Shown here: positions 1-17,312 of the stretch, one piece after another
How positions within the stretch are numbered: position 1 is the first letter of the stretch
How the letters are laid out: the number at the start of each line of letters is the position of its first letter
Virus record (IMG/VR): IMGVR_UViG_2531839532_000013
Span: 1 to 17,312 of that record
DNA length: 17,312 bases
From: a virus
Taxonomy: Duplodnaviria; Heunggongvirae; Uroviricota; Caudoviricetes
Reading direction: 5' to 3' (one strand)
Program-made: the position numbers and the translations under genes
The notes under the pieces: model-generated
Seen by the model: the letters and a program-made list of their open reading frames with translations, nothing else
The model's database searches: none
Told to the model about the DNA's origin: nothing

Positions 1-483
1 ATGACGAAGAAAAAAGCACATAAACCTGGTTCAGCGACCATCGCGCTTAACAAGCGCGCCCGTCACGAATACTTTATCGAAGAAGAGTTCGAAGCGGGAC
101 TTGCCCTGCAAGGCTGGGAAGTTAAATCCCTGCGCGCAGGAAAAGCCAATATCAGCGACAGCTACGTCCTTCTGCGTGACGGAGAGGCATTTCTGTTTGG
201 CGCTAACATCACGCCAATGGCCGTGGCCTCCACGCATGTGGTGTGCGATCCTACCCGTACCCGCAAGTTACTTCTCAACCAGCGCGAACTGGACTCATTG
301 TACGGTCGCGTCAATCGAGAAGGCTATACCGTAGTGGCGCTCTCCCTGTACTGGAAAAATGCCTGGTGCAAAGTGAAAATCGGCGTCGCCAAAGGTAAGA
401 AACAGCACGATAAACGTTCAGATATCAAAGAGCGCGAATGGCAGGTGGATAAAGCACGTATCATGAAAAACGCCCACCGTTAA
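1..483 (+). CDS. smpB: SsrA-binding protein SmpB (trans-translation cofactor), complete 160 aa
   Basis: Full ORF starting with ATG at window position 1; the translated protein is recognisably enterobacterial SmpB; it sits immediately upstream of tmRNA, the conserved smpB-ssrA arrangement. Confidence 0.95.
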
Positions 484-671
484 ACCTGCACTCCAATTAT
501 TGACCAGTTCCTCACCGCGCCTCCCTCTCCGGCGGCGCGAATGAACATCTTATTGGCTATCACATCCGACACAAATGTTGCCATCCCATTGCTTAATCGA
601 ATAAAAATCAGGCTACATGGGTGCTAAATCTTTAACGATAACGCCATTGAGGCTGGTCATGGCGCTCATAA

Positions 672-683
672 ATCTGGTATACT
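672..683 (+). promoter_or_regulatory. Candidate ssrA promoter, extended -10 element (TGnTATACT) about 14 nt upstream of the mature tmRNA 5' end
   Basis: Sequence ctggtatact at 674-683 gives TG 675-676 and TATACT 678-683; no good -35 found, consistent with an extended -10 promoter. Position relative to the mature 5' end implies a short precursor leader. Inference only. Confidence 0.35.
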
Positions 684-697
684 TACCTTTACACATT

Positions 698-1060
698 GGG
701 GCTGATTCTGGATTCGACGGGATTTGCGAAACCCAAGGTGCATGCCGAGGGGCGGTTGGCCTCGTAAAAAGCCGCAAAAAATAGTCGCAAACGACGAAAA
801 CTACGCTTTAGCAGCTTAATAACCTGCTTAGAGCCCTCTCTCCCTAGCCTCCGCTCTTAGGACGGGGATCAAGAGAGGTCAAACCCAAAAGAGATCGCGT
901 GGAAGCCCTGCCTGGGGTTGAAGCGTTAAAACTTAATCAGGCTAGTTTGTTAGTGGCGTGTCCGTCCGCAGCTGGCAAGCGAATGTAAAGACTGACTAAG
1001 CATGTAGTACCGAGGATGTAGGAATTTCGGACGCGGGTTCAACTCCCGCCAGCTCCACCA
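698..1060 (+). ncRNA. ssrA: tmRNA (SsrA, 10Sa RNA), 363 nt, ending in CCA
   Basis: Starts GGGGCTGATTCTGGATTCGACGGG (tRNA-like acceptor 5' half), contains the tag-encoding frame, ends GGTTCAACTCCCGCCAGCTCCACCA (T-arm and acceptor 3' half); matches E. coli tmRNA as I recall it. Confidence 0.95.
787..819 (+). other. tmRNA internal tag reading frame (resume codon GCA to TAA) encoding ANDENYALAA
   Basis: GCA AAC GAC GAA AAC TAC GCT TTA GCA GCT TAA read directly at 787-819 inside ssrA. Confidence 0.9.
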
Positions 1061-1070
1061 AATAAATCAA

Positions 1071-1103
1071 GGGGTTACGTGAAAGCGTAGCCCCTTTTTC
1101 TTT
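1071..1103 (+). terminator. Rho-independent terminator of ssrA
   Basis: Stem GGGGTTACG (1071-1079) / CGTAGCCCC (1086-1094) with one G-U pair, loop TGAAAG, followed by TTTTTCTTT (1095-1103). Confidence 0.7.
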
Positions 1104-1203
1104 GGTAGTGGCGGCAAAATGGCGACAGACTTTTGCGTCCATCTTGCCTGTCGCCATCTTGAAATCATGCAAAGAGGTTTCACATGGAAGAACTTCACTT
1201 TGT

Positions 1204-2541
1204 TTACATCAATGCAAATGGTCGTATCTCCAGCACGCGCTGGATGGTTCCCATCGCATCCTTCGTCATCTGCTTTTCAATCACTTCAGGATTGAGTTTC
1301 AGCAGATTCATCCCTTCAAAGAAACTCTTGCTTTGCATGGTGGCAATGGACAATTCACGCACCATCGCGTTTGCTGCACTGGCTGCAACCTCTGGCGCAG
1401 CGCCCAGTGTCAGGAAGGTGGAACCCAGCGCCGCCGCTTTACGATAATCCAGACGGTCAGCCACACCGCCCAGACGTTGCATCACATCAATGATGTCTGC
1501 CCCTTTCGACATGGCGTTATCATCCAGATAGTTCAGCGCATCGCCGAGCTGTTCAATATTGCGGGTAGGTATTTTGTAGAGCTGGGCGATTTTCCCCAGA
1601 CTTTCTGACAGTTCATCCGCTGGCAGCTCAAAGGCTGTGGCCGCCTTTGCTGCCGTACTGGCGAAGGCCAGCAGGTCACGTTTCTGGTCTTCCCAGCTGT
1701 CGTCAGGGTTTGCGACGTTCATGCGCGCACCACCTTCAACCAGTGCAGCGAAATCCACCGCACCGTTTTCCATCGGCAACTGTTCGCTGGCAGCCTTGAT
1801 GGCATCCTGCATTTCATAAAAACGTGCAGTGCGGTTGCCATTATCGTCACGCAGGCCATTGACCTGCTTTGCCACACCTTTCATGGCATCTTCCATGCTG
1901 GTATAGCTTTTTACTGCCACCATCACTGGTGCGCCCATTGCCAGCCCTGCAGCCGTGGTGGTGGCTCCGGCACCTGCAATACGATCACGCACCTCCAGCG
2001 AACGGGCATAACTGGCACGCGCTGCATTCATCCTGCGCTGAGCTTCCCCCAGTCGCTTCAGCCGCGCCTCCTGTTTCGAAAGTTCCTGGTTATAACGTGA
2101 TGTTTCACGGGCTAAACGGGCAGTTGCTCCCGCATCGTCTTTCGCAGAAATTCCCGCCCGGTACAGTTCAGCACGCACAAGCGCCGTCTGCTGCTGCAGC
2201 TTTTTCTGGCGTTCTTCCAGGCGCTGAACAGCCAGCCGTTGACGGCCCAGAGCAACAACCTGACGTTGCGAAGGCGGCCCCATCGCTCCCAGTTCCTGAC
2301 TGAGCAAATTTGCACGCTGGCGGGCATAGTTCAGCCTGTCGCCTAATTTCTGATTTTCTGCCTGCAGCTTTCGGAAGCTGTCCAGACTGCTCCCGGCCTG
2401 ATCAAGCTGCTTTATTGCATCGCGGGATTTTTTGACAGCAGCAGCCAGTTCTCTTGAACTGGCCTGCGCAGATCGAAATGGGCGGGTGAGCTTGTCAACC
2501 GCATTAAGAATGACCTGCAGACGCAGGTTGTTATCACTCAT
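1204..2541 (-). pseudogene. Tail tape-measure protein (P2 gpT-like), N-terminal 445-aa fragment, C-terminally truncated
   Basis: ATG at 2541 overlaps the stop of the upstream -1 frame extension (ATGAGTGA), the P2 E'/T arrangement. N-terminal coiled-coil region rich in Q/R/A/L followed by a tape-measure-core-like segment (KAAALGSTFLTLGAAPEVAASAANAMVRELSIATMQ). The ORF stops at 445 aa, about 140 bp from the ssrA terminator, whereas P2-type tape measures are roughly twice that length. Confidence 0.65.
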
Positions 2542-2713
2542 CGTTGGCCCCGCTTCTCTGAATCGCTTTATACCGCCATTCCAGCACTTCGGTCAGCGGC
2601 ATAACGTCAGTAACGGATGGCGGCCAGTGAAAAATGGTGGCGATATCTGCCACCAGATCGTCAACCGTCAGGCTGTCGGAAAACCGGCAAGCACCGACTT
2701 CTTCAACAAAAAA
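2534..2713 (-). CDS. gpE' -1 frame extension (E+E' frameshift product), open from the slippery site to a TGA overlapping the tape-measure ATG
   Basis: Hand translation of the -1 frame from the heptamer (minus strand, 2713 to 2707) gives 57 sense codons (VEEVGACRFSDSLTVDDLVADIATIFHWPPSVTDVMPLTEVLEWRYKAIQRSGANDE) ending at TGA 2536-2534, which overlaps the T-fragment ATG at 2541-2539. Confidence 0.55.
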   Translation of the reverse strand, partial: FFVEEVGACRFSDSLTVDDLVADIATIFHWPPSVTDVMPLTEVLEWRYKAIQRSGANDE

Positions 2714-2892
2714 GTGACAACCTCAACCGACATGGCAGTGAGATCTGCCGGGTCCATCTCTGCAATTTCCTGTGCAGTCAGTGCCGGACTGGAGATGCGG
2801 GGGATCACGGTCATCATCGCGTTTACATCCATACCGCCTGTTGCACGCTGGCGGTAGTCCTGGCGGCTGTCTTCATGGCTCAGCTTGTCCAC
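2668..2892 (-). CDS. Tail assembly chaperone gpE-like ORF (possibly 5'-truncated); zero-frame product of the E/E' frameshift pair
   Basis: Small ORF immediately upstream of the tape-measure start on the same strand; contains slippery heptamer T TTT TTG twelve codons before its stop. The ORF-track start at 2892 is GTG; first ATG is at 2832. Assignment is by position and frameshift architecture, not by sequence identity. Confidence 0.5.
   Translation of the reverse strand: MDKLSHEDSRQDYRQRATGGMDVNAMMTVIPRISSPALTAQEIAEMDPADLTAMSVEVVTFLLKKSVLAGFPTA
2707..2713 (-). other. Programmed -1 ribosomal frameshift slippery heptamer TTTTTTG (X XXY YYZ form)
   Basis: Plus-strand caaaaaa at 2707-2713 reads T TTT TTG on the minus strand, in frame as ACT TTT TTG within the gpE-like ORF; the same heptamer is used by the P2 E/E' tail chaperone genes as I recall. 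Confidence 0.55.
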
Positions 2893-3617
2893 CTCAGCTG
2901 TGCCTGCAGGGCTGTCTCCAGCTCAGACAGGCGTTCTTCCTGTTCAGACAGGGATTTTTCGGTGCGCGCACTCAGGTTTTGCTGCTCAGTGGCAACCAGC
3001 TCCACGGCCTTATGCACATCAGAGAACCGGGCATCATCGGACTGCTCTTTTTTGGTGAACAGCGCCGTGACACGGGCAAACAGGGATGGTTTTTCGTCCT
3101 GGACTTCTTCCAGTTCGATCACCGTTTCCTCTGCAGCGGTAAAAAGATTGGCGGGATTCTGCTTGCGGTTTGCCAGCGGGTTATGGGCTGCACTGGCGCT
3201 GAATGTCAGCATTTCCGTACCCAGACTGGCGGGATCATCAGTGGCGGCCAGGCCAACCAGGTAGGCTTTGCCCGTATCAGCGAACTTCGGGCTGACTTCC
3301 ATAGAGGTGAATAATTTCTGGCCTTTTTTCACCAGTTCCACCAAGGACTCCGTTGGCTCAACGTCGGCATACAGCGCCATCTTGCCTGCCAGCGGACCTT
3401 CCGTGATTTCTTCAGCAAACAGCGCCGTCACCTTGCCGTAGCGGTTAAAGGTGCTGTCCGGAAGATAAGACTTGATGTGCTCAAGGTTAATCAGCGCGGT
3501 ATACACCGCCGGGTTGTAGCTGGCTGCCATCTGTTCCAGCCATTCACGCTGGATTTCACGTCCGTCGGTAGTGGCACCTTCCACCCCGATGCGAAAACGC
3601 TTTGCTTTCACTGTCAT
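2880..3617 (-). CDS. O: Capsid scaffolding protein gpO (P2 family), 245 aa; C-terminus probably altered by a deletion junction
   Basis: ATG at 3617 with GGAG upstream; protein shows the gpO pattern (RIGVEGATTDGREI..., INLEHIKSYLPD..., KAYLVGLAATDDPASLGTEMLTF, SDDARFSDVHKAVE). It is shorter than I recall for P2 gpO and ends in LRWTS directly overlapping the gpE-like ORF. Confidence 0.8.
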   Translation of the reverse strand: MTVKAKRFRIGVEGATTDGREIQREWLEQMAASYNPAVYTALINLEHIKSYLPDSTFNRYGKVTALFAEEITEGPLAGKMALYADVEPTESLVELVKKGQKLFTSMEVSPKFADTGKAYLVGLAATDDPASLGTEMLTFSASAAHNPLANRKQNPANLFTAAEETVIELEEVQDEKPSLFARVTALFTKKEQSDDARFSDVHKAVELVATEQQNLSARTEKSLSEQEERLSELETALQAQLRWTS

Positions 3618-3695
3618 GAGCCGTGCTCCGTTAGAAAAAACTTACTGGAGCCTTATGGTTGCGGTGATGGGGGCAGTGAAACAATGCGCGGTATT

Positions 3696-3713
3696 TGTAC
3701 CGACAACCACACA
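3696..3713. promoter_or_regulatory. TGT-N12-ACA dyad, the Ogr/B-type late-activator binding site of P2/186 late promoters, in the divergent O/P intergenic region
   Basis: TGT at 3696-3698, 12-nt spacer accgacaaccac, ACA at 3711-3713; centre lies about 87 nt upstream of the O start codon and 55 nt upstream of the P start codon. Confidence 0.45.
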
Positions 3714-3759
3714 AACCGCAGGCGGGGAAAGCCTTCATTCAAGGCTGTAGGTTTGTGCC

Positions 3760-5526
3760 ATGAACACCACACTGACACCCGCAGATCTCGATCCCCGTCG
3801 GCAGGCCATGCTGCTGTACTTTCAGGGATACCGCGTAGCCCGCATTGCTGAAATGCTGGGCGAGAAAGTTGCAACCGTTCACAGCTGGAAAAAACGCGAC
3901 AAGTGGGGTGACTATGGGCCGCTGGATCAGATGCAGCTCACCACCGCCGCACGCTACTGCCAGCTCATTATGAAGGAGCACAAAGAAGGGAAAGATTTCA
4001 AAGAGATTGACCTGCTGGCGCGCCAGTCGGAGCGCCACGCGCGGATCGGCAAGTTTAACAATGGCGGCAACGAAGCCGACTTAAACCCTAACGTCGCCAA
4101 CCGCAACAAAGGCCCGCGCCGTCAGCCGGAAAAGAATGTTTTCACCGATGAGCAGATTGAGAAGCTGGAAGAAATCTTCCATTCCTCCATGTTCAACTAC
4201 CAGCGCCACTGGTGGGAAGCCGGAAAAGCCAACCGCATCCGCAACCTGCTGAAGTCACGCCAGATCGGCGCGACCTTTTACTTTGCCCGTGAAGCCCTGA
4301 TTGACGCCCTGCTTACCGGACGTAACCAGATTTTCCTTTCCGCCAGCAAGGCACAGGCCCACGTCTTTAAGCAGTACATCATCGACTTCGCCAAAGAAGT
4401 GGAGGTGGAGTTGAAAGGCGATCCGATGGTGCTTCCTAACGGGGCCACGCTTTACTTCCTCGGCACCAATGCCCGCACTGCCCAGAGTTATCACGGCAAC
4501 CTGTATCTGGATGAATATTTCTGGATACCGAAATTCCAGGAGCTGCGCAAAGTGGCTTCCGGTATGGCTATTCACAAAAAATGGCGACAAACCTATTTTT
4601 CCACGCCATCCAGCCTGACTCACAGTGCTTATCCGTTCTGGTCCGGTGCGCTGTTCAATCGTGGGCGCAACAAAGCCGATAAGGTGGACATCGACCTGTC
4701 CCACAGCAATCTGGCCCCCGGCCTGCTGTGCGCAGACGGGCAGTACCGCCAGATAGTCACTGTGGAAGATGCGGTGCGCGGCGGCTGTAACCTGTTCGAC
4801 CTCGACCAGTTGCGCATGGAGTACAGCCCGGACGAATACCAGAACCTGCTGATGTGCGAGTTTGTGGACGATCTCGCGTCCGTGTTTCCGCTCAGCGAGC
4901 TGCAGGCGTGCATGGTGGACAGTTGGGAAGTCTGGACCGACTTTCATGCTCTGGCCCTGCGCCCGTTTGGCTGGCGCGAAGTGTGGATCGGTTATGACCC
5001 GGCAAAAGGTACGCAGAACGGCGACAGCGCCGGATGCGTGGTGGTGGCACCGCCAGCCGTGCCGGGCGGTAAGTTTCGCATTCTTGAGCGTCACCAGTGG
5101 CGCGGGATGGACTTCCGCGCCCAGGCTGACGCAATCAAAAAACTGACCGAGCAGTACAACGTGACCTACATCGGCATCGACTCAACCGGCGTTGGTCACG
5201 GGGTTTACGAGAACGTGAAAGCGTTCTTTCCTGCCGTCCGGGAGTTTGTCTACAACCCCAACGTTAAAAACGCCCTGGTACTCAAGGCCTACGACATTAT
5301 CAGCCACCGCCGTCTGGAGTTTGACGCCGGACATACCGACATTGCGCAGTCATTTATGGCAATCCGTCGCGCCACCACCGCCAGTGGCAACCGCCCGACC
5401 TATGAAGCCAGCCGCAGCGAAGAAGCCAGCCACGCCGATCTGGCATGGGCAACAATGCACGCACTGTTTAACGAACCGCTGCAGGGCGAATCCGCCAATA
5501 CCAGCAATATTGTGGAGATTTTTTGA
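3760..5526 (+). CDS. P: Terminase large (ATPase/nuclease) subunit gpP, 588 aa
   Basis: ATG at 3760; strong resemblance to P2 gpP throughout (QAMLLYFQGYRVARIAEMLGEKVATVHSWKKRDKW, KSRQIGATFYFAREALIDALLTGRNQIFLSASKAQAHVFKQYII, WIGYDPAKG...DSAGCVVVAPP); stop TGA overlaps the Q start. Confidence 0.92.
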   Translation: MNTTLTPADLDPRRQAMLLYFQGYRVARIAEMLGEKVATVHSWKKRDKWGDYGPLDQMQLTTAARYCQLIMKEHKEGKDFKEIDLLARQSERHARIGKFNNGGNEADLNPNVANRNKGPRRQPEKNVFTDEQIEKLEEIFHSSMFNYQRHWWEAGKANRIRNLLKSRQIGATFYFAREALIDALLTGRNQIFLSASKAQAHVFKQYIIDFAKEVEVELKGDPMVLPNGATLYFLGTNARTAQSYHGNLYLDEYFWIPKFQELRKVASGMAIHKKWRQTYFSTPSSLTHSAYPFWSGALFNRGRNKADKVDIDLSHSNLAPGLLCADGQYRQIVTVEDAVRGGCNLFDLDQLRMEYSPDEYQNLLMCEFVDDLASVFPLSELQACMVDSWEVWTDFHALALRPFGWREVWIGYDPAKGTQNGDSAGCVVVAPPAVPGGKFRILERHQWRGMDFRAQADAIKKLTEQYNVTYIGIDSTGVGHGVYENVKAFFPAVREFVYNPNVKNALVLKAYDIISHRRLEFDAGHTDIAQSFMAIRRATTASGNRPTYEASRSEEASHADLAWATMHALFNEPLQGESANTSNIVEIF

Positions 5527-6566
5527 TGGGAAAGAGTAAGAAGAACCGAGCTGCGGCGACGAAACAGATCCAGCTTAAAAGTCAAACTACAGCCGAAGCA
5601 TTCAGCTTCGGCGATCCCGTTCCTGTTCTGGACCGCCGTGAACTGCTGGACTATGTGGAATGCGTACAGATGGACCGTTGGTATGAGCCGCCCGTCAGCT
5701 TTGACGGACTGGCGCGCACCTTCCGCGCCGCCGTGCATCACAGTTCCCCGATTGCAGTAAAGTGCAACATTCTGACCAGTACCTATATCCCTCATCCGCT
5801 GCTCAGCCAGCAGGCTTTTTCGCGTTTTGTGCAGGACTATCTGGTATTTGGTAACGCCTACCTGGAGAAACGCACGAACCGATTCGGTGAAGTTATCGCC
5901 CTTGAGCCTGCGCTGGCAAAATACACCCGACGCGGGTTAGACCTGGATACCTACTGGTTTGTGCAATACGGTATGACAACCCAGCCGTATCAGTTCACGA
6001 AAGGCAGCATTTTTCATCTAATGGAACCGGATATTAATCAGGAGATCTACGGCCTGCCCGGTTATCTTTCTGCAATTCCGTCTGCCCTGCTCAACGAGTC
6101 CGCCACGCTGTTCCGTCGAAAGTATTACATTAACGGCAGTCATGCAGGCTTCATCATGTACATGACCGATGCCGCGCAAAACCAGGAGGATGTGAACAAC
6201 CTCCGCAATGCGATGAAAAGCGCCAAAGGACCAGGTAACTTCCGCAATCTGTTTATGTACTCGCCTAACGGCAAAAAGGACGGGCTTCAGATCATCCCGT
6301 TGTCAGAAGTCGCGGCGAAGGATGAGTTTCTGAATATCAAGAACGTGAGCCGGGACGACATGATGGCAGCACACCGAGTGCCGCCGCAGATGATGGGGAT
6401 TATGCCTAATAATGTAGGGGGGTTTGGGGATGTGGAGAAAGCCAGCCGGGTATTTGTTCGGAATGAACTGATGCCTTTACAAAAACGCATTGCCGAAATT
6501 AATGAATGGTTAGATGAAGAGGTAGTCAAATTTGAATATTATGGCTTAGAAAATAATCAGTCATAA
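5526..6566 (+). CDS. Q: Portal vertex protein gpQ
   Basis: ATG at 5526 overlaps the P stop (TTGATGG); the ORF-track start at 5523 is a TTG. Co-oriented with and coupled to gpP and divergent from gpO, as in P2. Confidence 0.85.
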   Translation: MGKSKKNRAAATKQIQLKSQTTAEAFSFGDPVPVLDRRELLDYVECVQMDRWYEPPVSFDGLARTFRAAVHHSSPIAVKCNILTSTYIPHPLLSQQAFSRFVQDYLVFGNAYLEKRTNRFGEVIALEPALAKYTRRGLDLDTYWFVQYGMTTQPYQFTKGSIFHLMEPDINQEIYGLPGYLSAIPSALLNESATLFRRKYYINGSHAGFIMYMTDAAQNQEDVNNLRNAMKSAKGPGNFRNLFMYSPNGKKDGLQIIPLSEVAAKDEFLNIKNVSRDDMMAAHRVPPQMMGIMPNNVGGFGDVEKASRVFVRNELMPLQKRIAEINEWLDEEVVKFEYYGLENNQS

Positions 6567-6572
6567 AAAAGA

Positions 6573-6605
6573 AGTGAACAAGTTGAAATTATCAGCTTGT
6601 TCACT
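6573..6605. terminator. Bidirectional rho-independent terminator between convergent Q and the Q-cos cargo genes
   Basis: Perfect 10-bp stem AGTGAACAAG (6573-6582) / CTTGTTCACT (6596-6605) with a 13-nt loop; A6 run upstream on the plus strand (a U-run for the minus strand) and a weak T-rich tract downstream. Confidence 0.65.
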
Positions 6606-6621
6606 ATTATCTGTATTATCT

Positions 6622-6891
6622 CTACTGCATCCGTCCGGGTAAATCGCTTTCATTGCGTAAACGCCAAGCTAACTGTTCACGATCCCAAACTATATCGTCT
6701 TTGCTAGCCTTTCTAAAATTTGCTAGCACAGTACTGCTTATAGCGTAATTACCATTCTCATTAGTTTTGATGAACTCGTCCCCAAAGTCATTGATTAGAA
6801 ATTCAACAACCTCGGACTGATACAACACACCATTAGAACGAGTGGTATTAACCATCCAGTCAACTATTTTTATCAGAGAATCATTCATCAT
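6622..6891 (-). CDS. Hypothetical protein, about 88 aa, unrecognised; second gene of an overlapping two-gene cargo unit
   Basis: ORF-track start at 6912 is TTG; tandem ATG codons at 6891 and 6888 preceded by GAGAG. The start overlaps the stop of the upstream gene by 11 nt (minus-strand ATGATGAATGA). Visibly AT-rich relative to the phage core. Confidence 0.55.
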   Translation of the reverse strand: MMNDSLIKIVDWMVNTTRSNGVLYQSEVVEFLINDFGDEFIKTNENGNYAISSTVLANFRKASKDDIVWDREQLAWRLRNESDLPGRMQ

Positions 6892-7090
6892 CACTCTCAG
6901 CTTTTGGAACAAATAAAACTAGAGTATCTTCATGAAAAACTCCGCGCTGGTTCTTAGCACCAATAAACCACGTACAAACTGCCATTGTAGCCGATTGGTA
7001 GTGATCAATTACCATGATTGGACCATGTCCTGTTGCATGTTTTACTTTCTGGCCCGGTGTATATTTTGCCACTCTCACGTCTCCTTTCAT
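6881..7090 (-). CDS. Small DUF2158 / YodC-like protein, 69 aa
   Basis: ATG at 7090; an AAGGAG motif inside the first codons precedes in-frame GTG codons, so the true start may be a few codons later. Sequence pattern (GDVRV...GHGPIMVIDH...CTWF...GVFHEDTLVLF) fits the small YodC/DUF2158 family as I recall it. Confidence 0.6.
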   Translation of the reverse strand: MKGDVRVAKYTPGQKVKHATGHGPIMVIDHYQSATMAVCTWFIGAKNQRGVFHEDTLVLFVPKAESDDE

Positions 7091-7151
7091 GTGTAAGTTA
7101 TCAATTTCAGAATATATCTACATTAATTGCAAGTAAACATGTTTGCGCGCG

Positions 7152-7170
7152 CTCGTATCCCCGCCACGCC
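7152..7170. other. Candidate cos (cohesive end) site of the P2/186 family
   Basis: CTCGTATCCCCGCCACGCC at 7152-7170 matches the reverse complement of the 186-type 19-nt cohesive end as I remember it at about 15 of 19 positions, including the CCCCGCCACGCC core; it lies between Q and the A side, where cos sits in P2. Confidence 0.45.
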
Positions 7171-7215
7171 TGCCCGCTTTATGTAGTGGTTTTCATGCAG
7201 GAGCATGATCTACGC

Positions 7216-7239
7216 AAAAGCCCGCCAGTTCTGGCGGGC
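7216..7239 (-). terminator. Terminator-like GC hairpin with U-run on the minus strand, just beside the cos candidate
   Basis: Stem GCCCGCCA (7220-7227) / TGGCGGGC (7232-7239), loop GTTC; plus-strand AAAA at 7216-7219 gives a U-run after the hairpin on the minus strand. Confidence 0.4.
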
Positions 7240-7512
7240 CTTAGCAAAAACGATCCTCAAACGATCATGCAATCTCATGCAGCATAGACATGCACAGACG
7301 AGTAAAGCGAATCGGACTTTACGCAAGGTGAACTCCTCAGCGGGCATAATCAGTATGTCGGAAGATCTCTAAAAATAAATAATTCGGTTAACAGGTATGC
7401 TTACAAAAGCATATATTTGATTAAAAATCATGTAAGGGGGAGGATCTCAAACTGAATCGCCACGGGTTTTACAAATTTCGATAGTCTCTCTAACGTTTCG
7501 GCTGAGGTCAAA

Positions 7513-7938
7513 ATGAAAAGCTTTTACGTATTAATTTTAATTCTGGTTGCAAGCTTTGTTAGCGTCCCAGTTCAGGCGGTAACAGCTAAAAACTATGAGA
7601 AAGGAACTAAAGCTCAACAGAAATCAATATCTTACCTTTCATGTGCATTCTATGGCAGTAGCACACAATTAGATCCTAGCTACACGGAGCAAGTACCTAC
7701 AGCCGATATCAAGATATTACAGAAAGCAGCTTACCACGCTTACAACGATGCGCTCTCATACTTTGGCTATGAGGAACCAGATCACGAACAACGCATAATT
7801 GATTATGCTGAATTTGTGGCGTCGCAAGAAGCTGTGTTATGGGATAAGCCGGGAATGAATGGAAAGCAGGTAACACTAATTGCTCGTTCTCTCTACAATG
7901 AGAGTAACTGTAACTTGTTACTGGACTCAATTAAGTAG
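7513..7938 (+). CDS. Hypothetical secreted (signal-peptide) protein, 141 aa; AT-rich cargo gene
   Basis: ATG at 7513 with GAGG 8 nt upstream; N-terminus MKSFYVLILILVASFVSVPVQA has basic-hydrophobic-AxA signal-peptide form; no family recognised; visibly AT-rich block. Confidence 0.65.
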   Translation: MKSFYVLILILVASFVSVPVQAVTAKNYEKGTKAQQKSISYLSCAFYGSSTQLDPSYTEQVPTADIKILQKAAYHAYNDALSYFGYEEPDHEQRIIDYAEFVASQEAVLWDKPGMNGKQVTLIARSLYNESNCNLLLDSIK

Positions 7939-8097
7939 GAAAAAGATGGTATTTTGCCCGTAGTTTCAACCTTAATCTCCGAACCTGTCGCAGAACGGGC
8001 GTTCACTCATCAAATAAACGCCACACCTAACGCCTCACTGTACTCGTTGTTCAACCTTGCTGACGCCAGAACCAAGTTCAGACGCCAGCAACTTTTC

Positions 8098-8331
8098 TTA
8101 ATGCAGCCAGCTGTCGTCTTCCCACACCTTCTGCATAATCTTCATCACTTGTTTTCTTTCTTCGTCCAGTTGCAGTCCGGTCAGTTCCACACCGTTAGAG
8201 CTACCTTTGCGGATGCGAATTACCGTTTTGGGATACAGGGGGCGCAGATTGCGGTAAAGCTCGGATTCAAGGGCGTCCAGGGGAGACTGGCTAATCTTCT
8301 GCTCTTTATCGATCATTATTTCAATGCGCAT
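8098..8331 (-). CDS. DinI-family protein (SOS-associated RecA modulator family), 77 aa from the internal ATG
   Basis: From ATG 8331 (GAGGGG upstream) the protein MRIEIMIDKEQKISQSPLDALESELYRNL...KQVMKIMQKVWEDDSWLH aligns by eye along its whole length with E. coli DinI. The longer ORF-track start at 8403 overlaps the upstream gene and is probably not used. Confidence 0.8.
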   Translation of the reverse strand: MRIEIMIDKEQKISQSPLDALESELYRNLRPLYPKTVIRIRKGSSNGVELTGLQLDEERKQVMKIMQKVWEDDSWLH

Positions 8332-8341
8332 AAAGGTCCCC

Positions 8342-8530
8342 TCAGCTGATGACATCCATTGAGCGGTTGTATTCGTGGGTTCTGATTTTTGCCATGAGTT
8401 CATCTGTCAGTTCAGAAACCCACTGCAAAGCCAGCCCCTTCTCTTCATCACTACACTCACTAGCCGCTACAAGCTTAAGAAAAAAATCAATGCGCTGGAG
8501 CTTCAAAGACTCCAAAAAATAGTCCTGCAT
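8342..8530 (-). CDS. Small hypothetical protein, 62 aa; possible Tum-like antirepressor N-terminal module
   Basis: ATG at 8530 preceded by AGGAGG; lies directly upstream of the DinI-like gene and downstream of a LexA box. The longer track ORF from 8632 has no comparable ribosome-binding site. Function is inferred from context only. Confidence 0.5.
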   Translation of the reverse strand: MQDYFLESLKLQRIDFFLKLVAASECSDEEKGLALQWVSELTDELMAKIRTHEYNRSMDVIS

Positions 8531-8571
8531 CTTTCCTCCTATGACACCACAAGCAATACTGTATACATAAC

Positions 8572-8591
8572 CACTGTTTATATTTACAGTA
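8572..8591. promoter_or_regulatory. LexA operator (SOS box), CTGT-N8-ACAG, upstream of the small-protein/DinI-like gene pair
   Basis: CACTGTTTATATTTACAGTA at 8572-8591 with CTGT 8574-8577 and ACAG 8586-8589; an additional half-site-like TACTGTATACATA at 8557-8569; located 42-61 nt upstream of the ATG at 8530. Confidence 0.7.
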
Positions 8592-8683
8592 TATAATAAT
8601 CTTACTGATGTAAAACGTTTTTTTACGTTCATTAGCCTGATATGCCTGGTATTATTAAGAGCACGAATTGTTAACCCGCGTAA

Positions 8684-11098
8684 TTAATACAGGTTTCGCC
8701 ACTTATCATCTTCCTGCAAACGCTGGTTCCGATAGAAGATACGCAGGCCTGCTCCTGACGGAATACTGCCGCCGCGAAGGAGTAAATCGACCTCTTTCTC
8801 GCTGCCATTAAATCCTCTGGACTTCAGTTCATAGACTAGCTGCTGTCGCTGATGGTCTGTAATTCGCTGTTTGTAGTCTTTACGCCGTTTCGGTTTCACC
8901 AGGCGTAACCTTGCAGCCAGTTCCCGGCGCTCTTTTTTGCTCATACTGTGCAGGTAATCGTGCAACTCCTTGTCATCCATGCGGGTAATGTCCGTCCTGG
9001 TATCCCCATCAGCTGATTTGTCTTTCCCTTGTTGGTTCAAATTTTCAGCAAGGGGACAGTTATTGCCACGAGTCCAAGGGGCGCAAGCGCCCTGGTCGGC
9101 TGCCGCCTCCTGAACGTCAACGGCTTTACGAACCATTTTCCACTTCACTGCATGAGTGCAGATCTTGCCCTCTGCAATGGGTGACCAGATGCCATAAATA
9201 CGAATACCGTGATCGCCATAGGCGGTCGGCTCTTCGTTGATTTCATAAGCGGTTCTGATGAGGTGATATTTACGGGGAACCAGTACGCCGCCCTGCTTCA
9301 TGATGTAGGTAGCAAAACAACCAGCATCAGCAGCAGCCAGAATGGCATCAAGACGCGGGTTATCCAGTACCGGCGCACCTGCTTTTTTGTCACCCTGTTG
9401 CCTTGCCACCTGACCAGCCAGCAAGCGAAGTTCACGGTAAGCCTGACGTCCCGGAATACCAAAGAAGCGGAATTGCTGTACACGATGCAGAGACGCCCAG
9501 GCATTAACGTATTCAGCGTTATCACGCAAGGATTTACCCGTTTCCTTACTGATCTCGCCAGCCAGACCACGCCCGTCAATGTTCTTACTGATGTATTTCG
9601 CGATGTAGCTTGTCGGCGTTCCTTTGCGCGGGTTTATCAGCTCAGACTTAAAGCGTGGCTCCGTGTTATTGCCCAGCTCCTCGCGGTCTTCACGGATGGC
9701 AAACTTACGCAGTAATGCAGTGATGGCGCGGCGGTCTTTTTTGCGCATGAAACACAATAGGTGCCAGTGAACGGTGCCGTCATGATGAGGCTCAGCCACC
9801 CGCACGCCATACCAGCGCAACCCGGCTTTATGCATAGCCTTACGAAATGCAGCAAACATGCCGACCAGATAATCGCTGCTTTGTCTTACCGTCGCATTTG
9901 TCCAGGTCGGGTTGGGCCTGCCGTTATTTAGCGTGGAATGGAAACGTGACGGACAGGTGATGGTGTAGAAAACGGCGCAGTCACCGCGCATTTCCGCGAT
10001 AAGCTCCAGACCTTTAACACAGGCCATCATCTCATTGCGGCGATGCGCAGGGTTGCTGCTGCTGGCGTTTACCACATCCTCCATGTCCAGTGTGTCGCCG
10101 TCTTCGTTCACCAGTTCATGAGAACGGAAAAACTCCAGTGACTTGCGGCGCTGCTCACGTTTATGCATCACGGCTTCATAGCTAACATAGGGAGATGCTT
10201 TTTTGCTGACCAGGCAGACAGCACGCAACTGCTCTTCCCGCCATTCGCAACGCATCTTCCATAATTTCCGATACCACCAGTCGGCGCACAACATACGCGC
10301 CAGCGAACCCGGAATGAGTTCATAGGGCACGGGTTTGCGGCGGTTTCTTTTCCGACGAAGTTGCTCAAACGCAGGCGGTATGACATCCAGTCGCAGGGTT
10401 TCCGCTGCTACCTTTTCCCATGTCTTGCGGATTTCTTCTGGCTTAACATCATCGGTGGCATACAAATCGCCACAAGCGGCATCAAGGCACATGCTCATAT
10501 GCGCAGCTACCAGGGTGGACAGGCGTTTTACCTGATCCTGACTCATTTCAGGCAGAATCAGCAGGCCGTCCAGCCCTTCATGGCTTGCCATAAAGCGAAA
10601 AGAAGTGGATAGCTGACTGTCGCGTACATGCTCCAGCCGTTCCAGACATGGCTTAATCGTCTTACGCAAATAGCGGGAATAAGCCTTTGGCCTGCCCAGT
10701 CTGCTGAAGTATTCAATACGTTGCATCAGCGGCTTGCTGATATGGGAAGGCTGGGCGTTAACGTCCGCCAGAATGACCATGTCTGGATTAAAACGCTGCT
10801 GCTCATGCGCCAGCTTTGCCCGGCTAATAAGCTTATCCTGCTCCATTTCGCGTTGGACAGGATCACGGGATTCATTAAAGAAATAACGCTCCCAGACCTG
10901 ATCACTCAGTGCCTCGCGGCGCAGCTGTTCCTGCTCGTTATCGGTAGCGTACAGAGTGATCAGGTTTGAAAGCGCAGAAACCGGCGCAACTTCCGCCGGG
11001 TCCAGATAAGGGTTAATAGCCTTTTTCGGGCTGTTCCATGAGAATGCTGCGGCGACCTCGTTAACGCCGCTGCAGTTGTTCATATCGGCATGACTCAT
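8684..11098 (-). CDS. A: Replication initiation endonuclease gpA (rolling-circle initiator), 804 aa
   Basis: ATG at 11098 overlaps the Dam stop (minus-strand ATGA); HUH-type motif within [10 protein letters not shown]; size and position at the end of the early operon match P2 gpA / 186 A. Confidence 0.85.
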
Positions 11099-11952
11099 GC
11101 ACGTACTCCGTACACGGCAGAACTATCCACGCCACGCGAATAATCAAATCCCACCCAGCAGCGCGGCCCGGAAACAGCAATGATTTCTGTTGCTGATTTA
11201 CCCTCGCCAGCTGCCACACCGATGCTGCGTTTTACCTTGATATAGTGGTGAGTAAAATTGCGATACAGCGAACGGATCAGGGATGTGTCACTGTTAGAAA
11301 CAATGACCGGATGTCCTTCTGATGACCGATGTTCAAGAACGGATGCAAGGTGATACTGGTCATCTTCAGTGAAACCGTCAGTGTGATAACCGGAAAACGT
11401 ACCGTCATACGGCGGATCGCAATACACCACATCCCCCGCCTTCAACATCGCCAGCGTTTCATCAAAGCTGGCGCAGATAAACGTTGCCCGCTGGGCTTTT
11501 TCTGCAAATGCGCGAATTTCTTTTTCAGGGAAATACGGATTTTTATAATTACCGTAGGGAATGTTGAAATGCCCGCTCTTGTTATAGCGACATAAACCAC
11601 GGTAACCGTGACGATTGAGATACAGGAAATATACCGCTTTCATGAAATCAGTAATTTCAGTTGAGTAATTAAACTCCTGCCTTATGTTGTAATAAGCCAC
11701 CTCCCTGTTTGCGATCTCAAATAAAACTCTGGCGCGAGATATAAATGATTCACAATCAGCAGCAACCTTTTTATAGAGGTTGATTAAATCAGGATTAATA
11801 TCCGCAACAAGATAGCTGGGGTACTCCGTCTCCATCATCACTGCACAGGAACCCGCGAAAGGTTCAACCAGTCGCGGGCCAGCAGGAAGGTGTTTTTTCA
11901 GTTCGGACATAATTGCGGTTTTATTTCCCGCCCATTTCAGGATGGTGCTCAT
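11095..11952 (-). CDS. DNA adenine methyltransferase (Dam family), about 285 aa
   Basis: ATG at 11952 with GGAGG upstream (track start 12012 is TTG); N-terminal LKWAGNK, AdoMet-binding-like EPFAGS, and catalytic DPPY motif; an unusual C-terminal tail reaches the A start. Confidence 0.85.
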
Positions 11953-12176
11953 ACAGCACCTCCGTTGTAATGTTTGCCTTTCAGCTCTGCGATTTCCTGA
12001 CAGGTAATGCAAAGCTGCACTCCAGGAATGGCGCGGCGGCGTGCTGGCGGAATTGGCACTTCACATTCAATGCAAAGCACGCGAGACACGCCCGGTGTTT
12101 TGGCACGGGCAGCACGAATATGGCGCTGGCGTTCTTCTTCAACGCGCTGCTGTACGAGATCCATTGCATCAGCCAT
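11949..12176 (-). CDS. TraR/DksA-type C4 zinc-finger protein, 75 aa
   Basis: CxxC-N17-CxxC (CIECEVPIPPARRRAIPGVQLCITC); start ATG overlaps the upstream stop (TAATG) and its stop overlaps the Dam ATG (ATGA). Confidence 0.7.
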   Translation of the reverse strand: MADAMDLVQQRVEEERQRHIRAARAKTPGVSRVLCIECEVPIPPARRRAIPGVQLCITCQEIAELKGKHYNGGAV

Positions 12177-12409
12177 TAGTGGATCTCCTGCGCTTCGTTC
12201 TGGATTGCTTCAGCGGTCACACGCAGCAGTTCTGCCGCTTCGACGTGGTTTAGCTGGCGGGATGTGATATGACACGCAAGACTATCAAGGCGGGCAGCCA
12301 TTGCTTCAGCCCTTGCCCGGCGTTCTTCCAGACGAGCCTCTGTCAGTAAAATATTTAGCCCTACGTCATCCGGTCCGGTTTTAGTCGTGAGGGTTTCAAT
12401 ATTACGCAT
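12176..12409 (-). CDS. Hypothetical early-operon protein, about 77 aa
   Basis: ATG at 12409 preceded by AGGAG (track start 12415 is TTG); translationally coupled to the zinc-finger gene. Confidence 0.5.
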   Translation of the reverse strand: MRNIETLTTKTGPDDVGLNILLTEARLEERRARAEAMAARLDSLACHITSRQLNHVEAAELLRVTAEAIQNEAQEIH

Positions 12410-12476
12410 AATCAATTCTCCTGAATTTAGATAAAGGGATGCCCGGCGGGTTTACGCCATTAATTTCATTAGCTGG

Positions 12477-12818
12477 TTAATTCGGCATGGTTAGCCGTCT
12501 GGGAAATAAGCTCACCACTGCACGAAAATGATTCATTGCTTTAATCAACTCCCGCTTTTCGTCAGTGGTCAGCTCATTAATGCTGATGCTATGACGTTCA
12601 GCTGGAATTTTTGCCATAAAGAATATGGCAGCCAGTGCCCGTTTATTTTGTTCGCTATTAATATCCCGTGGATCACGCATATCTTTAATAAACCGTTCAA
12701 GCTCTGACTCAATATTAAGACCAAAAACTTTCGCCCTTAACTCCGCAATATGATTAAGTCCATTCAGGCGTTCACCGGGGCTTAATGGAACAGTCGCCGC
12801 AGCGCCTTCAATAGCCAT
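12477..12818 (-). CDS. Hypothetical early-operon protein, 113 aa
   Basis: ATG at 12818 preceded by GGGGGA; same strand and operon as the flanking early genes. Confidence 0.55.
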   Translation of the reverse strand: MAIEGAAATVPLSPGERLNGLNHIAELRAKVFGLNIESELERFIKDMRDPRDINSEQNKRALAAIFFMAKIPAERHSISINELTTDEKRELIKAMNHFRAVVSLFPRRLTMPN

Positions 12819-12982
12819 TTGTTCCCCCGTTTTTTCGTAGATAGTTCTGCCAGCAATTCATCTTGTGAACGGCACGGATGCCAGCGTTTACCATCCTCAC
12901 CCATGATCCAGCCGTGACCGTAGTGCATTGCCGGGCTTTGTTTAACCAGCAGCGATGCAAATGATGGTTCTTTCGTAAGCAT
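12782..12982 (-). CDS. Hypothetical small early protein, about 66 aa
   Basis: ATG at 12982 preceded by GAGGTG, 7 nt after the CII-like stop; overlaps the next gene's start by 37 nt. Confidence 0.4.
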   Translation of the reverse strand: MLTKEPSFASLLVKQSPAMHYGHGWIMGEDGKRWHPCRSQDELLAELSTKKRGNKWLLKALRRLFH

Positions 12983-12989
12983 AAGCACC

Positions 12990-13499
12990 TCACAGCAAAC
13001 CGAATGAAGCACCGAGGCCAGTCACGGTATCAACTGCACTCGCCATCGCAGGGTTAGCCTGTAAACGGGCCTGCAGTGAAACAGCAGCCAGCGCCATCAG
13101 TCGTGTTACAGAGTTAATGCTGCTGATAGCATCACGACGACCTGCACTGGTTTTTACATCGCCAGATACCGCACCTGCAGCAACACGCCCGATCTCTGCG
13201 GTTGCACTCATGACGTAATGCGGCAGTTTCTCTTTTGCTACCTCATTAATCGGTACACATGGCAGGCAGTGAATCTGTGCCAGAAAACCATCTATCAGCG
13301 TTGAATCTTCAGTCAGATCGGTAAGCAGCCAGATTTCTGGCGCATTGAGCTGATGCGGTTGATCTGGGTTGAGTTTGTTTCGCAGAGTCTGGACATTCAT
13401 TCCTGCACGTTCTGCCAGCTTCGCCATATTGTGACGAAGTGCAAAAGCTCTACAGGCTTCATCAAAATGCGGGTGTTTGGAAATCTTATAATCAAACAT
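12990..13499 (-). CDS. CII-like transcriptional activator (phage 186 CII-like), 169 aa
   Basis: ATG at 13499 preceded by AGGGGG; second gene of the leftward early operon after the Cox/Apl-like gene; HTH-like segment; strong resemblance to 186 CII as I recall it (MFD...SKHPH.DEACRAFA.RHNMAKLAE.AGMNVQTLRNKLNP...). Confidence 0.6.
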   Translation of the reverse strand: MFDYKISKHPHFDEACRAFALRHNMAKLAERAGMNVQTLRNKLNPDQPHQLNAPEIWLLTDLTEDSTLIDGFLAQIHCLPCVPINEVAKEKLPHYVMSATAEIGRVAAGAVSGDVKTSAGRRDAISSINSVTRLMALAAVSLQARLQANPAMASAVDTVTGLGASFGLL

Positions 13500-13531
13500 G
13501 CTACCCCCTTAGAAAGTTCTCATAATTGAAC

Positions 13532-13774
13532 TCACTTACCAACAATGACGCGGAAGTTGGAATGACCGAGGGATTCACGGACCTGATCGGTTTTGTACAT
13601 TAAATAACGCAGACTTACGCGGCCTTTGTTTTTTTCTTTCTTGACCATGTATTTAGCAAGCTGACCATGGTGAATTTTTTGATACACGGAGCCGCGGGAG
13701 ATACCTTCCCATTCCGCGAACTCTGCAGGCGTAGCCATCTCTTTTGGTACACGAATTGAAATATCAGTGCTCAT
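13532..13774 (-). CDS. Cox/Apl-like excisionase / early transcriptional regulator, 80 aa
   Basis: ATG at 13774 preceded by GGGAG; first gene of the lytic operon, facing the repressor gene; HTH-like segment. Confidence 0.6.
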   Translation of the reverse strand: MSTDISIRVPKEMATPAEFAEWEGISRGSVYQKIHHGQLAKYMVKKEKNKGRVSLRYLMYKTDQVRESLGHSNFRVIVGK

Positions 13775-13809
13775 AGTGCAGTATCTCCCGATTAAGGTTT
13801 GGTTTACGT

Positions 13810-13876
13810 CGTTTTATCTCGTTTTACTTGATTCAATATTTGATACATAGAGATACTACGATCCAATATTTGATAC
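13810..13876. promoter_or_regulatory. Immunity-region operator candidates: two 13-bp direct repeats CAATATTTGATAC and tandem CGTTTTA repeats
   Basis: CAATATTTGATAC at 13834-13846 and 13864-13876 (30-bp spacing), overlapping the spacer and downstream side of the leftward promoter; CGTTTTA at 13810-13816 and 13820-13826. Confidence 0.5.
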
Positions 13877-13881
13877 GTCAA
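13853..13881 (-). promoter_or_regulatory. Strong sigma70 early lytic promoter (leftward): -35 TTGACG, 17-nt spacer, -10 TAGTAT
   Basis: On the minus strand TTGACG (plus 13876-13881), spacer TATCAAATATTGGATCG, TAGTAT (plus 13853-13858); drives the Cox/Apl-like to A operon. Confidence 0.55.
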
Positions 13882-13893
13882 CAGGATTAAAAA

Positions 13894-14526
13894 ATGATAC
13901 AGGTAAAGGCTGGAGAGAATACAGGGGGAAGAGAGGCTATCCATAGACTAATGGCAGCCTATGATTTCAAGTCCAGACAGCAACTTTGCGATCACTTAGG
14001 CGCATCAAAAAGCACCATGGCAAACAGATACTTAAGAGATAGTTTTCCTGCAGAGTGGGTGATTCAGTGCGCCTTGGAAACAGGAGTTTCTTTACTGTGG
14101 CTAACCACCGGACAGGGAGAGCCAGGTCCAAACATTAAACCTAAAAAAAATATCAATTCCGTGAACTCCAGCAAGGTTGTACCTCTTTCTGAACTAGTAT
14201 CTCCTGAAATTGACAAGGCGACTCTCAACGGTGGTTTATTGGTCGATGCTGGAAAAGCAATCATTGATAGCAGCATACTCCCCTCAGACTCAAGCAACCT
14301 ACTGCTGGTGACTACTTCTGGTGATTCTTATTTAATAGATCGCAACCAAACACCACCAGTAAATGGTATGTGGTTAGTCGATATCGACGGGATAAAAAGC
14401 ATTGTTAAATTGACTCGGCTCCCGGGAAACAAATTAGTAGTGCATCAGGATGATTCATCGTTTGAGTGCGGTCTGGATGACATTGAGGTAGTAGGCCGCG
14501 CACTGAAAATCATTAAGAGCCTTTGA
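13894..14526 (+). CDS. CI-type immunity repressor (phage 186 CI-like), 210 aa
   Basis: ATG at 13894 with AGGA upstream; N-terminal HTH region (...STMANRYLRDSFPAEWVIQCALETGVSLLWLTTGQGEP) resembles 186 CI; immediately upstream of and co-oriented with int. Confidence 0.75.
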   Translation: MIQVKAGENTGGREAIHRLMAAYDFKSRQQLCDHLGASKSTMANRYLRDSFPAEWVIQCALETGVSLLWLTTGQGEPGPNIKPKKNINSVNSSKVVPLSELVSPEIDKATLNGGLLVDAGKAIIDSSILPSDSSNLLLVTTSGDSYLIDRNQTPPVNGMWLVDIDGIKSIVKLTRLPGNKLVVHQDDSSFECGLDDIEVVGRALKIIKSL

Positions 14527-14527
14527 T

Positions 14528-15541
14528 ATGACCATCAGAAAACAGCCGAACGGAAAATGGTTGTGTGAGTGCTATCCCAATGGACGCAATGGCAAGCGCG
14601 TGCGTAAGCAATTTGCTACGAAAGGCGAAGCCATTGCGTTTGAAAGCTTCACAATGGAAGAAGTGAATAAAAAACCGTGGTTGGGTGAAAAGGATGATCG
14701 GCGACGCCTATCAGAATTAATTGAGCTTTGGTATTCCCTGTATGGTCAAACACTCGCAGACCCCAAGCGCCTCATGGCGAAACTTAGAATTATCTGTAAT
14801 GGTCTAGGCGATCCCATCGCCTCAGAACTGACAGCTGGTGACTTTACAAAATACCGCGAAGCACGGTTAAAAGGTGAAATACGAAATGAAGATGGCACAC
14901 TTATGTCGCCCGTAAAGCCCCGTACGGTAAACCTTGAACAGCGCAATCTATCATCTGTGTTCGGTACATTAAAAAAACTAGGACACTGGTCAGCACCAAA
15001 CCCGCTGGCAGGACTTCCGACCTTCAAAATTGCCGAAGGTGAGCTGGCTTTTCTTTCCACGGACGAAATCAAGCGCCTGTTGGCGGCATGTGCTGAATCT
15101 CAAAACCCTAGCTTACTAATGATTGCAAAAATATGCCTAGCTACTGGCGCACGGTGGAGTGAAGCCGAAAATCTGCAGGGCCACCAAATATCGAAATACC
15201 GAATTACTTATACAAAAACAAAAGGCAAGAAAAACAGAACAGTACCCATATCACAGGAGCTGTATGACGAACTCCCAAAGAACAGAGGGAAGTTATTCTC
15301 ACCATGTAGAAAAGCCTTTGAACGAGCAGTAAAACGGGCAGGTATAGATCTACCGGATGGCCAATGCACCCACGTGCTGCGACATACGTTTGCTAGCCAC
15401 TTTATGATGAATGGCGGGAACATACTTGTGCTAAGGGATATTTTGGGACATTCGGATATCAAGATGACCATGGTTTACTCACATTTCTCACCAGATCATC
15501 TTGAAGATGCCGTTACTAAGAACCCATTAAACTTGATATAA
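14528..15541 (+). CDS. int: Tyrosine integrase, P2/186 type, 337 aa
   Basis: ATG at 14528, 1 nt after the repressor stop; strong resemblance to P2 Int including GRNGKR near the N-terminus, LATGARWSEA, HVLRHTFASHFMMNGG and the catalytic-tyrosine region MVYSHF. Confidence 0.92.
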   Translation: MTIRKQPNGKWLCECYPNGRNGKRVRKQFATKGEAIAFESFTMEEVNKKPWLGEKDDRRRLSELIELWYSLYGQTLADPKRLMAKLRIICNGLGDPIASELTAGDFTKYREARLKGEIRNEDGTLMSPVKPRTVNLEQRNLSSVFGTLKKLGHWSAPNPLAGLPTFKIAEGELAFLSTDEIKRLLAACAESQNPSLLMIAKICLATGARWSEAENLQGHQISKYRITYTKTKGKKNRTVPISQELYDELPKNRGKLFSPCRKAFERAVKRAGIDLPDGQCTHVLRHTFASHFMMNGGNILVLRDILGHSDIKMTMVYSHFSPDHLEDAVTKNPLNLI

Positions 15542-15554
15542 AACAGCCAAAATT

Positions 15555-17312
15555 CTATTTCATCAAGTAATCCAATTCATCCTTCATAGGTATAACTTGC
15601 TCATAAAGTCTATGGTAGGATTTTCCAATTGCACCCCTAAATTGAATAAGTTTAGGGGAAAAGCTACCGATATTAATAATATGTTCTTGCGCTATACCAG
15701 GATATGGATCGATAAAAATAATCTCTGTCATACCTAACTGATAAGCTTTTTTAGCACAAAGTTCACAAGGGCTAGCTGTAGTATATAGTTTCCCTCCATT
15801 AATACCGACCCCACCATATTTGGCCAATTGCAAAAAAGCATTCTCCTCTGCGTGCAATGCACGGGTATGCACTTGATTCCCTTTCTTTTCATCATCAAGG
15901 CTGTTGTGAATATCTTTAAAACAATATGGCAAATTAAGTCCTTTAAAAACAGTAGAACTTGAATCACTCGCCCTTATTTTTATTAAATTTTCTTTAACTT
16001 TACTCCTAAATTTTGTATTACTTCGTTCGTACAGGCTATATGTTCCCTCATCAAAATCATGCAATAACCCATCAAATGACCTCATAGAACAAGGAACTTG
16101 ACCTTTTGCTACATCGTTCCAACCAACTGACTTGATAGAGTTATCATTATCTGTCACAACCGCCCCTACTTGCCTAGATATACATCCAGAATTTAGTTTT
16201 ACAGTATATGCAACTTGCATAACCCTTTCCATGGCGGTAGGAGATATTAATCCAGGGTGTTGCATTAATGATACATACCACGCAATTTGTGCTTTGAGAA
16301 AATTATTATTATCAAATTCTTTTTTAGGGTTAAAAAAATGTATATCTGAAATTTCAATGCATTTTTTTACATTAGGATTAGTAAGATGATTATACTCGCC
16401 ATCTCCTTTACCAGATTCTTCATCATTAATTTTTTTTATCTGTTCCTCTGAGAACTTATGTAATTTCTTTAAATATCTGGTTCGATGTTCATCTGGTGCA
16501 TTTATAGAAACCAGATGGAATGCAGCATATCTATCTTTGAAGAATTTAGCTTCATACGGGTTACGTATCGCATCAATGACTATATACGCTTTATTATTCT
16601 TTACTTTTCTAATTATTTTAATAACACGATTAATTGTTTCAGGTAAATGAAAAACAGCCTTTGGAATAAAGTCTTGATTTTCATAATCTACATCAACCTT
16701 CCCTATTCTTCTAATTGACTTTCCTGCTGACTGATATAGCTCAATATATAAACCTGGCTCTAGTTCATTTAATTCCCTTTTAAAATCCCGTGTAAATTTT
16801 CGAGTAAGAGTTAATATCCTAATAAAGGTATCTTTCCCCCTGCCTTTAAAGTCAATCTCATCATCATGATTAAGAAGATTTTTTATCACCTTAAGATATT
16901 TTATCTTCAACAAACTTTTAGCGAACACACCATTAACAACCAGTTTCTTGGCTGCCTTAAAGGAAATCGAATTTTCTTTTTTATCGGGGATTTTACTTGC
17001 AGAAAACTGAATGAATTTAGCTAAGGCCGATGGAGATAAAAGGAGCAAATATATTGAAATGAGATCACTGACCTTTATCGAATAGAAGTTCTTCCAATGA
17101 GTCTCTGCAAAATTTTTTACTATTTCATAACGCCGCAAATCCAATCCTTTATAATACTCAGCCAAGACGTTACTATCTGGAAAAGATATTTTTTTTTGTT
17201 CTAAAATATTTGCTGCAGTAGTACATCCTGAGCCAGTTCTCCCAGTTAAACCAATAAGAATAAATTGACTATTTTCTAAAAAAAGCTCACTAATAAATTT
17301 GTGTTCTCTCAT
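15555..17312 (-). CDS. P-loop nucleotide-kinase-like / dCMP-deaminase fusion protein, 585 aa (AvcD / defensive dCTP-deaminase-like)
   Basis: ATG at 17312-17310, the last three bases of the window, so the true start could lie upstream. N-terminal P-loop GLTGRTGSGCTT (residues 21-32); C-terminal zinc-deaminase motif HAE (487-489) ... PCELC (515-519) followed by the dCMP-deaminase-like tail AKKAYQLGMTEIIF. Strongly AT-rich; convergent with int, stop codons 13 nt apart. Confidence 0.7.
   Translation of the reverse strand: MREHKFISELFLENSQFILIGLTGRTGSGCTTAANILEQKKISFPDSNVLAEYYKGLDLRRYEIVKNFAETHWKNFYSIKVSDLISIYLLLLSPSALAKFIQFSASKIPDKKENSISFKAAKKLVVNGVFAKSLLKIKYLKVIKNLLNHDDEIDFKGRGKDTFIRILTLTRKFTRDFKRELNELEPGLYIELYQSAGKSIRRIGKVDVDYENQDFIPKAVFHLPETINRVIKIIRKVKNNKAYIVIDAIRNPYEAKFFKDRYAAFHLVSINAPDEHRTRYLKKLHKFSEEQIKKINDEESGKGDGEYNHLTNPNVKKCIEISDIHFFNPKKEFDNNNFLKAQIAWYVSLMQHPGLISPTAMERVMQVAYTVKLNSGCISRQVGAVVTDNDNSIKSVGWNDVAKGQVPCSMRSFDGLLHDFDEGTYSLYERSNTKFRSKVKENLIKIRASDSSSTVFKGLNLPYCFKDIHNSLDDEKKGNQVHTRALHAEENAFLQLAKYGGVGINGGKLYTTASPCELCAKKAYQLGMTEIIFIDPYPGIAQEHIINIGSFSPKLIQFRGAIGKSYHRLYEQVIPMKDELDYLMK

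Follow-up and report, generated by a model that had tools for sequence, protein, structure and literature searches.

How did a prophage of the P2 family come to have gpO lying next to the tail genes gpE and gpE′ and to a shortened tape-measure gene, and why does what is left of it persist? Here, we address both questions for one window, by which is meant the whole 17,312-nt stretch of DNA that was analysed, by comparing it with near-isogenic intact prophages. The explanation that we hold with high confidence is that the late arm of the prophage collapsed through two deletions by illegitimate recombination, and that a 16-nt frameshift followed in a sublineage.

Identity and Integration Site

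On the basis of its sequence, the element is assigned to the P2/186/Fels-2-type prophages (Peduoviridae, Wadgaonvirus-like), at the 3′ end of the E. coli ssrA gene. The window is 100% identical to E. coli strain 2726950 over the 9.6 kb common to both, and E. coli strain 300709 shows 99.9% identity. The integration target, ssrA (tmRNA, tag peptide ANDENYALAA; positions 698..1060, plus strand; ARAGORN and RefSeq annotation), is also the site at which Fels-2 integrates. Its 46-bp 3′ end constitutes the attL core (1016..1061, plus strand; blastn self-match 46/46), and attR, a perfect 46/46 direct repeat of this core, is found ca 240 bp past the end of the window (locus L001, 23551-23596). The remnant is thus flanked on both sides by att repeats and occupies an integration site that is already known. 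An ssrA terminator-like hairpin with a T-run (1069..1096, plus strand; terminator scan, 12-pair stem) sits on the prophage side of the att core, and a CP4-57-type integrase island lies in tandem after attR.

Matches to the Pfam families GPO, TAC_7, P2_GpE, PhageMin_Tail, Terminase_5 and GPA are all found in the element. The order E-E′-T is present on the minus strand (matches to Phage_TAC_7, Phage_P2_GpE and PhageMin_Tail), with E and T truncated, and Q, P and the remnant of O have the canonical divergent P2 arrangement according to Pfam. GpA is represented by an 804-aa product matching PF05840 (Phage_GPA), and CI and a site-specific integrase are annotated as intact. To the ICTV-classified Wadgaonvirus wv5004651, nucleotide identity reaches 99.3% across 1,607 bp and 94.6% across 2.7 kb. 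The gene ogr, for the Ogr/Delta zinc-finger late activator, is absent in the window and kept in the prophages G5, 500465-1, KL53, WS4437A-1, E1433 and NCTC9038 that are discussed below; its absence is a secondary loss, and the P2-family ancestry is therefore not in doubt.

Two Large Deletions

The near-isogenic intact ssrA prophages of E. coli G5 (NZ_CP060065.1) and "Escherichia phage 500465-1" (NC_049342.1) were employed as references. A blastn comparison of the window with G5 gives three collinear blocks with breakpoints at 1227/1228 and 2832/2833, and the same breakpoints are obtained with 500465-1. Window positions 1-1228 correspond to 1680-2907 of the G5 composite (100% identity), 1227-2833 to 7001-8607 (99.7%), and 2832-17312 to 23363-37856 (99.5%). 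The remnant is a deletion product made up of these blocks, ca 18.8 kb of a ca 35-kb prophage being gone. Collinearity maps exactly two large deletions, one internal and one terminal, as had been proposed in a first-pass annotation of this DNA, and the alignment with complete P2-type genomes that it recommended places both junctions to the base. The remaining unit of 16,519-16,535 bp amounts to 47% of the 35.4-kb G5 prophage, and the attL-to-attR length is fully explained by the two deletions (35,384 − 18,848 = 16,536).

Deletion A comprises 4,093 bp, and its junction at 1227..1228 has a shared TC of 2 bp (blastn block ends and three-way junction alignment). It takes tape-measure codons 439-1025 (57% of T), U, D, ogr and most of a BRCT-like accessory ORF; the earlier suggestion that a terminal deletion removed the rest of T, U, D and the late activator is thus borne out. 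What is left of T is a 445-aa ORF (1204..2541, minus strand), which had rightly been recognized as a tape-measure homologue, with a PhageMin_Tail match (Pfam, 2.3e-14) and 99.7% nucleotide identity to T of G5. Since full-length relatives in the cluster have 1025 aa, this ORF is a genuine N-terminal tape-measure fragment, and PGAP flags T as a pseudogene, "missing C-terminus". The gene was said to stop at 445 aa some 140 bp from the ssrA terminator. It does stop at 1204, 143 bp from the end of ssrA, but only 438 of the 445 codons (1228-2541) are truly gpT, the other 7 being out-of-frame codons from the neighbouring ORF remnant. That neighbour is the BRCT-like ORF, of which the first 15 codons are present (1184..1228, plus strand; collinear with G5 locus L006, 2863-3345). 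Its intact form, the attL-proximal 160-aa WP_000391793.1 in G5, gives weak BRCT/PDC-S48 matches; deletion A starts 45 bp inside the ORF and destroys it.

Deletion B, with its junction at 2832..2833 and a shared TA of 2 bp (blastn block ends and junction alignment), has a size of 14,755 bp relative to G5 and 13,044 bp relative to 500465-1. The losses are the last 10 codons of O, N, M, L, X, the holin, the endolysin, LysA/B/C, R, S, V, W, J, I, H, G, the invertase, FI and FII, together with codons 1-45 of E. In the sister prophages, which are 99.5% identical, N, M and L occupy the corresponding position; the window lacks them because this deletion took that DNA. The internal deletion had been described as running from N to FII; those genes are indeed gone, but the end of O and the start of E went with them. 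No longer homology, IS elements or repeats are seen at the deletion endpoints in the junction alignments, and the mere 2 bp in common at each junction point to illegitimate recombination.

The same 60-nt junction sequences recur, in two allelic states, at 13 loci, which come from at least 10 assemblies or runs that are independent of one another. The carriers differ by 0-2 SNPs per 8.5 kb; besides one complete genome, they include four drafts at NCBI and at least six assemblies made independently from SRA runs of different projects. Of the 5,426 complete genomes of E. coli, one has the junctions and none represents a single-junction intermediate.

A Third Lesion in gpO

The gpO reading frame had been reported to run into the gpE-like ORF at 2880-2892. 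O is joined to E, but the real junction lies at 2832/2833, 47 nt away. The overlap itself exists and is caused by a separate lesion that was overlooked earlier, namely a 16-nt deletion, AGTTCGTTAAAAGCTG, at 2893..2894 (pairwise alignment with strain 300709, G5 and 500465-1). It frameshifts gpO, thereby generating the overlap of the two ORFs, and is found in 10 of the 13 junction-bearing loci. In the alleles without it, an in-frame 321-aa fusion of O(1-267) to E(46-100) is encoded (translation of locus L001, 8668-9633; WP_174715446.1). The 16-nt lesion arose after both large deletions, in the sublineage containing the window.

The gpO remnant is accordingly a 245-aa ORF (2880..3617, minus strand; Pfam Phage_GPO, 8e-105, profile positions 2-233 of 268), while the O-derived DNA spans 2833-3617 and, prior to the frameshift, accounted for 267 of the 277 codons; PGAP flags GPO as a pseudogene, "incomplete, missing C-terminus". 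From gpE, the tail assembly chaperone, codons 46-100 of 100 remain (2668..2832, minus strand; Phage_TAC_7 in Pfam and junction mapping), the N-terminal 45 codons (45%) having been deleted, and the 74-aa ORF at 2668-2892 matches Phage_TAC_7 only over profile positions 30-78 of 79. The gpE′ extension ORF, whose product is the frameshift partner of gpE, is intact (2534..2653, minus strand; Phage_P2_GpE, 1.6e-20) and is the same RefSeq protein as in G5, WP_000763311.1.

One could ask whether the O::E fusion and the T stump are new functional proteins. We reject this option, as both would depend on a promoter that needs an activator, the gene for which is deleted; the fusion is, moreover, already frameshifted in most isolates. 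A search for sigma-70-like promoters of the remnant ORFs in 1000-3800 gave 0, to be compared with 1.3 expected by chance. The remnants of T, E′, E and O are pseudogene debris.

Taken as a mechanism, the prophage integrated at ssrA in the E. coli clone of strains 2726950 and 300709 before the deletions. The 4,093-bp deletion extended from the attL-proximal accessory ORF to tape-measure codon 438, removing ogr, D, U and 57% of T, and a deletion of 13-15 kb extended from gpE codon 46 to gpO codon 267, removing the tube, sheath, fibre, baseplate and lysis genes together with L, M and N. The later 16-nt deletion then frameshifted the in-frame gpO::gpE fusion in the sublineage. The product, of 16.5 kb, still has its two att sites, int, CI/CII, A, P, Q, a probable cos and the dCTP deaminase. 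The missing virion and lysis genes are N, M (small terminase), L, the holin, endolysin and spanins, and those for baseplate, fibres, sheath, tube, U and D. As these are known essentials in P2, neither particle formation (capsids, tails) nor lysis is expected. Without Ogr, the late promoters would be silent, and excision and replication may still be within the abilities of the remnant.

Retained Genes

The terminase large subunit gpP (3760..5526, plus strand; Pfam Terminase_5/6N/6C) and the portal gpQ (5523..6566, plus strand; Pfam Phage_portal, 3e-18, and annotation) are intact. In the O-P intergenic region, a TGT-N12-ACA dyad can be read from the sequence at 3696..3713, a putative site for late activators of the Ogr class, as in P2 late promoters. 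The dyad is kept although ogr is deleted.

A conserved non-coding block at 7143..7295, between variable cargo genes, shows 90-97% identity to Fels-2, SopEPhi, RE2010 and Klebsiella P2-like phages. It is probably the cos region, judging from a 186-like GGCGTGGCGGGGA motif spotted by eye on the minus strand. The canonical P2 cos (GGCGAGGCGGGGAAAGCAC) has no match within 3 mismatches, and a shorter P2 cos core gives chance-level matches only.

The early/lysogeny module (8684..15541) is intact, with no pseudogene flags in RefSeq and 99.5% identity to G5. It comprises the replication endonuclease gpA (8684-11098, minus strand), CI (13894-14526, plus strand) and the integrase (14528-15541, plus strand), and also Dam, TraR, Fil, CII and a Rha/Apl-like gene. 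Between int and attR lies an intact cargo gene for an anti-phage dCTP deaminase (15555..17312, minus strand), a predicted member of a defence family by its model matches (PADLOC dCTPase, 3e-146; Pfam dCMP_cyt_deam_1, 4.8e-15). No pseudogene flag is attached to integrase, CI, CII, gpA, gpP, gpQ or the cargo, and several of these share their RefSeq protein with the intact prophage of G5. The statement that integrase, immunity, replication and cargo are intact can be kept as far as pseudogene flags go, but one small accessory ORF near attL is destroyed.

Comparison with Related Elements

G5 and 500465-1 have the same ssrA site, gene order and att core as the window. G5 is 99.3-100% identical to it at the nucleotide level in all retained blocks, and 500465-1 is 99.3-99.5% identical in the two left-hand blocks and only 94.6% in the O-P block; the gpP (WP_001737413.1), CI and integrase proteins are identical between the window and G5. 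The window differs from both in the 18.8 kb that is gone and in the 16-nt frameshifting deletion in O. G5 has defects of its own: an IS1 sits within one of its fibre-assembly genes, and its dCTP deaminase is frameshifted.

The likeness to P2, 186 and Fels-2 consists in Q-P being divergent from O-N-M-L, in FI-FII-E-E′-T-U-D-ogr at the att-proximal end, and in a 186-type CI/CII/Fil/DinI-like early region. Unlike these three, the element has a gene for a dCTP deaminase in the interval from int to att, and it is not a viable phage, having lost most of its late genes.

Different late-region deletions at ssrA are present in at least four further lineages of E. coli (KL53, WS4437A-1, E1433/E1620 and NCTC9038). 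Like the window, they show internal late deletions and keep Q, int and the early region, along with a cargo gene between int and att that varies among them. Their breakpoints are independent: in G5 coordinates, 4026-24003 in KL53, 9031-24861 in WS4437A-1 and 8952-23945 in E1433, compared to 2908-7000 and 8608-23362 in the window. Only the lineage of the window, among these five, has also lost ogr and kept an isolated T′-E′ island between two deletions.

A preprint (bioRxiv 10.64898/2026.02.27.708500) reports defective P2-like elements whose defence genes are nearly identical and apparently functional, and puts 3% of P2 defence systems between int and att; these elements resemble the window in having lost late regions while the defence genes are intact. 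The dCTP deaminase and degraded P2 elements are not mentioned by Rousset et al. 2022 (PMC9122126). The K-12 cryptic prophage CP4-57 is likewise a particle-incompetent remnant at ssrA with an integrase and accessory genes. It is, however, old, heavily eroded and unrelated, whereas the present remnant arose very recently and otherwise has 99.5% identity to a prophage that looks functional. Membership among the P4-like phage satellites was considered and rejected, as there are no satellite-specific genes and the size is 16.5 kb compared to the typical ca 11 kb; no sid, psu, delta or alpha primase gene is found in the annotated 16.5-kb element, all genes being P2-type.

The element is an ordinary defective P2-family prophage, the damage of which is already flagged in public annotation, and it matters little beyond bookkeeping, as a clean case in which the disarming of a P2-family prophage can be followed at base resolution. 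It is well documented thanks to the near-isogenic intact references and the order of events, with the 16-nt lesion after the large deletions. Together with the four other ssrA prophages with independent deletions, it is one more anecdote for a pattern already known, in which late genes are lost and immunity, integration and defence cargo stay. For annotation, the lesson is that a "445-aa tape measure", a "245-aa GPO" and a 74-aa ORF are pseudogene debris and not novel proteins.

Alternative Explanations

It has been suggested that the remnant is retained for its cargo. Selection would in that case keep the dCTP deaminase, superinfection immunity through CI and other hotspot genes and shed the lysis and structural genes, i.e. 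a domestication. This is plausible, and the dCTP deaminase is indeed intact in the window and frameshifted in the intact G5 prophage; all 5 of the 5 independent ssrA lineages have lost late genes and kept the stretch from Q to int and an int-att cargo gene, and the elements of the above preprint point in the same direction. The clone is, on the other hand, very young, with no more than 2 SNPs per 8.5 kb, and rare (1 in 5,426 complete genomes), so that its intact genes need no selection to explain them; selection has had too little time to leave a trace, and the divergence is too small for dN/dS. Furthermore, the late region makes up ca 70% of the prophage, and random deletions will therefore fall there most often, while loss of cI with replication or lysis genes still present would be lethal and hence never observed. 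Target size and the lethality of immunity loss could thus explain the late-region loss equally well. Considering also that deletion A destroyed one accessory ORF, we regard selection for the cargo as a possible but rather doubtful cause, perhaps one chance among several.

Another option is that the remnant is a helper-dependent mobile element that a superinfecting P2-like phage would excise, replicate and package. The att cores are perfect, int, CI, the Rha/Apl-like gene, gpA, gpP and gpQ are intact, and the conserved block at the expected cos position and the dyad in the O-P intergenic region are kept. As the unit is 47% of the G5 prophage, a dimer would measure ca 33.1 kb, near the P2 genome size, and packaging might involve such a ca 33-kb form. 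If the helper supplied Ogr and the structural proteins, the dCTP-deaminase gene could spread, and the case would show the birth of a satellite from its helper phage by deletion. From the sequence we judge this scenario improbable. All occurrences of the remnant are at ssrA, in a single clone whose flanks are identical, with no sign of horizontal spread, and it is without satellite genes such as sid, psu, delta or primase; in addition, its CI immunity would probably block closely related helpers, and the cos assignment is inferred.

A further alternative is that an inversion or translocation split the prophage and relocated the missing genes, leaving the strain particle-competent. This is very improbable: the T′-E′ block keeps its native order and orientation between the junctions, and the attL-to-attR length is exactly accounted for by both deletions. 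In 300709, the window and the 900-3400 query find only two matching places each, one being this locus and the other, most likely, the repeat at attR, a result that covers the retained genes and argues against a second close P2-like copy but does not bear on the deleted DNA. Finally, an assembly artefact through repeat collapse or a contig misjoin, which the first-pass annotation had raised and to which one Logan contig (L017) ending exactly at junction B might point, can be dismissed, as the junctions have just 2 bp in common, so that no repeat is available to collapse, and as their recurrence in the complete genome, the four NCBI drafts and the at least six SRA-run assemblies, among at least 10 independent assemblies or runs, excludes misassembly.

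Results and Discussion

The window opens in the E. coli chromosome with smpB (1-483) and ssrA (698-1060, ARAGORN), after which the prophage begins. It is 99.9% identical to strain 300709 (NZ_CP025903.1), the best complete-genome match, from which it differs by three substitutions (8283, 8339 and 17192) and one 16-nt gap; across the 9.6 kb that it has in common with AQED01000130.1 of E. coli 2726950 (GCA_000356145.2), identity is 100%. After ssrA, the minus strand carries, in order, a 445-aa ORF (1204-2541; Pfam PhageMin_Tail, 2.3e-14), a 39-aa gpE' (2534-2653; Phage_P2_GpE, 1.6e-20), a 74-aa ORF (2668-2892) whose match to Phage_TAC_7 is confined to the C-terminal portion (profile 30-78 of 79), and a 245-aa ORF (2880-3617; Phage_GPO, 8e-105, profile 2-233 of 268), from which the gpP terminase (3760-5526) and gpQ portal (5523-6566) diverge. 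These Pfam matches confirm the anatomy given in the first-pass annotation, namely ssrA followed by tape-measure-, gpE- and gpO-type ORFs. The damage is already flagged by public annotation, PGAP listing T and GPO in this prophage as pseudogenes 'missing C-terminus'.

Two prophages of the same type, intact or nearly so, occupy the same ssrA site: Escherichia phage 500465-1 (NC_049342.1) and the prophage of E. coli G5 (NZ_CP060065.1). Blastn of the window against the G5 composite yields three collinear blocks, in which window 1-1228 corresponds to composite 1680-2907 (100%), 1227-2833 to 7001-8607 (99.7%) and 2832-17312 to 23363-37856 (99.5%), and the comparison with 500465-1 gives identical window breakpoints. 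The two large deletions that had been proposed are thus both mapped to the base against the two references.

Deletion A (4,093 bp) removes ogr, D, U and tape-measure codons 439-1025. It also takes most of a 160-aa ORF that lies between attL and ogr in all intact relatives (G5 locus L006, 2863-3345) and of which only the first 15 codons survive (1184-1228). This ORF, labelled 'DNA ligase' in the phage record, has weak BRCT and PADLOC PDC-S48 matches and is possibly a further accessory or defence gene. Deletion B measures 14,755 bp against G5 and 13,044 bp against 500465-1. It removes the last 10 gpO codons, N, M, L, X, the lysis genes (holin, endolysin, LysA/B/C), R, S, V, W, J, I, H, G, the fibre invertase, FI, FII and gpE codons 1-45. 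In three-way alignments, the ends of each junction share only 2 bp ('TC' at 1227-1228, 'TA' at 2832-2833), and neither junction carries an IS element or a repeat, a pattern characteristic of illegitimate recombination.

A third lesion lies within the gpO remnant, where 16 nt (AGTTCGTTAAAAGCTG), present in 300709 and 500465-1, are missing at 2893/2894; the G5 alignment over the block containing this site is likewise gapped. In the allele lacking this lesion, gpO codons 1-267 are in frame with gpE codons 46-100, giving a 321-aa ORF (RefSeq WP_174715446.1), and this in-frame state is most simply a one-in-three coincidence. In the window, the resulting frameshift ends gpO' at 2880, and the 74-aa ORF starts with GTG at 2892 and reads across the junction into gpE. 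This explains the overlap at 2880-2892 that had been taken for the point where O meets E; the overlap exists, but the true junction lies 47 nt beyond it.

Fifteen contigs encode precisely this 445-aa stump, including its 7 junction-specific C-terminal residues, and 10 encode the 245-aa gpO'. Among their sources are the complete 300709 genome, at least six independent assemblies of SRA runs and four draft assemblies from NCBI. All 13 loci that are informative by length (L001, which reaches past the window end, L007-L016 and the window) have identical 60-nt sequences spanning both junctions, and divergence of the carrier isolates from the window is limited to 0-2 substitutions per 8.5 kb. Deletions A and B are therefore real and mark one young clone; misassembly is dismissed by the identity of the junctions among many independent assemblies. 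The 16-nt deletion is carried by 10 of the 13 loci, as well as by the short contig L017, and is absent from the other 3, so it arose later, within the clone, where both alleles circulate. Among 5,426 complete E. coli genomes, both junctions occur only in strain 300709 and no genome has a single one. L017 itself (Logan ERR2789507, equal to window 2832-6115) is a short-read contig ending exactly at junction B; this end may be an assembly-graph branch, caused for example by the presence of another P2-like element or by a mixture of populations in the sample.

We now turn to what is left. Perfect 46-bp att cores bound a unit of ~16.5 kb, compared to 35.4 kb in G5. gpP, gpQ, gpA, Dam, CII, Fil, a Rha/Apl-like protein, CI and the integrase are free of pseudogene flags, and G5 shares several of them as identical RefSeq entries. 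P2 cannot do without N, M, L, its tail genes or its lysis genes, and every late promoter in it requires Ogr. By analogy, the remnant would be unable to make particles or to lyse its host, and expression of P, Q and the debris ORFs would be expected only if a helper brought an activator. No sigma-70-like promoter was found in window 1000-3800, and a TGT-N12-ACA dyad persists between O and P.

The dCTP-deaminase defence gene between int and attR (15555-17312; PADLOC 3e-146) is intact, whereas its G5 counterpart (locus L004, 20740-22494) is annotated with a frameshift in a prophage that is otherwise intact. A preprint reports this position as a minor P2 defence hotspot (10.64898/2026.02.27.708500). 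The gene found here differs in other relatives: WS4437A-1 has an HNH protein and KL53 a hypothetical protein of 352 aa. The Q-A hotspot (6622-8632) holds small low-GC ORFs, none with a PADLOC match: a DUF6953 ORF (6622-6912), a weakly DUF2158-like one (6881-7090), a 141-aa ORF with no family match (7513-7938), a DinI-like protein (within 8098-8403) and a 62-aa ORF. The view that integrase, immunity, replication and cargo are intact holds in its main part, except that one accessory ORF, that next to attL, is lost.

It has been suggested that the remnant is retained by selection for its cargo, which we consider plausible but rather unlikely. At least four further E. coli lineages have independent late-region deletions of this prophage family at ssrA, namely (in G5 coordinates) KL53 (4026-24003), WS4437A-1 (9031-24861), E1433/E1620 (8952-23945) and NCTC9038 (several, including 5469-15792). 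The O'-to-FII' deletion of E1433 closely parallels deletion B, with a junction overlap of 3 bp. All four have lost the central late genes and kept Q, the early region, int and an int-att cargo gene, which speaks for such selection, as does the deaminase being intact here and frameshifted in G5; the window also matches a known pattern, in which defective P2 elements keep their defence genes (10.64898/2026.02.27.708500). None of this proves selection, however: the clone is too young for purifying selection to show, the late arm makes up ~70% of the target and is the most frequent site for random deletions, deletions removing immunity would probably be lethal and so escape observation, and one accessory ORF was itself lost.

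A non-coding block of ~150 bp (7143-7295), flanked on each side by variable low-GC cargo, is 90-97% conserved in Fels-2, SopEPhi, RE2010 and P2-like phages of Klebsiella and Yersinia; its minus strand holds GGCGTGGCGGGGA, and the block probably represents cos. It is very improbable that the 16.5-kb remnant bearing it is still mobilisable by a P2-like helper. The remnant is an ordinary, recently disarmed P2-family prophage.

Directly after attR, past the window end (L001 23551-29328), another island follows, which has an integrase of the CP4-57 type, a serine recombinase and two ParB-like genes, so that integrated elements stand in tandem at ssrA. G5 has a third, degenerate att-like repeat (composite 43607-43680; 90.7% to window 1048-1122). 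Finally, the RefSeq 'complete genome' of 500465-1 (NC_049342.1; Peduoviridae, Wadgaonvirus) is a prophage excerpt with ~9 kb of host genes (smpB, ratA, bamE, recN, nadK, grpE, ffh) and an IS100 insertion, and several of its products appear to be misnamed: the tube protein is listed as 'head closure', the BRCT-like ORF as 'DNA ligase'.

Follow-up and report, generated by a model that had tools for sequence, protein, structure and literature searches.

On the minus strand of a 17,312-nucleotide stretch of phage DNA (hereafter the window), we identified what is very probably a young, non-functional relic of a P2-family E/E+E′ recoding cassette, made by deletions of 13 kb, 4.1 kb and 16 bp. The locus reads as the 3′ two-thirds of a standard Peduoviridae (Wadgaonvirus-like) tail-assembly-chaperone recoding cassette, from which the beginning of the chaperone gene E has been lost. 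The P2-like E/E+E′ frameshift itself is already known: it has been known from experiments since 2002, is family-wide, and both of its pieces are routinely annotated. The main worth of the present analysis therefore concerns annotation. The open reading frame that an earlier sequence-only reading had taken as gpE-like is a chimera of O and E, the cassette looks like an unexpressed relic, and its intactness reflects youth. The locus also provides a clean case of stepwise prophage decay, in which two microhomology deletions were followed by a 16-bp deletion. A modest additional result is that P2-like phages strongly conserve, at synonymous sites, an SD-like GAGGUG shortly before the heptamer.

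Anatomy and identity of the frameshift cassette

The cassette occupies the following positions of the window:

2707..2713, minus strand: slippery heptamer T TTT TTG, the putative -1 slip site, read as ACT TTT TTG (2715-2707) in the X XXY YYZ register of the E frame
2534..2707, minus strand: E′ extension in the -1 frame, 57 codons plus TGA (VEEVGACRF...RSGANDE), the TGA at 2536..2534
2668..2833, minus strand: E-derived fragment, codons 47-100 plus stop, annotated by PGAP in E. coli strain 300709 as the 54-aa ‘phage tail assembly protein’
1204..2541, minus strand: tape-measure fragment T′ (PF10145), 438 native of 1,025 codons plus 7 junction-encoded codons

Twelve sense codons (LKKSVLAGFPTA) separate the heptamer from the 0-frame TGA at 2670..2668. 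The -1 open reading frame has no start of its own, and its TGA overlaps the tape-measure ATG (2541..2539) as ATGAGTGA, spanning 2541-2534, with T′ lying downstream. The T′ frame comprises 445 codons in total and carries the PGAP label ‘incomplete, missing C-terminus’. The heptamer, the 12 codons, the open -1 frame of 57 codons and the TGA/ATG overlap had all been described in the sequence-only reading, and all proved correct on re-reading and translation. A stop codon in the -1 frame, which that reading had named as refuting, is absent on re-translation.

Its assignment of the locus to the P2-type E/E+E′ class of -1 frameshift cassettes is borne out by homology in both frames. The -1 part matches Pfam PF06528 (Phage_P2_GpE) over the full profile (1-37 of 37; 5.6e-19), and for the 0-frame part the match is to PF10109, a family of E-type chaperones. 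BLASTP alignment of the conceptually slipped product against residues 45-142 of P2 E+E′, a check that the same reading had proposed, gave 51% identity at 5e-37, gap-free across the slip site. The P2 record NC_001895 annotates its -1 frameshift (misc_feature 19685) at the same heptamer, in homologous codons. Moreover, the last 39 codons of E′ correspond to the PGAP ‘GpE family phage tail protein’ WP_000763311.1, which is identical in the remnant of strain 300709 and in the intact prophage of E. coli LF4-1. The window holds 15 copies of TTTTTTG compared to 6.8 expected, and the heptamer by itself is not significant; what places its combination with the two-frame layout far outside chance is the homology of the two frames to E and E′.

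The same organization is shared by the relatives of the locus. Among close IMG/VR relatives, the layout of a 100-aa E, 12 codons after the heptamer, a 57-codon extension and ATGAGTGA is found in 78 of 80. A diverse set of 78 usable loci, each 45-96% identical, came from different species of bacteria and spanned Enterobacterales to Burkholderiales; 77 of them place E′ in frame -1 and carry, where the two frames overlap, an in-frame heptamer (U6G in 64, U6A in 12 and U7 in one). The T run is exactly six in 73 of 74 unique relatives, the register is always X XXY YYZ, and Z is G or A in 73. One relative has a run of T8, by which E and E′ share one frame.

We propose that in the intact phage, ribosomes translating E would meet U UUU UUG, where some would slip back one base and read 57 more codons to produce E+E′, with a stop overlapping the T start. 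At the window heptamer, frameshifting itself would presumably proceed in this way. The signal would consist of the heptamer and an SD-like GAGGUG a few bases 5′ of it, without a downstream RNA structure. In P2, the slip is reportedly made at a frequency of about 10%, and E′ is said to be essential, both attributed to work by Christie and colleagues in 2002. According to PMC3091744, which cites Christie et al. 2002 and Xu et al. 2004, slippage at TTTTTTG yields a 91-aa E and a 142-aa E+E′ from one start in P2. E and E+E′ would act as G and GT of phage lambda do, where the tape measure is bound by the part common to both products and the extension brings in the tail tube protein (PMC5009743).

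Deletions that shaped the locus

The window opens with smpB and ssrA, and a P2-family prophage remnant adjoins ssrA. The features that define its history are listed below, with reference positions in L003 coordinates, those of the intact prophage 500465-1 used for the deletion map:

698..1060, plus strand: ssrA (tmRNA), the prophage attachment site
1061-1228: retained prophage end
1227..1228: junction of a 4,093-bp deletion with 2-bp microhomology (L003 25801-29893 absent)
2832..2833: junction of a 13,044-bp deletion with 2-bp microhomology (L003 11150-24193 absent)
2834..2892, minus strand: O-derived codons 248-267, the false 5′ end of the ‘gpE-like’ frame; VDKLSHEDSRQDYRQRATGG, as in gpO of 500465-1 and 300709
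2893..2894: site of a 16-bp deletion (CAGCTTTTAACGAACT missing), relative to strain 300709 and phage 500465-1
2880..3617, minus strand: scaffold pseudogene O′ (PF05929, 8e-105), 241 native codons plus 4

Escherichia phage 500465-1 (NC_049342; Peduoviridae, Wadgaonvirus) is an intact relative that uses the same ssrA site. BLAST mapping against it revealed three collinear blocks. Block 1 aligns window 1-1228, comprising host DNA and the prophage end, with L003 31121-29894; block 2 aligns window 1227-2833 with L003 25800-24194 at 99.3% identity, E in the reference lying at 24057-24359; and block 3 aligns window 2832-5528 with L003 11149-8437. Two deletions, each with a 2-bp microhomology, therefore shaped the locus. 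The loss of tail genes that had been read from the sequence is thus confirmed: compared to 500465-1, one deletion removed 13.0 kb and the other 4.1 kb. Altogether, 17.1 kb of the reference is absent, including N, M, L, the lysis genes, the baseplate and fibre genes, FI, FII, U, D and ogr, and the element does not hold the complete set of head, tail, lysis and late-control genes of a functional Peduoviridae prophage.

The 13,044-bp deletion took the end of O, N, M, L, X, the lysis genes, R, S, the baseplate and fibre genes, FI and FII as well as E codons 1-46, fusing the scaffold gene O to E codon 47. The 4,093-bp deletion shortened T by 587 codons at its C-terminal end and eliminated U, D, ogr and a portion of another open reading frame. 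In the intact phage, E has 100 codons and begins MSDKQTEK... The window lacks the first 46 of these (5′ 137-139 nt), together with the start codon, the ribosome-binding site and the promoter P_F. Accordingly incomplete in its family domain, the E-derived piece aligns to PF10109 from profile position 38 to 78 of 79 only, compared to 1-78 for intact E. The cassette no longer lies between FII and the tape-measure gene in a late tail operon, as FI, FII and P_F are deleted; its upstream neighbour is now the scaffold pseudogene O′.

The 74-codon ‘gpE-like’ frame at 2668-2892 is consequently chimeric: codons 248-267 come from O, where the GTG at 2892 is a Val codon, and the rest are codons 47-100 of E. 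The view that E had been retained is wrong, given that 46 of its 100 codons, its start and its ribosome-binding site are gone. Of the interval 2534-2892 that had been assigned to the cassette, the part below 2834 is indeed E/E′ sequence, whereas 2834-2892 derives from the 3′ region of O, which is read here in the frame of E.

The locus is shared with E. coli strain 300709, with 0 mismatches over window positions 1-6700. PGAP annotates there a T pseudogene, the 39-aa ‘GpE family phage tail protein’, the 54-aa E-derived protein and an O pseudogene. Strain 300709 does not have the 16-bp deletion, and its O(1-267) and E(47-100) form a single open frame that encodes 321 aa, whereas O′ of the window ends at 2880 because its window-specific 16-bp deletion shifts the O frame. 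In addition, a gene for an anti-phage dCTP deaminase is located at the opposite end of the element. Strains H5 and H6 carry an independent O-to-E′ deletion with a different junction and a frameshifted T.

A Shine-Dalgarno-like motif upstream of the heptamer

A further element precedes the slip site:

2720..2724, minus strand: SD-like GAGGU upstream of the heptamer

It shows complementarity to the anti-Shine-Dalgarno sequence. The end of GAGG in the window lies 8 nt 5′ of the second base of the heptamer, in line with the sequence and spacing criteria of PMC4066793, and the GAGGUG class with this spacing is among the experimentally stimulatory SD elements (Sharma et al., PMC4066793). GAGG or AGGTG stands at the fixed spacing in 61 of 74 unique relatives, a count uncorrected for kinship, compared to 14% of background positions. 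The codons three and two before the codon that holds the first base of the heptamer are almost always GAG GTG. At this site Glu is encoded by GAG 60 times and by GAA four times, compared to a GAG share of 40% among the other Glu codons of the same genes, and Val is encoded by GTG in 51 of 64 cases, compared to a background of 42%. Since only frame 0 is coding at the SD-like site, the bias acts on the RNA. We infer that the upstream GAGGUG is an SD-like stimulator of P2-type frameshifting. If confirmed as such, it would explain a slippage of about 10% without a downstream structure. No description of an SD-like stimulator for P2-type sites was found in the literature available, and the accessible part of the supplements of Sharma et al. 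2014 yielded no T_TTT_TTG or gpE entry.

A stimulatory structure 3′ of the heptamer, for which the sequence-only reading had suggested a search, was not found. The 74 nt from the heptamer fold no better than shuffled sequences (z = -1.09), and RNAalifold predicted 0 conserved pairs among 30 diverse sequences. A GUCGG...CCGAC stem was considered and rejected, being local to the enterobacterial copies and not kept in other relatives. These results agree with the published absence of hairpins at the P2-type site (PMC3091744).

Expression of the remnant

One candidate regulatory site remains upstream of the cassette:

3696..3713: TGT-N12-ACA dyad in the region that separates the divergent genes P and O, where the Ogr-type activator site of P_O/P_P is expected

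The position of the dyad is comparable to that of the annotated P2 activator site at 3057-3087. With 4 occurrences found and 4.1 expected, TGT-N12-ACA is no commoner than chance, and it is the position of the dyad that supports the assignment. P_O, as predicted from this arrangement, is the sole late promoter that remains 5′ of the cassette. Its activity would depend on Ogr or Delta provided in trans. A sigma-70 promoter scan of 900-3900 found no sites, as expected for activator-dependent late promoters, and no ogr gene is annotated in the element at the sister locus of strain 300709.

Translation of O′ would end at 2880 in a frame other than that of E. The ATG inside the fragment, at 2832, which PGAP takes as start, has no convincing Shine-Dalgarno sequence, and a protein beginning at E residue 47 would be without half of the chaperone domain. 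The suggestion that the module could still be expressed is therefore unsupported: P_F and ogr are deleted, only P_O lies upstream, and O′ ends out of frame. Since P_F, the E start, its ribosome-binding site and ogr are lost and O′ stops at 2880, the remnant cassette is most likely a silent relic. A co-resident P2-like phage or P4-like satellite supplying Ogr or Delta could transcribe O′-‘E-E′-T′, and the ATG at 2832 might permit some translation of E(47-100) and its slipped form.

Age and distribution

The T′-E′-E block (1,607 nt) differs from the intact prophage of E. coli LF4-1 at two positions, a divergence of 0.12%. Its E/E′ part (300 nt) contains one private difference, at position 2680, a T in the window that is A in all relatives. 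This change replaces Leu by Phe in frame 0 and Thr by Ser in frame -1, and is thus non-synonymous in both. Each of the two deletion junctions was found in one of 5,426 complete E. coli genomes, that of strain 300709, compared to hundreds of E. coli genomes for the undeleted flanks of both junctions.

With so little divergence, the 171-nt -1 frame should have gained about 0.2 substitutions. As 2.9% of possible substitutions create a stop, 0.006 stop-creating changes are expected under neutral decay. The intact -1 frame is therefore what neutral decay predicts and carries no information on selection. The cassette looks intact because the deletions are very recent, not because it is maintained, and its description as preserved is uninformative. 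The intact slip site and open -1 frame had been offered as direct evidence, which they are for the identity of the module, but not for anything being maintained. Selection on the remnant was considered and set aside in view of the two differences over 1,607 nt and the junctions seen in one genome.

Alternative explanations

The truncated cassette might be useful to its host: Ogr of a related P2-like phage would turn on P_O, and the fragments of E/E+E′ and T′ would poison tail assembly or otherwise benefit the host. We regard this as highly improbable. In its favour, the P_O/P_P activator-site dyad is retained, the sequences of the E′ domain and of T residues 1-438 are intact, and the sister strain 300709 has O joined to E in frame. 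Against it, E is without a start or ribosome-binding site of its own, and the 16-bp deletion has already destroyed the O::E frame in the window, which resembles ongoing decay. The dCTP deaminase at the other end of the element means that the region does carry defence cargo; against this stand the rarity of the junctions and the 0.12% divergence, which leave no time for selection to show, the single cassette difference being non-synonymous in both frames, and the independent deletion of H5 and H6, which has another junction and a frameshifted T. A decoy along these lines, in which incoming Ogr would activate P_O and the N-terminally truncated E, the E+E′ made through the slip site and the 445-residue T′ would titrate tube or tape-measure partners and lower phage yield, is just as hard to credit. 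That the conserved GAGGUG is a real stimulator is a separate proposal, and more likely than the decoy.

Two further readings concern the slip itself. Since the site is a homopolymeric T6, E+E′ could arise from RNA polymerase slippage (transcriptional realignment) instead of from the ribosome, and the T8 relative with E and E′ in one frame is what run-length instability would yield. Productive slippage of the polymerase, though, usually requires runs longer than six T. The constancy of the run, exactly six T in all but one of the 74 unique relatives and always in the X XXY YYZ register, also argues against polymerase slippage, as does the conservation, at synonymous sites shortly 5′ of the heptamer, of GAGGUG, an anti-SD-complementary element specific to the ribosome. 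In P2, moreover, the frameshifting has been experimentally assigned to translation (Christie et al. 2002, as cited in PMC3091744). Transcriptional realignment thus has very little probability in our estimate. That the heptamer and the open -1 frame are coincidental and unrelated to recoding is the least probable of all: the abundance of TTTTTTG in the window would allow it, but the PF06528 match in the -1 frame, the alignment of the fused product to P2 E+E′ across the junction and the layout in 77 of 78 relatives rule it out. A recent, silent relic of a ribosomal frameshift cassette is the reading that we retain.

Comparison with known frameshift systems

By sequence, the signal belongs to the P2 E/E+E′ recoding class, while the locus fails two defining features of that class, a complete E and a position between FII and T. 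Compared to the P2 FETUD tail operon (NC_001895), the window has the same T TTT TTG at homologous codons, the same 8-nt overlap of E′ stop and T start (ATGAGTGA in the window and ATGAGTAA in P2), 51% protein identity that is gap-free over the slip site, and an upstream SD-like motif (GAGGU in the window, AGGUG in P2), and both are without a downstream structure. They differ in that E of the window is without codons 1-46 and fused to an O remnant, that FI, FII, U, D, ogr and P_F are missing and T is cut after 438 of 1,025 codons, and that the 0-frame tail after the heptamer has 12 codons, compared to 6 in P2.

The lambda G/GT system resembles the cassette in having two overlapping open reading frames between the tail tube and tape-measure genes and a low-frequency -1 slip. 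It differs in its heptamer, which is G GGA AAG in lambda, and there is no sequence similarity. The lambda frameshift is reportedly the subject of work by Levin and colleagues in 1993 and by Xu, Hendrix and Duda in 2004, 2013 and 2014. The roles inferred for the short and long products are also alike (PMC5009743).

The dnaX and IS911 signals have a downstream hairpin, whereas none is conserved at the P2-type site. Their SD stimulators are said to have been described by Larsen and colleagues in 1994 and by Prere and colleagues in 2011. They share with the window an anti-SD-complementary motif a few bases 5′ of the heptamer, of the stimulatory class (PMC4066793).

The closest counterparts are the intact Wadgaonvirus-type prophages 500465-1 and LF4-1, which are 99.3-99.9% identical in nucleotide sequence over T′-E′-E(47-100) and have the same attachment site by ssrA and the same cassette layout. 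They differ from the window in possessing a full 100-codon E, a full T and all tail genes, and the change at 2680 is private to the window.

Signals around the slip site

A Shine-Dalgarno-like element, GAGG(U/G)G, lies at constant spacing 5' of the U6G/A slippery heptamer, both in the window and at the homologous position in P2-like loci of various genera (L088-L167). The motif was found at this spacing in 61 of 74 loci, compared with 14% of background positions. It is conserved at synonymous sites in P2-like prophages of many genera, with GAG outnumbering GAA by 60 to 4. Judged from this sequence conservation, the upstream element is a possible frameshift stimulator of the P2-like heptamer, a role for which a limited literature search found no description in the P2-type class. 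A terminator-like hairpin is also present within the E' coding extension, ~52 nt 3' of the heptamer.

2720-2724, minus strand: Shine-Dalgarno-like GAGG(U/G)G
2635-2655, minus strand: terminator-like hairpin TGGTGGCAGATATCGCCACCA followed by TTTTT

The hairpin was rejected as a frameshift stimulator owing to its excessive distance from the heptamer, and it lacks conservation in distant relatives. The hairpin may attenuate transcription weakly within the operon, or else be a chance match.

In two relatives, E and E' are found in a single frame, united by a T8 run in the IMG/VR relative L005 (UViG_2734481921_000002, 1742-1749) and by a local deletion ahead of a T6 run in L120 from Candidatus Symbiopectobacterium (1438-1443). 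Either could be a sequencing error in a homopolymer, a pseudogene or a variant in which E and E' are naturally fused.

Decay between O and E/E'

The window is identical to the same locus in E. coli 300709 (L001, L087) across 6.7 kb, apart from a 16-bp deletion in the broken scaffold pseudogene O'.

2893-2894: 16-bp deletion in O' relative to E. coli 300709

In strain 300709, the 13-kb deletion joined O(1-267) to E(47-100) in frame, and the resulting 321-codon O::E fusion ORF also encloses the slip site. E. coli H6 (L085, NZ_CP010170) carries a separate P2-like remnant at a different chromosomal site near ybjL, in which an O-to-E' deletion also occurred, independently, with a different junction and a frameshifted T. 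This suggests that decay recurrently proceeds by loss of the segment separating O from E/E'.

Boundaries of the remnant and its relative

The prophage end retained beside ssrA and the features at the integrase end are as follows.

1061-1228: retained prophage end (168 bp), from ssrA to the junction with the tape-measure fragment T'
1069-1096: ssrA terminator hairpin, within the retained end
14528-15541: integrase gene of the remnant
15555-17312, minus strand: 585-aa gene directly outside the integrase gene, identical to the PGAP 'anti-phage dCTP deaminase' WP_001206704.1

If the remnant were ever expressed, T' transcription would run toward ssrA and antisense to it. At the other end, a second integrase follows the dCTP deaminase gene in E. 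coli 300709, suggesting tandem islands at ssrA that carry defence cargo.

The RefSeq 'complete genome' of the intact relative, Escherichia phage 500465-1 (L003, NC_049342.1), begins within gene A and contains ~9 kb of host chromosome at 29456-39179, including smpB, ratA, bamE, recN, nadK, grpE and ffh. This record is a prophage prediction with loose bounds, not a packaged genome.

Follow-up and report, generated by a model that had tools for sequence, protein, structure and literature searches.

The cos-proximal gpA-gpQ hotspot of P2-like phages was described by Rousset et al. 2022 (PMC9122126) and earlier by Odegrip 2006 and Nilsson 2004, as cited in PMC9122126. The part of a preprint by Moura de Sousa et al. 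2026 that concerns this region also treats A..Q as a single hotspot. According to the sections of PMC9122126 that deal with the locus, it also holds non-defence genes (e.g., partition systems and cytolethal distending toxin), and about a third of the untested candidates from it scored as defence once cloned. Its supplementary table counts DinI and the small neighbouring genes as locus content, and one row of Table S5A is the very locus discussed here (NZ_CP025903: WP_001154434, WP_024169233, WP_096997786, WP_000834899, and WP_001217575).

Phages P2 and 186 share the order A, accessory genes, cos, portal. In P2, the accessory genes are orf91, tin, and old, and the stretch from Q to cos, 187 bp, holds a terminator only. 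In 186, the region directly downstream of A carries p95-tum-orf97, and PSP3 and Fels-2 carry a split tum, namely tumA and tumB, the small upstream product being an antirepressor in PSP3 (PMC3121763).

Here, we compare these systems with a 17,312-nucleotide stretch of viral DNA (the window; IMG/VR record IMGVR_UViG_2531839532_000013), in which 6567-8683 is exactly the DNA separating portal gene Q from replication gene A (Table 1). The locus of E. coli 300709 is 100% identical to the window, and homologous loci carry Pfam Phage_portal and Phage_GPA at their flanks. RefSeq gives the order ssrA, truncated tape measure, gpE, truncated gpO, P, Q, the interval, A, dam, CII, CI, and int; the host element is what is left of a decayed P2/186-like prophage that had integrated at ssrA in E. 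coli. This prophage is without its virion genes, yet it has kept three accessory positions, including that of an anti-phage dCTP deaminase, which lies outside the Q-to-A interval and is the sole PADLOC match in the whole window.

The interval is very probably a cos-proximal accessory hotspot of a 186-type, SOS-inducible P2-like prophage, made up of slot A, a cos island, slot B, and an SOS module. It resembles the gpA-gpQ hotspot, as far as the published sections describe it, in its anchors, its position next to cos, its extreme turnover, and the kinds of occupant found in relatives. Unlike the single A..Q hotspot of those sections, it has two slots, a tum module that belongs to the backbone, and a variable zone that starts inside Q.

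Table 1. Features of the Q-to-A interval and its two anchors, with positions in the window.
Feature	Position	Strand	Remarks
Portal gene Q, left anchor	5523-6566	+	RefSeq 'phage portal protein'
Slot A cassette, first AT-rich cargo unit; from Q stop to cos island	6567-7139	-	
Hairpin with 14-bp stem between convergent Q and DUF6953 gene	6573-6605	.	Terminator-like in both directions
DUF6953 gene, 89 aa, downstream in slot-A operon	6622-6891	-	Pfam PF22266
63-aa DUF2158-like gene, GTG start behind AAGGAG	6881-7072	-	RefSeq CDS WP_024169233
Conserved cos island, ~160 bp	7140-7300	.	Aligns to 186 and P2 cos junctions
Putative 19-nt cohesive-end sequence	7152-7170		Reverse complement GGCGTGGCGGGGATACGAG
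GC-rich hairpin in cos island	7220-7239		
Slot B cassette, second AT-rich cargo unit; from cos island to tum terminator	7301-8020	+	
141-aa protein gene, predicted N-terminal signal peptide	7513-7938	+	phrog_7437, 4e-99, function unknown
Hairpin with 16-bp stem just 3' of DinI-like gene	8057-8091	-	Probable SOS-operon terminator
DinI-like gene, 77 aa, tumB equivalent	8098-8331	-	Pfam DinI, 8e-22
62-aa gene, candidate tumA-like antirepressor	8342-8530	-	phrog_698, 1.5e-37
SOS promoter region	8572-8614	-	Read from sequence
Perfect LexA box CTGT-N8-ACAG, CTGTAAATATAAACAG in gene orientation	8574-8589	-	Predicted
Replication endonuclease gene A, right anchor	8684-11098	-	RefSeq 'replication endonuclease'; homologues carry Pfam Phage_GPA

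A related Q..A locus is present in 1,328 of the 5,426 complete E. coli genomes surveyed, and in only three is at least 80% of the length of this interval present, which bears out the claim of the first-pass annotation that Q-to-A is a recombination hotspot. Related loci were also sampled from the top hits (80 + 80 loci), and the 118 anchored loci in that sample come from other species and IMG/VR. Among these 118, slot A ranges from 156 to 3,507 bp (94 sequence types) and slot B from 146 to 4,510 bp (51 sequence types), in 113 combinations of the two. The conservation profile has sharp edges at about 6480-6560, 7140, 7300, and 8020. Five other sampled loci hold the slot-B cassette of the window together with four different slot-A cassettes, none like the window's, and an identical slot-A cassette is paired with at least three different slot-B contents. 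Judged from these comparisons, the variable DNA forms two slots, apparently filled independently, around a conserved cos island that separates them, and not the single hotspot first proposed.

The left edge of the variable zone should not be placed at the Q stop codon. DNA homology across 159 related loci decays between 6480 and 6560, and the last ~27 codons of Q (about 6483-6566) are hypervariable: in 47 relatives with distinct slot-A cargo, pairwise identity is 98% over Q residues 1-320 and 43% over the last 27 residues. The Q tail co-segregates with the slot-A cassette. The alignments thus set the left mosaic boundary at about 6483, inside Q, and not at 6567.

Coverage of the cos island reaches 101-133 of the 159 sampled loci and falls to 0-10 on both flanks. 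The putative cohesive-end 19-mer is identical at 15 of 19 positions to the annotated 186 cos, its flanks also align, and the sequence GGCGTGGCGGGGATACGAG is common to 106 of 137 sampled relatives. GC content over 7145-7372 is core-like (52%). The interval therefore contains a putative cos packaging site, assigned by its alignment at 7152-7170 to the annotated cos of both 186 and P2, and any relative that can be packaged would have to keep this island. At 160 bp, it is short for efficient RecA-dependent exchange, a point against homologous crossover as the means by which cassettes are swapped. An ORF at 7205-7372, mostly within the cos island and extending into slot B, has no family matches and was rejected as a gene.

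Slot A holds a minus-strand overlapping gene pair, in agreement with the AT-rich pair before cos that had been noted earlier. The 63-aa gene overlaps the DUF6953 start by 11 nt, and the operon would be transcribed from the cos side toward Q. The hairpin that closes the slot on the Q side occupies the position, after the portal gene, of tQ in P2 and tW in 186. The DUF6953 product scores above the gathering threshold for its Pfam family (84.5 bits, cut-off 27, E 5.9e-24) and is phrog_10782. Its 63-aa partner scores 19.5 bits against Pfam DUF2158/YodC (PF09926), under the cut-off of 22.3 (E = 8e-4), and is for this reason named only 'DUF2158-like'; it matches phrog_3261 at 1e-7. In Klebsiella P2-like elements, DUF6953 occupies the equivalent slot, adjoining the portal gene, with the 63-aa partner kept upstream. 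No relative of DUF6953 was found by a pattern scan of IMG/VR. The dN/dS of DUF6953 against the Klebsiella homologue is 0.08; this low value and an operon partner kept across genera indicate that the slot-A genes are real and under purifying selection. A type II toxin-antitoxin pair was considered and rejected, as the operon has no toxin or antitoxin signature. Our tentative guess, held at low confidence, is that this small cytoplasmic pair could be a new anti-phage or regulatory module.

Slot B would carry one self-contained gene, encoding a small helical protein that is exported; this matches the AT-rich secreted-protein gene after cos of the first-pass annotation. By eye, the 141-aa product begins with MKS and a hydrophobic run of 17 residues and then VQA|V, a pattern typical of signal peptides. 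Among homologues, the N-terminal sequence varies and its signal-like character is kept, one of them having a lipobox-like LSAC. The mature part is all-helical with two cysteines, C132 and C44, the latter kept in every aligned homologue. AlphaFold (pLDDT 78) predicts five helices after the signal peptide, with the N-terminal helix detached and of low confidence. With dN/dS of 0.18-0.27, the gene appears to be real and under purifying selection. The protein is rare (only 13 clusters in a set of 1.84 billion representative proteins) and has no Pfam, NCBIfam, or PADLOC match. Foldseek against BFVD gave nothing at E < 0.9, PDB sequence searches with the three cargo proteins had no match under E = 0.06, and tblastn with both cargo proteins found no match in a set of 50,697 phage records. 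Homologues are found at three unrelated phage positions, in P2-like and lambdoid prophages.

Two known arrangements are close to slot B. The first is the old-tin region of P2, the comparison drawn by the first-pass annotation and a correct one: there, lysogen-expressed exclusion genes lie between A and cos, and their promoter lies near cos and reads away from it, as in slot B, where a promoter-like site (7388-7417) precedes the 141-aa gene. The P2 cargo, on the other hand, is not similar in sequence to that of this element. In 186 and PSP3, the slot-B position is occupied by orf97 and by orf37 and orf38, respectively. The second is the lambdoid moron (bor, lom), which the 141-aa gene resembles in its AT-richness, the promoter-like DNA upstream, purifying selection, and recurrence at unrelated cargo positions of different phage types. 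Such morons are autonomous promoter-gene-terminator units; the hairpin following the 141-aa gene (8057-8091) is assigned here to the convergent tum operon. The gene differs from them in that its product is related to no characterised moron product in sequence or in fold. An envelope role for the protein, in superinfection exclusion or immunity, is our best guess, and a doubtful one.

Conservation resumes at about 8020-8040, so that the 8057-8091 hairpin sits inside the conserved block, and positions 8027-8056 align to the 186 region between orf97 and t95b. The DinI-like protein is 77% identical to PSP3 TumB and 41% identical to residues 71-145, the C-terminal half, of 186 Tum; its gene occurs in 85 of 118 sampled relatives and 66 of 71 close ones. 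An ORF antisense to it (7954-8349) has no family matches and was rejected as a gene. The 62-aa gene adjoins A in 108 of 118 sampled relatives and in all 71 close ones, and the spacing between the pair and A is fixed in most of them (92 of 108 within one 100-bp range). BLASTP gave no alignment of the 62-aa protein with 186 Tum or PSP3 TumA, and a shuffle-tested local alignment was therefore needed: the Smith-Waterman score against the N-terminal half of 186 Tum is 57 (shuffles 21 +/- 4, with 0 of 500 reaching it), and that against PSP3 TumA is only 33, a marginal result (p about 0.03). Size and position match TumA. The 62-aa protein is highly diverged from its 186 and PSP3 counterparts, as would be expected if it co-evolves with a different CI.

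The predicted LexA box lies 43 nt upstream of the 62-aa start codon and overlaps a -10-like hexamer, TATACT; the -35-like hexamer, TTTACA, is at 8609-8614. A generic promoter scan missed this promoter because the spacer is 15 nt. The layout is that of the annotated p95/LexA site of 186, and 103 of 109 sampled relatives have CTGT-N8-ACAG in the stretch that separates A from the 62-aa gene. As in 186 and in PSP3 and Fels-2, the pair stands directly downstream of A, with a LexA box over the -10 and a DinI-like downstream product, and the upstream product is small, as in PSP3. By this likeness, and by its near-constant presence among relatives, the LexA-controlled pair is taken as a backbone SOS-induction module, equivalent to 186 tum and PSP3 tumA/tumB, and not as cargo: the first-pass annotation was right that such a pair exists and wrong to list it among the cargo. 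LexA would repress the promoter that drives the tumA-like and tumB genes; after DNA damage, intact relatives would express the tum products, inactivate CI, and induce the phage.

The interval as a whole has 42.0% GC, compared with 53.6% for P, Q, and A together. Block 1 (6567-7144) has 37.7% (z = -6.5 against core windows), block 2 (7373-8027) has 40.2% (z = -5.9), and block 3 has z = -4.2; each of the three has a lower GC than every core window of equal size. The difference in GC between blocks 1 and 2 is not significant (chi-square p=0.41), nor is that between blocks 2 and 3 (p=0.15). At third codon positions, GC is 0.29-0.40 in the cargo coding sequences and 0.57-0.71 in core genes. The pair has values of 0.52 and 0.60, the latter for the DinI-like gene, close to those of Q (0.59) and A (0.57), and thus core-like; the low GC of block 3 is due to its promoter and intergenic DNA.

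These figures bear on the claim that three compositionally distinct cargo blocks, the LexA pair included, were acquired separately at one hotspot. All three blocks do fall below core GC, they alternate in strand, and hairpins (6573-6605, 7220-7239, and 8057-8091) and the cos-like site (7152-7170) separate them, as had been stated; the pair, moreover, is not universal in the P2 family, given that P2 has orf91, which replaces it, with tin and old. Such a history is nevertheless improbable. The pair is constant in its presence, its LexA box, and its distance from A, has core-like GC3, and is the tum module already known from 186 and PSP3. Composition does not tell blocks 1 and 2 apart, and the cos island splits the variable DNA into two slots. 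The argument from composition to three origins fails on the same GC tests.

The opposite view, that the whole interval is ancestral backbone whose AT-richness is regulatory or intergenic DNA around cos, with no gene gain, has next to no probability. It would fit the cos island and the tum pair, both ancestral, and the promoter and intergenic part of block 3, but not the cargo. Quite apart from the GC3 contrast, the slot-A cassette occurs in none of the 159 related loci of the top-hit sample and in eight of the 5,426 E. coli genomes (identity at least 99% in each), and the slot-B cassette in six and 101, respectively, from about 1,300 E. coli prophages with the locus. Two checks had been proposed beforehand, and both gave a divided answer. 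Comparison across prophages found variable content in slots A and B and a constant tum pair; the GC and codon analysis found the interval AT-rich relative to the core, with the pair core-like in GC3 and blocks 1 and 2 alike. Composition that is not uniform and gene sets that are not identical among relatives mark the two slots as accessory rather than ancestral.

Both slots would be refilled independently and often. Breakpoint positions make homologous recombination between co-resident or co-infecting P2-like genomes the most likely mechanism, with crossovers that would fall in the conserved sequences on either side of each slot (the Q body, the cos island, and tumB together with the tum terminator), perhaps stimulated by DNA ends that arise at cos. 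Breakpoints lie at the ends of backbone segments, and the left one, inside Q with a tail that travels with the cassette, is the signature expected of a homologous crossover in the Q body. Should one think instead of a dedicated mobile-DNA mechanism (transposition, an integron-like or site-specific recombinase, or IS capture) inserting the cassettes? Some relatives' loci contain IS1 or IS26 copies, and homologous flanks alone cannot explain the three unrelated positions of the 141-aa homologues. The ORF list and a Pfam scan, however, gave no recombinase or transposase gene inside the Q-to-A interval, and the only repeats bracketing either cassette, direct or inverted, are short two-copy matches judged to be chance (e.g., 15 nt at 6473/7238, 87% identity). 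The breakpoints, too, coincide with the ends of conserved backbone, and we consider insertion of this kind improbable.

The cargo would act as autonomous units expressed in the lysogen (morons), and most occupants in relatives are anti-phage, validated systems among them. Occupants at Q-to-A include retrons (St85/Ec67), PIN, TIR, HNH, KAP/AAA NTPases, and AIPR, as well as DUF262/GmrSD, SieB, Septu, and OLD-like nucleases. For slot A of relatives, PADLOC gives matches to PARIS AriA, AbiLi, AbiU, retron RTs, bSEFIR, and PD-T7-4, and for slot B to REase II, PtuA, DarG, and NsnA. The first-pass annotation had pointed to the interval as a site where defence genes gather, and this is so among relatives; in the window itself, however, none of the five interval proteins matches a PADLOC-DB v2 model at E <= 0.1. 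Scans of all interval ORFs with Pfam, NCBIfam, and PADLOC returned DUF6953, a weak DUF2158, and DinI only, and an Rfam scan of 6400-8800 gave just one sub-threshold chance match.

Whether the two units here are anti-phage at all is an even question. They may equally serve lysogenic conversion or fitness (the exported protein as a factor in the envelope or in virulence) or be small regulators of the phage life cycle. The lack of PADLOC matches agrees with this, as do the non-defence genes reported for the hotspot in the sections of PMC9122126 cited above, the location of 141-aa homologues where the lambdoid morons bor and lom typically sit, and the very small size of both units relative to typical occupants. 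Against it stand the predominance of defence systems among characterised occupants of both slots and the proportion of cloned candidates that scored as defence in those same sections. That at least one cargo unit (the translationally coupled slot-A operon, or the exported 141-aa protein, whose gene hops from one cargo slot to another in P2-like and lambdoid prophages) protects the lysogen against other phages is a possibility to which we give limited credence, as we do, separately, to the idea that recombinogenic cos ends may drive the exchange in both slots.

The hotspot reading is correct, but in itself adds nothing: the type of locus, its turnover, and this specific locus are already in the literature. 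What the comparison refines is the published picture, in that the A-Q hotspot appears to be split by a 160-bp cos island into two slots that assort independently, and the final 27 residues of Q appear to be swapped along with slot-A cargo. If exchange at cos ends in the two slots is true, the hypervariable portal tail would be either a scar or a functional partner of slot-A exchange. We recommend that the DinI and small-ORF genes, as SOS backbone, be masked when the hotspot is mined for new defence genes. The two cargo units, rare, seemingly under selection, and unannotated, are cheap candidates for phage-challenge assays. If protection of the lysogen is true, either unit would add a very small system to those known for defence or superinfection exclusion. 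With its virion genes lost and three accessory positions kept, the prophage remnant is in effect a phage-derived defence island.

The interval between portal gene Q and replication gene A is a genuine hotspot of gene turnover, as the first-pass annotation had proposed; the three cargo blocks placed there in a single hotspot resolve instead into two hotspots that bracket a conserved cos island of ~160 bp. A related Q-to-A locus is present in 1,328 of 5,426 complete E. coli genomes, and only 3 of the 5,426 carry this interval at 80% or more of its length. Taken alone, block 1 (slot A, from the Q stop to the cos island) occurs in 8 of these genomes and block 2 (slot B, from the cos island to the tum terminator) in 101, no copy falling below 99% identity. 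Uniform composition together with an identical gene set in relatives is clearly not what was found. In a spread sample of E. coli loci, the occupants include retrons St85 and Ec67, PIN, TIR, HNH, AAA/KAP NTPases, DUF262/GmrSD, AIPR, S1 peptidase, DUF4145, SieB, an OLD-like nuclease, and HsdR-N, among others.

Coordinates of the prophage features in the window
Feature	Position	Strand	Remarks
Truncated tape-measure gene	1204-2541		
gpE/E'			Between truncated tape-measure gene and truncated gpO; the three abut
Truncated scaffold gene gpO	2880-3617		
Terminase P	3760-5526		
Portal Q	5523-6566	+	
Q-to-A interval	6567-8683		Exact gap from Q stop to A stop
Hairpin	6573-6605		Between convergent Q and DUF6953
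DUF6953 gene	6622-6891	-	Pfam 5.9e-24
63-aa gene	6881-7072	-	GTG start behind AAGGAG
Hairpin	7220-7239		Within cos block
141-aa protein gene	7513-7938	+	Signal peptide obvious in sequence; phrog_7437
Hairpin	8057-8091		After DinI gene
DinI-like gene	8098-8331	-	Pfam 8e-22
62-aa ORF	8342-8530	-	phrog_698
LexA box, CTGT-N8-ACAG	8574-8589		Perfect, by sequence; upstream of both pair genes
Replication endonuclease A	8684-11098	-	Then dam, early genes, and CII
CI	13894-14526		
int	14528-15541		

E. coli strain 300709 (NZ_CP025903) carries the entire window in its chromosome at 100% identity. The window starts within smpB and contains ssrA (tmRNA, 698-1060), and the remainder is a remnant P2/186-like prophage that lacks most virion genes. 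Genes N through FII are missing, as are U, D, and ogr; the tape-measure gene and gpO are truncated pseudogenes that are now neighbours (1204-3617). The terminase, portal, cos, every cargo position, and the replication and immunity genes are retained.

Slot structure was assessed in 160 portal-anchored loci, half of them (80) taken from contigs representing one genome per species and the other 80 from IMG/VR. In each, we mapped A, the 62-aa gene, DinI, the cos 12-mer CCCCGCCNCGCC, and the Q stop; distances and sequence types (defined at 90% identity and 80% coverage) were counted in the 118 loci having Q, cos, and A. The distance from the Q stop to cos ranges from 156 to 3,507 bp. At 156 bp the slot is empty, like that of P2 and of 186, in both of which 186-195 bp separate the end of the portal gene from that of the genome. 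The distance from cos to DinI ranges from 146 to 4,510 bp. These 118 loci hold 94 sequence types in slot A, 51 in slot B, and 113 combinations. A per-base conservation profile against 159 loci follows the same divisions: Q is kept to ~6480 and lost by 6560, no locus matches at 6560-7130, 101-133 match at 7140-7300 (the cos island), only 6 match at 7300-8020, and 77-99 match from ~8020-8040 onward.

The two slots assort independently. The slot-B cassette of the window recurs in five other sampled loci alongside four slot-A cassettes that differ from each other and from that of the window, and the identical slot-A cassette is found in strains COL60J and GPEC60-12-649, each with different slot-B content; the COL60J copy belongs to a prophage that appears intact and sits elsewhere in the chromosome. 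For 83 of the 86 slot-A sequence types (e.g., L091 10813-11727, L124 10091-11839), the largest ORF and Q are convergent, which indicates transcription from the cos side toward the portal gene. The largest slot-B ORFs occur in both orientations (13 plus, 35 minus).

Within the cos island, the reverse complement of 7152-7170 is the putative cohesive-end 19-mer GGCGTGGCGGGGATACGAG, which is 15/19 identical to the annotated cohesive end of 186, with flanks that align; 106 of 137 related loci have it. Its first 12 nt hardly vary. At four of the last six positions the 186/PSP3 sequence GGCGTGGCGGGGAAAGCAT departs from that of this lineage; the P2 cohesive end also differs.

The third proposed cargo block, the LexA-controlled pair, belongs to the backbone. 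Of 118 loci, 108 have a homologue of its 62-aa gene adjoining A, as do all 71 whose portal is at least 90% identical; its distance from the A stop is mostly constant (92/108 in one 100-bp range). DinI is present in 85 of the 118 loci (66 of the 71 close ones), and 103 of 109 have CTGT-N8-ACAG in the stretch separating A from the small gene. Phage 186 has tum at the equivalent position, together with the p95 promoter, which LexA represses; the C-terminal half of Tum is DinI-like, with 41% identity to the DinI-like protein of the window. PSP3 carries tum as two separate genes, tumA ("UV induction of prophage") and the DinI-like tumB, and TumB is 77% identical to the DinI-like protein of the window. 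Conservation next to A, the LexA box, and the likeness to tum of 186 and PSP3 together argue that the pair is the SOS-induction module of this lineage.

In PSP3, the antirepressor activity belongs to the upstream gene (Lemire et al. 2011, PMC3121763), and we infer that the 62-aa protein would be the antirepressor here. BLASTP gave no match of this protein to Tum or TumA; a local alignment of it with the N-terminal half of 186 Tum reaches a score of 57 (500 shuffles, 21 ± 4), and the two have the motif C-x7-AL-x-[LW][IV][AS]E[IL] in common. The alignment with TumA is marginal. The LexA box also forms one arm of an imperfect palindrome of 18 nt (8556-8592, 83% complementary); the half-box in the other arm (...ACAGTAT) may be a second weak LexA site or may have arisen by chance.

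With respect to composition, the earlier claim of three distinct blocks is half right. The interval has a GC content of 42.0% versus 53.6% for P, Q, and A together, and blocks 1, 2, and 3 (37.7%, 40.2%, and 44.2%) are each lower than any core-gene window of the same size (z = -6.5, -5.9, and -4.2, respectively), the cos block being core-like at 52.2%. The blocks are not, however, distinct from one another (block 1 vs. 2, p=0.41; block 2 vs. 3, p=0.15). Nor do the genes of block 3 stand apart from the core, since their GC3 values (0.60 and 0.52) resemble those of Q (0.59) and A (0.57); cargo genes have values of 0.29-0.40.

The cargo of this copy consists of two small units. In slot A, the 63-aa gene lies upstream of the DUF6953 gene and overlaps it by 11 nt; its product resembles DUF2158, only below the Pfam threshold, and the DUF2158-like plus DUF6953 operon is intact in the equivalent Q-proximal slot of Klebsiella P2-like elements. 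Slot B encodes the putatively exported 141-aa protein, whose family is tiny: in a set of 1.84 billion representative proteins, it makes up 13 clusters at 50% identity. Three different phage cargo positions hold its homologues (L179 5001-5426; L184 5001-5429; L181 5001-5426): in Klebsiella P2-like elements, the slot between cos and tumA; in a Hafnia P2-like prophage, the site flanked by gpS and gpV; and in a lambdoid prophage, its end, past the tail-fibre genes. Against homologues from other genera, DUF6953 has a dN/dS of 0.08 and the exported protein one of 0.18-0.27, so both units are genuine genes subject to purifying selection. One Enterobacter homologue of the exported protein has a lipobox-like LSAC in place of the putative VQA cleavage site.

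No defence gene is recognisable in the interval of this copy. Among relatives, the largest ORFs of the two slots match many PADLOC families: PARIS AriA, AbiLi, AbiU, several retron RT types, bSEFIR, PD-T7-4, and PDC families in slot A, and type II REase, Septu PtuA, DarG, and NsnA in slot B.

The left boundary of the variable zone lies within Q itself. When 47 relatives that differ in slot-A cargo are compared in pairs, identity is 98% over residues 1-320 of the portal and averages 43% over the last 27 (6483-6566, the 3' end of Q), the latter being a properly aligned value in place of a low one from an ungapped comparison; the helical pattern L.ELN.WL..E.I.F..Y.L is kept. Loci with the same slot-A cassette have the same portal tail (98% identity), and no pair with different cassettes was found to have an identical tail. 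This pattern fits crossovers in the conserved body of Q that carry over a foreign tail along with slot-A cargo; the hypervariable tail may be only a recombination scar, or it may have a functional link to packaging or cargo. The interval contains neither a recombinase nor repeats bracketing the cassettes, which points to homologous exchange in conserved flanks, and exchange in the Q body, the cos island, the tum terminator, and tumB is the most economical mechanism. We would add that cos ends may stimulate such exchange. Strain KL53 (NZ_CP030919) has an IS1B copy inserted in the slot-A cassette near the DUF6953 gene, and IS1A and IS26 copies lie within the Q-to-A loci of other relatives.

Another cargo position lies 13 bp past int, where an anti-phage dCTP deaminase gene of 33% GC occupies 15555-17312 on the minus strand (PADLOC dCTPase 3e-146; RefSeq name). 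The 3' end of ssrA recurs as a 46-bp exact repeat (L178 2067-2112) 223 bp beyond the start of this gene, which therefore lies between int and attR, within the P2-like element; a second integrase and an island carrying NACHT and RelA/SpoT genes follow. This is the position of the minor hotspot between int and att described in a preprint (Moura de Sousa et al. 2026).

The hotspot itself is already known. Rousset et al. (2022, PMC9122126) report 1,650 arrangements of the cos-adjacent gpA-gpQ hotspot in 18,150 E. coli loci, with several occupants tested and old/tin confirmed, and Table S5A there lists this NZ_CP025903 locus with five proteins, four "hypothetical" and DinI. In the passages covered of that paper and of the 2026 preprint, we found neither the division into two slots, nor the tum pair treated as backbone, nor the linked portal tail. 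The original observation is partly confirmed and its interpretation partly supported, and the remaining interest lies in the two small uncharacterised cargo units, which are cheaply testable.

Follow-up and report, generated by a model that had tools for sequence, protein, structure and literature searches.

Old and Tin are cargo proteins of the P2 hotspot. Old is a cytoplasmic nuclease/ATPase, and Tin is a cytoplasmic poison of the single-stranded DNA-binding protein. To our knowledge, the characterised cargo of the P2 and P4 cos hotspots is almost entirely cytoplasmic in its action. At the cell envelope, the Spackle protein of phage T4, whose gene sp is annotated as “spackle periplasmic”, blocks superinfection through inhibition of gp5, the tail lysozyme of the incoming phage. 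HdeA, Spy and Ivy are periplasmic chaperones or inhibitors. Orphan immunity genes, as found in CDI, Rhs and T6SS loci, have a classic appearance in which the 3′ stub of a partner stands before an intact gene.

The P2 locus between gpQ and gpA is a hotspot rich in anti-phage cargo (Rousset et al. 2022, PMC9122126), although not all of its cargo is defensive: partition systems and cytolethal distending toxin occur there as well (PMC9122126). Glo, a 137-aa protein of the Vibrio phage K139 (Peduoviridae), is annotated as “periplasmic protein; involved in phage exclusion” (PMC4870250). Few proteins are known that block DNA entry or neutralise a periplasmic effector; they include Spackle, Sim, Glo and a recent HXS effector (PMC13128918).

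Here, we describe ORF141, a 141-aa protein (RefSeq WP_000834899.1) encoded in the Q–A hotspot. That the gene is a “moron”, a self-contained piece of cargo that arrived by horizontal transfer and sits between cos and gpA, is well supported. The locus type was already known, and the accession had been catalogued, both as phrog_7437 and as “hypothetical” in Table S5A of PMC9122126, where its neighbours vary. What is new is its origin as the orphan of a cassette and its distribution over multiple kinds of element, for which no earlier description was found in the literature searched. Searches by accession and by topic likewise found no published characterisation of the protein.

The window, by which we mean the whole 17,312-nt stretch of viral DNA analysed (IMG/VR record IMGVR_UViG_2531839532_000013), matches E. 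coli strain 300709 (NZ_CP025903) over its full length with 99.9% identity. It starts with smpB (1–483) and the ssrA gene (698–1060), whose tmRNA is the sole match in an Rfam scan of the window. Next come a tape-measure gene (1204–2541) and gpO (2880–3617), both partial according to RefSeq. Since these two partial genes adjoin each other, the capsid, lysis and most tail genes must have been lost. The prophage is a deleted remnant of the P2/186/Fels-2 type adjoining the ssrA integration site; no repeat of the ssrA 3′ end that would mark an att site turned up in the window. Terminase P (3760–5526) and portal Q (5523–6566) follow on the plus strand, and two small overlapping genes, encoding DUF6953 and DUF2158-like proteins, lie on the minus strand (6622–7090). 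On the far side of ORF141, also on the minus strand, are its convergent neighbour, a DinI-family gene (8098–8331; Pfam DinI, E 8e-22, and RefSeq annotation), a 62-aa ORF in operon with dinI (8342–8530) and gpA (8684–11098), followed by Dam, early genes, CI and integrase. The window ends with an anti-phage dCTP deaminase gene (15555–17312, minus strand).

ORF141 is located in a low-GC cargo block of 731 bp (7296–8026), which is an insertion relative to P2-like phages that do not carry it. The isolated phage vB_EcoM-813R9 matches the window at 7143–7295 and 8027–8800, and since that phage has only 7 bp between the two, the block can be delimited as 7296–8026. Fels-2 matches the window at 7137–7293 and 8100–8800 and has an unrelated 243-aa gene in the slot. 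The GC content of the block is 40.8%, and the GC3 of ORF141 is 0.39, compared to 52–55% and 0.57–0.71, respectively, for P, Q and A. The left landmark is the cos core, GGCGTGGCGGGGATA (7156–7170, minus strand), which sits in a flank conserved among P2-like phages and occurs once, where shuffled sequences would be expected to give 0 matches. On the other side, a LexA box with 0 mismatches, CTGTTTATATTTACAG (8574–8589), is found upstream of the operon of the 62-aa ORF and dinI. ORF141 is thereby placed between the portal gene Q and the replication gene A, adjacent to cos and on its A side.

The first-pass annotation had marked the region from 7291, at most 5 bp from the true left edge of the insertion. 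Its picture of an independently acquired cargo gene in the P2-family accessory locus, located in AT-rich DNA between cos and the SOS-controlled genes, is borne out by the sharp junctions, the deviant GC content, the different gene in Fels-2, the cos core and the perfect LexA box. ORF141 also stands, as it had said, on the opposite strand to its neighbours, the plus-strand gene being flanked by minus-strand genes at 6622–7090 and 8098–8530. In the comparison with relatives at this locus, which it had proposed for related prophages, vB_EcoM-813R9 is without the block and Klebsiella P2-like prophages have an orthologue. Its suggestion of superinfection exclusion or lysogenic conversion as the function draws on location and export.

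The gene itself (7513–7938, plus strand) is preceded by a Shine–Dalgarno sequence, GAGG (7504–7507, plus strand), that can be read from the sequence 5 nt ahead of the ATG. Upstream is a candidate sigma-70 promoter, TTAACA-18-TATATT (7388–7417, plus strand), that matches the consensus at 10/12 positions and has its −10 element inside the partner-gene stub described below. At the orthologous Klebsiella loci, the corresponding site reads CTAACA-18-TATGTT. Promoter-like sites are not enriched in the region (3 found versus 3.4 expected in shuffled sequence). Autonomous expression of ORF141 in the lysogen is plausible, and the P–Q late operon, on the same strand, may also read through into the gene.

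A strong hairpin in the conserved cos flank (7217–7245, minus strand; −32.2 kcal/mol, z = −4.58), followed by the U-run UUUUGCG, is likely a terminator of leftward transcription. A second hairpin is present just 3′ of dinI (8057–8091), again in the conserved flank, with −21 kcal/mol on the minus strand and −11.4 kcal/mol on the plus strand, where it is followed by CUUUUCUU. It is the only terminator-like element downstream of ORF141: there is no significant RNA structure in 7936–8030 and no terminator inside the cargo block.

The ORF141 protein begins with MKSFYVLILILVASFVSVPVQA, and its first 22 residues (7513–7578, plus strand) have the features of a Sec signal peptide. The cleavage site was assigned by rules, from the n-, h- and c-region features and the residues at −3 and −1. 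The n-region has one basic residue, K2, the uninterrupted hydrophobic core spans residues 5–18 (the highest 10-residue window starts at residue 6, with a Kyte–Doolittle value of 3.26), and the c-region has V at −3 and A at −1 for a predicted cut, VQA|VT, at position 22|23. The rule-based check gave no lipobox, and there is no hydrophobic segment past residue 25 (15-residue maximum 0.89). All 16 diverged homologues examined, down to 24% identity, likewise begin with what looks like a signal peptide, with a site of the A-x-A type at residues 17–22. One homologue, P0005, has a lipobox-like LSAC sequence. That ORF141 is exported via Sec, cut by signal peptidase I after Ala22 and located in the periplasm is thus a well-supported prediction.

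The mature domain (7579–7935, plus strand) has 119 aa, a mass of 13.4 kDa and a pI of 5.06. Among the 16 homologues, C44 is invariant, C133 is present in all full-length members and there are exactly two cysteines per mature domain. Together with the conserved N-terminal signal, the two cysteines give the protein the appearance expected of a periplasmic protein oxidised by DsbA, and mature ORF141 probably contains a C44–C133 disulfide. An AlphaFold2 model (pLDDT 82.5, pTM 0.73) predicts an all-helical mature domain of five helices (residues 25–50, 63–84, 91–109, 117–130 and 133–140); confidence is low over the first ~20 residues, with pLDDT below 50 at residues 5–19. The invariant positions, C44, W110, Y41, Y128, N132, C133, A99 and A107, look structural rather than catalytic, and we therefore read ORF141 as a putative stoichiometric binder in the periplasm and not as an enzyme. 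Conservation at the surface is highest in the motif DYAEFVASQEAVLWDKPGMN, located on helix 4 and the loop after it.

Comparison of ORF141 with its Klebsiella and Hafnia orthologues gives dN/dS values of 0.18–0.21 at dS of up to 0.76, which indicates that the reading frame is under purifying selection. An antisense 73-aa ORF (7709–7930) was dismissed as spurious, as it has no independent support and lies inside this selected gene.

Searches of Pfam, NCBIfam and PADLOC with ORF141 and 16 family members gave nothing significant, and a profile search of PDB sequences gave 0 matches up to E 10; the protein had no match at the level of fold either. The one family match is to phrog_7437, a PHROG with no assigned function, which ORF141 matches over its full length (E 4e-99) and distant homologues match at E 3e-8 to 3e-25. 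The first-pass annotation had described a protein of 141 aa with a Sec signal peptide and no recognisable family. The signal peptide stands on the rule-based features and on its conservation in the homologues; the absence of a family holds for Pfam and NCBIfam and fails for PHROG. A housekeeping periplasmic protein, the identity that would have spoken against its proposal, did not appear among the homologues in these searches.

The block is carried by 101 of 5,426 complete E. coli genomes (1.9%) at an identity of at least 99%, and ~390 further complete E. coli genomes match the conserved flank only. Among the E. coli carriers are isolates from humans, cattle, pigs and birds. IMG/VR contains 31 ORF141 loci, with portal Q upstream in 29 and DinI downstream in 28, in the order gpQ ... 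ORF141–DinI–62 aa–gpA. The distance between Q and ORF141 ranges from ~0.95 to 3.4 kb; this variation implies that the cargo on the Q side changes and ORF141 stays fixed. None of the 31 IMG/VR loci or the 101 complete genomes has a disrupted reading frame. P2-like prophages of Klebsiella aerogenes have, at the equivalent position, an orthologue of 90% identity accompanied by AIPR, nSTAND or DUF4325 genes; in the Klebsiella prophages, the block is present and dinI is absent.

The family as a whole is tiny, amounting to some two dozen small clusters over two sources, 5.8 billion clustered proteins and an HMM search of 1.84 billion representatives. The latter, which was exhaustive, yielded 17 matches, of which 14 are true members; the three weakest, long repetitive proteins with several short matching stretches, were rejected. 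Named members all come from Enterobacterales: Escherichia, Klebsiella, Hafnia, Enterobacter, Citrobacter, Salmonella, Siccibacter, Rahnella and Scandinavium. Among the GTDB species-representative genomes, a first scan found no relative and a second found one distant copy only, in the same element as in K. aerogenes. A tblastn search of 50,697 phage records with full-length and mature ORF141 found no match at E 0.01 and only noise up to E 10.

All of the contexts examined are mobile elements. In Hafnia, the gene occupies a different P2 cargo slot, between S and V, by a PDC-S11 candidate defence gene (PADLOC). In a lambdoid prophage, it is found at the prophage end, after the tail-fibre genes, and at another prophage end, it is next to T5orf172, UmuDC and DinI genes. 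Other copies are found in integrase islands next to eco, in a mer- and IS-rich Salmonella plasmid and in phage-plasmid-like IncFIB replicons of ~105–116 kb that are non-mobilisable and carry phage genes. In these phage-plasmid-like replicons, the homologue is located ~3 kb from a gene for an LprI-family lysozyme inhibitor. Secreted ORFs that neighbour the gene in other elements had no Pfam assignment. At the nucleotide level, homology to the window begins at 7406 in Hafnia, at 7482 in the lambdoid prophage and at 7589 in Enterobacter. The differing start points point to separate capture events, and a gene that has been captured on its own in several elements must be able to work alone.

Immediately upstream of ORF141, the window contains a pseudogenised stub (7407–7490, plus strand) with in-frame stop codons, which corresponds to the last ~28 codons of a gene for a membrane protein that we call TM215-type. 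The stub translates as KHIFD*KSCKGEDLKLNRHGFYKFR*, and the C-terminus of the intact Hafnia protein is KHTFDYKSGKWEDLKPWEFYRFRDAL*; the two are 57% identical over 28 aa (tblastn against the window, E 0.007). The same stub is found at the Klebsiella P2-like loci (64% over 28 aa). In Hafnia, the intact 215-aa ORF is followed after 20 nt by an ORF141 orthologue with 77% identity. A 219-aa ORF holds the same position in K. aerogenes and Scandinavium, with 74 nt between it and an ORF141 homologue of 30–34% identity, and the two upstream proteins are homologues of each other, sharing 29% identity over 187 residues (E 3e-17). The retained stub and these homologous partners indicate that the copy in the cos slot came from a two-gene donor of which only the distal gene was kept. 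Judged from these gene remains, the ORF141 of the window is the orphan of a two-gene cassette. The partner is missing beside most ORF141 homologues, including those in the lambdoid and plasmid contexts.

Tentatively and by analogy, we favour superinfection exclusion at the level of the envelope as the mechanism of ORF141. In this model, the protein would be produced by the lysogen, exported via Sec and matured to an acidic, helical periplasmic protein. There it would bind a component of the incoming phage, such as the tail-tip lysozyme, the ejection proteins or the tape measure; alternatively, its target might be a periplasmic or inner-membrane factor of the host that the phage needs. In either case, entry of the genome would fail after adsorption. 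Functional parallels would be T4 Spackle, P1 Sim and K139 Glo, to which the fold of ORF141 is unrelated.

This mechanism is preferred because the locus and its neighbours are dominated by anti-phage cargo (PMC9122126), because the gene stands alone in several types of phage and because Glo provides a precedent for periplasmic exclusion in the P2 family. We also count in favour of exclusion the sharp junctions and deviant GC content of the insertion, the constancy of ORF141 against a varying Q-side cargo in the 29 IMG/VR loci that show gpQ and in the Klebsiella loci with AIPR, nSTAND or DUF4325 genes, the purifying selection, the conserved signal peptide and cysteine pair, the confident helical model, the repeated standalone captures and the proximity of the Hafnia copy to the PDC-S11 candidate defence gene. 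Against it, we count the lack of homology to Glo, Spackle, the PADLOC models or any of the 50,697 phage genomes, the presence of non-defence cargo in the hotspot and a promoter match that is not enriched over chance. The ancestral membrane partner and its 3′ stub count against exclusion as well, as they fit a role in immunity about equally.

Nearly as likely, though no less tentative, is the alternative that ORF141 is such an orphan immunity protein or antidote, a periplasmic inhibitor of a membrane-anchored partner of ~215 residues whose periplasmic domain would be harmful. The partner would be a toxin, an abortive-infection effector or a competition factor, and the P2 copies would have lost the toxin and kept the inhibitor, which would protect against the same effector coming from other elements or cells, or against another toxin that acts in the periplasm. 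This alternative draws on the occurrence of partners in two lineages that have diverged to a matching degree (29% for the partners, 30–34% for the ORF141 homologues), on the tight spacing of the two genes and on the stub upstream of an intact ORF141 in both E. coli and Klebsiella.

The predicted topology of the partner is also consistent with an antidote. Its N-terminus has two hydrophobic helices, separated by a loop with a charge of +4 in all three homologues, whereas the sequence beyond the second helix carries net charges of +3, −1 and +1, respectively. By the positive-inside rule, these loop charges would put the C-terminal part of ~165 residues on the outer side of the membrane, and the C-terminal domain is probably periplasmic. 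In K. aerogenes and Scandinavium, the element carries an array of four small secreted proteins, among them a weak paralogue. A TrbK match on the paralogue (E 0.024) was dismissed, as it lies over the signal-peptide region. ORF141 itself is small, acidic and helical with a cysteine pair, as might suit an inhibitor. Overall, the antidote model gives a better account than exclusion does of the partner, of its stub and of the arrays of secreted proteins.

However, the partner has no recognisable toxin domain: searches of Pfam, PADLOC and PHROG gave no match for it, or in the case of PHROG no informative one, and AlphaFold gave an uninformative model for it (pLDDT 50). Nor do genes for secretion or delivery lie close by. 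The linkage between partner and ORF141 is not obligate, since the gene after a third partner homologue (40% identity) is an unrelated ORF of 163 aa with a tail anchor. The partner is also rare, with two database relatives, which makes only three lineages in 5.8 billion proteins, and tblastn searches of phage and plasmid collections with it gave no matches.

The TM215 protein and ORF141 could also form an unrecognised two-component module of envelope defence or conflict in temperate enterobacterial phages, in which ORF141 alone is sufficient, a proposal that we consider unlikely. ORF141, with a fold unseen in the PDB, would then block genome entry or neutralise an effector acting in the periplasm. 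Sufficiency of ORF141 would explain its repeated capture as an orphan by P2-like, lambdoid and plasmid-type prophages. In PADLOC-DB 2.0, 0 families match ORF141 or either partner homologue.

It is decidedly improbable that ORF141 is a lysogenic-conversion factor unconnected with defence against phages or toxins, in other words, a periplasmic binder or chaperone that alters envelope physiology or the interaction with the host, for example by making the cell more tolerant of stress or resistant to the lysozyme or peptides of the host. The exported, non-enzymatic-looking helical protein with its conserved cysteine pair would be in keeping with such a role, as would the lysozyme-inhibitor gene near the phage-plasmid copies, the location at prophage ends, where classical conversion genes occur, and the range of human and animal sources of the E. 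coli carriers. The likeness to HdeA, Spy and Ivy is generic only, however, and no similarity in sequence or fold to known families of periplasmic chaperones or inhibitors was found. The gene is also rare and patchy, with its 1.9% of complete E. coli genomes and its few members per cluster, and the surrounding cargo consists mostly of defence-type genes.

Least probable of all is that ORF141 is a functionless passenger, recently acquired and linked to the conserved cos–dinI region: the E. coli copies, with identities of 99% or more, have had little time to decay, the surrounding prophage is a remnant in decay, the partner gene upstream is gone and the promoter evidence is weak, but a dN/dS of ~0.2 across the E. 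coli, Klebsiella and Hafnia orthologues, a frame that is intact in every IMG/VR locus and complete genome that carries it and repeated independent capture by distinct elements all stand against it.

If ORF141 does block DNA entry or neutralise a periplasmic effector, it would represent a new structural solution to these tasks. As ~2% of complete E. coli genomes carry the gene, among them those of isolates from patients and livestock, it could affect host range in phage therapy. If it is inert, it is an ordinary hypothetical moron.

Several described systems resemble ORF141 in part. Like T4 Spackle, it is small and predicted to be periplasmic, with a signal peptide; the two have no detectable homology in sequence or fold (hhalign probability 0.7%). 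For P1 Sim, the comparison rests on the collection of 50,697 phage records, in which we assume P1 to be present and in which nothing similar to ORF141 was found. The periplasmic immunity proteins of T6SSs, such as Tai4, are likewise small, exported and helical, and ORF141, too, is sometimes located downstream of a partner; there is neither significant structural similarity to Tai4-like proteins nor an effector or T6SS context at ORF141. With orphan immunity genes in general, it shares the state of an orphan with the 3′ stub of its partner.

K139 Glo is the counterpart from the P2 family, and ORF141 is similarly small and comes from a temperate P2-family myovirus. The two are not homologous (hhalign probability 1.5%), and the glo gene is part of the int–cI lysogenic operon, whereas ORF141 is located at cos.

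With the hotspot cargo genes old and tin, ORF141 shares its locus, presence/absence polymorphism, low GC content and organisation as an independent unit in an otherwise collinear set of phage genes. It differs in its position, as most of the variable cargo is found on the Q side of cos and ORF141 on the A side. It differs also in its likely site of action: Old and Tin are cytoplasmic, whereas ORF141, which bears no signature of an enzyme, is predicted to be exported. A soluble periplasmic cargo protein without known relatives would add an envelope-level layer to the P2 hotspot.

The prophage in the window is a deletion remnant. At 1204-3617, a partial tape-measure gene, gpE/E' and a partial gpO scaffold gene lie side by side, a juxtaposition that leaves the capsid, small terminase, lysis, baseplate, fibre, sheath and tube genes absent. 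Virions cannot be produced by this prophage. Its regulatory, replication and cargo genes are retained. Over 17.3 kb, the window differs from the matching genome of E. coli strain 300709 (NZ_CP025903) by three mismatches and a single 16-nt gap, which falls somewhere before position 7300.

Immediately past the integrase gene is an anti-phage dCTP deaminase gene (15555-17312, minus strand, 33% GC; PADLOC dCTPase, E 3e-146), which is incomplete, being interrupted by the end of the window. In the matching genome, a second integrase comes after this gene, and then further island genes (NACHT, RelA/SpoT and ParB), an arrangement that suggests tandem islands at ssrA.

Close to cos is a very stable hairpin, GCCCGCCAG-NN-CTGGCGGGC (7217-7245), with a U-run on the minus strand, located 50-90 bp from the cos core. 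Its extended form has a folding energy of -32 kcal/mol (z = -4.6), and the hairpin is conserved among P2-like phages. As a predicted terminator, it probably ends leftward transcription before cos.

On the Q side of cos, towards the portal gene, there is a second low-GC cargo unit (6622-7090, minus strand, 37.8% GC) made up of two small, overlapping genes, one encoding a DUF6953 protein (E 6e-24) and the other a weak DUF2158-like ORF. The pair had no match in PADLOC. In relatives, the same slot is occupied by AIPR, nSTAND, DUF4325, HIRAN or DUF262/DUF1524 genes, and for this reason the pair may be considered a candidate defence or toxin-antitoxin-like module.

Homologues of ORF141, the gene for the 141-aa signal-peptide protein beside cos, are found in several other settings. 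In a P2-like prophage of Hafnia alvei, the full cassette, encoding a 215-aa membrane protein and a 141-aa homologue, resides in the S-V "orf30" slot, and the ORF141 family therefore makes use of a second P2 cargo slot. Downstream of this cassette is a gene whose 338-aa PD-(D/E)XK/NucS-like product has a match in PADLOC, to the candidate system PDC-S11 (E 8e-110); the cassette and this gene lie at 7333-9640 of locus L002. A homologue from Enterobacter roggenkampii (P0005; 8001-8378 of locus L011) has its A-x-A site replaced by a lipobox-like LSAC, and its C-terminus is truncated, with loss of the second conserved Cys; this homologue may represent either a lipoprotein variant or a copy in decay. 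A distant homologue is present on the E. coli IncFIB plasmid NZ_CP010244, a non-mobilisable 113 kb replicon with phage genes, where it stands alone on the strand opposite to its neighbours, adjoining a DUF4942 gene and about 3 kb away from an LprI-family lysozyme-inhibitor gene.

An operon-like gene array is found within an integrase element in K. aerogenes (L013, 6267-8635) and Scandinavium lactucae (L062, 5255-7623). It includes the gene for a 219-aa two-TM protein and, after it, genes for four small proteins with signal peptides (131, 116, 157 and 141 aa), none of which belongs to a Pfam family. The 157-aa protein is a weak ORF141-family paralogue ending in YSDKNCDLLK (HMM E 1e-5 in a small search). 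In appearance, the array resembles a gene cluster for periplasmic immunity or exclusion proteins.

A perfect match to the LexA box, CTGTTTATATTTACAG, is located at 8574-8589, flanked by a TATA-rich stretch on one side and by a 62-aa ORF (phrog_698) and DinI operon on the other. Klebsiella relatives keep the 62-aa ORF and are missing dinI. Together, the LexA box and the 62-aa ORF/DinI operon are in keeping with the antirepressor-type module that is under SOS control in 186/Fels-2-like phages.

Follow-up and report, generated by a model that had tools for sequence, protein, structure and literature searches.

A probable SOS-controlled, two-cistron tum operon in a Fels-2-like prophage remnant of Escherichia coli

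Two short genes on the minus strand of the window (the whole stretch of DNA analysed, 17,312 nucleotides) very likely constitute the SOS operon of a Fels-2-type (186-like, P2-family) prophage, in the two-cistron TumA/TumB form and with the mechanism that goes with it, i.e. a LexA-repressed transcript that would encode an antirepressor of the 186-type CI protein followed by a DinI-like protein. This split arrangement is already published, annotated and very common: roughly a fifth of the complete E. coli genomes (1125 of 5426) carry exactly the same module, which is also present in 67 phage records. Both the mechanism and the split structure have been known for 186, PSP3 and Fels-2 for more than 10 years; the window adds an instance, not a principle. 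In a large class of P2-family prophages, DNA damage is sensed via a LexA-controlled antirepressor and not through cleavage of the repressor. The dual SOS box of the operator and the way one antirepressor seems to tolerate divergent CI proteins are small leads on the timing of induction and on cross-talk between prophages.

The preliminary description of this DNA had interpreted the locus as a LexA-controlled, two-cistron equivalent of 186 Tum and had offered two explanations for it, a natural bipartite variant and a frameshifted tum. The equivalence is supported by profile alignment of the first product with the N-terminal half of Tum (hhalign probability of 95.6%) and by the 41% identity of the second product to Tum residues 71–145. 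The bipartite variant is borne out by strong purifying selection (dN/dS of ~0.09) and by the stand-alone form of all 66 representative relatives of the first protein; the frameshifted tum is rejected, the fused form being found only in a tight clade around 186.

Operator and promoter

A perfect CTGT-N8-ACAG had been placed 42–61 nt upstream of the 62-aa ORF, and the minus strand indeed carries it there, within a 20-mer at 8572–8591, counting from the ATG at 8530. The core, CTGTTTATATTTACAG at 8574–8589, is the sole perfect CTGT-N8-ACAG in the whole window. By itself, such a core is weak evidence for a LexA box: 0.23 occurrences are expected per window, and at least one appears in 40 of 200 shuffles. 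The complete 20-mer is more informative. This distal box, TACTGTAAATATAAACAGTG, agrees with the full LexA consensus TACTGTATATATATACAGTA at 17 of 20 positions, and a single site in the window, against none in the 200 shuffles, comes within three mismatches of the 20-nt consensus. The distal box is kept in Fels-2, SEN8, Klebsiella phi4.1 and Yersinia MLG42.

The perfect core thus stands as described, but the description of a single operator does not, because a second, imperfect box overlaps the first. This proximal box, CAGTGGTTATGTATACAGTA (8557–8576, minus strand), matches the consensus at 15 of 20 positions, is offset by 15 nt from the distal box and shares 5 nt with it; it is kept throughout the Fels-2 branch, and in a MAFFT alignment it falls opposite the single LexA box of 186 and PSP3. 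Judged by its sequence, the operator (8557–8591) is a pair of overlapping SOS boxes of the colicin type rather than a single box. A plasmid search with the 54 nt of the operator region as query matched Yersinia pestis pPCP1 and numerous small plasmids of the Col type, in which the operator-like sites are located just upstream of the genes for colicin Y, colicin N and pesticin. A core of ~36 nt, ACTGTA.ATA.AA.CAGTGGTT.T.T.TACAGTATT, is invariant in all five aligned sequences (window, Fels-2, colicin Y, colicin N and pesticin), and the window has the organization that marks colicin-type operators, namely two 20-nt LexA sites (17/20 and 15/20) at a 15-nt offset with a common CAGTGG junction. By analogy with the colicin-type boxes, we infer that the promoter in the window is held by two LexA dimers.

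The putative promoter resembles p95 of phage 186, which is annotated with a −35 hexamer TTCACA, an 18-nt spacer and a −10 hexamer TACTGT. In the window, TTTACA (8614..8609, minus strand) is followed by a 17-nt spacer and then by the distal 20-mer, the first six nucleotides of which, TACTGT (8586–8591), would serve both as −10 hexamer and as left half of the LexA box, which is where the −10 of 186 p95 is also placed with respect to its own box. The arrangement TT(T/C)ACA, 17–18 nt, TACTGT is kept in all nine phages compared, with divergent spacer sequences. The two boxes, together with the 17 nt between TTTACA and TACTGT, are kept against diverging flanks in the window, Fels-2, SEN8, Klebsiella phi4.1 and Yersinia MLG42, which make up the Fels-2 branch; in 186, PSP3 and the ESSI-type phages, a single LexA box stands in the same relation to the −35 and −10. 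Because a strict promoter consensus scan of positions 7900–8800 called no promoter, these hexamers included, the p95-like promoter is assigned by analogy and conservation. So assigned, it would be overlapped by the predicted LexA operator directly upstream of the first gene. The −35 hexamer lies just outside the segment covered by the preliminary description (8098–8591).

The two cistrons and their relation to 186 Tum

The first cistron, a tumA-like gene of 62 codons, occupies positions 8530..8342 on the minus strand, including the stop codon TGA (8344..8342). The AGGAGG noted earlier in front of it is present at 8540..8535 and reads as a Shine-Dalgarno sequence, with relatives keeping AGGAGG(G/A)AA(G/A)ATG. 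The encoded protein is 98.4% identical to Fels-2 STM2728 and matches phrog_698 (3.6e-38) and, more weakly, phrog_8554 and phrog_1993, the families that are also matched by the N-terminal 69 residues of 186 Tum. Compared pairwise, the protein reaches only ~20% similarity to either Tum or PSP3 TumA.

The alignment of both ORFs with 186 Tum, proposed in the preliminary description, was carried out. BLASTP yields no alignment for the 62-aa ORF, profile comparison matches it to the N-terminal half of Tum, and the second ORF aligns with the C-terminal half at 41% identity. The profile match depends on the breadth of the query: hhalign with a narrow profile is suggestive only (P 0.0017) and becomes convincing once diverse representatives are used. 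The diverse-relatives profile then aligns with the family profile of the Tum N-half at the 95.6% probability given above (E 1.2e-8), columns 3–44 on columns 3–44, in register, and the same profile, run as an HMM, matches 186 Tum residues 5–48 with 28 bits (E 6.5e-11). A pattern common to the 62-aa family and the Tum N-half, E-x4-(Q/E)R(I/V)-x5-(K/R)L-x5-C-x2-(D/E)(K/R)-x-(L/I)A(L/I)-x-(W/L)(I/V)(S/A)E(L/I), can be written down; PSP3 TumA is not convincingly aligned by the HMM of the 62-aa family. A lack of similarity to the N-terminal region of Tum had been named as the outcome that would speak against the proposal; the profile alignment finds that similarity, and the first product is homologous to the N-terminal (antirepressor) half of 186 Tum.

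Other resources add little on function. The 62-aa ORF has no family in Pfam or NCBIfam, and a PDB sequence search with it returned nothing. AlphaFold2 models the protein as a helical hairpin (residues 2–23 and 28–61) with the conserved cysteine in the turn and a mean pLDDT of 89.8, and a Foldseek search with this model found generic or designed helical hairpins only, none with E <0.001. By analogy with 186, the protein is presumed to be an antirepressor of 186-type CI. Phages of the ESSI type (ESSI-2-type) carry a tumA-like gene behind a LexA box and have no DinI gene, so the tumA-like gene is an autonomous unit. In RefSeq and in most phage records, the 62-aa gene is labelled as a ‘hypothetical protein’ or, wrongly, as a ‘levan regulatory protein’. 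The name TumA-like antirepressor could be taken up in annotation.

The second cistron, a tumB-like gene of 77 codons (8331..8098, minus strand), had been described as a DinI homologue that follows 10 nt later in another frame, and this description holds: its ATG at 8331 comes 10 nt after the tumA-like stop, in the +1 frame (8530 − 8331 = 199), and the product matches Pfam DinI (PF06183) with E 3.9e-22 and 78.8 bits, against a gathering cut-off of 24.2. It shares 77% of its residues with PSP3 TumB and 99% with Fels-2 STM2726.1, and it matches the solved structure of E. coli DinI (1ghh) with 3.8e-6. Against the equivalog model for chromosomal DinI (NCBIfam NF007893) it scores 41.5 bits, below the cut-off of 111, and by these matches it is classified as a phage DinI-like paralogue, not as host DinI. 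A GAGGGG ribosome-binding site (8338–8343, minus strand) overlaps the stop codon of the tumA-like gene and lies 6 nt before the ATG, which suggests translational coupling of the two cistrons. Just 3′ of the tumB-like stop, RNA folding predicts a hairpin of 11+4 bp (8057–8091, minus strand) that is a possible transcript end; it has no U-tract, the z-score of the region is only −1.46 (not significant), and a terminator scan of positions 7900–8800 found nothing.

Whether one or two cistrons is the norm among 186- and Fels-2-like phages had been raised as a question, and the comparison answers it in favour of two. All 66 representative relatives (clusters) of the 62-aa protein are short, stand-alone proteins and none is fused to DinI; the few longer relatives owe their length to N-terminal extensions from mis-called starts and have no DinI domain. 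Even proteins closely related to the N-half of 186 Tum are mostly 63–90 aa long, several of them being named ‘Tum protein’, and in the phage collection the fused 146-aa Tum does not extend beyond one clade with 94% identity or more to 186. The manner of division varies: in PSP3-like phages, the halves are separated by an in-frame stop, and in Fels-2-like phages, they are in different frames. In the window, too, the antirepressor and DinI-like parts are not in one frame, with the stop at 8344..8342, the 10-nt gap and the +1 change between them. The two-gene layout is shared by Fels-2, SEN8 and phages of Klebsiella and Yersinia and, by these sequence comparisons, is the norm among relatives.

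Both cistrons are under strong purifying selection across relatives (dN/dS of ~0.05–0.10 overall, 0.08–0.09 for the tumA-like and 0.05–0.10 for the tumB-like cistron). Given this selection, the two-gene norm, the DinI-less ESSI-2-type phages and the unequal identities to PSP3 (77% for tumB, only 20% for tumA), the two parts evolve as separate modules. The pattern fits an immunity-specific first gene combined with a generic second gene. A frameshift, accidental or programmed, that would fuse both ORFs was considered and rejected on the grounds that the DinI frame is +1 and not −1, that there are no fused relatives and that both ORFs are under purifying selection.

Prophage context, proposed switch and alternatives

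The window comes from the E. coli chromosome and shares 99.9% identity with strain 300709; smpB and ssrA stand at its start, and a P2/186-family (Fels-2-like) prophage adjoins ssrA. The early region of the prophage is complete (int, CI, an Apl-like gene, CII, Fil, DUF5347, DUF2732, TraR/DksA, Dam and the replication endonuclease). Of the late region, terminase, portal, a truncated gpO, gpE and E+E′ and a truncated tape-measure gene are left, and the capsid, lysis and tail genes are gone; the prophage is a deleted remnant, in which the tum-like module may be orphaned. The tum-like operon directly follows the gpA-like replication endonuclease gene (8684..11098) on the same, minus strand, the same order as in 186, PSP3 and Fels-2.

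The presumed target of the tumA-like protein is a 210-aa CI repressor encoded on the plus strand (13894..14526; Pfam Phage_CI_repr and Phage_CI_C). It has the architecture of 186 CI, without an S24 self-cleavage peptidase domain, and is 58% identical to Fels-2 CI and 32% identical to 186 CI. Because this CI has no self-cleavage domain, SOS induction needs an antirepressor.

By extension from the work on 186, PSP3 and Fels-2, which underlies the assumed LexA binding, CI binding and role of the DinI-like protein, the switch would operate as follows. In the undamaged cell, LexA would sit on the overlapping boxes at 8557–8591, covering the −10 of the p95-like promoter and keeping the operon silent. 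DNA damage would activate RecA and trigger self-cleavage of LexA, the promoter would fire and a bicistronic mRNA would be made. The 62-aa helical-hairpin protein would then bind or sequester the non-cleavable 186-type CI, releasing the lytic promoter and derepressing the early genes, and the DinI-like product, the equivalent of the Tum C-half, would act on RecA filaments and modulate the SOS signal rather than the repressor. In this particular prophage, the outcome would be that the early genes are switched on with no virions formed: derepression cannot yield phage release because the remnant lacks the late genes.

Two other readings of the locus are very improbable. According to one of them, the gene pair is a decayed, frameshifted pseudogene copy of an originally fused 186-type tum. 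The DinI frame does stay open for 72 nt upstream of its ATG (a 101-aa ORF at 8098..8403), such that a +1 shift within the first ORF would yield a protein of ~143 aa, near the 146 aa of Tum, but a stop-free stretch of 24 codons has a chance expectation of about one in three. Each cistron, moreover, has its own ribosome-binding site and start codon, the low dN/dS extends to both, the two-gene layout recurs in the Fels-2, SEN8, Klebsiella and Yersinia phages and in the 1125 E. coli genomes, and fusion is seen in none of the 66 representatives and is confined to the immediate clade of 186; the pseudogene reading is effectively refuted. According to the other, an AT-rich palindrome resembles a LexA site by chance, and expression of the genes does not depend on DNA damage. 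The frequency of the bare core in shuffled sequences and the empty promoter scan are what such a reading would lead one to expect; the absence of the 20-mer match from all shuffles is not, and neither are the preservation of the boxes and of their spacing to TT(T/C)ACA in nine phages with divergent surroundings, the invariance of the dual-box core in SOS-regulated colicin and pesticin promoters, and the homology of the site to the known LexA operator of 186 p95.

A third alternative, unlikely although less remote, accepts the SOS-controlled operon and denies the 62-aa protein its anti-CI function: the protein would work together with RecA or the DinI-like protein, or adjust their activity, or would act on another host target, and the switch would be flipped otherwise. 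The antirepressor role of the upstream gene does rest, in the literature consulted, on a personal communication for PSP3, an identical 62-aa protein is found alongside CI proteins as unlike as 45% identity, and the structural model, a helical hairpin of a generic kind, has no neighbour that would point to a function. Such a function would, however, leave a CI that lacks the self-cleavage domain in need of some other link to the SOS response. It is also at odds with the homology to the N-half of 186 Tum, of which the full-length form inhibits DNA binding by CI and the DinI-like truncations only modulate induction; with the annotation of PSP3 tumA and the statement of Lemire et al. 2011 (PMC3121763); with the retention of the tumA-like gene by ESSI-type phages that have no DinI partner; and with the presence of a CI N-terminal domain at least 65% identical to that in the window wherever a Fels-2-type protein is present.

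The relationship between the presumed antirepressor and CI can be followed in nine phages. A first gene of the Fels-2 type (at least 84% identical) is always accompanied by a CI N-terminal DNA-binding domain at least 65% identical to that of the window, and the C-terminal domain of the same CI proteins goes down to 34% identity. Phage 813R9 is the extreme case, with an identical tumA-like protein and a CI that is 45% identical overall (N-terminal domain 65%, C-terminal domain 34%), and because of this combination, a strict one-to-one pairing of tumA-like protein and CI is not evident. Fine-scale covariation between the two proteins was not found among the nine phages, the association being a coarse one with the class of the CI N-terminal domain. 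The C-terminal domains at 34–47% and the N-terminal DNA-binding domains at 65–77% identity that go with the same antirepressor suggest that it is the N-terminal domain that is recognised; in these nine phages, the pattern is a hint compatible with such recognition or with mosaic exchange.

Taking the locus as a TumA/TumB operon with an antirepressor as its first product, one can go a step further, although only tentatively and with the odds rather against it: in the Fels-2 branch, two LexA dimers would occupy the dual box, and one and the same 62-aa protein would recognise the CI N-terminal domain and act across heteroimmune prophages. If this were true, the dual box would set a higher threshold of damage, or a later time, for prophage induction, and the antirepressor could act in trans across heteroimmune P2-family prophages, even when supplied by a deleted remnant. 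Both points may be absent from the literature.

Comparison with known systems

The closest counterpart is Fels-2, in which the STM2728 and STM2726.1 pair (98% and 99% identical to the two products of the window) also follows the replication gene (gpA), behind a near-identical promoter and dual SOS box. Its GenBank record notes the similarity of the DinI gene to TumB. Fels-2 differs from the window in its CI, which is only 58% identical (N-terminal domain 77%, C-terminal domain 47%), in the presence of a 243-aa gene after the DinI gene, which is absent from the window, and in being an intact phage rather than a deleted remnant. The primary paper on Fels-2 tum is reportedly that of Bunny et al. 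2002. The division of tum into two genes in both Fels-2 and PSP3 was described by Lemire et al. 2011 (PMC3121763), who report, from a personal communication, that the upstream gene is the antirepressor in PSP3.

In PSP3, too, gene A is followed by a LexA box and two cistrons, with a tumB 77% identical to that of the window, and the GenBank annotation of the phage spells out the relationship: tumA is ‘similar to 5' end 186 tum; UV induction of prophage’ and tumB is ‘similar to dinI and 3' end of 186 tum’. Unlike in the window, the LexA box is a single consensus one, CI has 286 aa, and the two halves are in the same frame with a stop codon between them, compared with the different frames and the 10-nt gap of the window. 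The PSP3 tumA is ~20% identical to the first gene of the window; the motif C-x2-(D/E)-x-K-LAL-x-(W/L)-(I/V)-x-(D/E)-L is common to the two by eye and is not aligned by HMM.

In phage 186, for which the LexA/p95/Tum/CI mechanism has been worked out and Tum stops the binding of CI to its operators (PMC7708051), the promoter is also LexA-repressed, with the −10 formed by the left half of the LexA box. The 62-aa ORF is the homologue of the Tum N-half and the DinI-like ORF that of the C-half, and CI has the same two-domain architecture. In contrast to the window, 186 has a fused 146-aa Tum, along with DinI-like truncations from internal starts, a single LexA box, and orf97 downstream; the fused form is limited to its narrow clade.

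More distant likenesses extend beyond the P2 family. [quoted passage not shown] In the colicin and pesticin promoters, the overlapping boxes drive the production of a bacteriocin, whereas in the window, where the distal box is, unlike theirs, a perfect CTGT-N8-ACAG, they precede the antirepressor operon of a prophage.

The prophage at ssrA and its neighbors

The genome that best matches the window is NZ_CP025903.1, with a corresponding segment of 17328 bp vs the 17312 bp of the window and a 515-bp module that is 99.6%, not 100%, identical, so the window comes from a strain or assembly that is closely related to it, yet different. The P2/186-family prophage that adjoins ssrA (window about 1100–15541) is a deleted remnant. 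According to the RefSeq annotation of the 99.9% identical locus of E. coli 300709, a tape-measure gene (truncated), gpE and E+E′, and gpO (also truncated) directly abut one another (1204–3617, minus strand); the genes for capsid, lysis and tail have been lost, as have D and ogr, and the early, immunity and SOS region is entirely intact.

The outer side of the prophage integrase is directly adjoined by a gene for a 585-aa anti-phage dCTP deaminase (15555–17312, minus strand; PADLOC dCTPase, 3e-146; Pfam cytidine/dCMP deaminase domain), which in the reference genome is followed by a second integrase-domain gene. This arrangement suggests tandem islands at the ssrA site.

Cargo next to the DinI-like gene

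A cargo segment (6622–7938) separates the DinI-like gene from the portal gene, in the place that the old/tin variable region occupies in P2. It contains the gene for a DUF6953 protein (6622–6891, minus strand), a 69-aa ORF that overlaps this gene and weakly matches DUF2158 (6881–7090, minus strand) and, on the plus strand, a 141-aa ORF whose product is hydrophobic at the N-terminus and belongs to no family (7513–7938). None of the three ORFs had a match in a PADLOC search. In Fels-2, the corresponding position is occupied by another gene, of 243 aa.

The TumA-like protein and its partners

The conserved form of the presumed antirepressor is 62 aa long, with an AGGAGG site (8342–8530, minus strand). 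Many database entries (P0005, P0007 and others) call it at 87–101 aa (window 8342–8632, minus strand); these long calls begin at an ATG farther upstream, on the 5′ side of both the LexA boxes and the inferred promoter. The long calls look like annotation errors, as does the name ‘levan regulatory protein’ that some sources apply to the gene.

Co-inheritance of the antirepressor with the CI repressor (13894–14526, plus strand) is not tight: in phage vB_EcoM-813R9, a TumA-like protein identical to that of the window (L002 6191–6379) is found together with a CI (L002 29–625) of only 45% identity (65% in the N-terminal domain and 34% in the C-terminal domain), and in SEN8, the respective identities are 89% and 90%. 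In the P2-family phages ESSI2_ev015 (L014/L019 9001–9213) and ESSI-2 (L015, about 501–668), tblastn identified a TumA-like gene (41–49% identity) that is preceded by a single LexA box, and no DinI-like gene lies downstream of it. The gene is unannotated in the ESSI-2 record.

The dual SOS box and bacteriocin promoters

Alignment of the dual SOS box of Fels-2-type tum promoters (window 8557–8591, minus strand) with the colicin Y, colicin N and pesticin promoters (L008, L009 and L010, respectively, at about 1500–1545) reveals a common invariant core of about 36 nt that includes the non-consensus CAGTGGTT junction. Such invariance would reflect either a shared regulatory cassette or else strong convergence toward the binding of two LexA dimers.

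Follow-up and report, generated by a model that had tools for sequence, protein, structure and literature searches.

Anti-phage activity has been described for a dCTP deaminase of Escherichia coli AW1.7. Expressed from its native promoter, the enzyme made E. coli resistant to several phages, and dCTP was depleted on T7 infection (10.1101/2021.04.26.441389). The AvcID system of Vibrio cholerae (DcdV-DifV) is built on an enzyme of the same family, with a P-loop kinase-like domain and a dCMP deaminase domain, and Vibrio AvcD deaminates dCTP and dCMP upon phage-induced transcription shutoff. In V. cholerae, the gene for the RNA AvcI (DifV) directly precedes avcD on the same strand, and the two are transcribed together. 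The minimal AvcI comprises 152–174 nt, and the V. parahaemolyticus transcript is approximately 280 nt long. The upstream regions of the homologues from V. parahaemolyticus, P. mirabilis, and ETEC H10407 were found to neutralize their own enzymes, and that of ETEC H10407 is the sole E. coli AvcI with experimental support. The known AvcI sequences have no detectable similarity to one another; thus, the absence of homology at a new locus proves little.

The interval from integrase to att is described, in the main text of a recent study, as a minor defense hotspot of P2 phages that holds 3% of the P2 systems, and a similar oddity is reported there for PICIs (NAR 2026, PMC13586616). That text gives the location class only and does not mention deaminases. 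The defense gene and its hotspot in P2-like prophages are both already recognized, the hotspot being minor and recently described. The open reading frame (ORF) at positions 15555–17312 of the DNA analyzed here is very probably a prophage-borne anti-phage dCTP deaminase, carried as a self-contained cassette of approximately 1.88 kb between the int stop codon and the P-arm repeats of the phage attachment site. As at the published hotspot, a defense gene sits inside an att-delimited element; here, the insertion point was resolved to a few bases and belongs to the ssrA-integrating Fels-2 lineage.

Prophage backbone and the deaminase gene

The window, i.e., the whole 17,312-nt stretch under analysis, begins on the ATG of smpB (1–483). 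The integration target ssrA, the tmRNA gene, follows at 698–1060 on the plus strand (ARAGORN tmRNA, tag ANDENYALAA). By sequence comparison, the prophage is of the P2 family, 186/Fels-2 type. Its backbone comprises a truncated tape-measure gene (1204–2541, minus strand), a truncated gpO (2880–3617, minus strand), the terminase gene gpP (3760–5526), the portal gene gpQ (5523–6566), a variable stretch between gpQ and replication gene A, gene A itself (8684–11098, minus strand), dam (11095–12012, minus strand), and a cII/apl region between dam and CI. The 186-type CI repressor gene (13894–14526, plus strand; Pfam Phage_CI_repr and Phage_CI_C, RefSeq annotation) precedes int and shares its operon orientation. 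The integrase is a 337-aa tyrosine integrase of the 186/Fels-2 type (14528–15541, plus strand; Pfam Int_N and Phage_integrase). The DNA from cI to int was 92% identical to that of Klebsiella phage Kp4845-2, 82% to SEN8, 80% to SopEPhi, and 75% to Fels-2. The prophage is defective, with two internal deletions at approximately 1211 and 2816, and the deaminase is thus currently immobile via phage particles in the strain of the window.

A spacer of 13 nt between convergent stop codons (15542–15554) forms the left edge of the cargo cassette, and no intrinsic terminator was predicted in it on either strand. Beyond it lies the gene for a 585-aa anti-phage dCTP deaminase of the AvcD/DcdV family (15555–17312, minus strand), the ATG of which occupies the last three bases of the window. 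The GC content of the gene and its cassette was 33%, compared with 50% for the prophage backbone. Its sequence assigns the ORF unambiguously to the anti-phage dCTP deaminase family. The protein scored 421.2 bits against NCBIfam NF041025 (anti-phage dCTP deaminase; cutoff 400) over residues 17–577, matched the PADLOC dCTPase model PDLC02373 (E = 3e-146) over residues 8–581, and is already named "anti-phage dCTP deaminase" in RefSeq. The architecture consists of an N-terminal P-loop kinase-like domain and a C-terminal dCMP-deaminase domain. The latter matched Pfam dCMP_cyt_deam_1 (PF00383; E = 4.8e-15) and aligned to the T4 dCMP deaminase structure 1vq2 (E = 4e-10), and the search of solved structures returned a match for this domain only. 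No Pfam domain was called in the N-terminal region, which is covered by the NF041025 and PADLOC models. The C-terminal motifs H487-A-E-E-N and P515-C-E-L-C, as well as the P-loop-like motif G21-L-T-G-R-T-G-S-G-C-x-T near the N-terminus, were invariant in six E. coli alleles. With more than 4300 database clusters at E ≤ 1e-10, the protein belongs to a large family. Annotated members of the clade were present in 38 of 5426 complete E. coli genomes, and the window allele in seven.

The AW1.7 deaminase showed 75.8% amino acid identity to the window deaminase over the full length, with the same two domains and with invariant deaminase and P-loop motifs; over the N-terminal 180 residues, the two were only 64% identical. 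Each system consists of a single gene with a short native upstream region, located next to an integrase where a mobile element ends. The AW1.7 gene differs in its surroundings, which consist of a tRNA-Phe island with a P4-type integrase, a DUF927 primase, and 524 nt of unrelated upstream DNA. By analogy with the AW1.7 and Vibrio AvcD homologues, the window allele would also be active in defense.

Attachment sites and the slot downstream of int

The first-pass annotation, made from the window alone, had noted that the int stop codon (15541) is followed 13 nt later by the stop codon of the convergent deaminase gene, with no copy of the ssrA 3′ end in between. It had concluded that either the gene was inserted between int and att or the prophage boundary was remodelled. 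The coordinates were confirmed, and no ssrA-end copy was present in 14000–17312. The ssrA 3′ end (GGTTCAACTCCCGCCAGCTCCACCA) had its sole copy in the window at 1036–1060 when up to three mismatches were allowed. The 14-mers of the att core had no match in 14000–17312 at up to two mismatches, the longest common exact word being 8 nt; neither the spacer at 15542–15554 nor int held an att repeat.

A search for a direct repeat of the ssrA end beyond 17312 had been proposed. The window was extended with 42 kb of E. coli 300709 (NZ_CP025903.1; coordinates in this sequence are denoted L001), to which it was 99.9% identical by megablast, with one mismatch in the last 5755 nt. An exact 46-nt direct repeat, ATGTAGGAATTTCGGACGCGGGTTCAACTCCCGCCAGCTCCACCAA, was found at L001 5701–5746 (window 1016–1061) and at L001 22236–22281, and no match of such length is expected by chance. 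The first copy is the attL core (window 1016–1061), comprising the last 45 nt of ssrA plus one base. The second, read in L001, is the attR core, which extrapolates to approximately 17535–17580 in window numbering, i.e., approximately 223–268 nt beyond the window end, and lies 222 nt upstream of the deaminase ATG (L001 22013). As the attL and attR repeats bracket the deaminase, the gene is inside the prophage, and the insertion between int and att was borne out.

Both cores are flanked by phage-derived arms, so that the core, which equals the ssrA 3′ end, has repeats of the Int arm type on either side, the arrangement of a 186-type attP. The P′ arm of attL (1061–1211, plus strand) supplies the terminator hairpin of ssrA and contains 186-type Int arm repeats at 1109–1116 and 1120–1127 (direct) and 1149–1156 (inverted). 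It was identical to the attL of prophage BE2-5 until approximately 1211, where it ends at the deletion junction into the tape-measure gene, and it aligned with its counterpart in the circular SEN8 genome. On the other side, the 125-nt P arm is intact, with two arm repeats at L001 22123–22130 and 22134–22141 (extrapolated window 17422–17429 and 17433–17440), and it aligned with those of Fels-2, SEN8, SopEPhi, and eight other prophages. Reverse-complemented, the arm repeat TGGCGRCA corresponds to the Int arm consensus published for the 186 type, tgccGCCActt (PMC3448106); six copies were counted in the whole window, three of them in the P′ arm.

All seven complete E. coli genomes that have the window allele, as well as IMG/VR contigs L034 and L037, contained the ssrA-end repeat with unchanged spacing from the gene. 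The DNA past the core varied: a P4-type integrase island in 300709 (with a recombinase, two ParB proteins, NACHT, and a relaxase), ypjA in strain 127, and other flanks in L034 and L037. The identity between strains stopped exactly at the core end, a break that marks an element boundary.

The window ends exactly on the deaminase start codon, as the first-pass annotation had stated, and this abrupt end is best explained by gene-boundary trimming of the provirus call; the start of the window on the smpB ATG points the same way, as do several IMG/VR contigs cut at the same base as the window end. Such trimming removes attR and the control region of the cargo from provirus calls, and thus cargo at the edge looks like a replacement of the att site.

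The empty state of the insertion site was provided by Fels-2 and the circular SEN8 genome (Felsduovirus), in which the int stop codon is followed after approximately 5 nt by the arm repeats, TGGCGGCA-N3-TGGCGGCAG, and after approximately 100–117 nt by the core; attP is placed 117 nt past int in the own annotation of Fels-2. Both phages share with the window prophage the cI-int module (75–82% DNA identity), the ssrA core, the layout of the P and P′ arms, and the phage-supplied ssrA terminator, and differ from it in the empty slot. The comparison with prophages lacking the insertion, which had been suggested from the window, thus placed the cassette (L001 20243 to approximately 22115) exactly between the int stop codon and the arm repeats. 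When nine ssrA-integrated E. coli prophages were aligned, the block of approximately 125 nt from arm to core was conserved, and the stretch from the int stop codon to the repeats was unrelated throughout.

The slot held diverse cargo. Diverged deaminase alleles of the E1433, NCTC9038, and L039 types were 70–71% identical in amino acid sequence to the window deaminase, and a Citrobacter braakii prophage carried an orthologue with 83% identity. All four of these diverged slot deaminases were convergent with int. An HNH-motif protein occupied the slot in EC26 and WS4437A-1, three different hypothetical proteins in Z1323PEC0012, in KL53 and BE2-5, and in E371, and a 506-aa ORF in Klebsiella phage Kp4845-2. 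SopEPhi carried orfY, one of the other documented occupants of the exact point between the int stop codon and the repeats. In total, at least 11 related prophages or phages had different or no content in the slot, as expected of a hotspot between integrase and att. At the base level, the few bases between the int stop codon and the arm repeats are a point at which ssrA-integrating Fels-2/186-type phages swap defense cargo. In E. coli, one dCTP-deaminase clade has its main verified location in this slot, and the slot position was verified in all nine prophages inspected.

Of the 23 IMG/VR contigs with a deaminase relative, 21 had int (91–100% identical) convergent just downstream, and the arm repeats lay 90–138 nt from the ATG where the upstream DNA was present. 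The IMG/VR provirus contigs L035, L036, L045, L046, and L048 start exactly at the deaminase ATG.

Upstream region and alternative readings

The 222 nt between the ATG and the attR core consist of approximately 100 nt of cassette-specific DNA and the P arm of approximately 125 nt, which is common to prophages with unrelated cargo. The cassette-specific part contains a predicted leader of approximately 42 nt with an AGGTG ribosome-binding site and a candidate promoter, TTGCAA-17-AATACT, at L001 22091–22063 on the minus strand (extrapolated window approximately 17362–17390). The candidate matches eight of the 12 sigma-70 consensus positions, which is below the scan threshold. The first-pass annotation had given an AvcI-like small RNA as an example of an upstream partner that could be hidden beyond the window. 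Neither a structured small RNA nor a second gene emerged from the 222-nt region, in which the only ORFs were spurious ones crossing the core. RNA folding of the 222-nt region and of 132 nt was no better than that of shuffled sequences (z = −1.24 for the 222-nt region and +1.62 for the cassette-specific part). An Rfam scan of L001 19000–24000 at E ≤ 10 returned only an ssrA fragment and a sub-threshold match to the end of IsrM just downstream of the core.

Comparison among homologues gave a similar picture. When the upstream regions of 13 homologues were compared by blastn, similarity was detected only where the whole mobile element was shared, and otherwise in at most the last 35 nt. The upstream region was conserved in the C. 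braakii orthologue to a degree that did not exceed that of the DNA flanking it. In the four diverged slot alleles, the 90–138 nt from the ATG to the repeats were AT-rich and mutually unalignable, and no conserved element was found among them except AT-rich promoter-like stretches. Relatives of 576 aa in other elements had at least 500 nt of gene-free upstream DNA, which was not conserved between elements. No homologue was detected by blastn in the ETEC H10407 genome with either the window allele or the LF82 allele; the AvcD clade of this strain is too distant for blastn detection from the window gene.

These data bear on the reading in which the deaminase is the toxin of an AvcID-like type III toxin–antitoxin pair and an AvcI-like RNA just upstream holds the enzyme inactive until infection. 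The arrangement in V. cholerae and the neutralizing upstream regions of three homologues are precedents for it, the dissimilarity among known AvcI RNAs weakens any argument from missing homology, and the gene-free DNA upstream of the 576-aa relatives also counts in its favor. We consider the reading unlikely for the window gene because the cassette-specific DNA spans only approximately 100 nt (L001 22014 to approximately 22115), compared with 152–174 nt for a minimal AvcI, and the next 125 nt are the attP P arm. The four other slot alleles manage with equally little upstream DNA and without a conserved element, the folding scores gave no signal, the only Rfam match in the region was the ssrA fragment, and no intrinsic terminator was found between the putative RNA and the ORF. 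The window locus thus differs from V. cholerae AvcID in having no detectable AvcI, and a canonical AvcI would not fit upstream of the window deaminase. A short or unusual upstream RNA may be present. An upstream region this short is mildly puzzling if every AvcD-family enzyme is taken to need an AvcI RNA. Two points of the locus retain mild interest, namely that an AvcI-type RNA has no room there and that the slot is defined at the base level.

Two further readings concern the boundary and the enzyme, and both fared worse. A metabolic role, in which the protein would be a housekeeping or phage-metabolic dCMP deaminase of the ComEB or T4 cd type, draws on the C-terminal domain, which matched dCMP_cyt_deam_1, T4 1vq2, and, weakly, ComEB. 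The ComEB score was 41.6 bits against a cutoff of 219, and for metabolic phage deaminases, the alignment was confined to the last 170 residues (29% identity); the anti-phage models matched both domains across the full length (residues 8–581), and the 75.8%-identical AW1.7 enzyme is proven to defend against phages. A metabolic role is therefore very improbable. Least probable of all, with almost no weight left, is the remodelled prophage end that had been offered as the second explanation, in which the deaminase came from the neighboring ssrA island or the host and abuts a truncated prophage without an int-proximal att. The two deletions elsewhere in the prophage and the second integrase island that follows in 300709 are compatible with such remodelling, but it is refuted by the position of attR, as the attR core and the intact P arm lie distal to the deaminase. 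Furthermore, the unit of int, deaminase, and attR recurs with at least three different outer flanks, including strains without the second island, and in the intact prophage of strain 127. The gene was never found without an adjacent 186-type int among the 5426 E. coli genomes, each of its seven occurrences being beside this int, so it is not a gene conserved in prophage-free strains.

Mobility and predicted expression of the cassette

As a prophage-borne defense cassette within an att-delimited element, the deaminase travels with the phage. The phage integrated into the 3′ end of ssrA, giving attL at 1016–1061 and attR past the window end. In the lysogen, the deaminase would be expressed from its predicted promoter, by homology to the AW1.7 and Vibrio AvcD enzymes. 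When an infecting phage stops host transcription, the enzyme would deaminate dCTP and dCMP, and DNA replication of the invader would be starved of dC.

In strain 127, the same pair of int and deaminase belongs to an apparently complete prophage of approximately 31 kb, which has different cargo in its classical A–Q hotspot. Intact-looking prophages of this kind suggest that the deaminase can be carried in virions. The deposited phage genomes (INPHARED, August 2025) contained no close homologue, the best match having 27% identity over part of the protein. In the C. braakii orthologue, the deaminase DNA was 81.7% identical to that of the window and the int DNA 85%; this similar divergence indicates that the cargo diverged with the phage and was not a recent acquisition.

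The geometry of the locus suggests one further idea, which we regard as quite unlikely, more so than an AvcI-type partner: the slot deaminases may run without an AvcI-type RNA and be wired instead to the state of the prophage. The predicted deaminase promoter begins approximately 35 nt from the Int arm-type repeats, and the deaminase converges head-on with the constitutive cI-int transcript of the lysogen, with no terminator between. Thus, Int occupancy of the P arm or antisense transcription from cI-int could set the level of the deaminase. If such wiring were true, the expression of the deaminase would shift on induction, excision, or superinfection.

Deletions and variable cargo in the prophage

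Two deletions have left the window's prophage defective. In one of them, the P' arm (the attP flank beside the attL core) is joined directly, at approximately 1211, to an internal part of the tape-measure gene (window 1061-1211; positions 5746-5912 of L001, a 42-kb region of E. coli 300709, NZ_CP025903.1), and therefore, ogr, D, U, and the C-terminus of T are missing. At the other (window ~2541-2880; L001 7517/7518), a truncated tail-assembly gene abuts a C-terminally truncated gpO, and N through F are gone. The intact counterpart was found in E. coli strain 127. The classical P2 A-to-Q defence hotspot (window 6567-8683) contains small genes, which encode DUF6953, a DinI-like protein, and two proteins of hypothetical status. 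The prophage of strain 127 is nearly identical elsewhere but has genes for an S8 peptidase and an AAA ATPase at this position (L013 18799-22066). Thus, within one phage lineage, the int-att cargo is constant and the A-to-Q cargo differs.

Position of the deaminase gene

The stops of the deaminase gene and int are separated by only 13 nt in the window allele. In contrast, in the diverged NCTC9038-type alleles, the two stops are 399 nt apart (L044 5732-6130; also L043-L052), and this non-coding spacer contains the perfect hairpin CAAGATGATCAATAAATATTGATCATCTTG. In unrelated elements, relatives of the deaminase are likewise located at the element edge, adjoining a recombinase (L009, L017, L027, L012, and L011). 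The order in AW1.7 and C. freundii is tRNA-Phe, a 152-aa ORF, the deaminase, a P4-type int, and then DUF927. The relative in Providencia immediately follows an integrase, that in LR-29-1 adjoins two serine recombinases and is 100 nt from a dusC junction, and that in LF82 lies within an ICE.

Record ends and the region around attR

The first base of the window falls on the smpB ATG (1) and the last on the deaminase ATG (17312); several IMG/VR provirus contigs begin precisely on the same deaminase ATG (L035, L036, L045, L046, and L048). Trimming at gene boundaries strips attR and the cargo promoter off such provirus records.

Beyond attR, a second ssrA island follows in tandem (L001 22282-42013), with genes for two recombination enzymes, a P4-type integrase (NF007246, 445 bits) and a serine recombinase, as well as two ParB genes and genes for an ankyrin protein, a relaxase, and a NACHT protein that includes a RelA/SpoT fragment; it looks like another mobilisable, defence-rich island. 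An IsrM match directly past the core was sub-threshold (42 bits versus 376).

The P arm, the attP flank beside attR, contains a strong sigma-70-like site on the + strand (TTGAAA-N18-TATAAT, 11/12 matches; L001 22197-22226, extrapolated to window ~17496-17525), located 10 nt ahead of the attR core and reading into the ssrA fragment displaced by integration and then the neighbouring island. It may be no more than the AT-rich IHF region of attP. Fels-2 and SEN8 also have a sigma-70-like site there, which is weaker than that of L001.

Follow-up and report, generated by a model that had tools for sequence, protein, structure and literature searches.

We identified an intact 585-codon gene of the anti-phage dCTP deaminase family (Tal et al. 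2022; AvcD, Hsueh et al. 2022) that is carried as lysogenic-conversion cargo by a 186/P2-like prophage integrated at ssrA in E. coli. We put the probability of this reading at roughly 90%, the activity itself being inferred from homologues. The sequence and fold of the protein, its family membership, the conservation of its essential residues and its placement inside the prophage are directly established. The gene already bears this name in RefSeq, and the characterisation of its family dates from 2022; it is therefore a bona fide and correctly annotated member of a known family, and it adds nothing new on the biology of the enzyme. The case also illustrates that sequence reading alone is able to spot a nucleotide-depletion defence gene.

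The gene lies at the end of the 17,312-nucleotide stretch of DNA analysed here (the window), with its ATG formed by the final three bases. A sequence look-up returned WP_001737417.1 as an exact match to the encoded protein, for which we assigned the following features:

15555..17312, minus strand: gene of the anti-phage dCTP deaminase family, 585 aa plus stop (ORF; NF041025; PADLOC dCTPase; sequence look-up)
16263..17312, minus strand: N-terminal nucleotide-kinase-like domain (P-loop NMP kinase fold), residues ~1-350
17217..17252, minus strand: non-canonical P-loop GLTGRTGSGCTT, residues 21-32, invariant in 37 homologues
15558..16247, minus strand: C-terminal zinc-dependent dCMP/cytidine-deaminase-fold domain, residues ~356-585
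16089..16184, minus strand: Cys377-Cys408 segment, including GWND at 397-400 (alignment with the AW1.7 enzyme, offset 7 residues)
15846..15854, minus strand: HAE catalytic motif, residues 487-489, with His487 as zinc ligand and Glu489 as proton shuttle (alignment with HAE of T4 Cd; invariant)
15756..15770, minus strand: PCELC zinc-binding motif, residues 515-519, with Cys516 and Cys519 (alignment with PCpdC of T4 Cd; invariant)

An earlier note, made from the letters alone, had read a P-loop, an HAE triplet, a PCxxC signature and a characteristic tail in this ORF, and all four are found at the positions it gave, the tail AKKAYQLGMTEIIF occupying residues 520-533 directly after PCELC. The HAE, PCELC and P-loop motifs are unchanged in all 37 homologues compared, as are G29, C30, C377 and C408. 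In the P-loop, which reads GRTGSGCT, Cys30 stands at the position where a lysine is expected. Because Cys30 replaces the Walker-A lysine, the kinase-like domain is most probably a nucleotide-binding module and not a phosphotransferase.

The deaminase domain contains an insertion of ~70 residues that has low confidence in the predicted model. The T4 dCMP deaminase Cd has a second, structural zinc site in addition to the catalytic one. In our alignment, Cys377 and Cys408 pair with Cys19 and Cys49 of the T4 enzyme and not with the catalytic PCxxC; for this reason the anti-phage dCTP deaminase family may keep the second structural zinc site too.

Both features that the earlier note had led us to expect were found, namely a dCMP_cyt_deam domain in the C-terminal third and a P-loop NMP-kinase fold at the N-terminus. 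Pfam dCMP_cyt_deam_1 matches residues 361-533 (E = 4.8e-15), and the Pfam matches at the N-terminus are sub-threshold kinase families only (CoaE, AAA_18, Cytidylate_kin2). A further match covers the full length: the NCBIfam equivalog NF041025, "anti-phage dCTP deaminase", scores 421.2 bits over model positions 1-437 of 437, above its curated trusted cutoff of 400 bits. The PADLOC dCTPase model PDLC02373 also matches (3e-146). Together with 76% identity to the experimentally characterised enzyme of E. coli AW1.7, these scores bear out the proposed AvcD / dCTP-deaminase type.

The protein thus combines a full-length model match, an HAE and PCxxC deaminase, a kinase-like N-terminus in a protein of more than 350 aa, the residues essential in AW1.7 and a location on a mobile element, which are among the defining features of the family. 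It likewise has the two domains, the non-lysine Walker A and the catalytic Glu and CxxC that characterise the AvcD type. The family comprises more than 4384 proteins at E <= 1e-10, for which "anti-phage dCTP deaminase" is the widespread name, and RefSeq gives this name to the copy in E. coli strain 300709, one residue different from ours. A sequence search of the PDB found single-domain dCMP deaminases only and no solved full-length structure of the family.

Some database homologues are named 'deoxycytidylate deaminase' or 'ComE operon protein 2', as would be expected if the gene encoded a host housekeeping dCMP deaminase of the ComEB or Dcd type. However, the housekeeping ComEB model TIGR02571, for which the cutoff is 219.45 bits, reaches just 41.6 and matches only residues 483-537, and the two-domain protein does not resemble the single domain of ~150 aa of such enzymes. 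Homologues detectable at the DNA level are present in 44 of the 5426 complete E. coli genomes (<1%), and the gene itself is AT-rich, with 33% GC, and lies inside a prophage. The distribution and the model scores refute a housekeeping enzyme, to which we assign practically no probability; the housekeeping reading that the earlier note had set against its own thus fails.

A second explanation concerns the deaminase domain, whose closest counterparts by both sequence and fold are the dCMP deaminases of phages and cells, T4 Cd among them; PHROGs dCMP-deaminase families also match the C-terminal part of the protein. The gene could accordingly be a phage nucleotide-metabolism enzyme, a T4 Cd-like dCMP deaminase that raises the dTTP supply during lytic growth of the prophage. 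Yet this likeness is confined to the C-terminal domain whereas over its full length the protein matches the defence family, and a diverged GWND (397-400) stands where dCMP deaminases have their allosteric motif G[YW]NG. The genomic position of the gene argues in the same direction: it is transcribed against int, outside the phage operons, and its slot is swappable, being filled by unrelated genes in sister prophages. In addition, none of the 50,697 isolated phage genome records searched contains a close homologue. We consider a phage metabolic enzyme highly improbable and retain the anti-phage dCTP deaminase as the reading of this gene.

The window corresponds to the E. coli ssrA locus and is >99.9% identical to strain 300709, of which it is a near-identical relative and not the strain itself: 3 SNPs over 12.5 kb (8283, 8339 and 17192) set the two apart, as does a single indel of 16 bp within 1-5569. 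The SNP at 17192 alters the deaminase, which is WP_001737417.1 in the window and WP_001206704.1 in 300709. With smpB at window positions 1-483, the landmarks of the prophage are as follows:

698..1060, plus strand: ssrA (tmRNA), the integration target
1016..1061, plus strand: attL core, the 3' end of ssrA, 46 bp, perfectly repeated as attR
13894..14526, plus strand: phage CI repressor (cI-int operon)
14528..15541, plus strand: 186/P2-type tyrosine integrase (int), convergent with the deaminase gene
15541..17312, no strand, extending past the window: AT-rich swappable cargo cassette, 33% GC (comparison with the HNH sister prophage)

The attR repeat is located just past the end of the window, 222 bp upstream of the deaminase ATG, as read in strain 300709. 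Because the gene stands between int and this repeat, it is inside the prophage, which agrees with the location at a prophage edge claimed by the earlier note. The contrast in composition that the note described, of an AT-rich gene against a GC-richer prophage, holds as well, since the remaining window has 50% GC.

The stop codons of the convergent int and deaminase genes are separated by 13 bp (window 15541-15555), with no terminator-like hairpin between them, so that the cI-int and deaminase transcripts may run antisense into each other.

The 186/P2-like prophage still has its terminase, portal, replication, cI and int genes and the cos-adjacent hotspot. As seen at window 1061-3650, it is a deletion derivative, in which truncated tape-measure (~1228-2541) and GPO scaffold (~2833-3633) genes abut; it lacks the ogr, D, U, sheath, tube, baseplate, fibre, tail, lysis and capsid genes that the intact copy of strain EC5502 (L016) contains. 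The defence cassette has outlasted the ability of the prophage to make virions. The EC5502 prophage, 34 kb long and apparently complete, has the one-residue variant WP_001206704.1 in this slot, and in Citrobacter braakii a homologue with 83% identity is arranged in the same way, with the same att core.

Past attR we observed a second integrase-bearing island (L001 12736-21513), forming a tandem array at ssrA. Its products, among them a serine recombinase, two ParB-family proteins, a NACHT-domain protein and a RelA/SpoT fragment, are suggestive of further defence cargo.

Window 6566-8684 is the published cos-adjacent P2 hotspot (portal-gpA), with 37-44% GC, and contains four genes:

6622-6891, minus strand: DUF6953 protein
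6881-7072, minus strand: 63-aa DUF2158-like protein
7513-7938, plus strand: 141-aa protein without family
8098-8331, minus strand: DinI

PADLOC models matched none of the proteins encoded in this interval.

The boundaries of the deaminase cassette can be drawn from the HNH-carrying sister prophage, with which homology ends at L001 10741 and restarts at 12619. The left junction is the 3' end of int (~15541) and the right junction falls ~105 bp past the end of the window (window-equivalent ~17417), for a cassette length of ~1.9 kb. The slot between int and attR is filled by an HNH endonuclease in the sister prophage and by a 510-aa or a 418-aa protein in other strains (compared loci: L002 7742-8805, L014 5267-7100 and L015 5243-6600). 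Among 224 genomes with a related cI-int module, the slot cargo is the deaminase in 7, HNH in 4, the 418-aa protein in 3 and the 510-aa protein in 1. Neither the 510-aa nor the 418-aa protein has a Pfam or PADLOC match. Outside this slot, E. coli homologues of the deaminase are found in a tRNA-Phe island (AW1.7), an ICE (LF82) and a dusC-inserted element.

Published P2 hotspots of E. coli are the portal-gpA (cos-adjacent) and the Z/fun loci (Rousset et al. 2022; Vassallo et al. 2022), and the int-attR slot is therefore a different one, distinct in place from both. It shares with them small size, high turnover and a position flanked by conserved phage anchors, and the published hotspots carry anti-phage genes. 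This leads us to a tentative proposal, which we would hold at somewhat less than even odds: in 186/P2-like prophages that integrate at ssrA, the junction between int and attR may represent an undescribed third P2-like defence hotspot, in which case the 510-aa and 418-aa cargos would be new anti-phage genes, and the control of the deaminase cassette may also not involve a canonical AvcI sRNA. The slot could be mined for new defence genes.

The question of control arises from the Vibrio systems studied, in which a labile sRNA, AvcI, encoded just 5' of the gene and in the same orientation, holds AvcD in check (Hsueh et al. 2022/2023); AvcI sequences are reported as not conserved. We read the corresponding region, beyond the window, from strain 300709. 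The 222 bp from the ATG to the attR core consist of ~105 bp specific to the cassette and ~117 bp common to the HNH-carrying phage. The cassette-specific part includes the best promoter-like site, TTGCAA-17-AATACT; its end is 49 nt away from the ATG, and the C. braakii allele has kept it.

Searching the upstream region against Rfam at a permissive threshold matched only the tmRNA-derived att fragment. RNA folding of the 222 nt indicated no unusual stability (z = -1.24, compared to z = -0.40 for the upstream region of AW1.7), and BLAST between the upstream regions of the alleles found the shared att arm only. Given the reported lack of conservation among AvcI sequences, the missing upstream similarity proves nothing about AvcI.

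Two candidates in this region were rejected. A 51-codon upstream ORF on the same strand, which recalls how difV was first noticed, shows no conservation in either the C. braakii allele or the HNH-carrying phage. Likewise, TGCCGCC repeats were considered as part of an antitoxin RNA, but the same element is found beside attR in the HNH-carrying sister prophage. These direct TGCCGC(C/T) repeats (GCTCTGCCGCCAAGTTGCCGCCA) are located in the interval that separates the cassette from the att core (L001 12619-12735, window-equivalent ~17418-17534). As they are conserved across prophages with different cargo, they are probably Int arm-type sites of attP.

If there is no canonical AvcI, possible means of control would include the leader of the gene's own mRNA and an RNA overlapping the attP arm. 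An allele this compact provides a simple way to ask whether all dCTP deaminases require an RNA inhibitor of the AvcI type.

The upstream region also bears on a third explanation, by which the protein is the toxin of a type III toxin-antitoxin system that stabilises the prophage or island by addiction, with phage defence incidental. AvcID is formally a type III TA system (Hsueh et al.), the gene has been kept in a prophage stripped of most structural genes, and homologues are found on several kinds of mobile element (islands, ICE and prophages). Nevertheless, the Rfam, folding and BLAST analyses found no antitoxin RNA upstream. AvcD overexpression is moreover reported as non-killing, and a protein that does not kill when overexpressed makes a poor addiction toxin, whereas for the AW1.7 homologue there is direct experimental evidence of defence (10.1101/2021.04.26.441389). 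We therefore regard addiction as an unlikely function, with a slim chance of being correct, and favour phage defence by dCTP deamination.

By analogy with its homologues, we propose that such defence would proceed in five steps. First, the lysogen would express the deaminase from its own promoter in the ~105-bp cassette-specific leader. Second, the protein would be kept inactive in uninfected cells. Third, the shutdown of host transcription by a lytic phage would lift the inhibition, in the Vibrio systems studied via the decay of labile AvcI. Fourth, the zinc deaminase domain (H487, E489, C516 and C519) would turn dCTP and dCMP into dUTP and dUMP, a reaction for which, as in homologues, the kinase-like N-terminal domain would also be needed. 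Fifth, the loss of dCTP would stall phage DNA replication, and death of the cell would not be necessary.

Among the closest known systems is the 576-aa dCTP deaminase of E. coli AW1.7. [quoted passage not shown] The 76% identity with the window protein extends over the full length, and both proteins consist of a kinase-like and a deaminase domain. Their P-loops are identical (GRTGSGC), so that G29 and C30 carry the same numbers in both, and C370 and C401 of AW1.7 correspond to C377 and C408 of the window protein, which has an 8-residue insertion around residues 107-114. Each gene is a single-gene cassette on a mobile element adjoining an integrase. The AW1.7 gene is found in a tRNA-Phe island with a P4-type integrase and has an upstream intergenic region of 524 bp, whereas the window gene has just 222 bp upstream of it and is housed between int and attR in a 186-like prophage at ssrA.

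The allele of ETEC H10407, an experimentally tested locus, is too diverged to be detected by a DNA-level search with the window gene.

Kinship with V. cholerae AvcD (VC0175), as we read it, rests on motif spacing and on literature that treats both as one family. AvcD is a 532-aa protein with the same order of domains, P-loop-kinase-like and then dCMP deaminase. The Glu-27-Cys-3-Cys spacing is common to the window protein (E489, C516 and C519, the residues that the earlier note had singled out for mutation) and to AvcD (E384, C411 and C414). At the position of the Walker-A lysine AvcD has Ser52 and the window protein Cys30, and the diverged allosteric motif reads GCND in the former and GWND in the latter. 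In AvcD, S52K (at the Walker-A position), E384A and C411A/C414A each abolish activity (Hsueh et al., preprint). The V. cholerae gene is preceded by a sRNA antitoxin of 174-222 nt, 5' of the gene within an intergenic region of 504 nt, and the window gene leaves much less upstream room for an antitoxin RNA.

Finally, the window protein can be set against the virus-encoded dCMP or dCMP-dCTP deaminases bi-DCD of chlorovirus PBCV-1 and Cd of T4. Unlike the window protein, these are single-domain enzymes of ~140-190 aa without the kinase-like domain; they are allosterically regulated and supply the virus's own nucleotides rather than serving host defence.

Follow-up and report, generated by a model that had tools for sequence, protein, structure and literature searches.

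A cysteine at the lysine position of the P-loop in the kinase-like domain of a prophage-borne anti-phage dCTP deaminase

The prophage remnant and its terminal gene

The window, by which we mean the whole analyzed stretch of 17,312 nucleotides from an IMG/VR record of the Caudoviricetes, carries the remnant of a 186/P2-like prophage whose integration site is the tmRNA gene ssrA (Table 1). The remnant includes a truncated tape-measure gene and genes for the GPO scaffold, terminase, portal, a DinI-like protein, the replication protein GPA, a Dam methylase, the CI repressor and the integrase, to which the RefSeq annotation of an identical E. coli locus adds a CII-family regulator and the Fil protein. 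A duplicate of the 3' end of the tmRNA lies outside the window, upstream of the deaminase gene and 178 bp from its start (positions 7936-8025 of locus L001), and constitutes attR. The last gene before attR is the deaminase gene that is the subject of this study: its start coincides with the final base of the window, and it is convergent with the integrase gene, from which it is separated by 13 bp. The same arrangement of integrase and deaminase genes is repeated in E. coli 300709 and in Citrobacter braakii, where an 83%-identical gene lies beside the integrase of a prophage of the same kind. The GC content of the deaminase gene is 33-40%, versus ~53-56% in the phage structural genes. Hence, the position beside the integrase and attR, the low GC content and the counterpart in C. 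braakii together indicate that the gene behaves as prophage-borne defense cargo.

Among 5426 complete E. coli genomes, seven have this open reading frame (ORF) at no less than 99.7% identity, annotated as "anti-phage dCTP deaminase", and ~44 have a relative at the DNA level; a distant blastn search did not recover the E. coli H10407 homologue. Both the gene and its family are thus already known, as a RefSeq-named and prophage-carried defense enzyme.

Table 1. Coordinates of the features discussed in the text, given as positions of the window
Feature	Position	Strand	Basis or remarks
ORF read as putative smpB	1-483		sequence and position only
ssrA (tmRNA), integration site of the prophage remnant	698..1060	+	ARAGORN; Rfam RF00023, 295.8 bits
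Tyrosine integrase, prophage	14528..15541	+	Pfam Int_N, Phage_integrase
Anti-phage dCTP deaminase ORF, 585 aa	15555..17312 (stop 15555-15557)	-	HMMs, identity to the AW1.7 enzyme
C-terminal zinc-dependent dCMP/cytidine deaminase domain, residues 355-585	15558..16250	-	PF00383, PDB matches
Catalytic motif, P515-C-E-L-C519	15756-15770	-	intact
Catalytic motif, H487-A-E489	15846-15854	-	intact
N-terminal kinase-like domain, residues 1-352	16257..17312	-	P-loop NMP-kinase/CoaE-like core with a large helical insertion at ~90-235
Walker-B-like strand and NMP-kinase-like D-x-x-R, Y243-IVIDAIRNPYE-254	16551..16586	-	D247, R250, N251, P252, E254
Walker-A-derived P-loop, G21-L-T-G-R-T-G-S-G-C30-T-T32	17217..17252	-	translation, model, profile alignment
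Codon of Cys30	17223-17225	-	aca on the plus strand, TGT on the coding strand

Domain architecture and the Walker-A-derived loop

Several models recognize the 585-residue protein. The NCBIfam model NF041025 ("anti-phage dCTP deaminase") exceeds its curated cut-off of 400 with 421.2 bits and is covered over positions 1-437 of its 437; the PADLOC dCTPase model matches at 3e-146, and phrog_8118 matches from end to end with 1169 bits. The architecture of the family, namely an N-terminal kinase-like domain joined to a C-terminal zinc deaminase in a protein of more than 350 residues, is also present. These matches place the protein in the anti-phage dCTP deaminase family (NF041025), i.e. among proteins of the AvcD kind. 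We found no solved structure for this family, either in the PDB by sequence or fold, or in a literature search.

The C-terminal domain is recovered by Pfam as PF00383 (4.8e-15, residues 361-533) and matches the dCMP deaminases of the PDB by both sequence and fold. It has in common with the dCMP deaminase of T4 and others (1VQ2, 2HVW, 4P9C and the PBCV-1 bi-DCD 7FH4) the fold and the HAE...PCxxC zinc site; however, those enzymes are without a kinase-like domain and match the deaminase domain only, with query-normalized TM-scores of at most 0.22. C377 and C408 of the protein align with cysteines of the T4 dCMP deaminase; hence, C377, C408 and C464 more likely form a site within the deaminase domain, and we disfavor an interdomain zinc site that would include Cys30.

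The N-terminal domain is more divergent, with no Pfam family above threshold and weak matches to AAA_18, Cytidylate_kin2 and CoaE. The CoaE model (PF01121) reaches 15.3-16.4 bits against a threshold of 27, and seven of 26 family members match it at E <=1, which places the resemblance to CoaE at the superfamily level only. Residues 21-32 of the ORF translated from the minus strand are GLTGRTGSGCTT, encoded precisely by 17252..17217. This string fits the pattern GxxxxGx[ST], with a cysteine in the place of the consensus lysine. By a rough estimate, this pattern is expected by chance ~0.3 times per protein of 585 residues; the match of the string is by itself weak evidence, and we therefore tested for homology.

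A profile of the first 352 residues, built from 26 diverse homologues, was run against the PDB. It retrieved P-loop kinases, namely the adenylate-kinase-related SSO1041/UPF0200 proteins (3LW7 and 3H0K, E 9e-5) and the CoaE enzymes (1UF9, E 6e-4; 2GRJ and 2IF2), which are the best matches of the domain by both profile and fold. In every alignment displayed, the "GsGCtt" of the profile is matched to GSGKSE, GSGKST, GTGKST or GCGKST of the kinases. The segment from Y243 to E254 likewise aligns with LVVFDGVRSLAEVE of 3LW7, and with YIIDQLKNPAEVE of a compact relative. An AlphaFold2 model computed with 72 homologues (pLDDT 91.8, pTM 0.92) places a strand at residues 17-23, a loop at 24-29 and a helix at 30-38, which is the topology of Walker A. 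Hence, profile alignment and predicted structure jointly indicate that the segment bearing Cys30 is homologous to the Walker-A P-loop and that Cys30 occupies the lysine position. The first-pass annotation, made from the sequence alone, had proposed an AvcD-type protein with a P-loop in which Cys30 replaces the lysine. All of this was borne out: the protein type by NF041025, the PADLOC dCTPase model, the RefSeq annotation and the identity to the E. coli AW1.7 enzyme considered below, the substitution by the translation and codon mapping, and the identity of the loop by the alignment to PDB kinases together with the modeled strand-loop-helix.

The SSO1041 and CoaE proteins and the N-terminal domain have in common a G-[LI]-T-G-x-x-G-S-G-x-[ST] loop, a D-x-x-R after strand 3 and a helix with R-x-x-R-[LM]. 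In contrast to the N-terminal domain, the former are stand-alone proteins of ~180-200 residues with the canonical lysine, and have neither the helical insertion of ~145 residues nor a fused deaminase. Thus, among the hallmarks of the P-loop kinases, the fold topology, the Ser/Thr of the loop and the Walker-B acidic residue are present in the 585-residue protein, whereas the lysine is absent. The Walker-A lysine is essential in characterized P-loop kinases and, to our knowledge, every working P-loop kinase carries a lysine at the site equivalent to Cys30.

Conservation of the cysteine

Cys30 is kept in all 115 full-length homologues, which span 56-99% identity and all read GRTGSGCT. A wider search with the N-terminal domain, conducted over ~15 billion proteins reduced to a single representative for each cluster at 50% identity, gave 725 matches at E <=1e-3; among the best 150 of these representatives, 143 contain the loop and have at the lysine position cysteine in 142, valine in one and lysine in none. 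We also collected 80 species-representative genomes of the Proteobacteria, Cyanobacteria, Bacillota, Bacteroidota, Desulfobacterota and Spirochaetes. The 78 that include the loop region have 77 cysteines, one serine and no lysine at the site, which is encoded by TGT in 46, TGC in 31 and AGT in one. As both cysteine codons are used, the conservation points to selection acting on the amino acid. Taken together, none of the ~335 relatives covering the region has a lysine at this position.

A 72-sequence alignment sets this conservation in the context of the whole protein. Within the loop, G29 is present in 72/72, C30 in 71/72, and T31 is serine or threonine in 72/72, whereas R25 is found in 58/72 and is elsewhere A, Y, L or W. 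In the remainder of the N-terminal domain, R201 and D247 are kept in 72/72, E254 and E299 in 71/72, and R250 and R277 in 70/72; a second conserved cysteine of the domain, C318, is likewise kept in 70/72. The deaminase domain contributes the invariant H487, A488, E489, C516 and C519, as well as C377, C408 and C464. The valine variant (P0258) has all other invariant residues intact, and for this reason suggests that a small uncharged side chain suffices at position 30.

These distributions mark Cys30, as judged from the sequences, as a family-wide trait and not a strain-specific lesion. They answer the check suggested by the first-pass annotation, that homologues be aligned at this site, in favor of conservation (115/115, 142/143 and 77/78). 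It had also named two ways in which its reading could fail, either the segment not being homologous to a P-loop, or the homologues carrying the lysine and the cysteine being confined to a dead gene; the homology to the kinases and the absence of lysine in the relatives speak against both.

The closest experimentally characterized relative is the E. coli AW1.7 enzyme (WP_045268677.1), which is 75% identical to the 585-residue protein over its full length and has in common with it the architecture of kinase-like domain and zinc deaminase, as well as the setting of its gene, adjacent to an integrase gene within a mobile element. It has the identical GLTGRTGSGCTT, and as residues 1-60 align gap-free, G29 and C30 correspond exactly in the two proteins. 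The AW1.7 enzyme has 576 as against 585 residues, the helical insertion and an insert of the deaminase domain both being affected by small indels, and its gene resides in an island near tRNA-Phe, whereas the present ORF belongs to the 186-like prophage inserted at ssrA. In their study of the AW1.7 enzyme, Tal et al. (bioRxiv 10.1101/2021.04.26.441389) named G29/C30 a "predicted nucleotide-binding motif" and reported that its G29A+C30A mutant loses both defense and dCTP depletion. Cys30, mutants of which the first-pass annotation had proposed as a check, has therefore already been mutated, though only jointly with G29, and as only the double mutant was made its phenotype may stem from G29A alone.

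The other experimental point of reference is AvcD/DcdV of V. cholerae (VC0175, of the AvcID toxin-antitoxin system), which is like the 585-residue protein in its two-domain logic and in defense by depletion of dC nucleotides. Hsueh et al. (bioRxiv 10.1101/2021.03.31.437871) described a Walker A, GxxxxGK[ST], as "likely present" in AvcD, and found that S52K in Walker A and D162A+Q163A in Walker B abolish toxicity at normal protein levels. The same study reported that an RNA encoded directly upstream inhibits AvcD post-translationally (bioRxiv 10.1101/2021.03.31.437871). The first-pass annotation had described AvcD-type proteins as being reported to have a non-canonical P-loop; the texts examined do not bear this out, as the missing lysine goes unremarked by both Hsueh et al. 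and Tal et al.

The role of the kinase-like domain and its compact relatives

We consider it probable that the N-terminal domain with the cysteine P-loop is a kinase-derived module that binds Mg-nucleotide, carries out no phosphoryl transfer and is needed by the deaminase, in an ORF that is prophage cargo. The domain descends from the NMP-kinase/dephospho-CoA-kinase branch of the P-loop proteins, and the family has kept the phosphate loop (G24, G27, G29), T31 at the place of the usual Mg2+ ligand, the Walker-B aspartate D247 and the kinase-like arginines R201, R250, R261 and R277, with the catalytic lysine having given way to a cysteine that was then fixed. According to this proposal, the domain would still bind a Mg-nucleotide or a phosphate tail, belonging either to the substrate, dCTP or dCMP, or to an effector nucleotide, and would have lost phosphoryl transfer. 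Nucleotide binding would then license or position the C-terminal zinc deaminase, which upon infection would turn dCTP into dUTP and starve phage DNA synthesis. The loss of function in the loop mutants is explained by binding of a substrate or cofactor no less well than by regulation. The published accounts that we examined contain no nucleotide-binding, kinase or ATPase assay of the N-terminal domain; that it is not a conventional ATPase or kinase, as already supposed in the first-pass annotation, is plausible, whereas the sensor or regulatory domain suggested there is one option among several.

The domain is seen together with the deaminase. A motif scan located the P-loop in 140 representatives, of which 88 combine it with the deaminase motif in a single protein, whereas the majority of the remaining 52 are short sequences. 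All ten longer relatives that were scanned keep the deaminase, with TIR, caspase and C-terminal regions being additions and not replacements. The deaminase is thus present in every full-length relative checked and, as no fusion of the domain to another effector was seen, we disfavor the idea of a portable sensor module with a cysteine P-loop.

That the N-terminal domain is instead an active phosphotransferase or (d)NTP phosphohydrolase, for example one converting dCTP/dUTP to the monophosphate, with R25, R201, R250 and R277 standing in for the lysine, strikes us as unlikely. T31, D247 and a number of arginines are conserved in the manner known from active NMP kinases, which agrees with such an activity, as does the conversion of dC nucleotides to dUMP in lysates, to which both domains were speculated to contribute (Hsueh et al., bioRxiv 10.1101/2021.03.31.437871); however, host dUTPase can explain the dUMP. 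Moreover, R25 is not invariant, and the lysine on which characterized P-loop kinases depend is wanting throughout the ~335 members.

We also doubt that the P-loop domain is a regulatory module for an AvcI-like antitoxin RNA or an infection signal, in which the loop would grip an RNA phosphate. The Walker-A mutants are inactive and not constitutively toxic, and the escape mutations that have been described are at surface residues, outside the loop. Furthermore, in the 177 nt that separate the start codon from attR (locus L001) a search for an AvcI-like RNA with Rfam finds only the att fragment of the tmRNA, and this stretch folds no better than its shuffles (z -0.17). The upstream region is ~80% conserved in C. 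braakii, near the level of the gene itself, in an alignment of three sequences only.

A further proposal is that Cys30 is kept for the chemistry of its thiol: a thiolate of low pKa, located where the helix begins, would serve as a switch responding to redox state or electrophiles, as a metal ligand or as the nucleophile of covalent catalysis. The near-absolute preference for cysteine over other small residues is in its favor, as is the presence of C318 as a second conserved cysteine in the domain. Yet, natural valine and serine variants exist, the former in an otherwise intact protein; C318 precedes the last strand in the model, with no obvious proximity to the loop, and the other invariant cysteines, C377, C408 and C464, belong to the deaminase domain. 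We accordingly regard thiol chemistry as very unlikely. As for the specific form in which the invariant cysteine is a functional switch, dependent on redox state, electrophile or metal/nucleotide, that gates the deaminase while the N-terminal domain senses infection or a metabolite, we hold it to be quite improbable; were it true, the N-terminal domain would be the sensing element of a single-protein defense system. Finally, the notion of a relic motif, decaying in a gene that is non-functional or confined to one strain, which has the missing lysine and nothing further in its favor, is refuted by the conservation data, with an intact ORF, the full set of deaminase catalytic residues, a cysteine preserved across phyla amid synonymous codon variation and a loop required in the AW1.7 enzyme leaving it virtually no credence.

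We return to the nucleotide-binding reading. Throughout this family, the "kinase" domain carries a cysteine fixed in place of the lysine and retains the remaining nucleotide-binding apparatus, which argues for treating it as a pseudokinase that binds nucleotide, and not as a kinase. The literature that we searched offers no account of the role of this domain, and Cys30 may bear on how a dCMP-deaminase fold acts on dCTP and stays off before infection.

The V. cholerae enzyme stands somewhat apart from the proteins considered above. AvcD has 532 residues and an N-terminal domain much shorter than that of the 585-residue protein, and its P-loop is separated from the HAE motif by ~330 residues, as against at least 409 in all relatives collected. 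It is absent among the 120 closest homologues, the best 150 of the 725 representatives and the 80 genome loci, and a cluster look-up of the short representatives gave no Vibrio names. The published numbering of AvcD (D162-Q163, H382, C411 and C414) fits none of the collected long relatives. It does fit a 520-residue ORF of the phage record MT839973 (D155-Q156, H378, C407 and C410), and for this reason AvcD would seem to be a member of a compact subfamily that differs in its loop. The signature GxxGSGC[ST] holds, across the sequences compared, for a "long" subfamily that includes the 585-residue ORF and the AW1.7 enzyme, and may fail in V. cholerae AvcD. As the loops of compact relatives are shortened or degenerate, phosphate binding by the P-loop is perhaps not universal across the wider group: the loop reads GVCGAVGCN in the MT839973 ORF and CGPMGTPLH in gp47 of the Burkholderia phage phiE094.

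The prophage remnant and its surroundings at ssrA

The prophage carrying the gene for the anti-phage dCTP deaminase (window 1100-15541) is a remnant. We found no capsid, tail-sheath or baseplate genes in the approximately 16.5 kb from ssrA, the tmRNA gene that serves as its integration site, to the end of the window. A stretch of low GC content (0.42-0.46; window 6567-8683) separates the portal gene from GPA, the replication gene. P2-like phages often harbor defence cargo in this interval; here it contains small ORFs only. The hydrophobic N-terminus of the 141-aa protein coded by one of them is read as a putative signal peptide.

The identical locus of E. coli 300709 (L001) runs past the window end through attR, the duplicated 3' end of the tmRNA gene. 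Directly beyond attR comes another integrase, and after it a recombinase and two ParB-like genes (L001 8192-13039); hence, a second mobile element is present in tandem at ssrA in this strain.

Genes of the prophage remnant and compact phage-encoded relatives of the deaminase
Feature	Coordinates	Remarks
Tape-measure fragment	window 1204-2541	445 aa; abuts the shortened GPO scaffold gene
GPO scaffold gene	window 2880-3617	shortened
Terminase	window 3760-5526	
Portal	window 5523-6566	
96-aa ORFs	within window 6567-8683	phrog_698, phrog_10782
141-aa protein	window 7513-7938	phrog_7437, unknown function; hydrophobic N-terminus
DinI-like protein	window 8098-8403	
GPA	window 8684-11098	
Dam	window 11095-12012	
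CI	window 13894-14526	
Integrase	window 14528-15541	
Burkholderia phage phiE094 gp47	L086 961-2673	compact subfamily
MT839973 ORF	L087 1039-2601	compact subfamily

The leader of the deaminase gene

Just past the window end, a leader of 177 nt (L001 7759-7935) separates attR from the deaminase start codon. This would be the expected place for an antitoxin RNA like AvcI, the inhibitory RNA encoded just upstream of AvcD in Vibrio cholerae. The leader is conserved at roughly 80% in Citrobacter braakii and contains repeated TTGCCGC-like motifs (CTGCCGCCAAGTTGCCGCCA ... TTGTTGCCGCTATGTTGC); a search of it against Rfam recovered no match, and its predicted folding was not better than random (z -0.17).

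Extra cysteines and the diversity of relatives

Outside the catalytic H487/C516/C519 site, the deaminase domain displays three more invariant cysteines, C377, C408 and C464 (window 15921-16184), which are probably the ligands of a second zinc site with a structural role. T4 dCMP deaminase has cysteines aligning with C377 and C408, and by alignment offset the same two residues correspond to the zinc-site mutant 'C370A and C401A' described by Tal et al. (bioRxiv 10.1101/2021.04.26.441389).

Proteins of 520-570 aa with the kinase-like and deaminase domains, encoded on phage genomes, constitute a compact subfamily, with which the residue numbers published for V. cholerae AvcD agree. This subfamily retains the Walker-B region (D-x-x-[RK]-N-P), while its P-loop is degenerate or has been shortened (GVCGAVGCN, CGPMGTPLH). 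One such gene resides on a P2-like Peduoviridae phage, adjoining two AAA ATPase genes. Other relatives are longer: some, of about 830-860 aa, have a TIR or caspase-like (Peptidase_C14) domain ahead of the unit formed by the cysteine-containing P-loop and the deaminase domain, and others, of about 800 aa, a C-terminal extension of about 250 aa without domain assignment. P0225, P0230 and P0265, recovered in the search of cluster representatives, are examples of such longer relatives.
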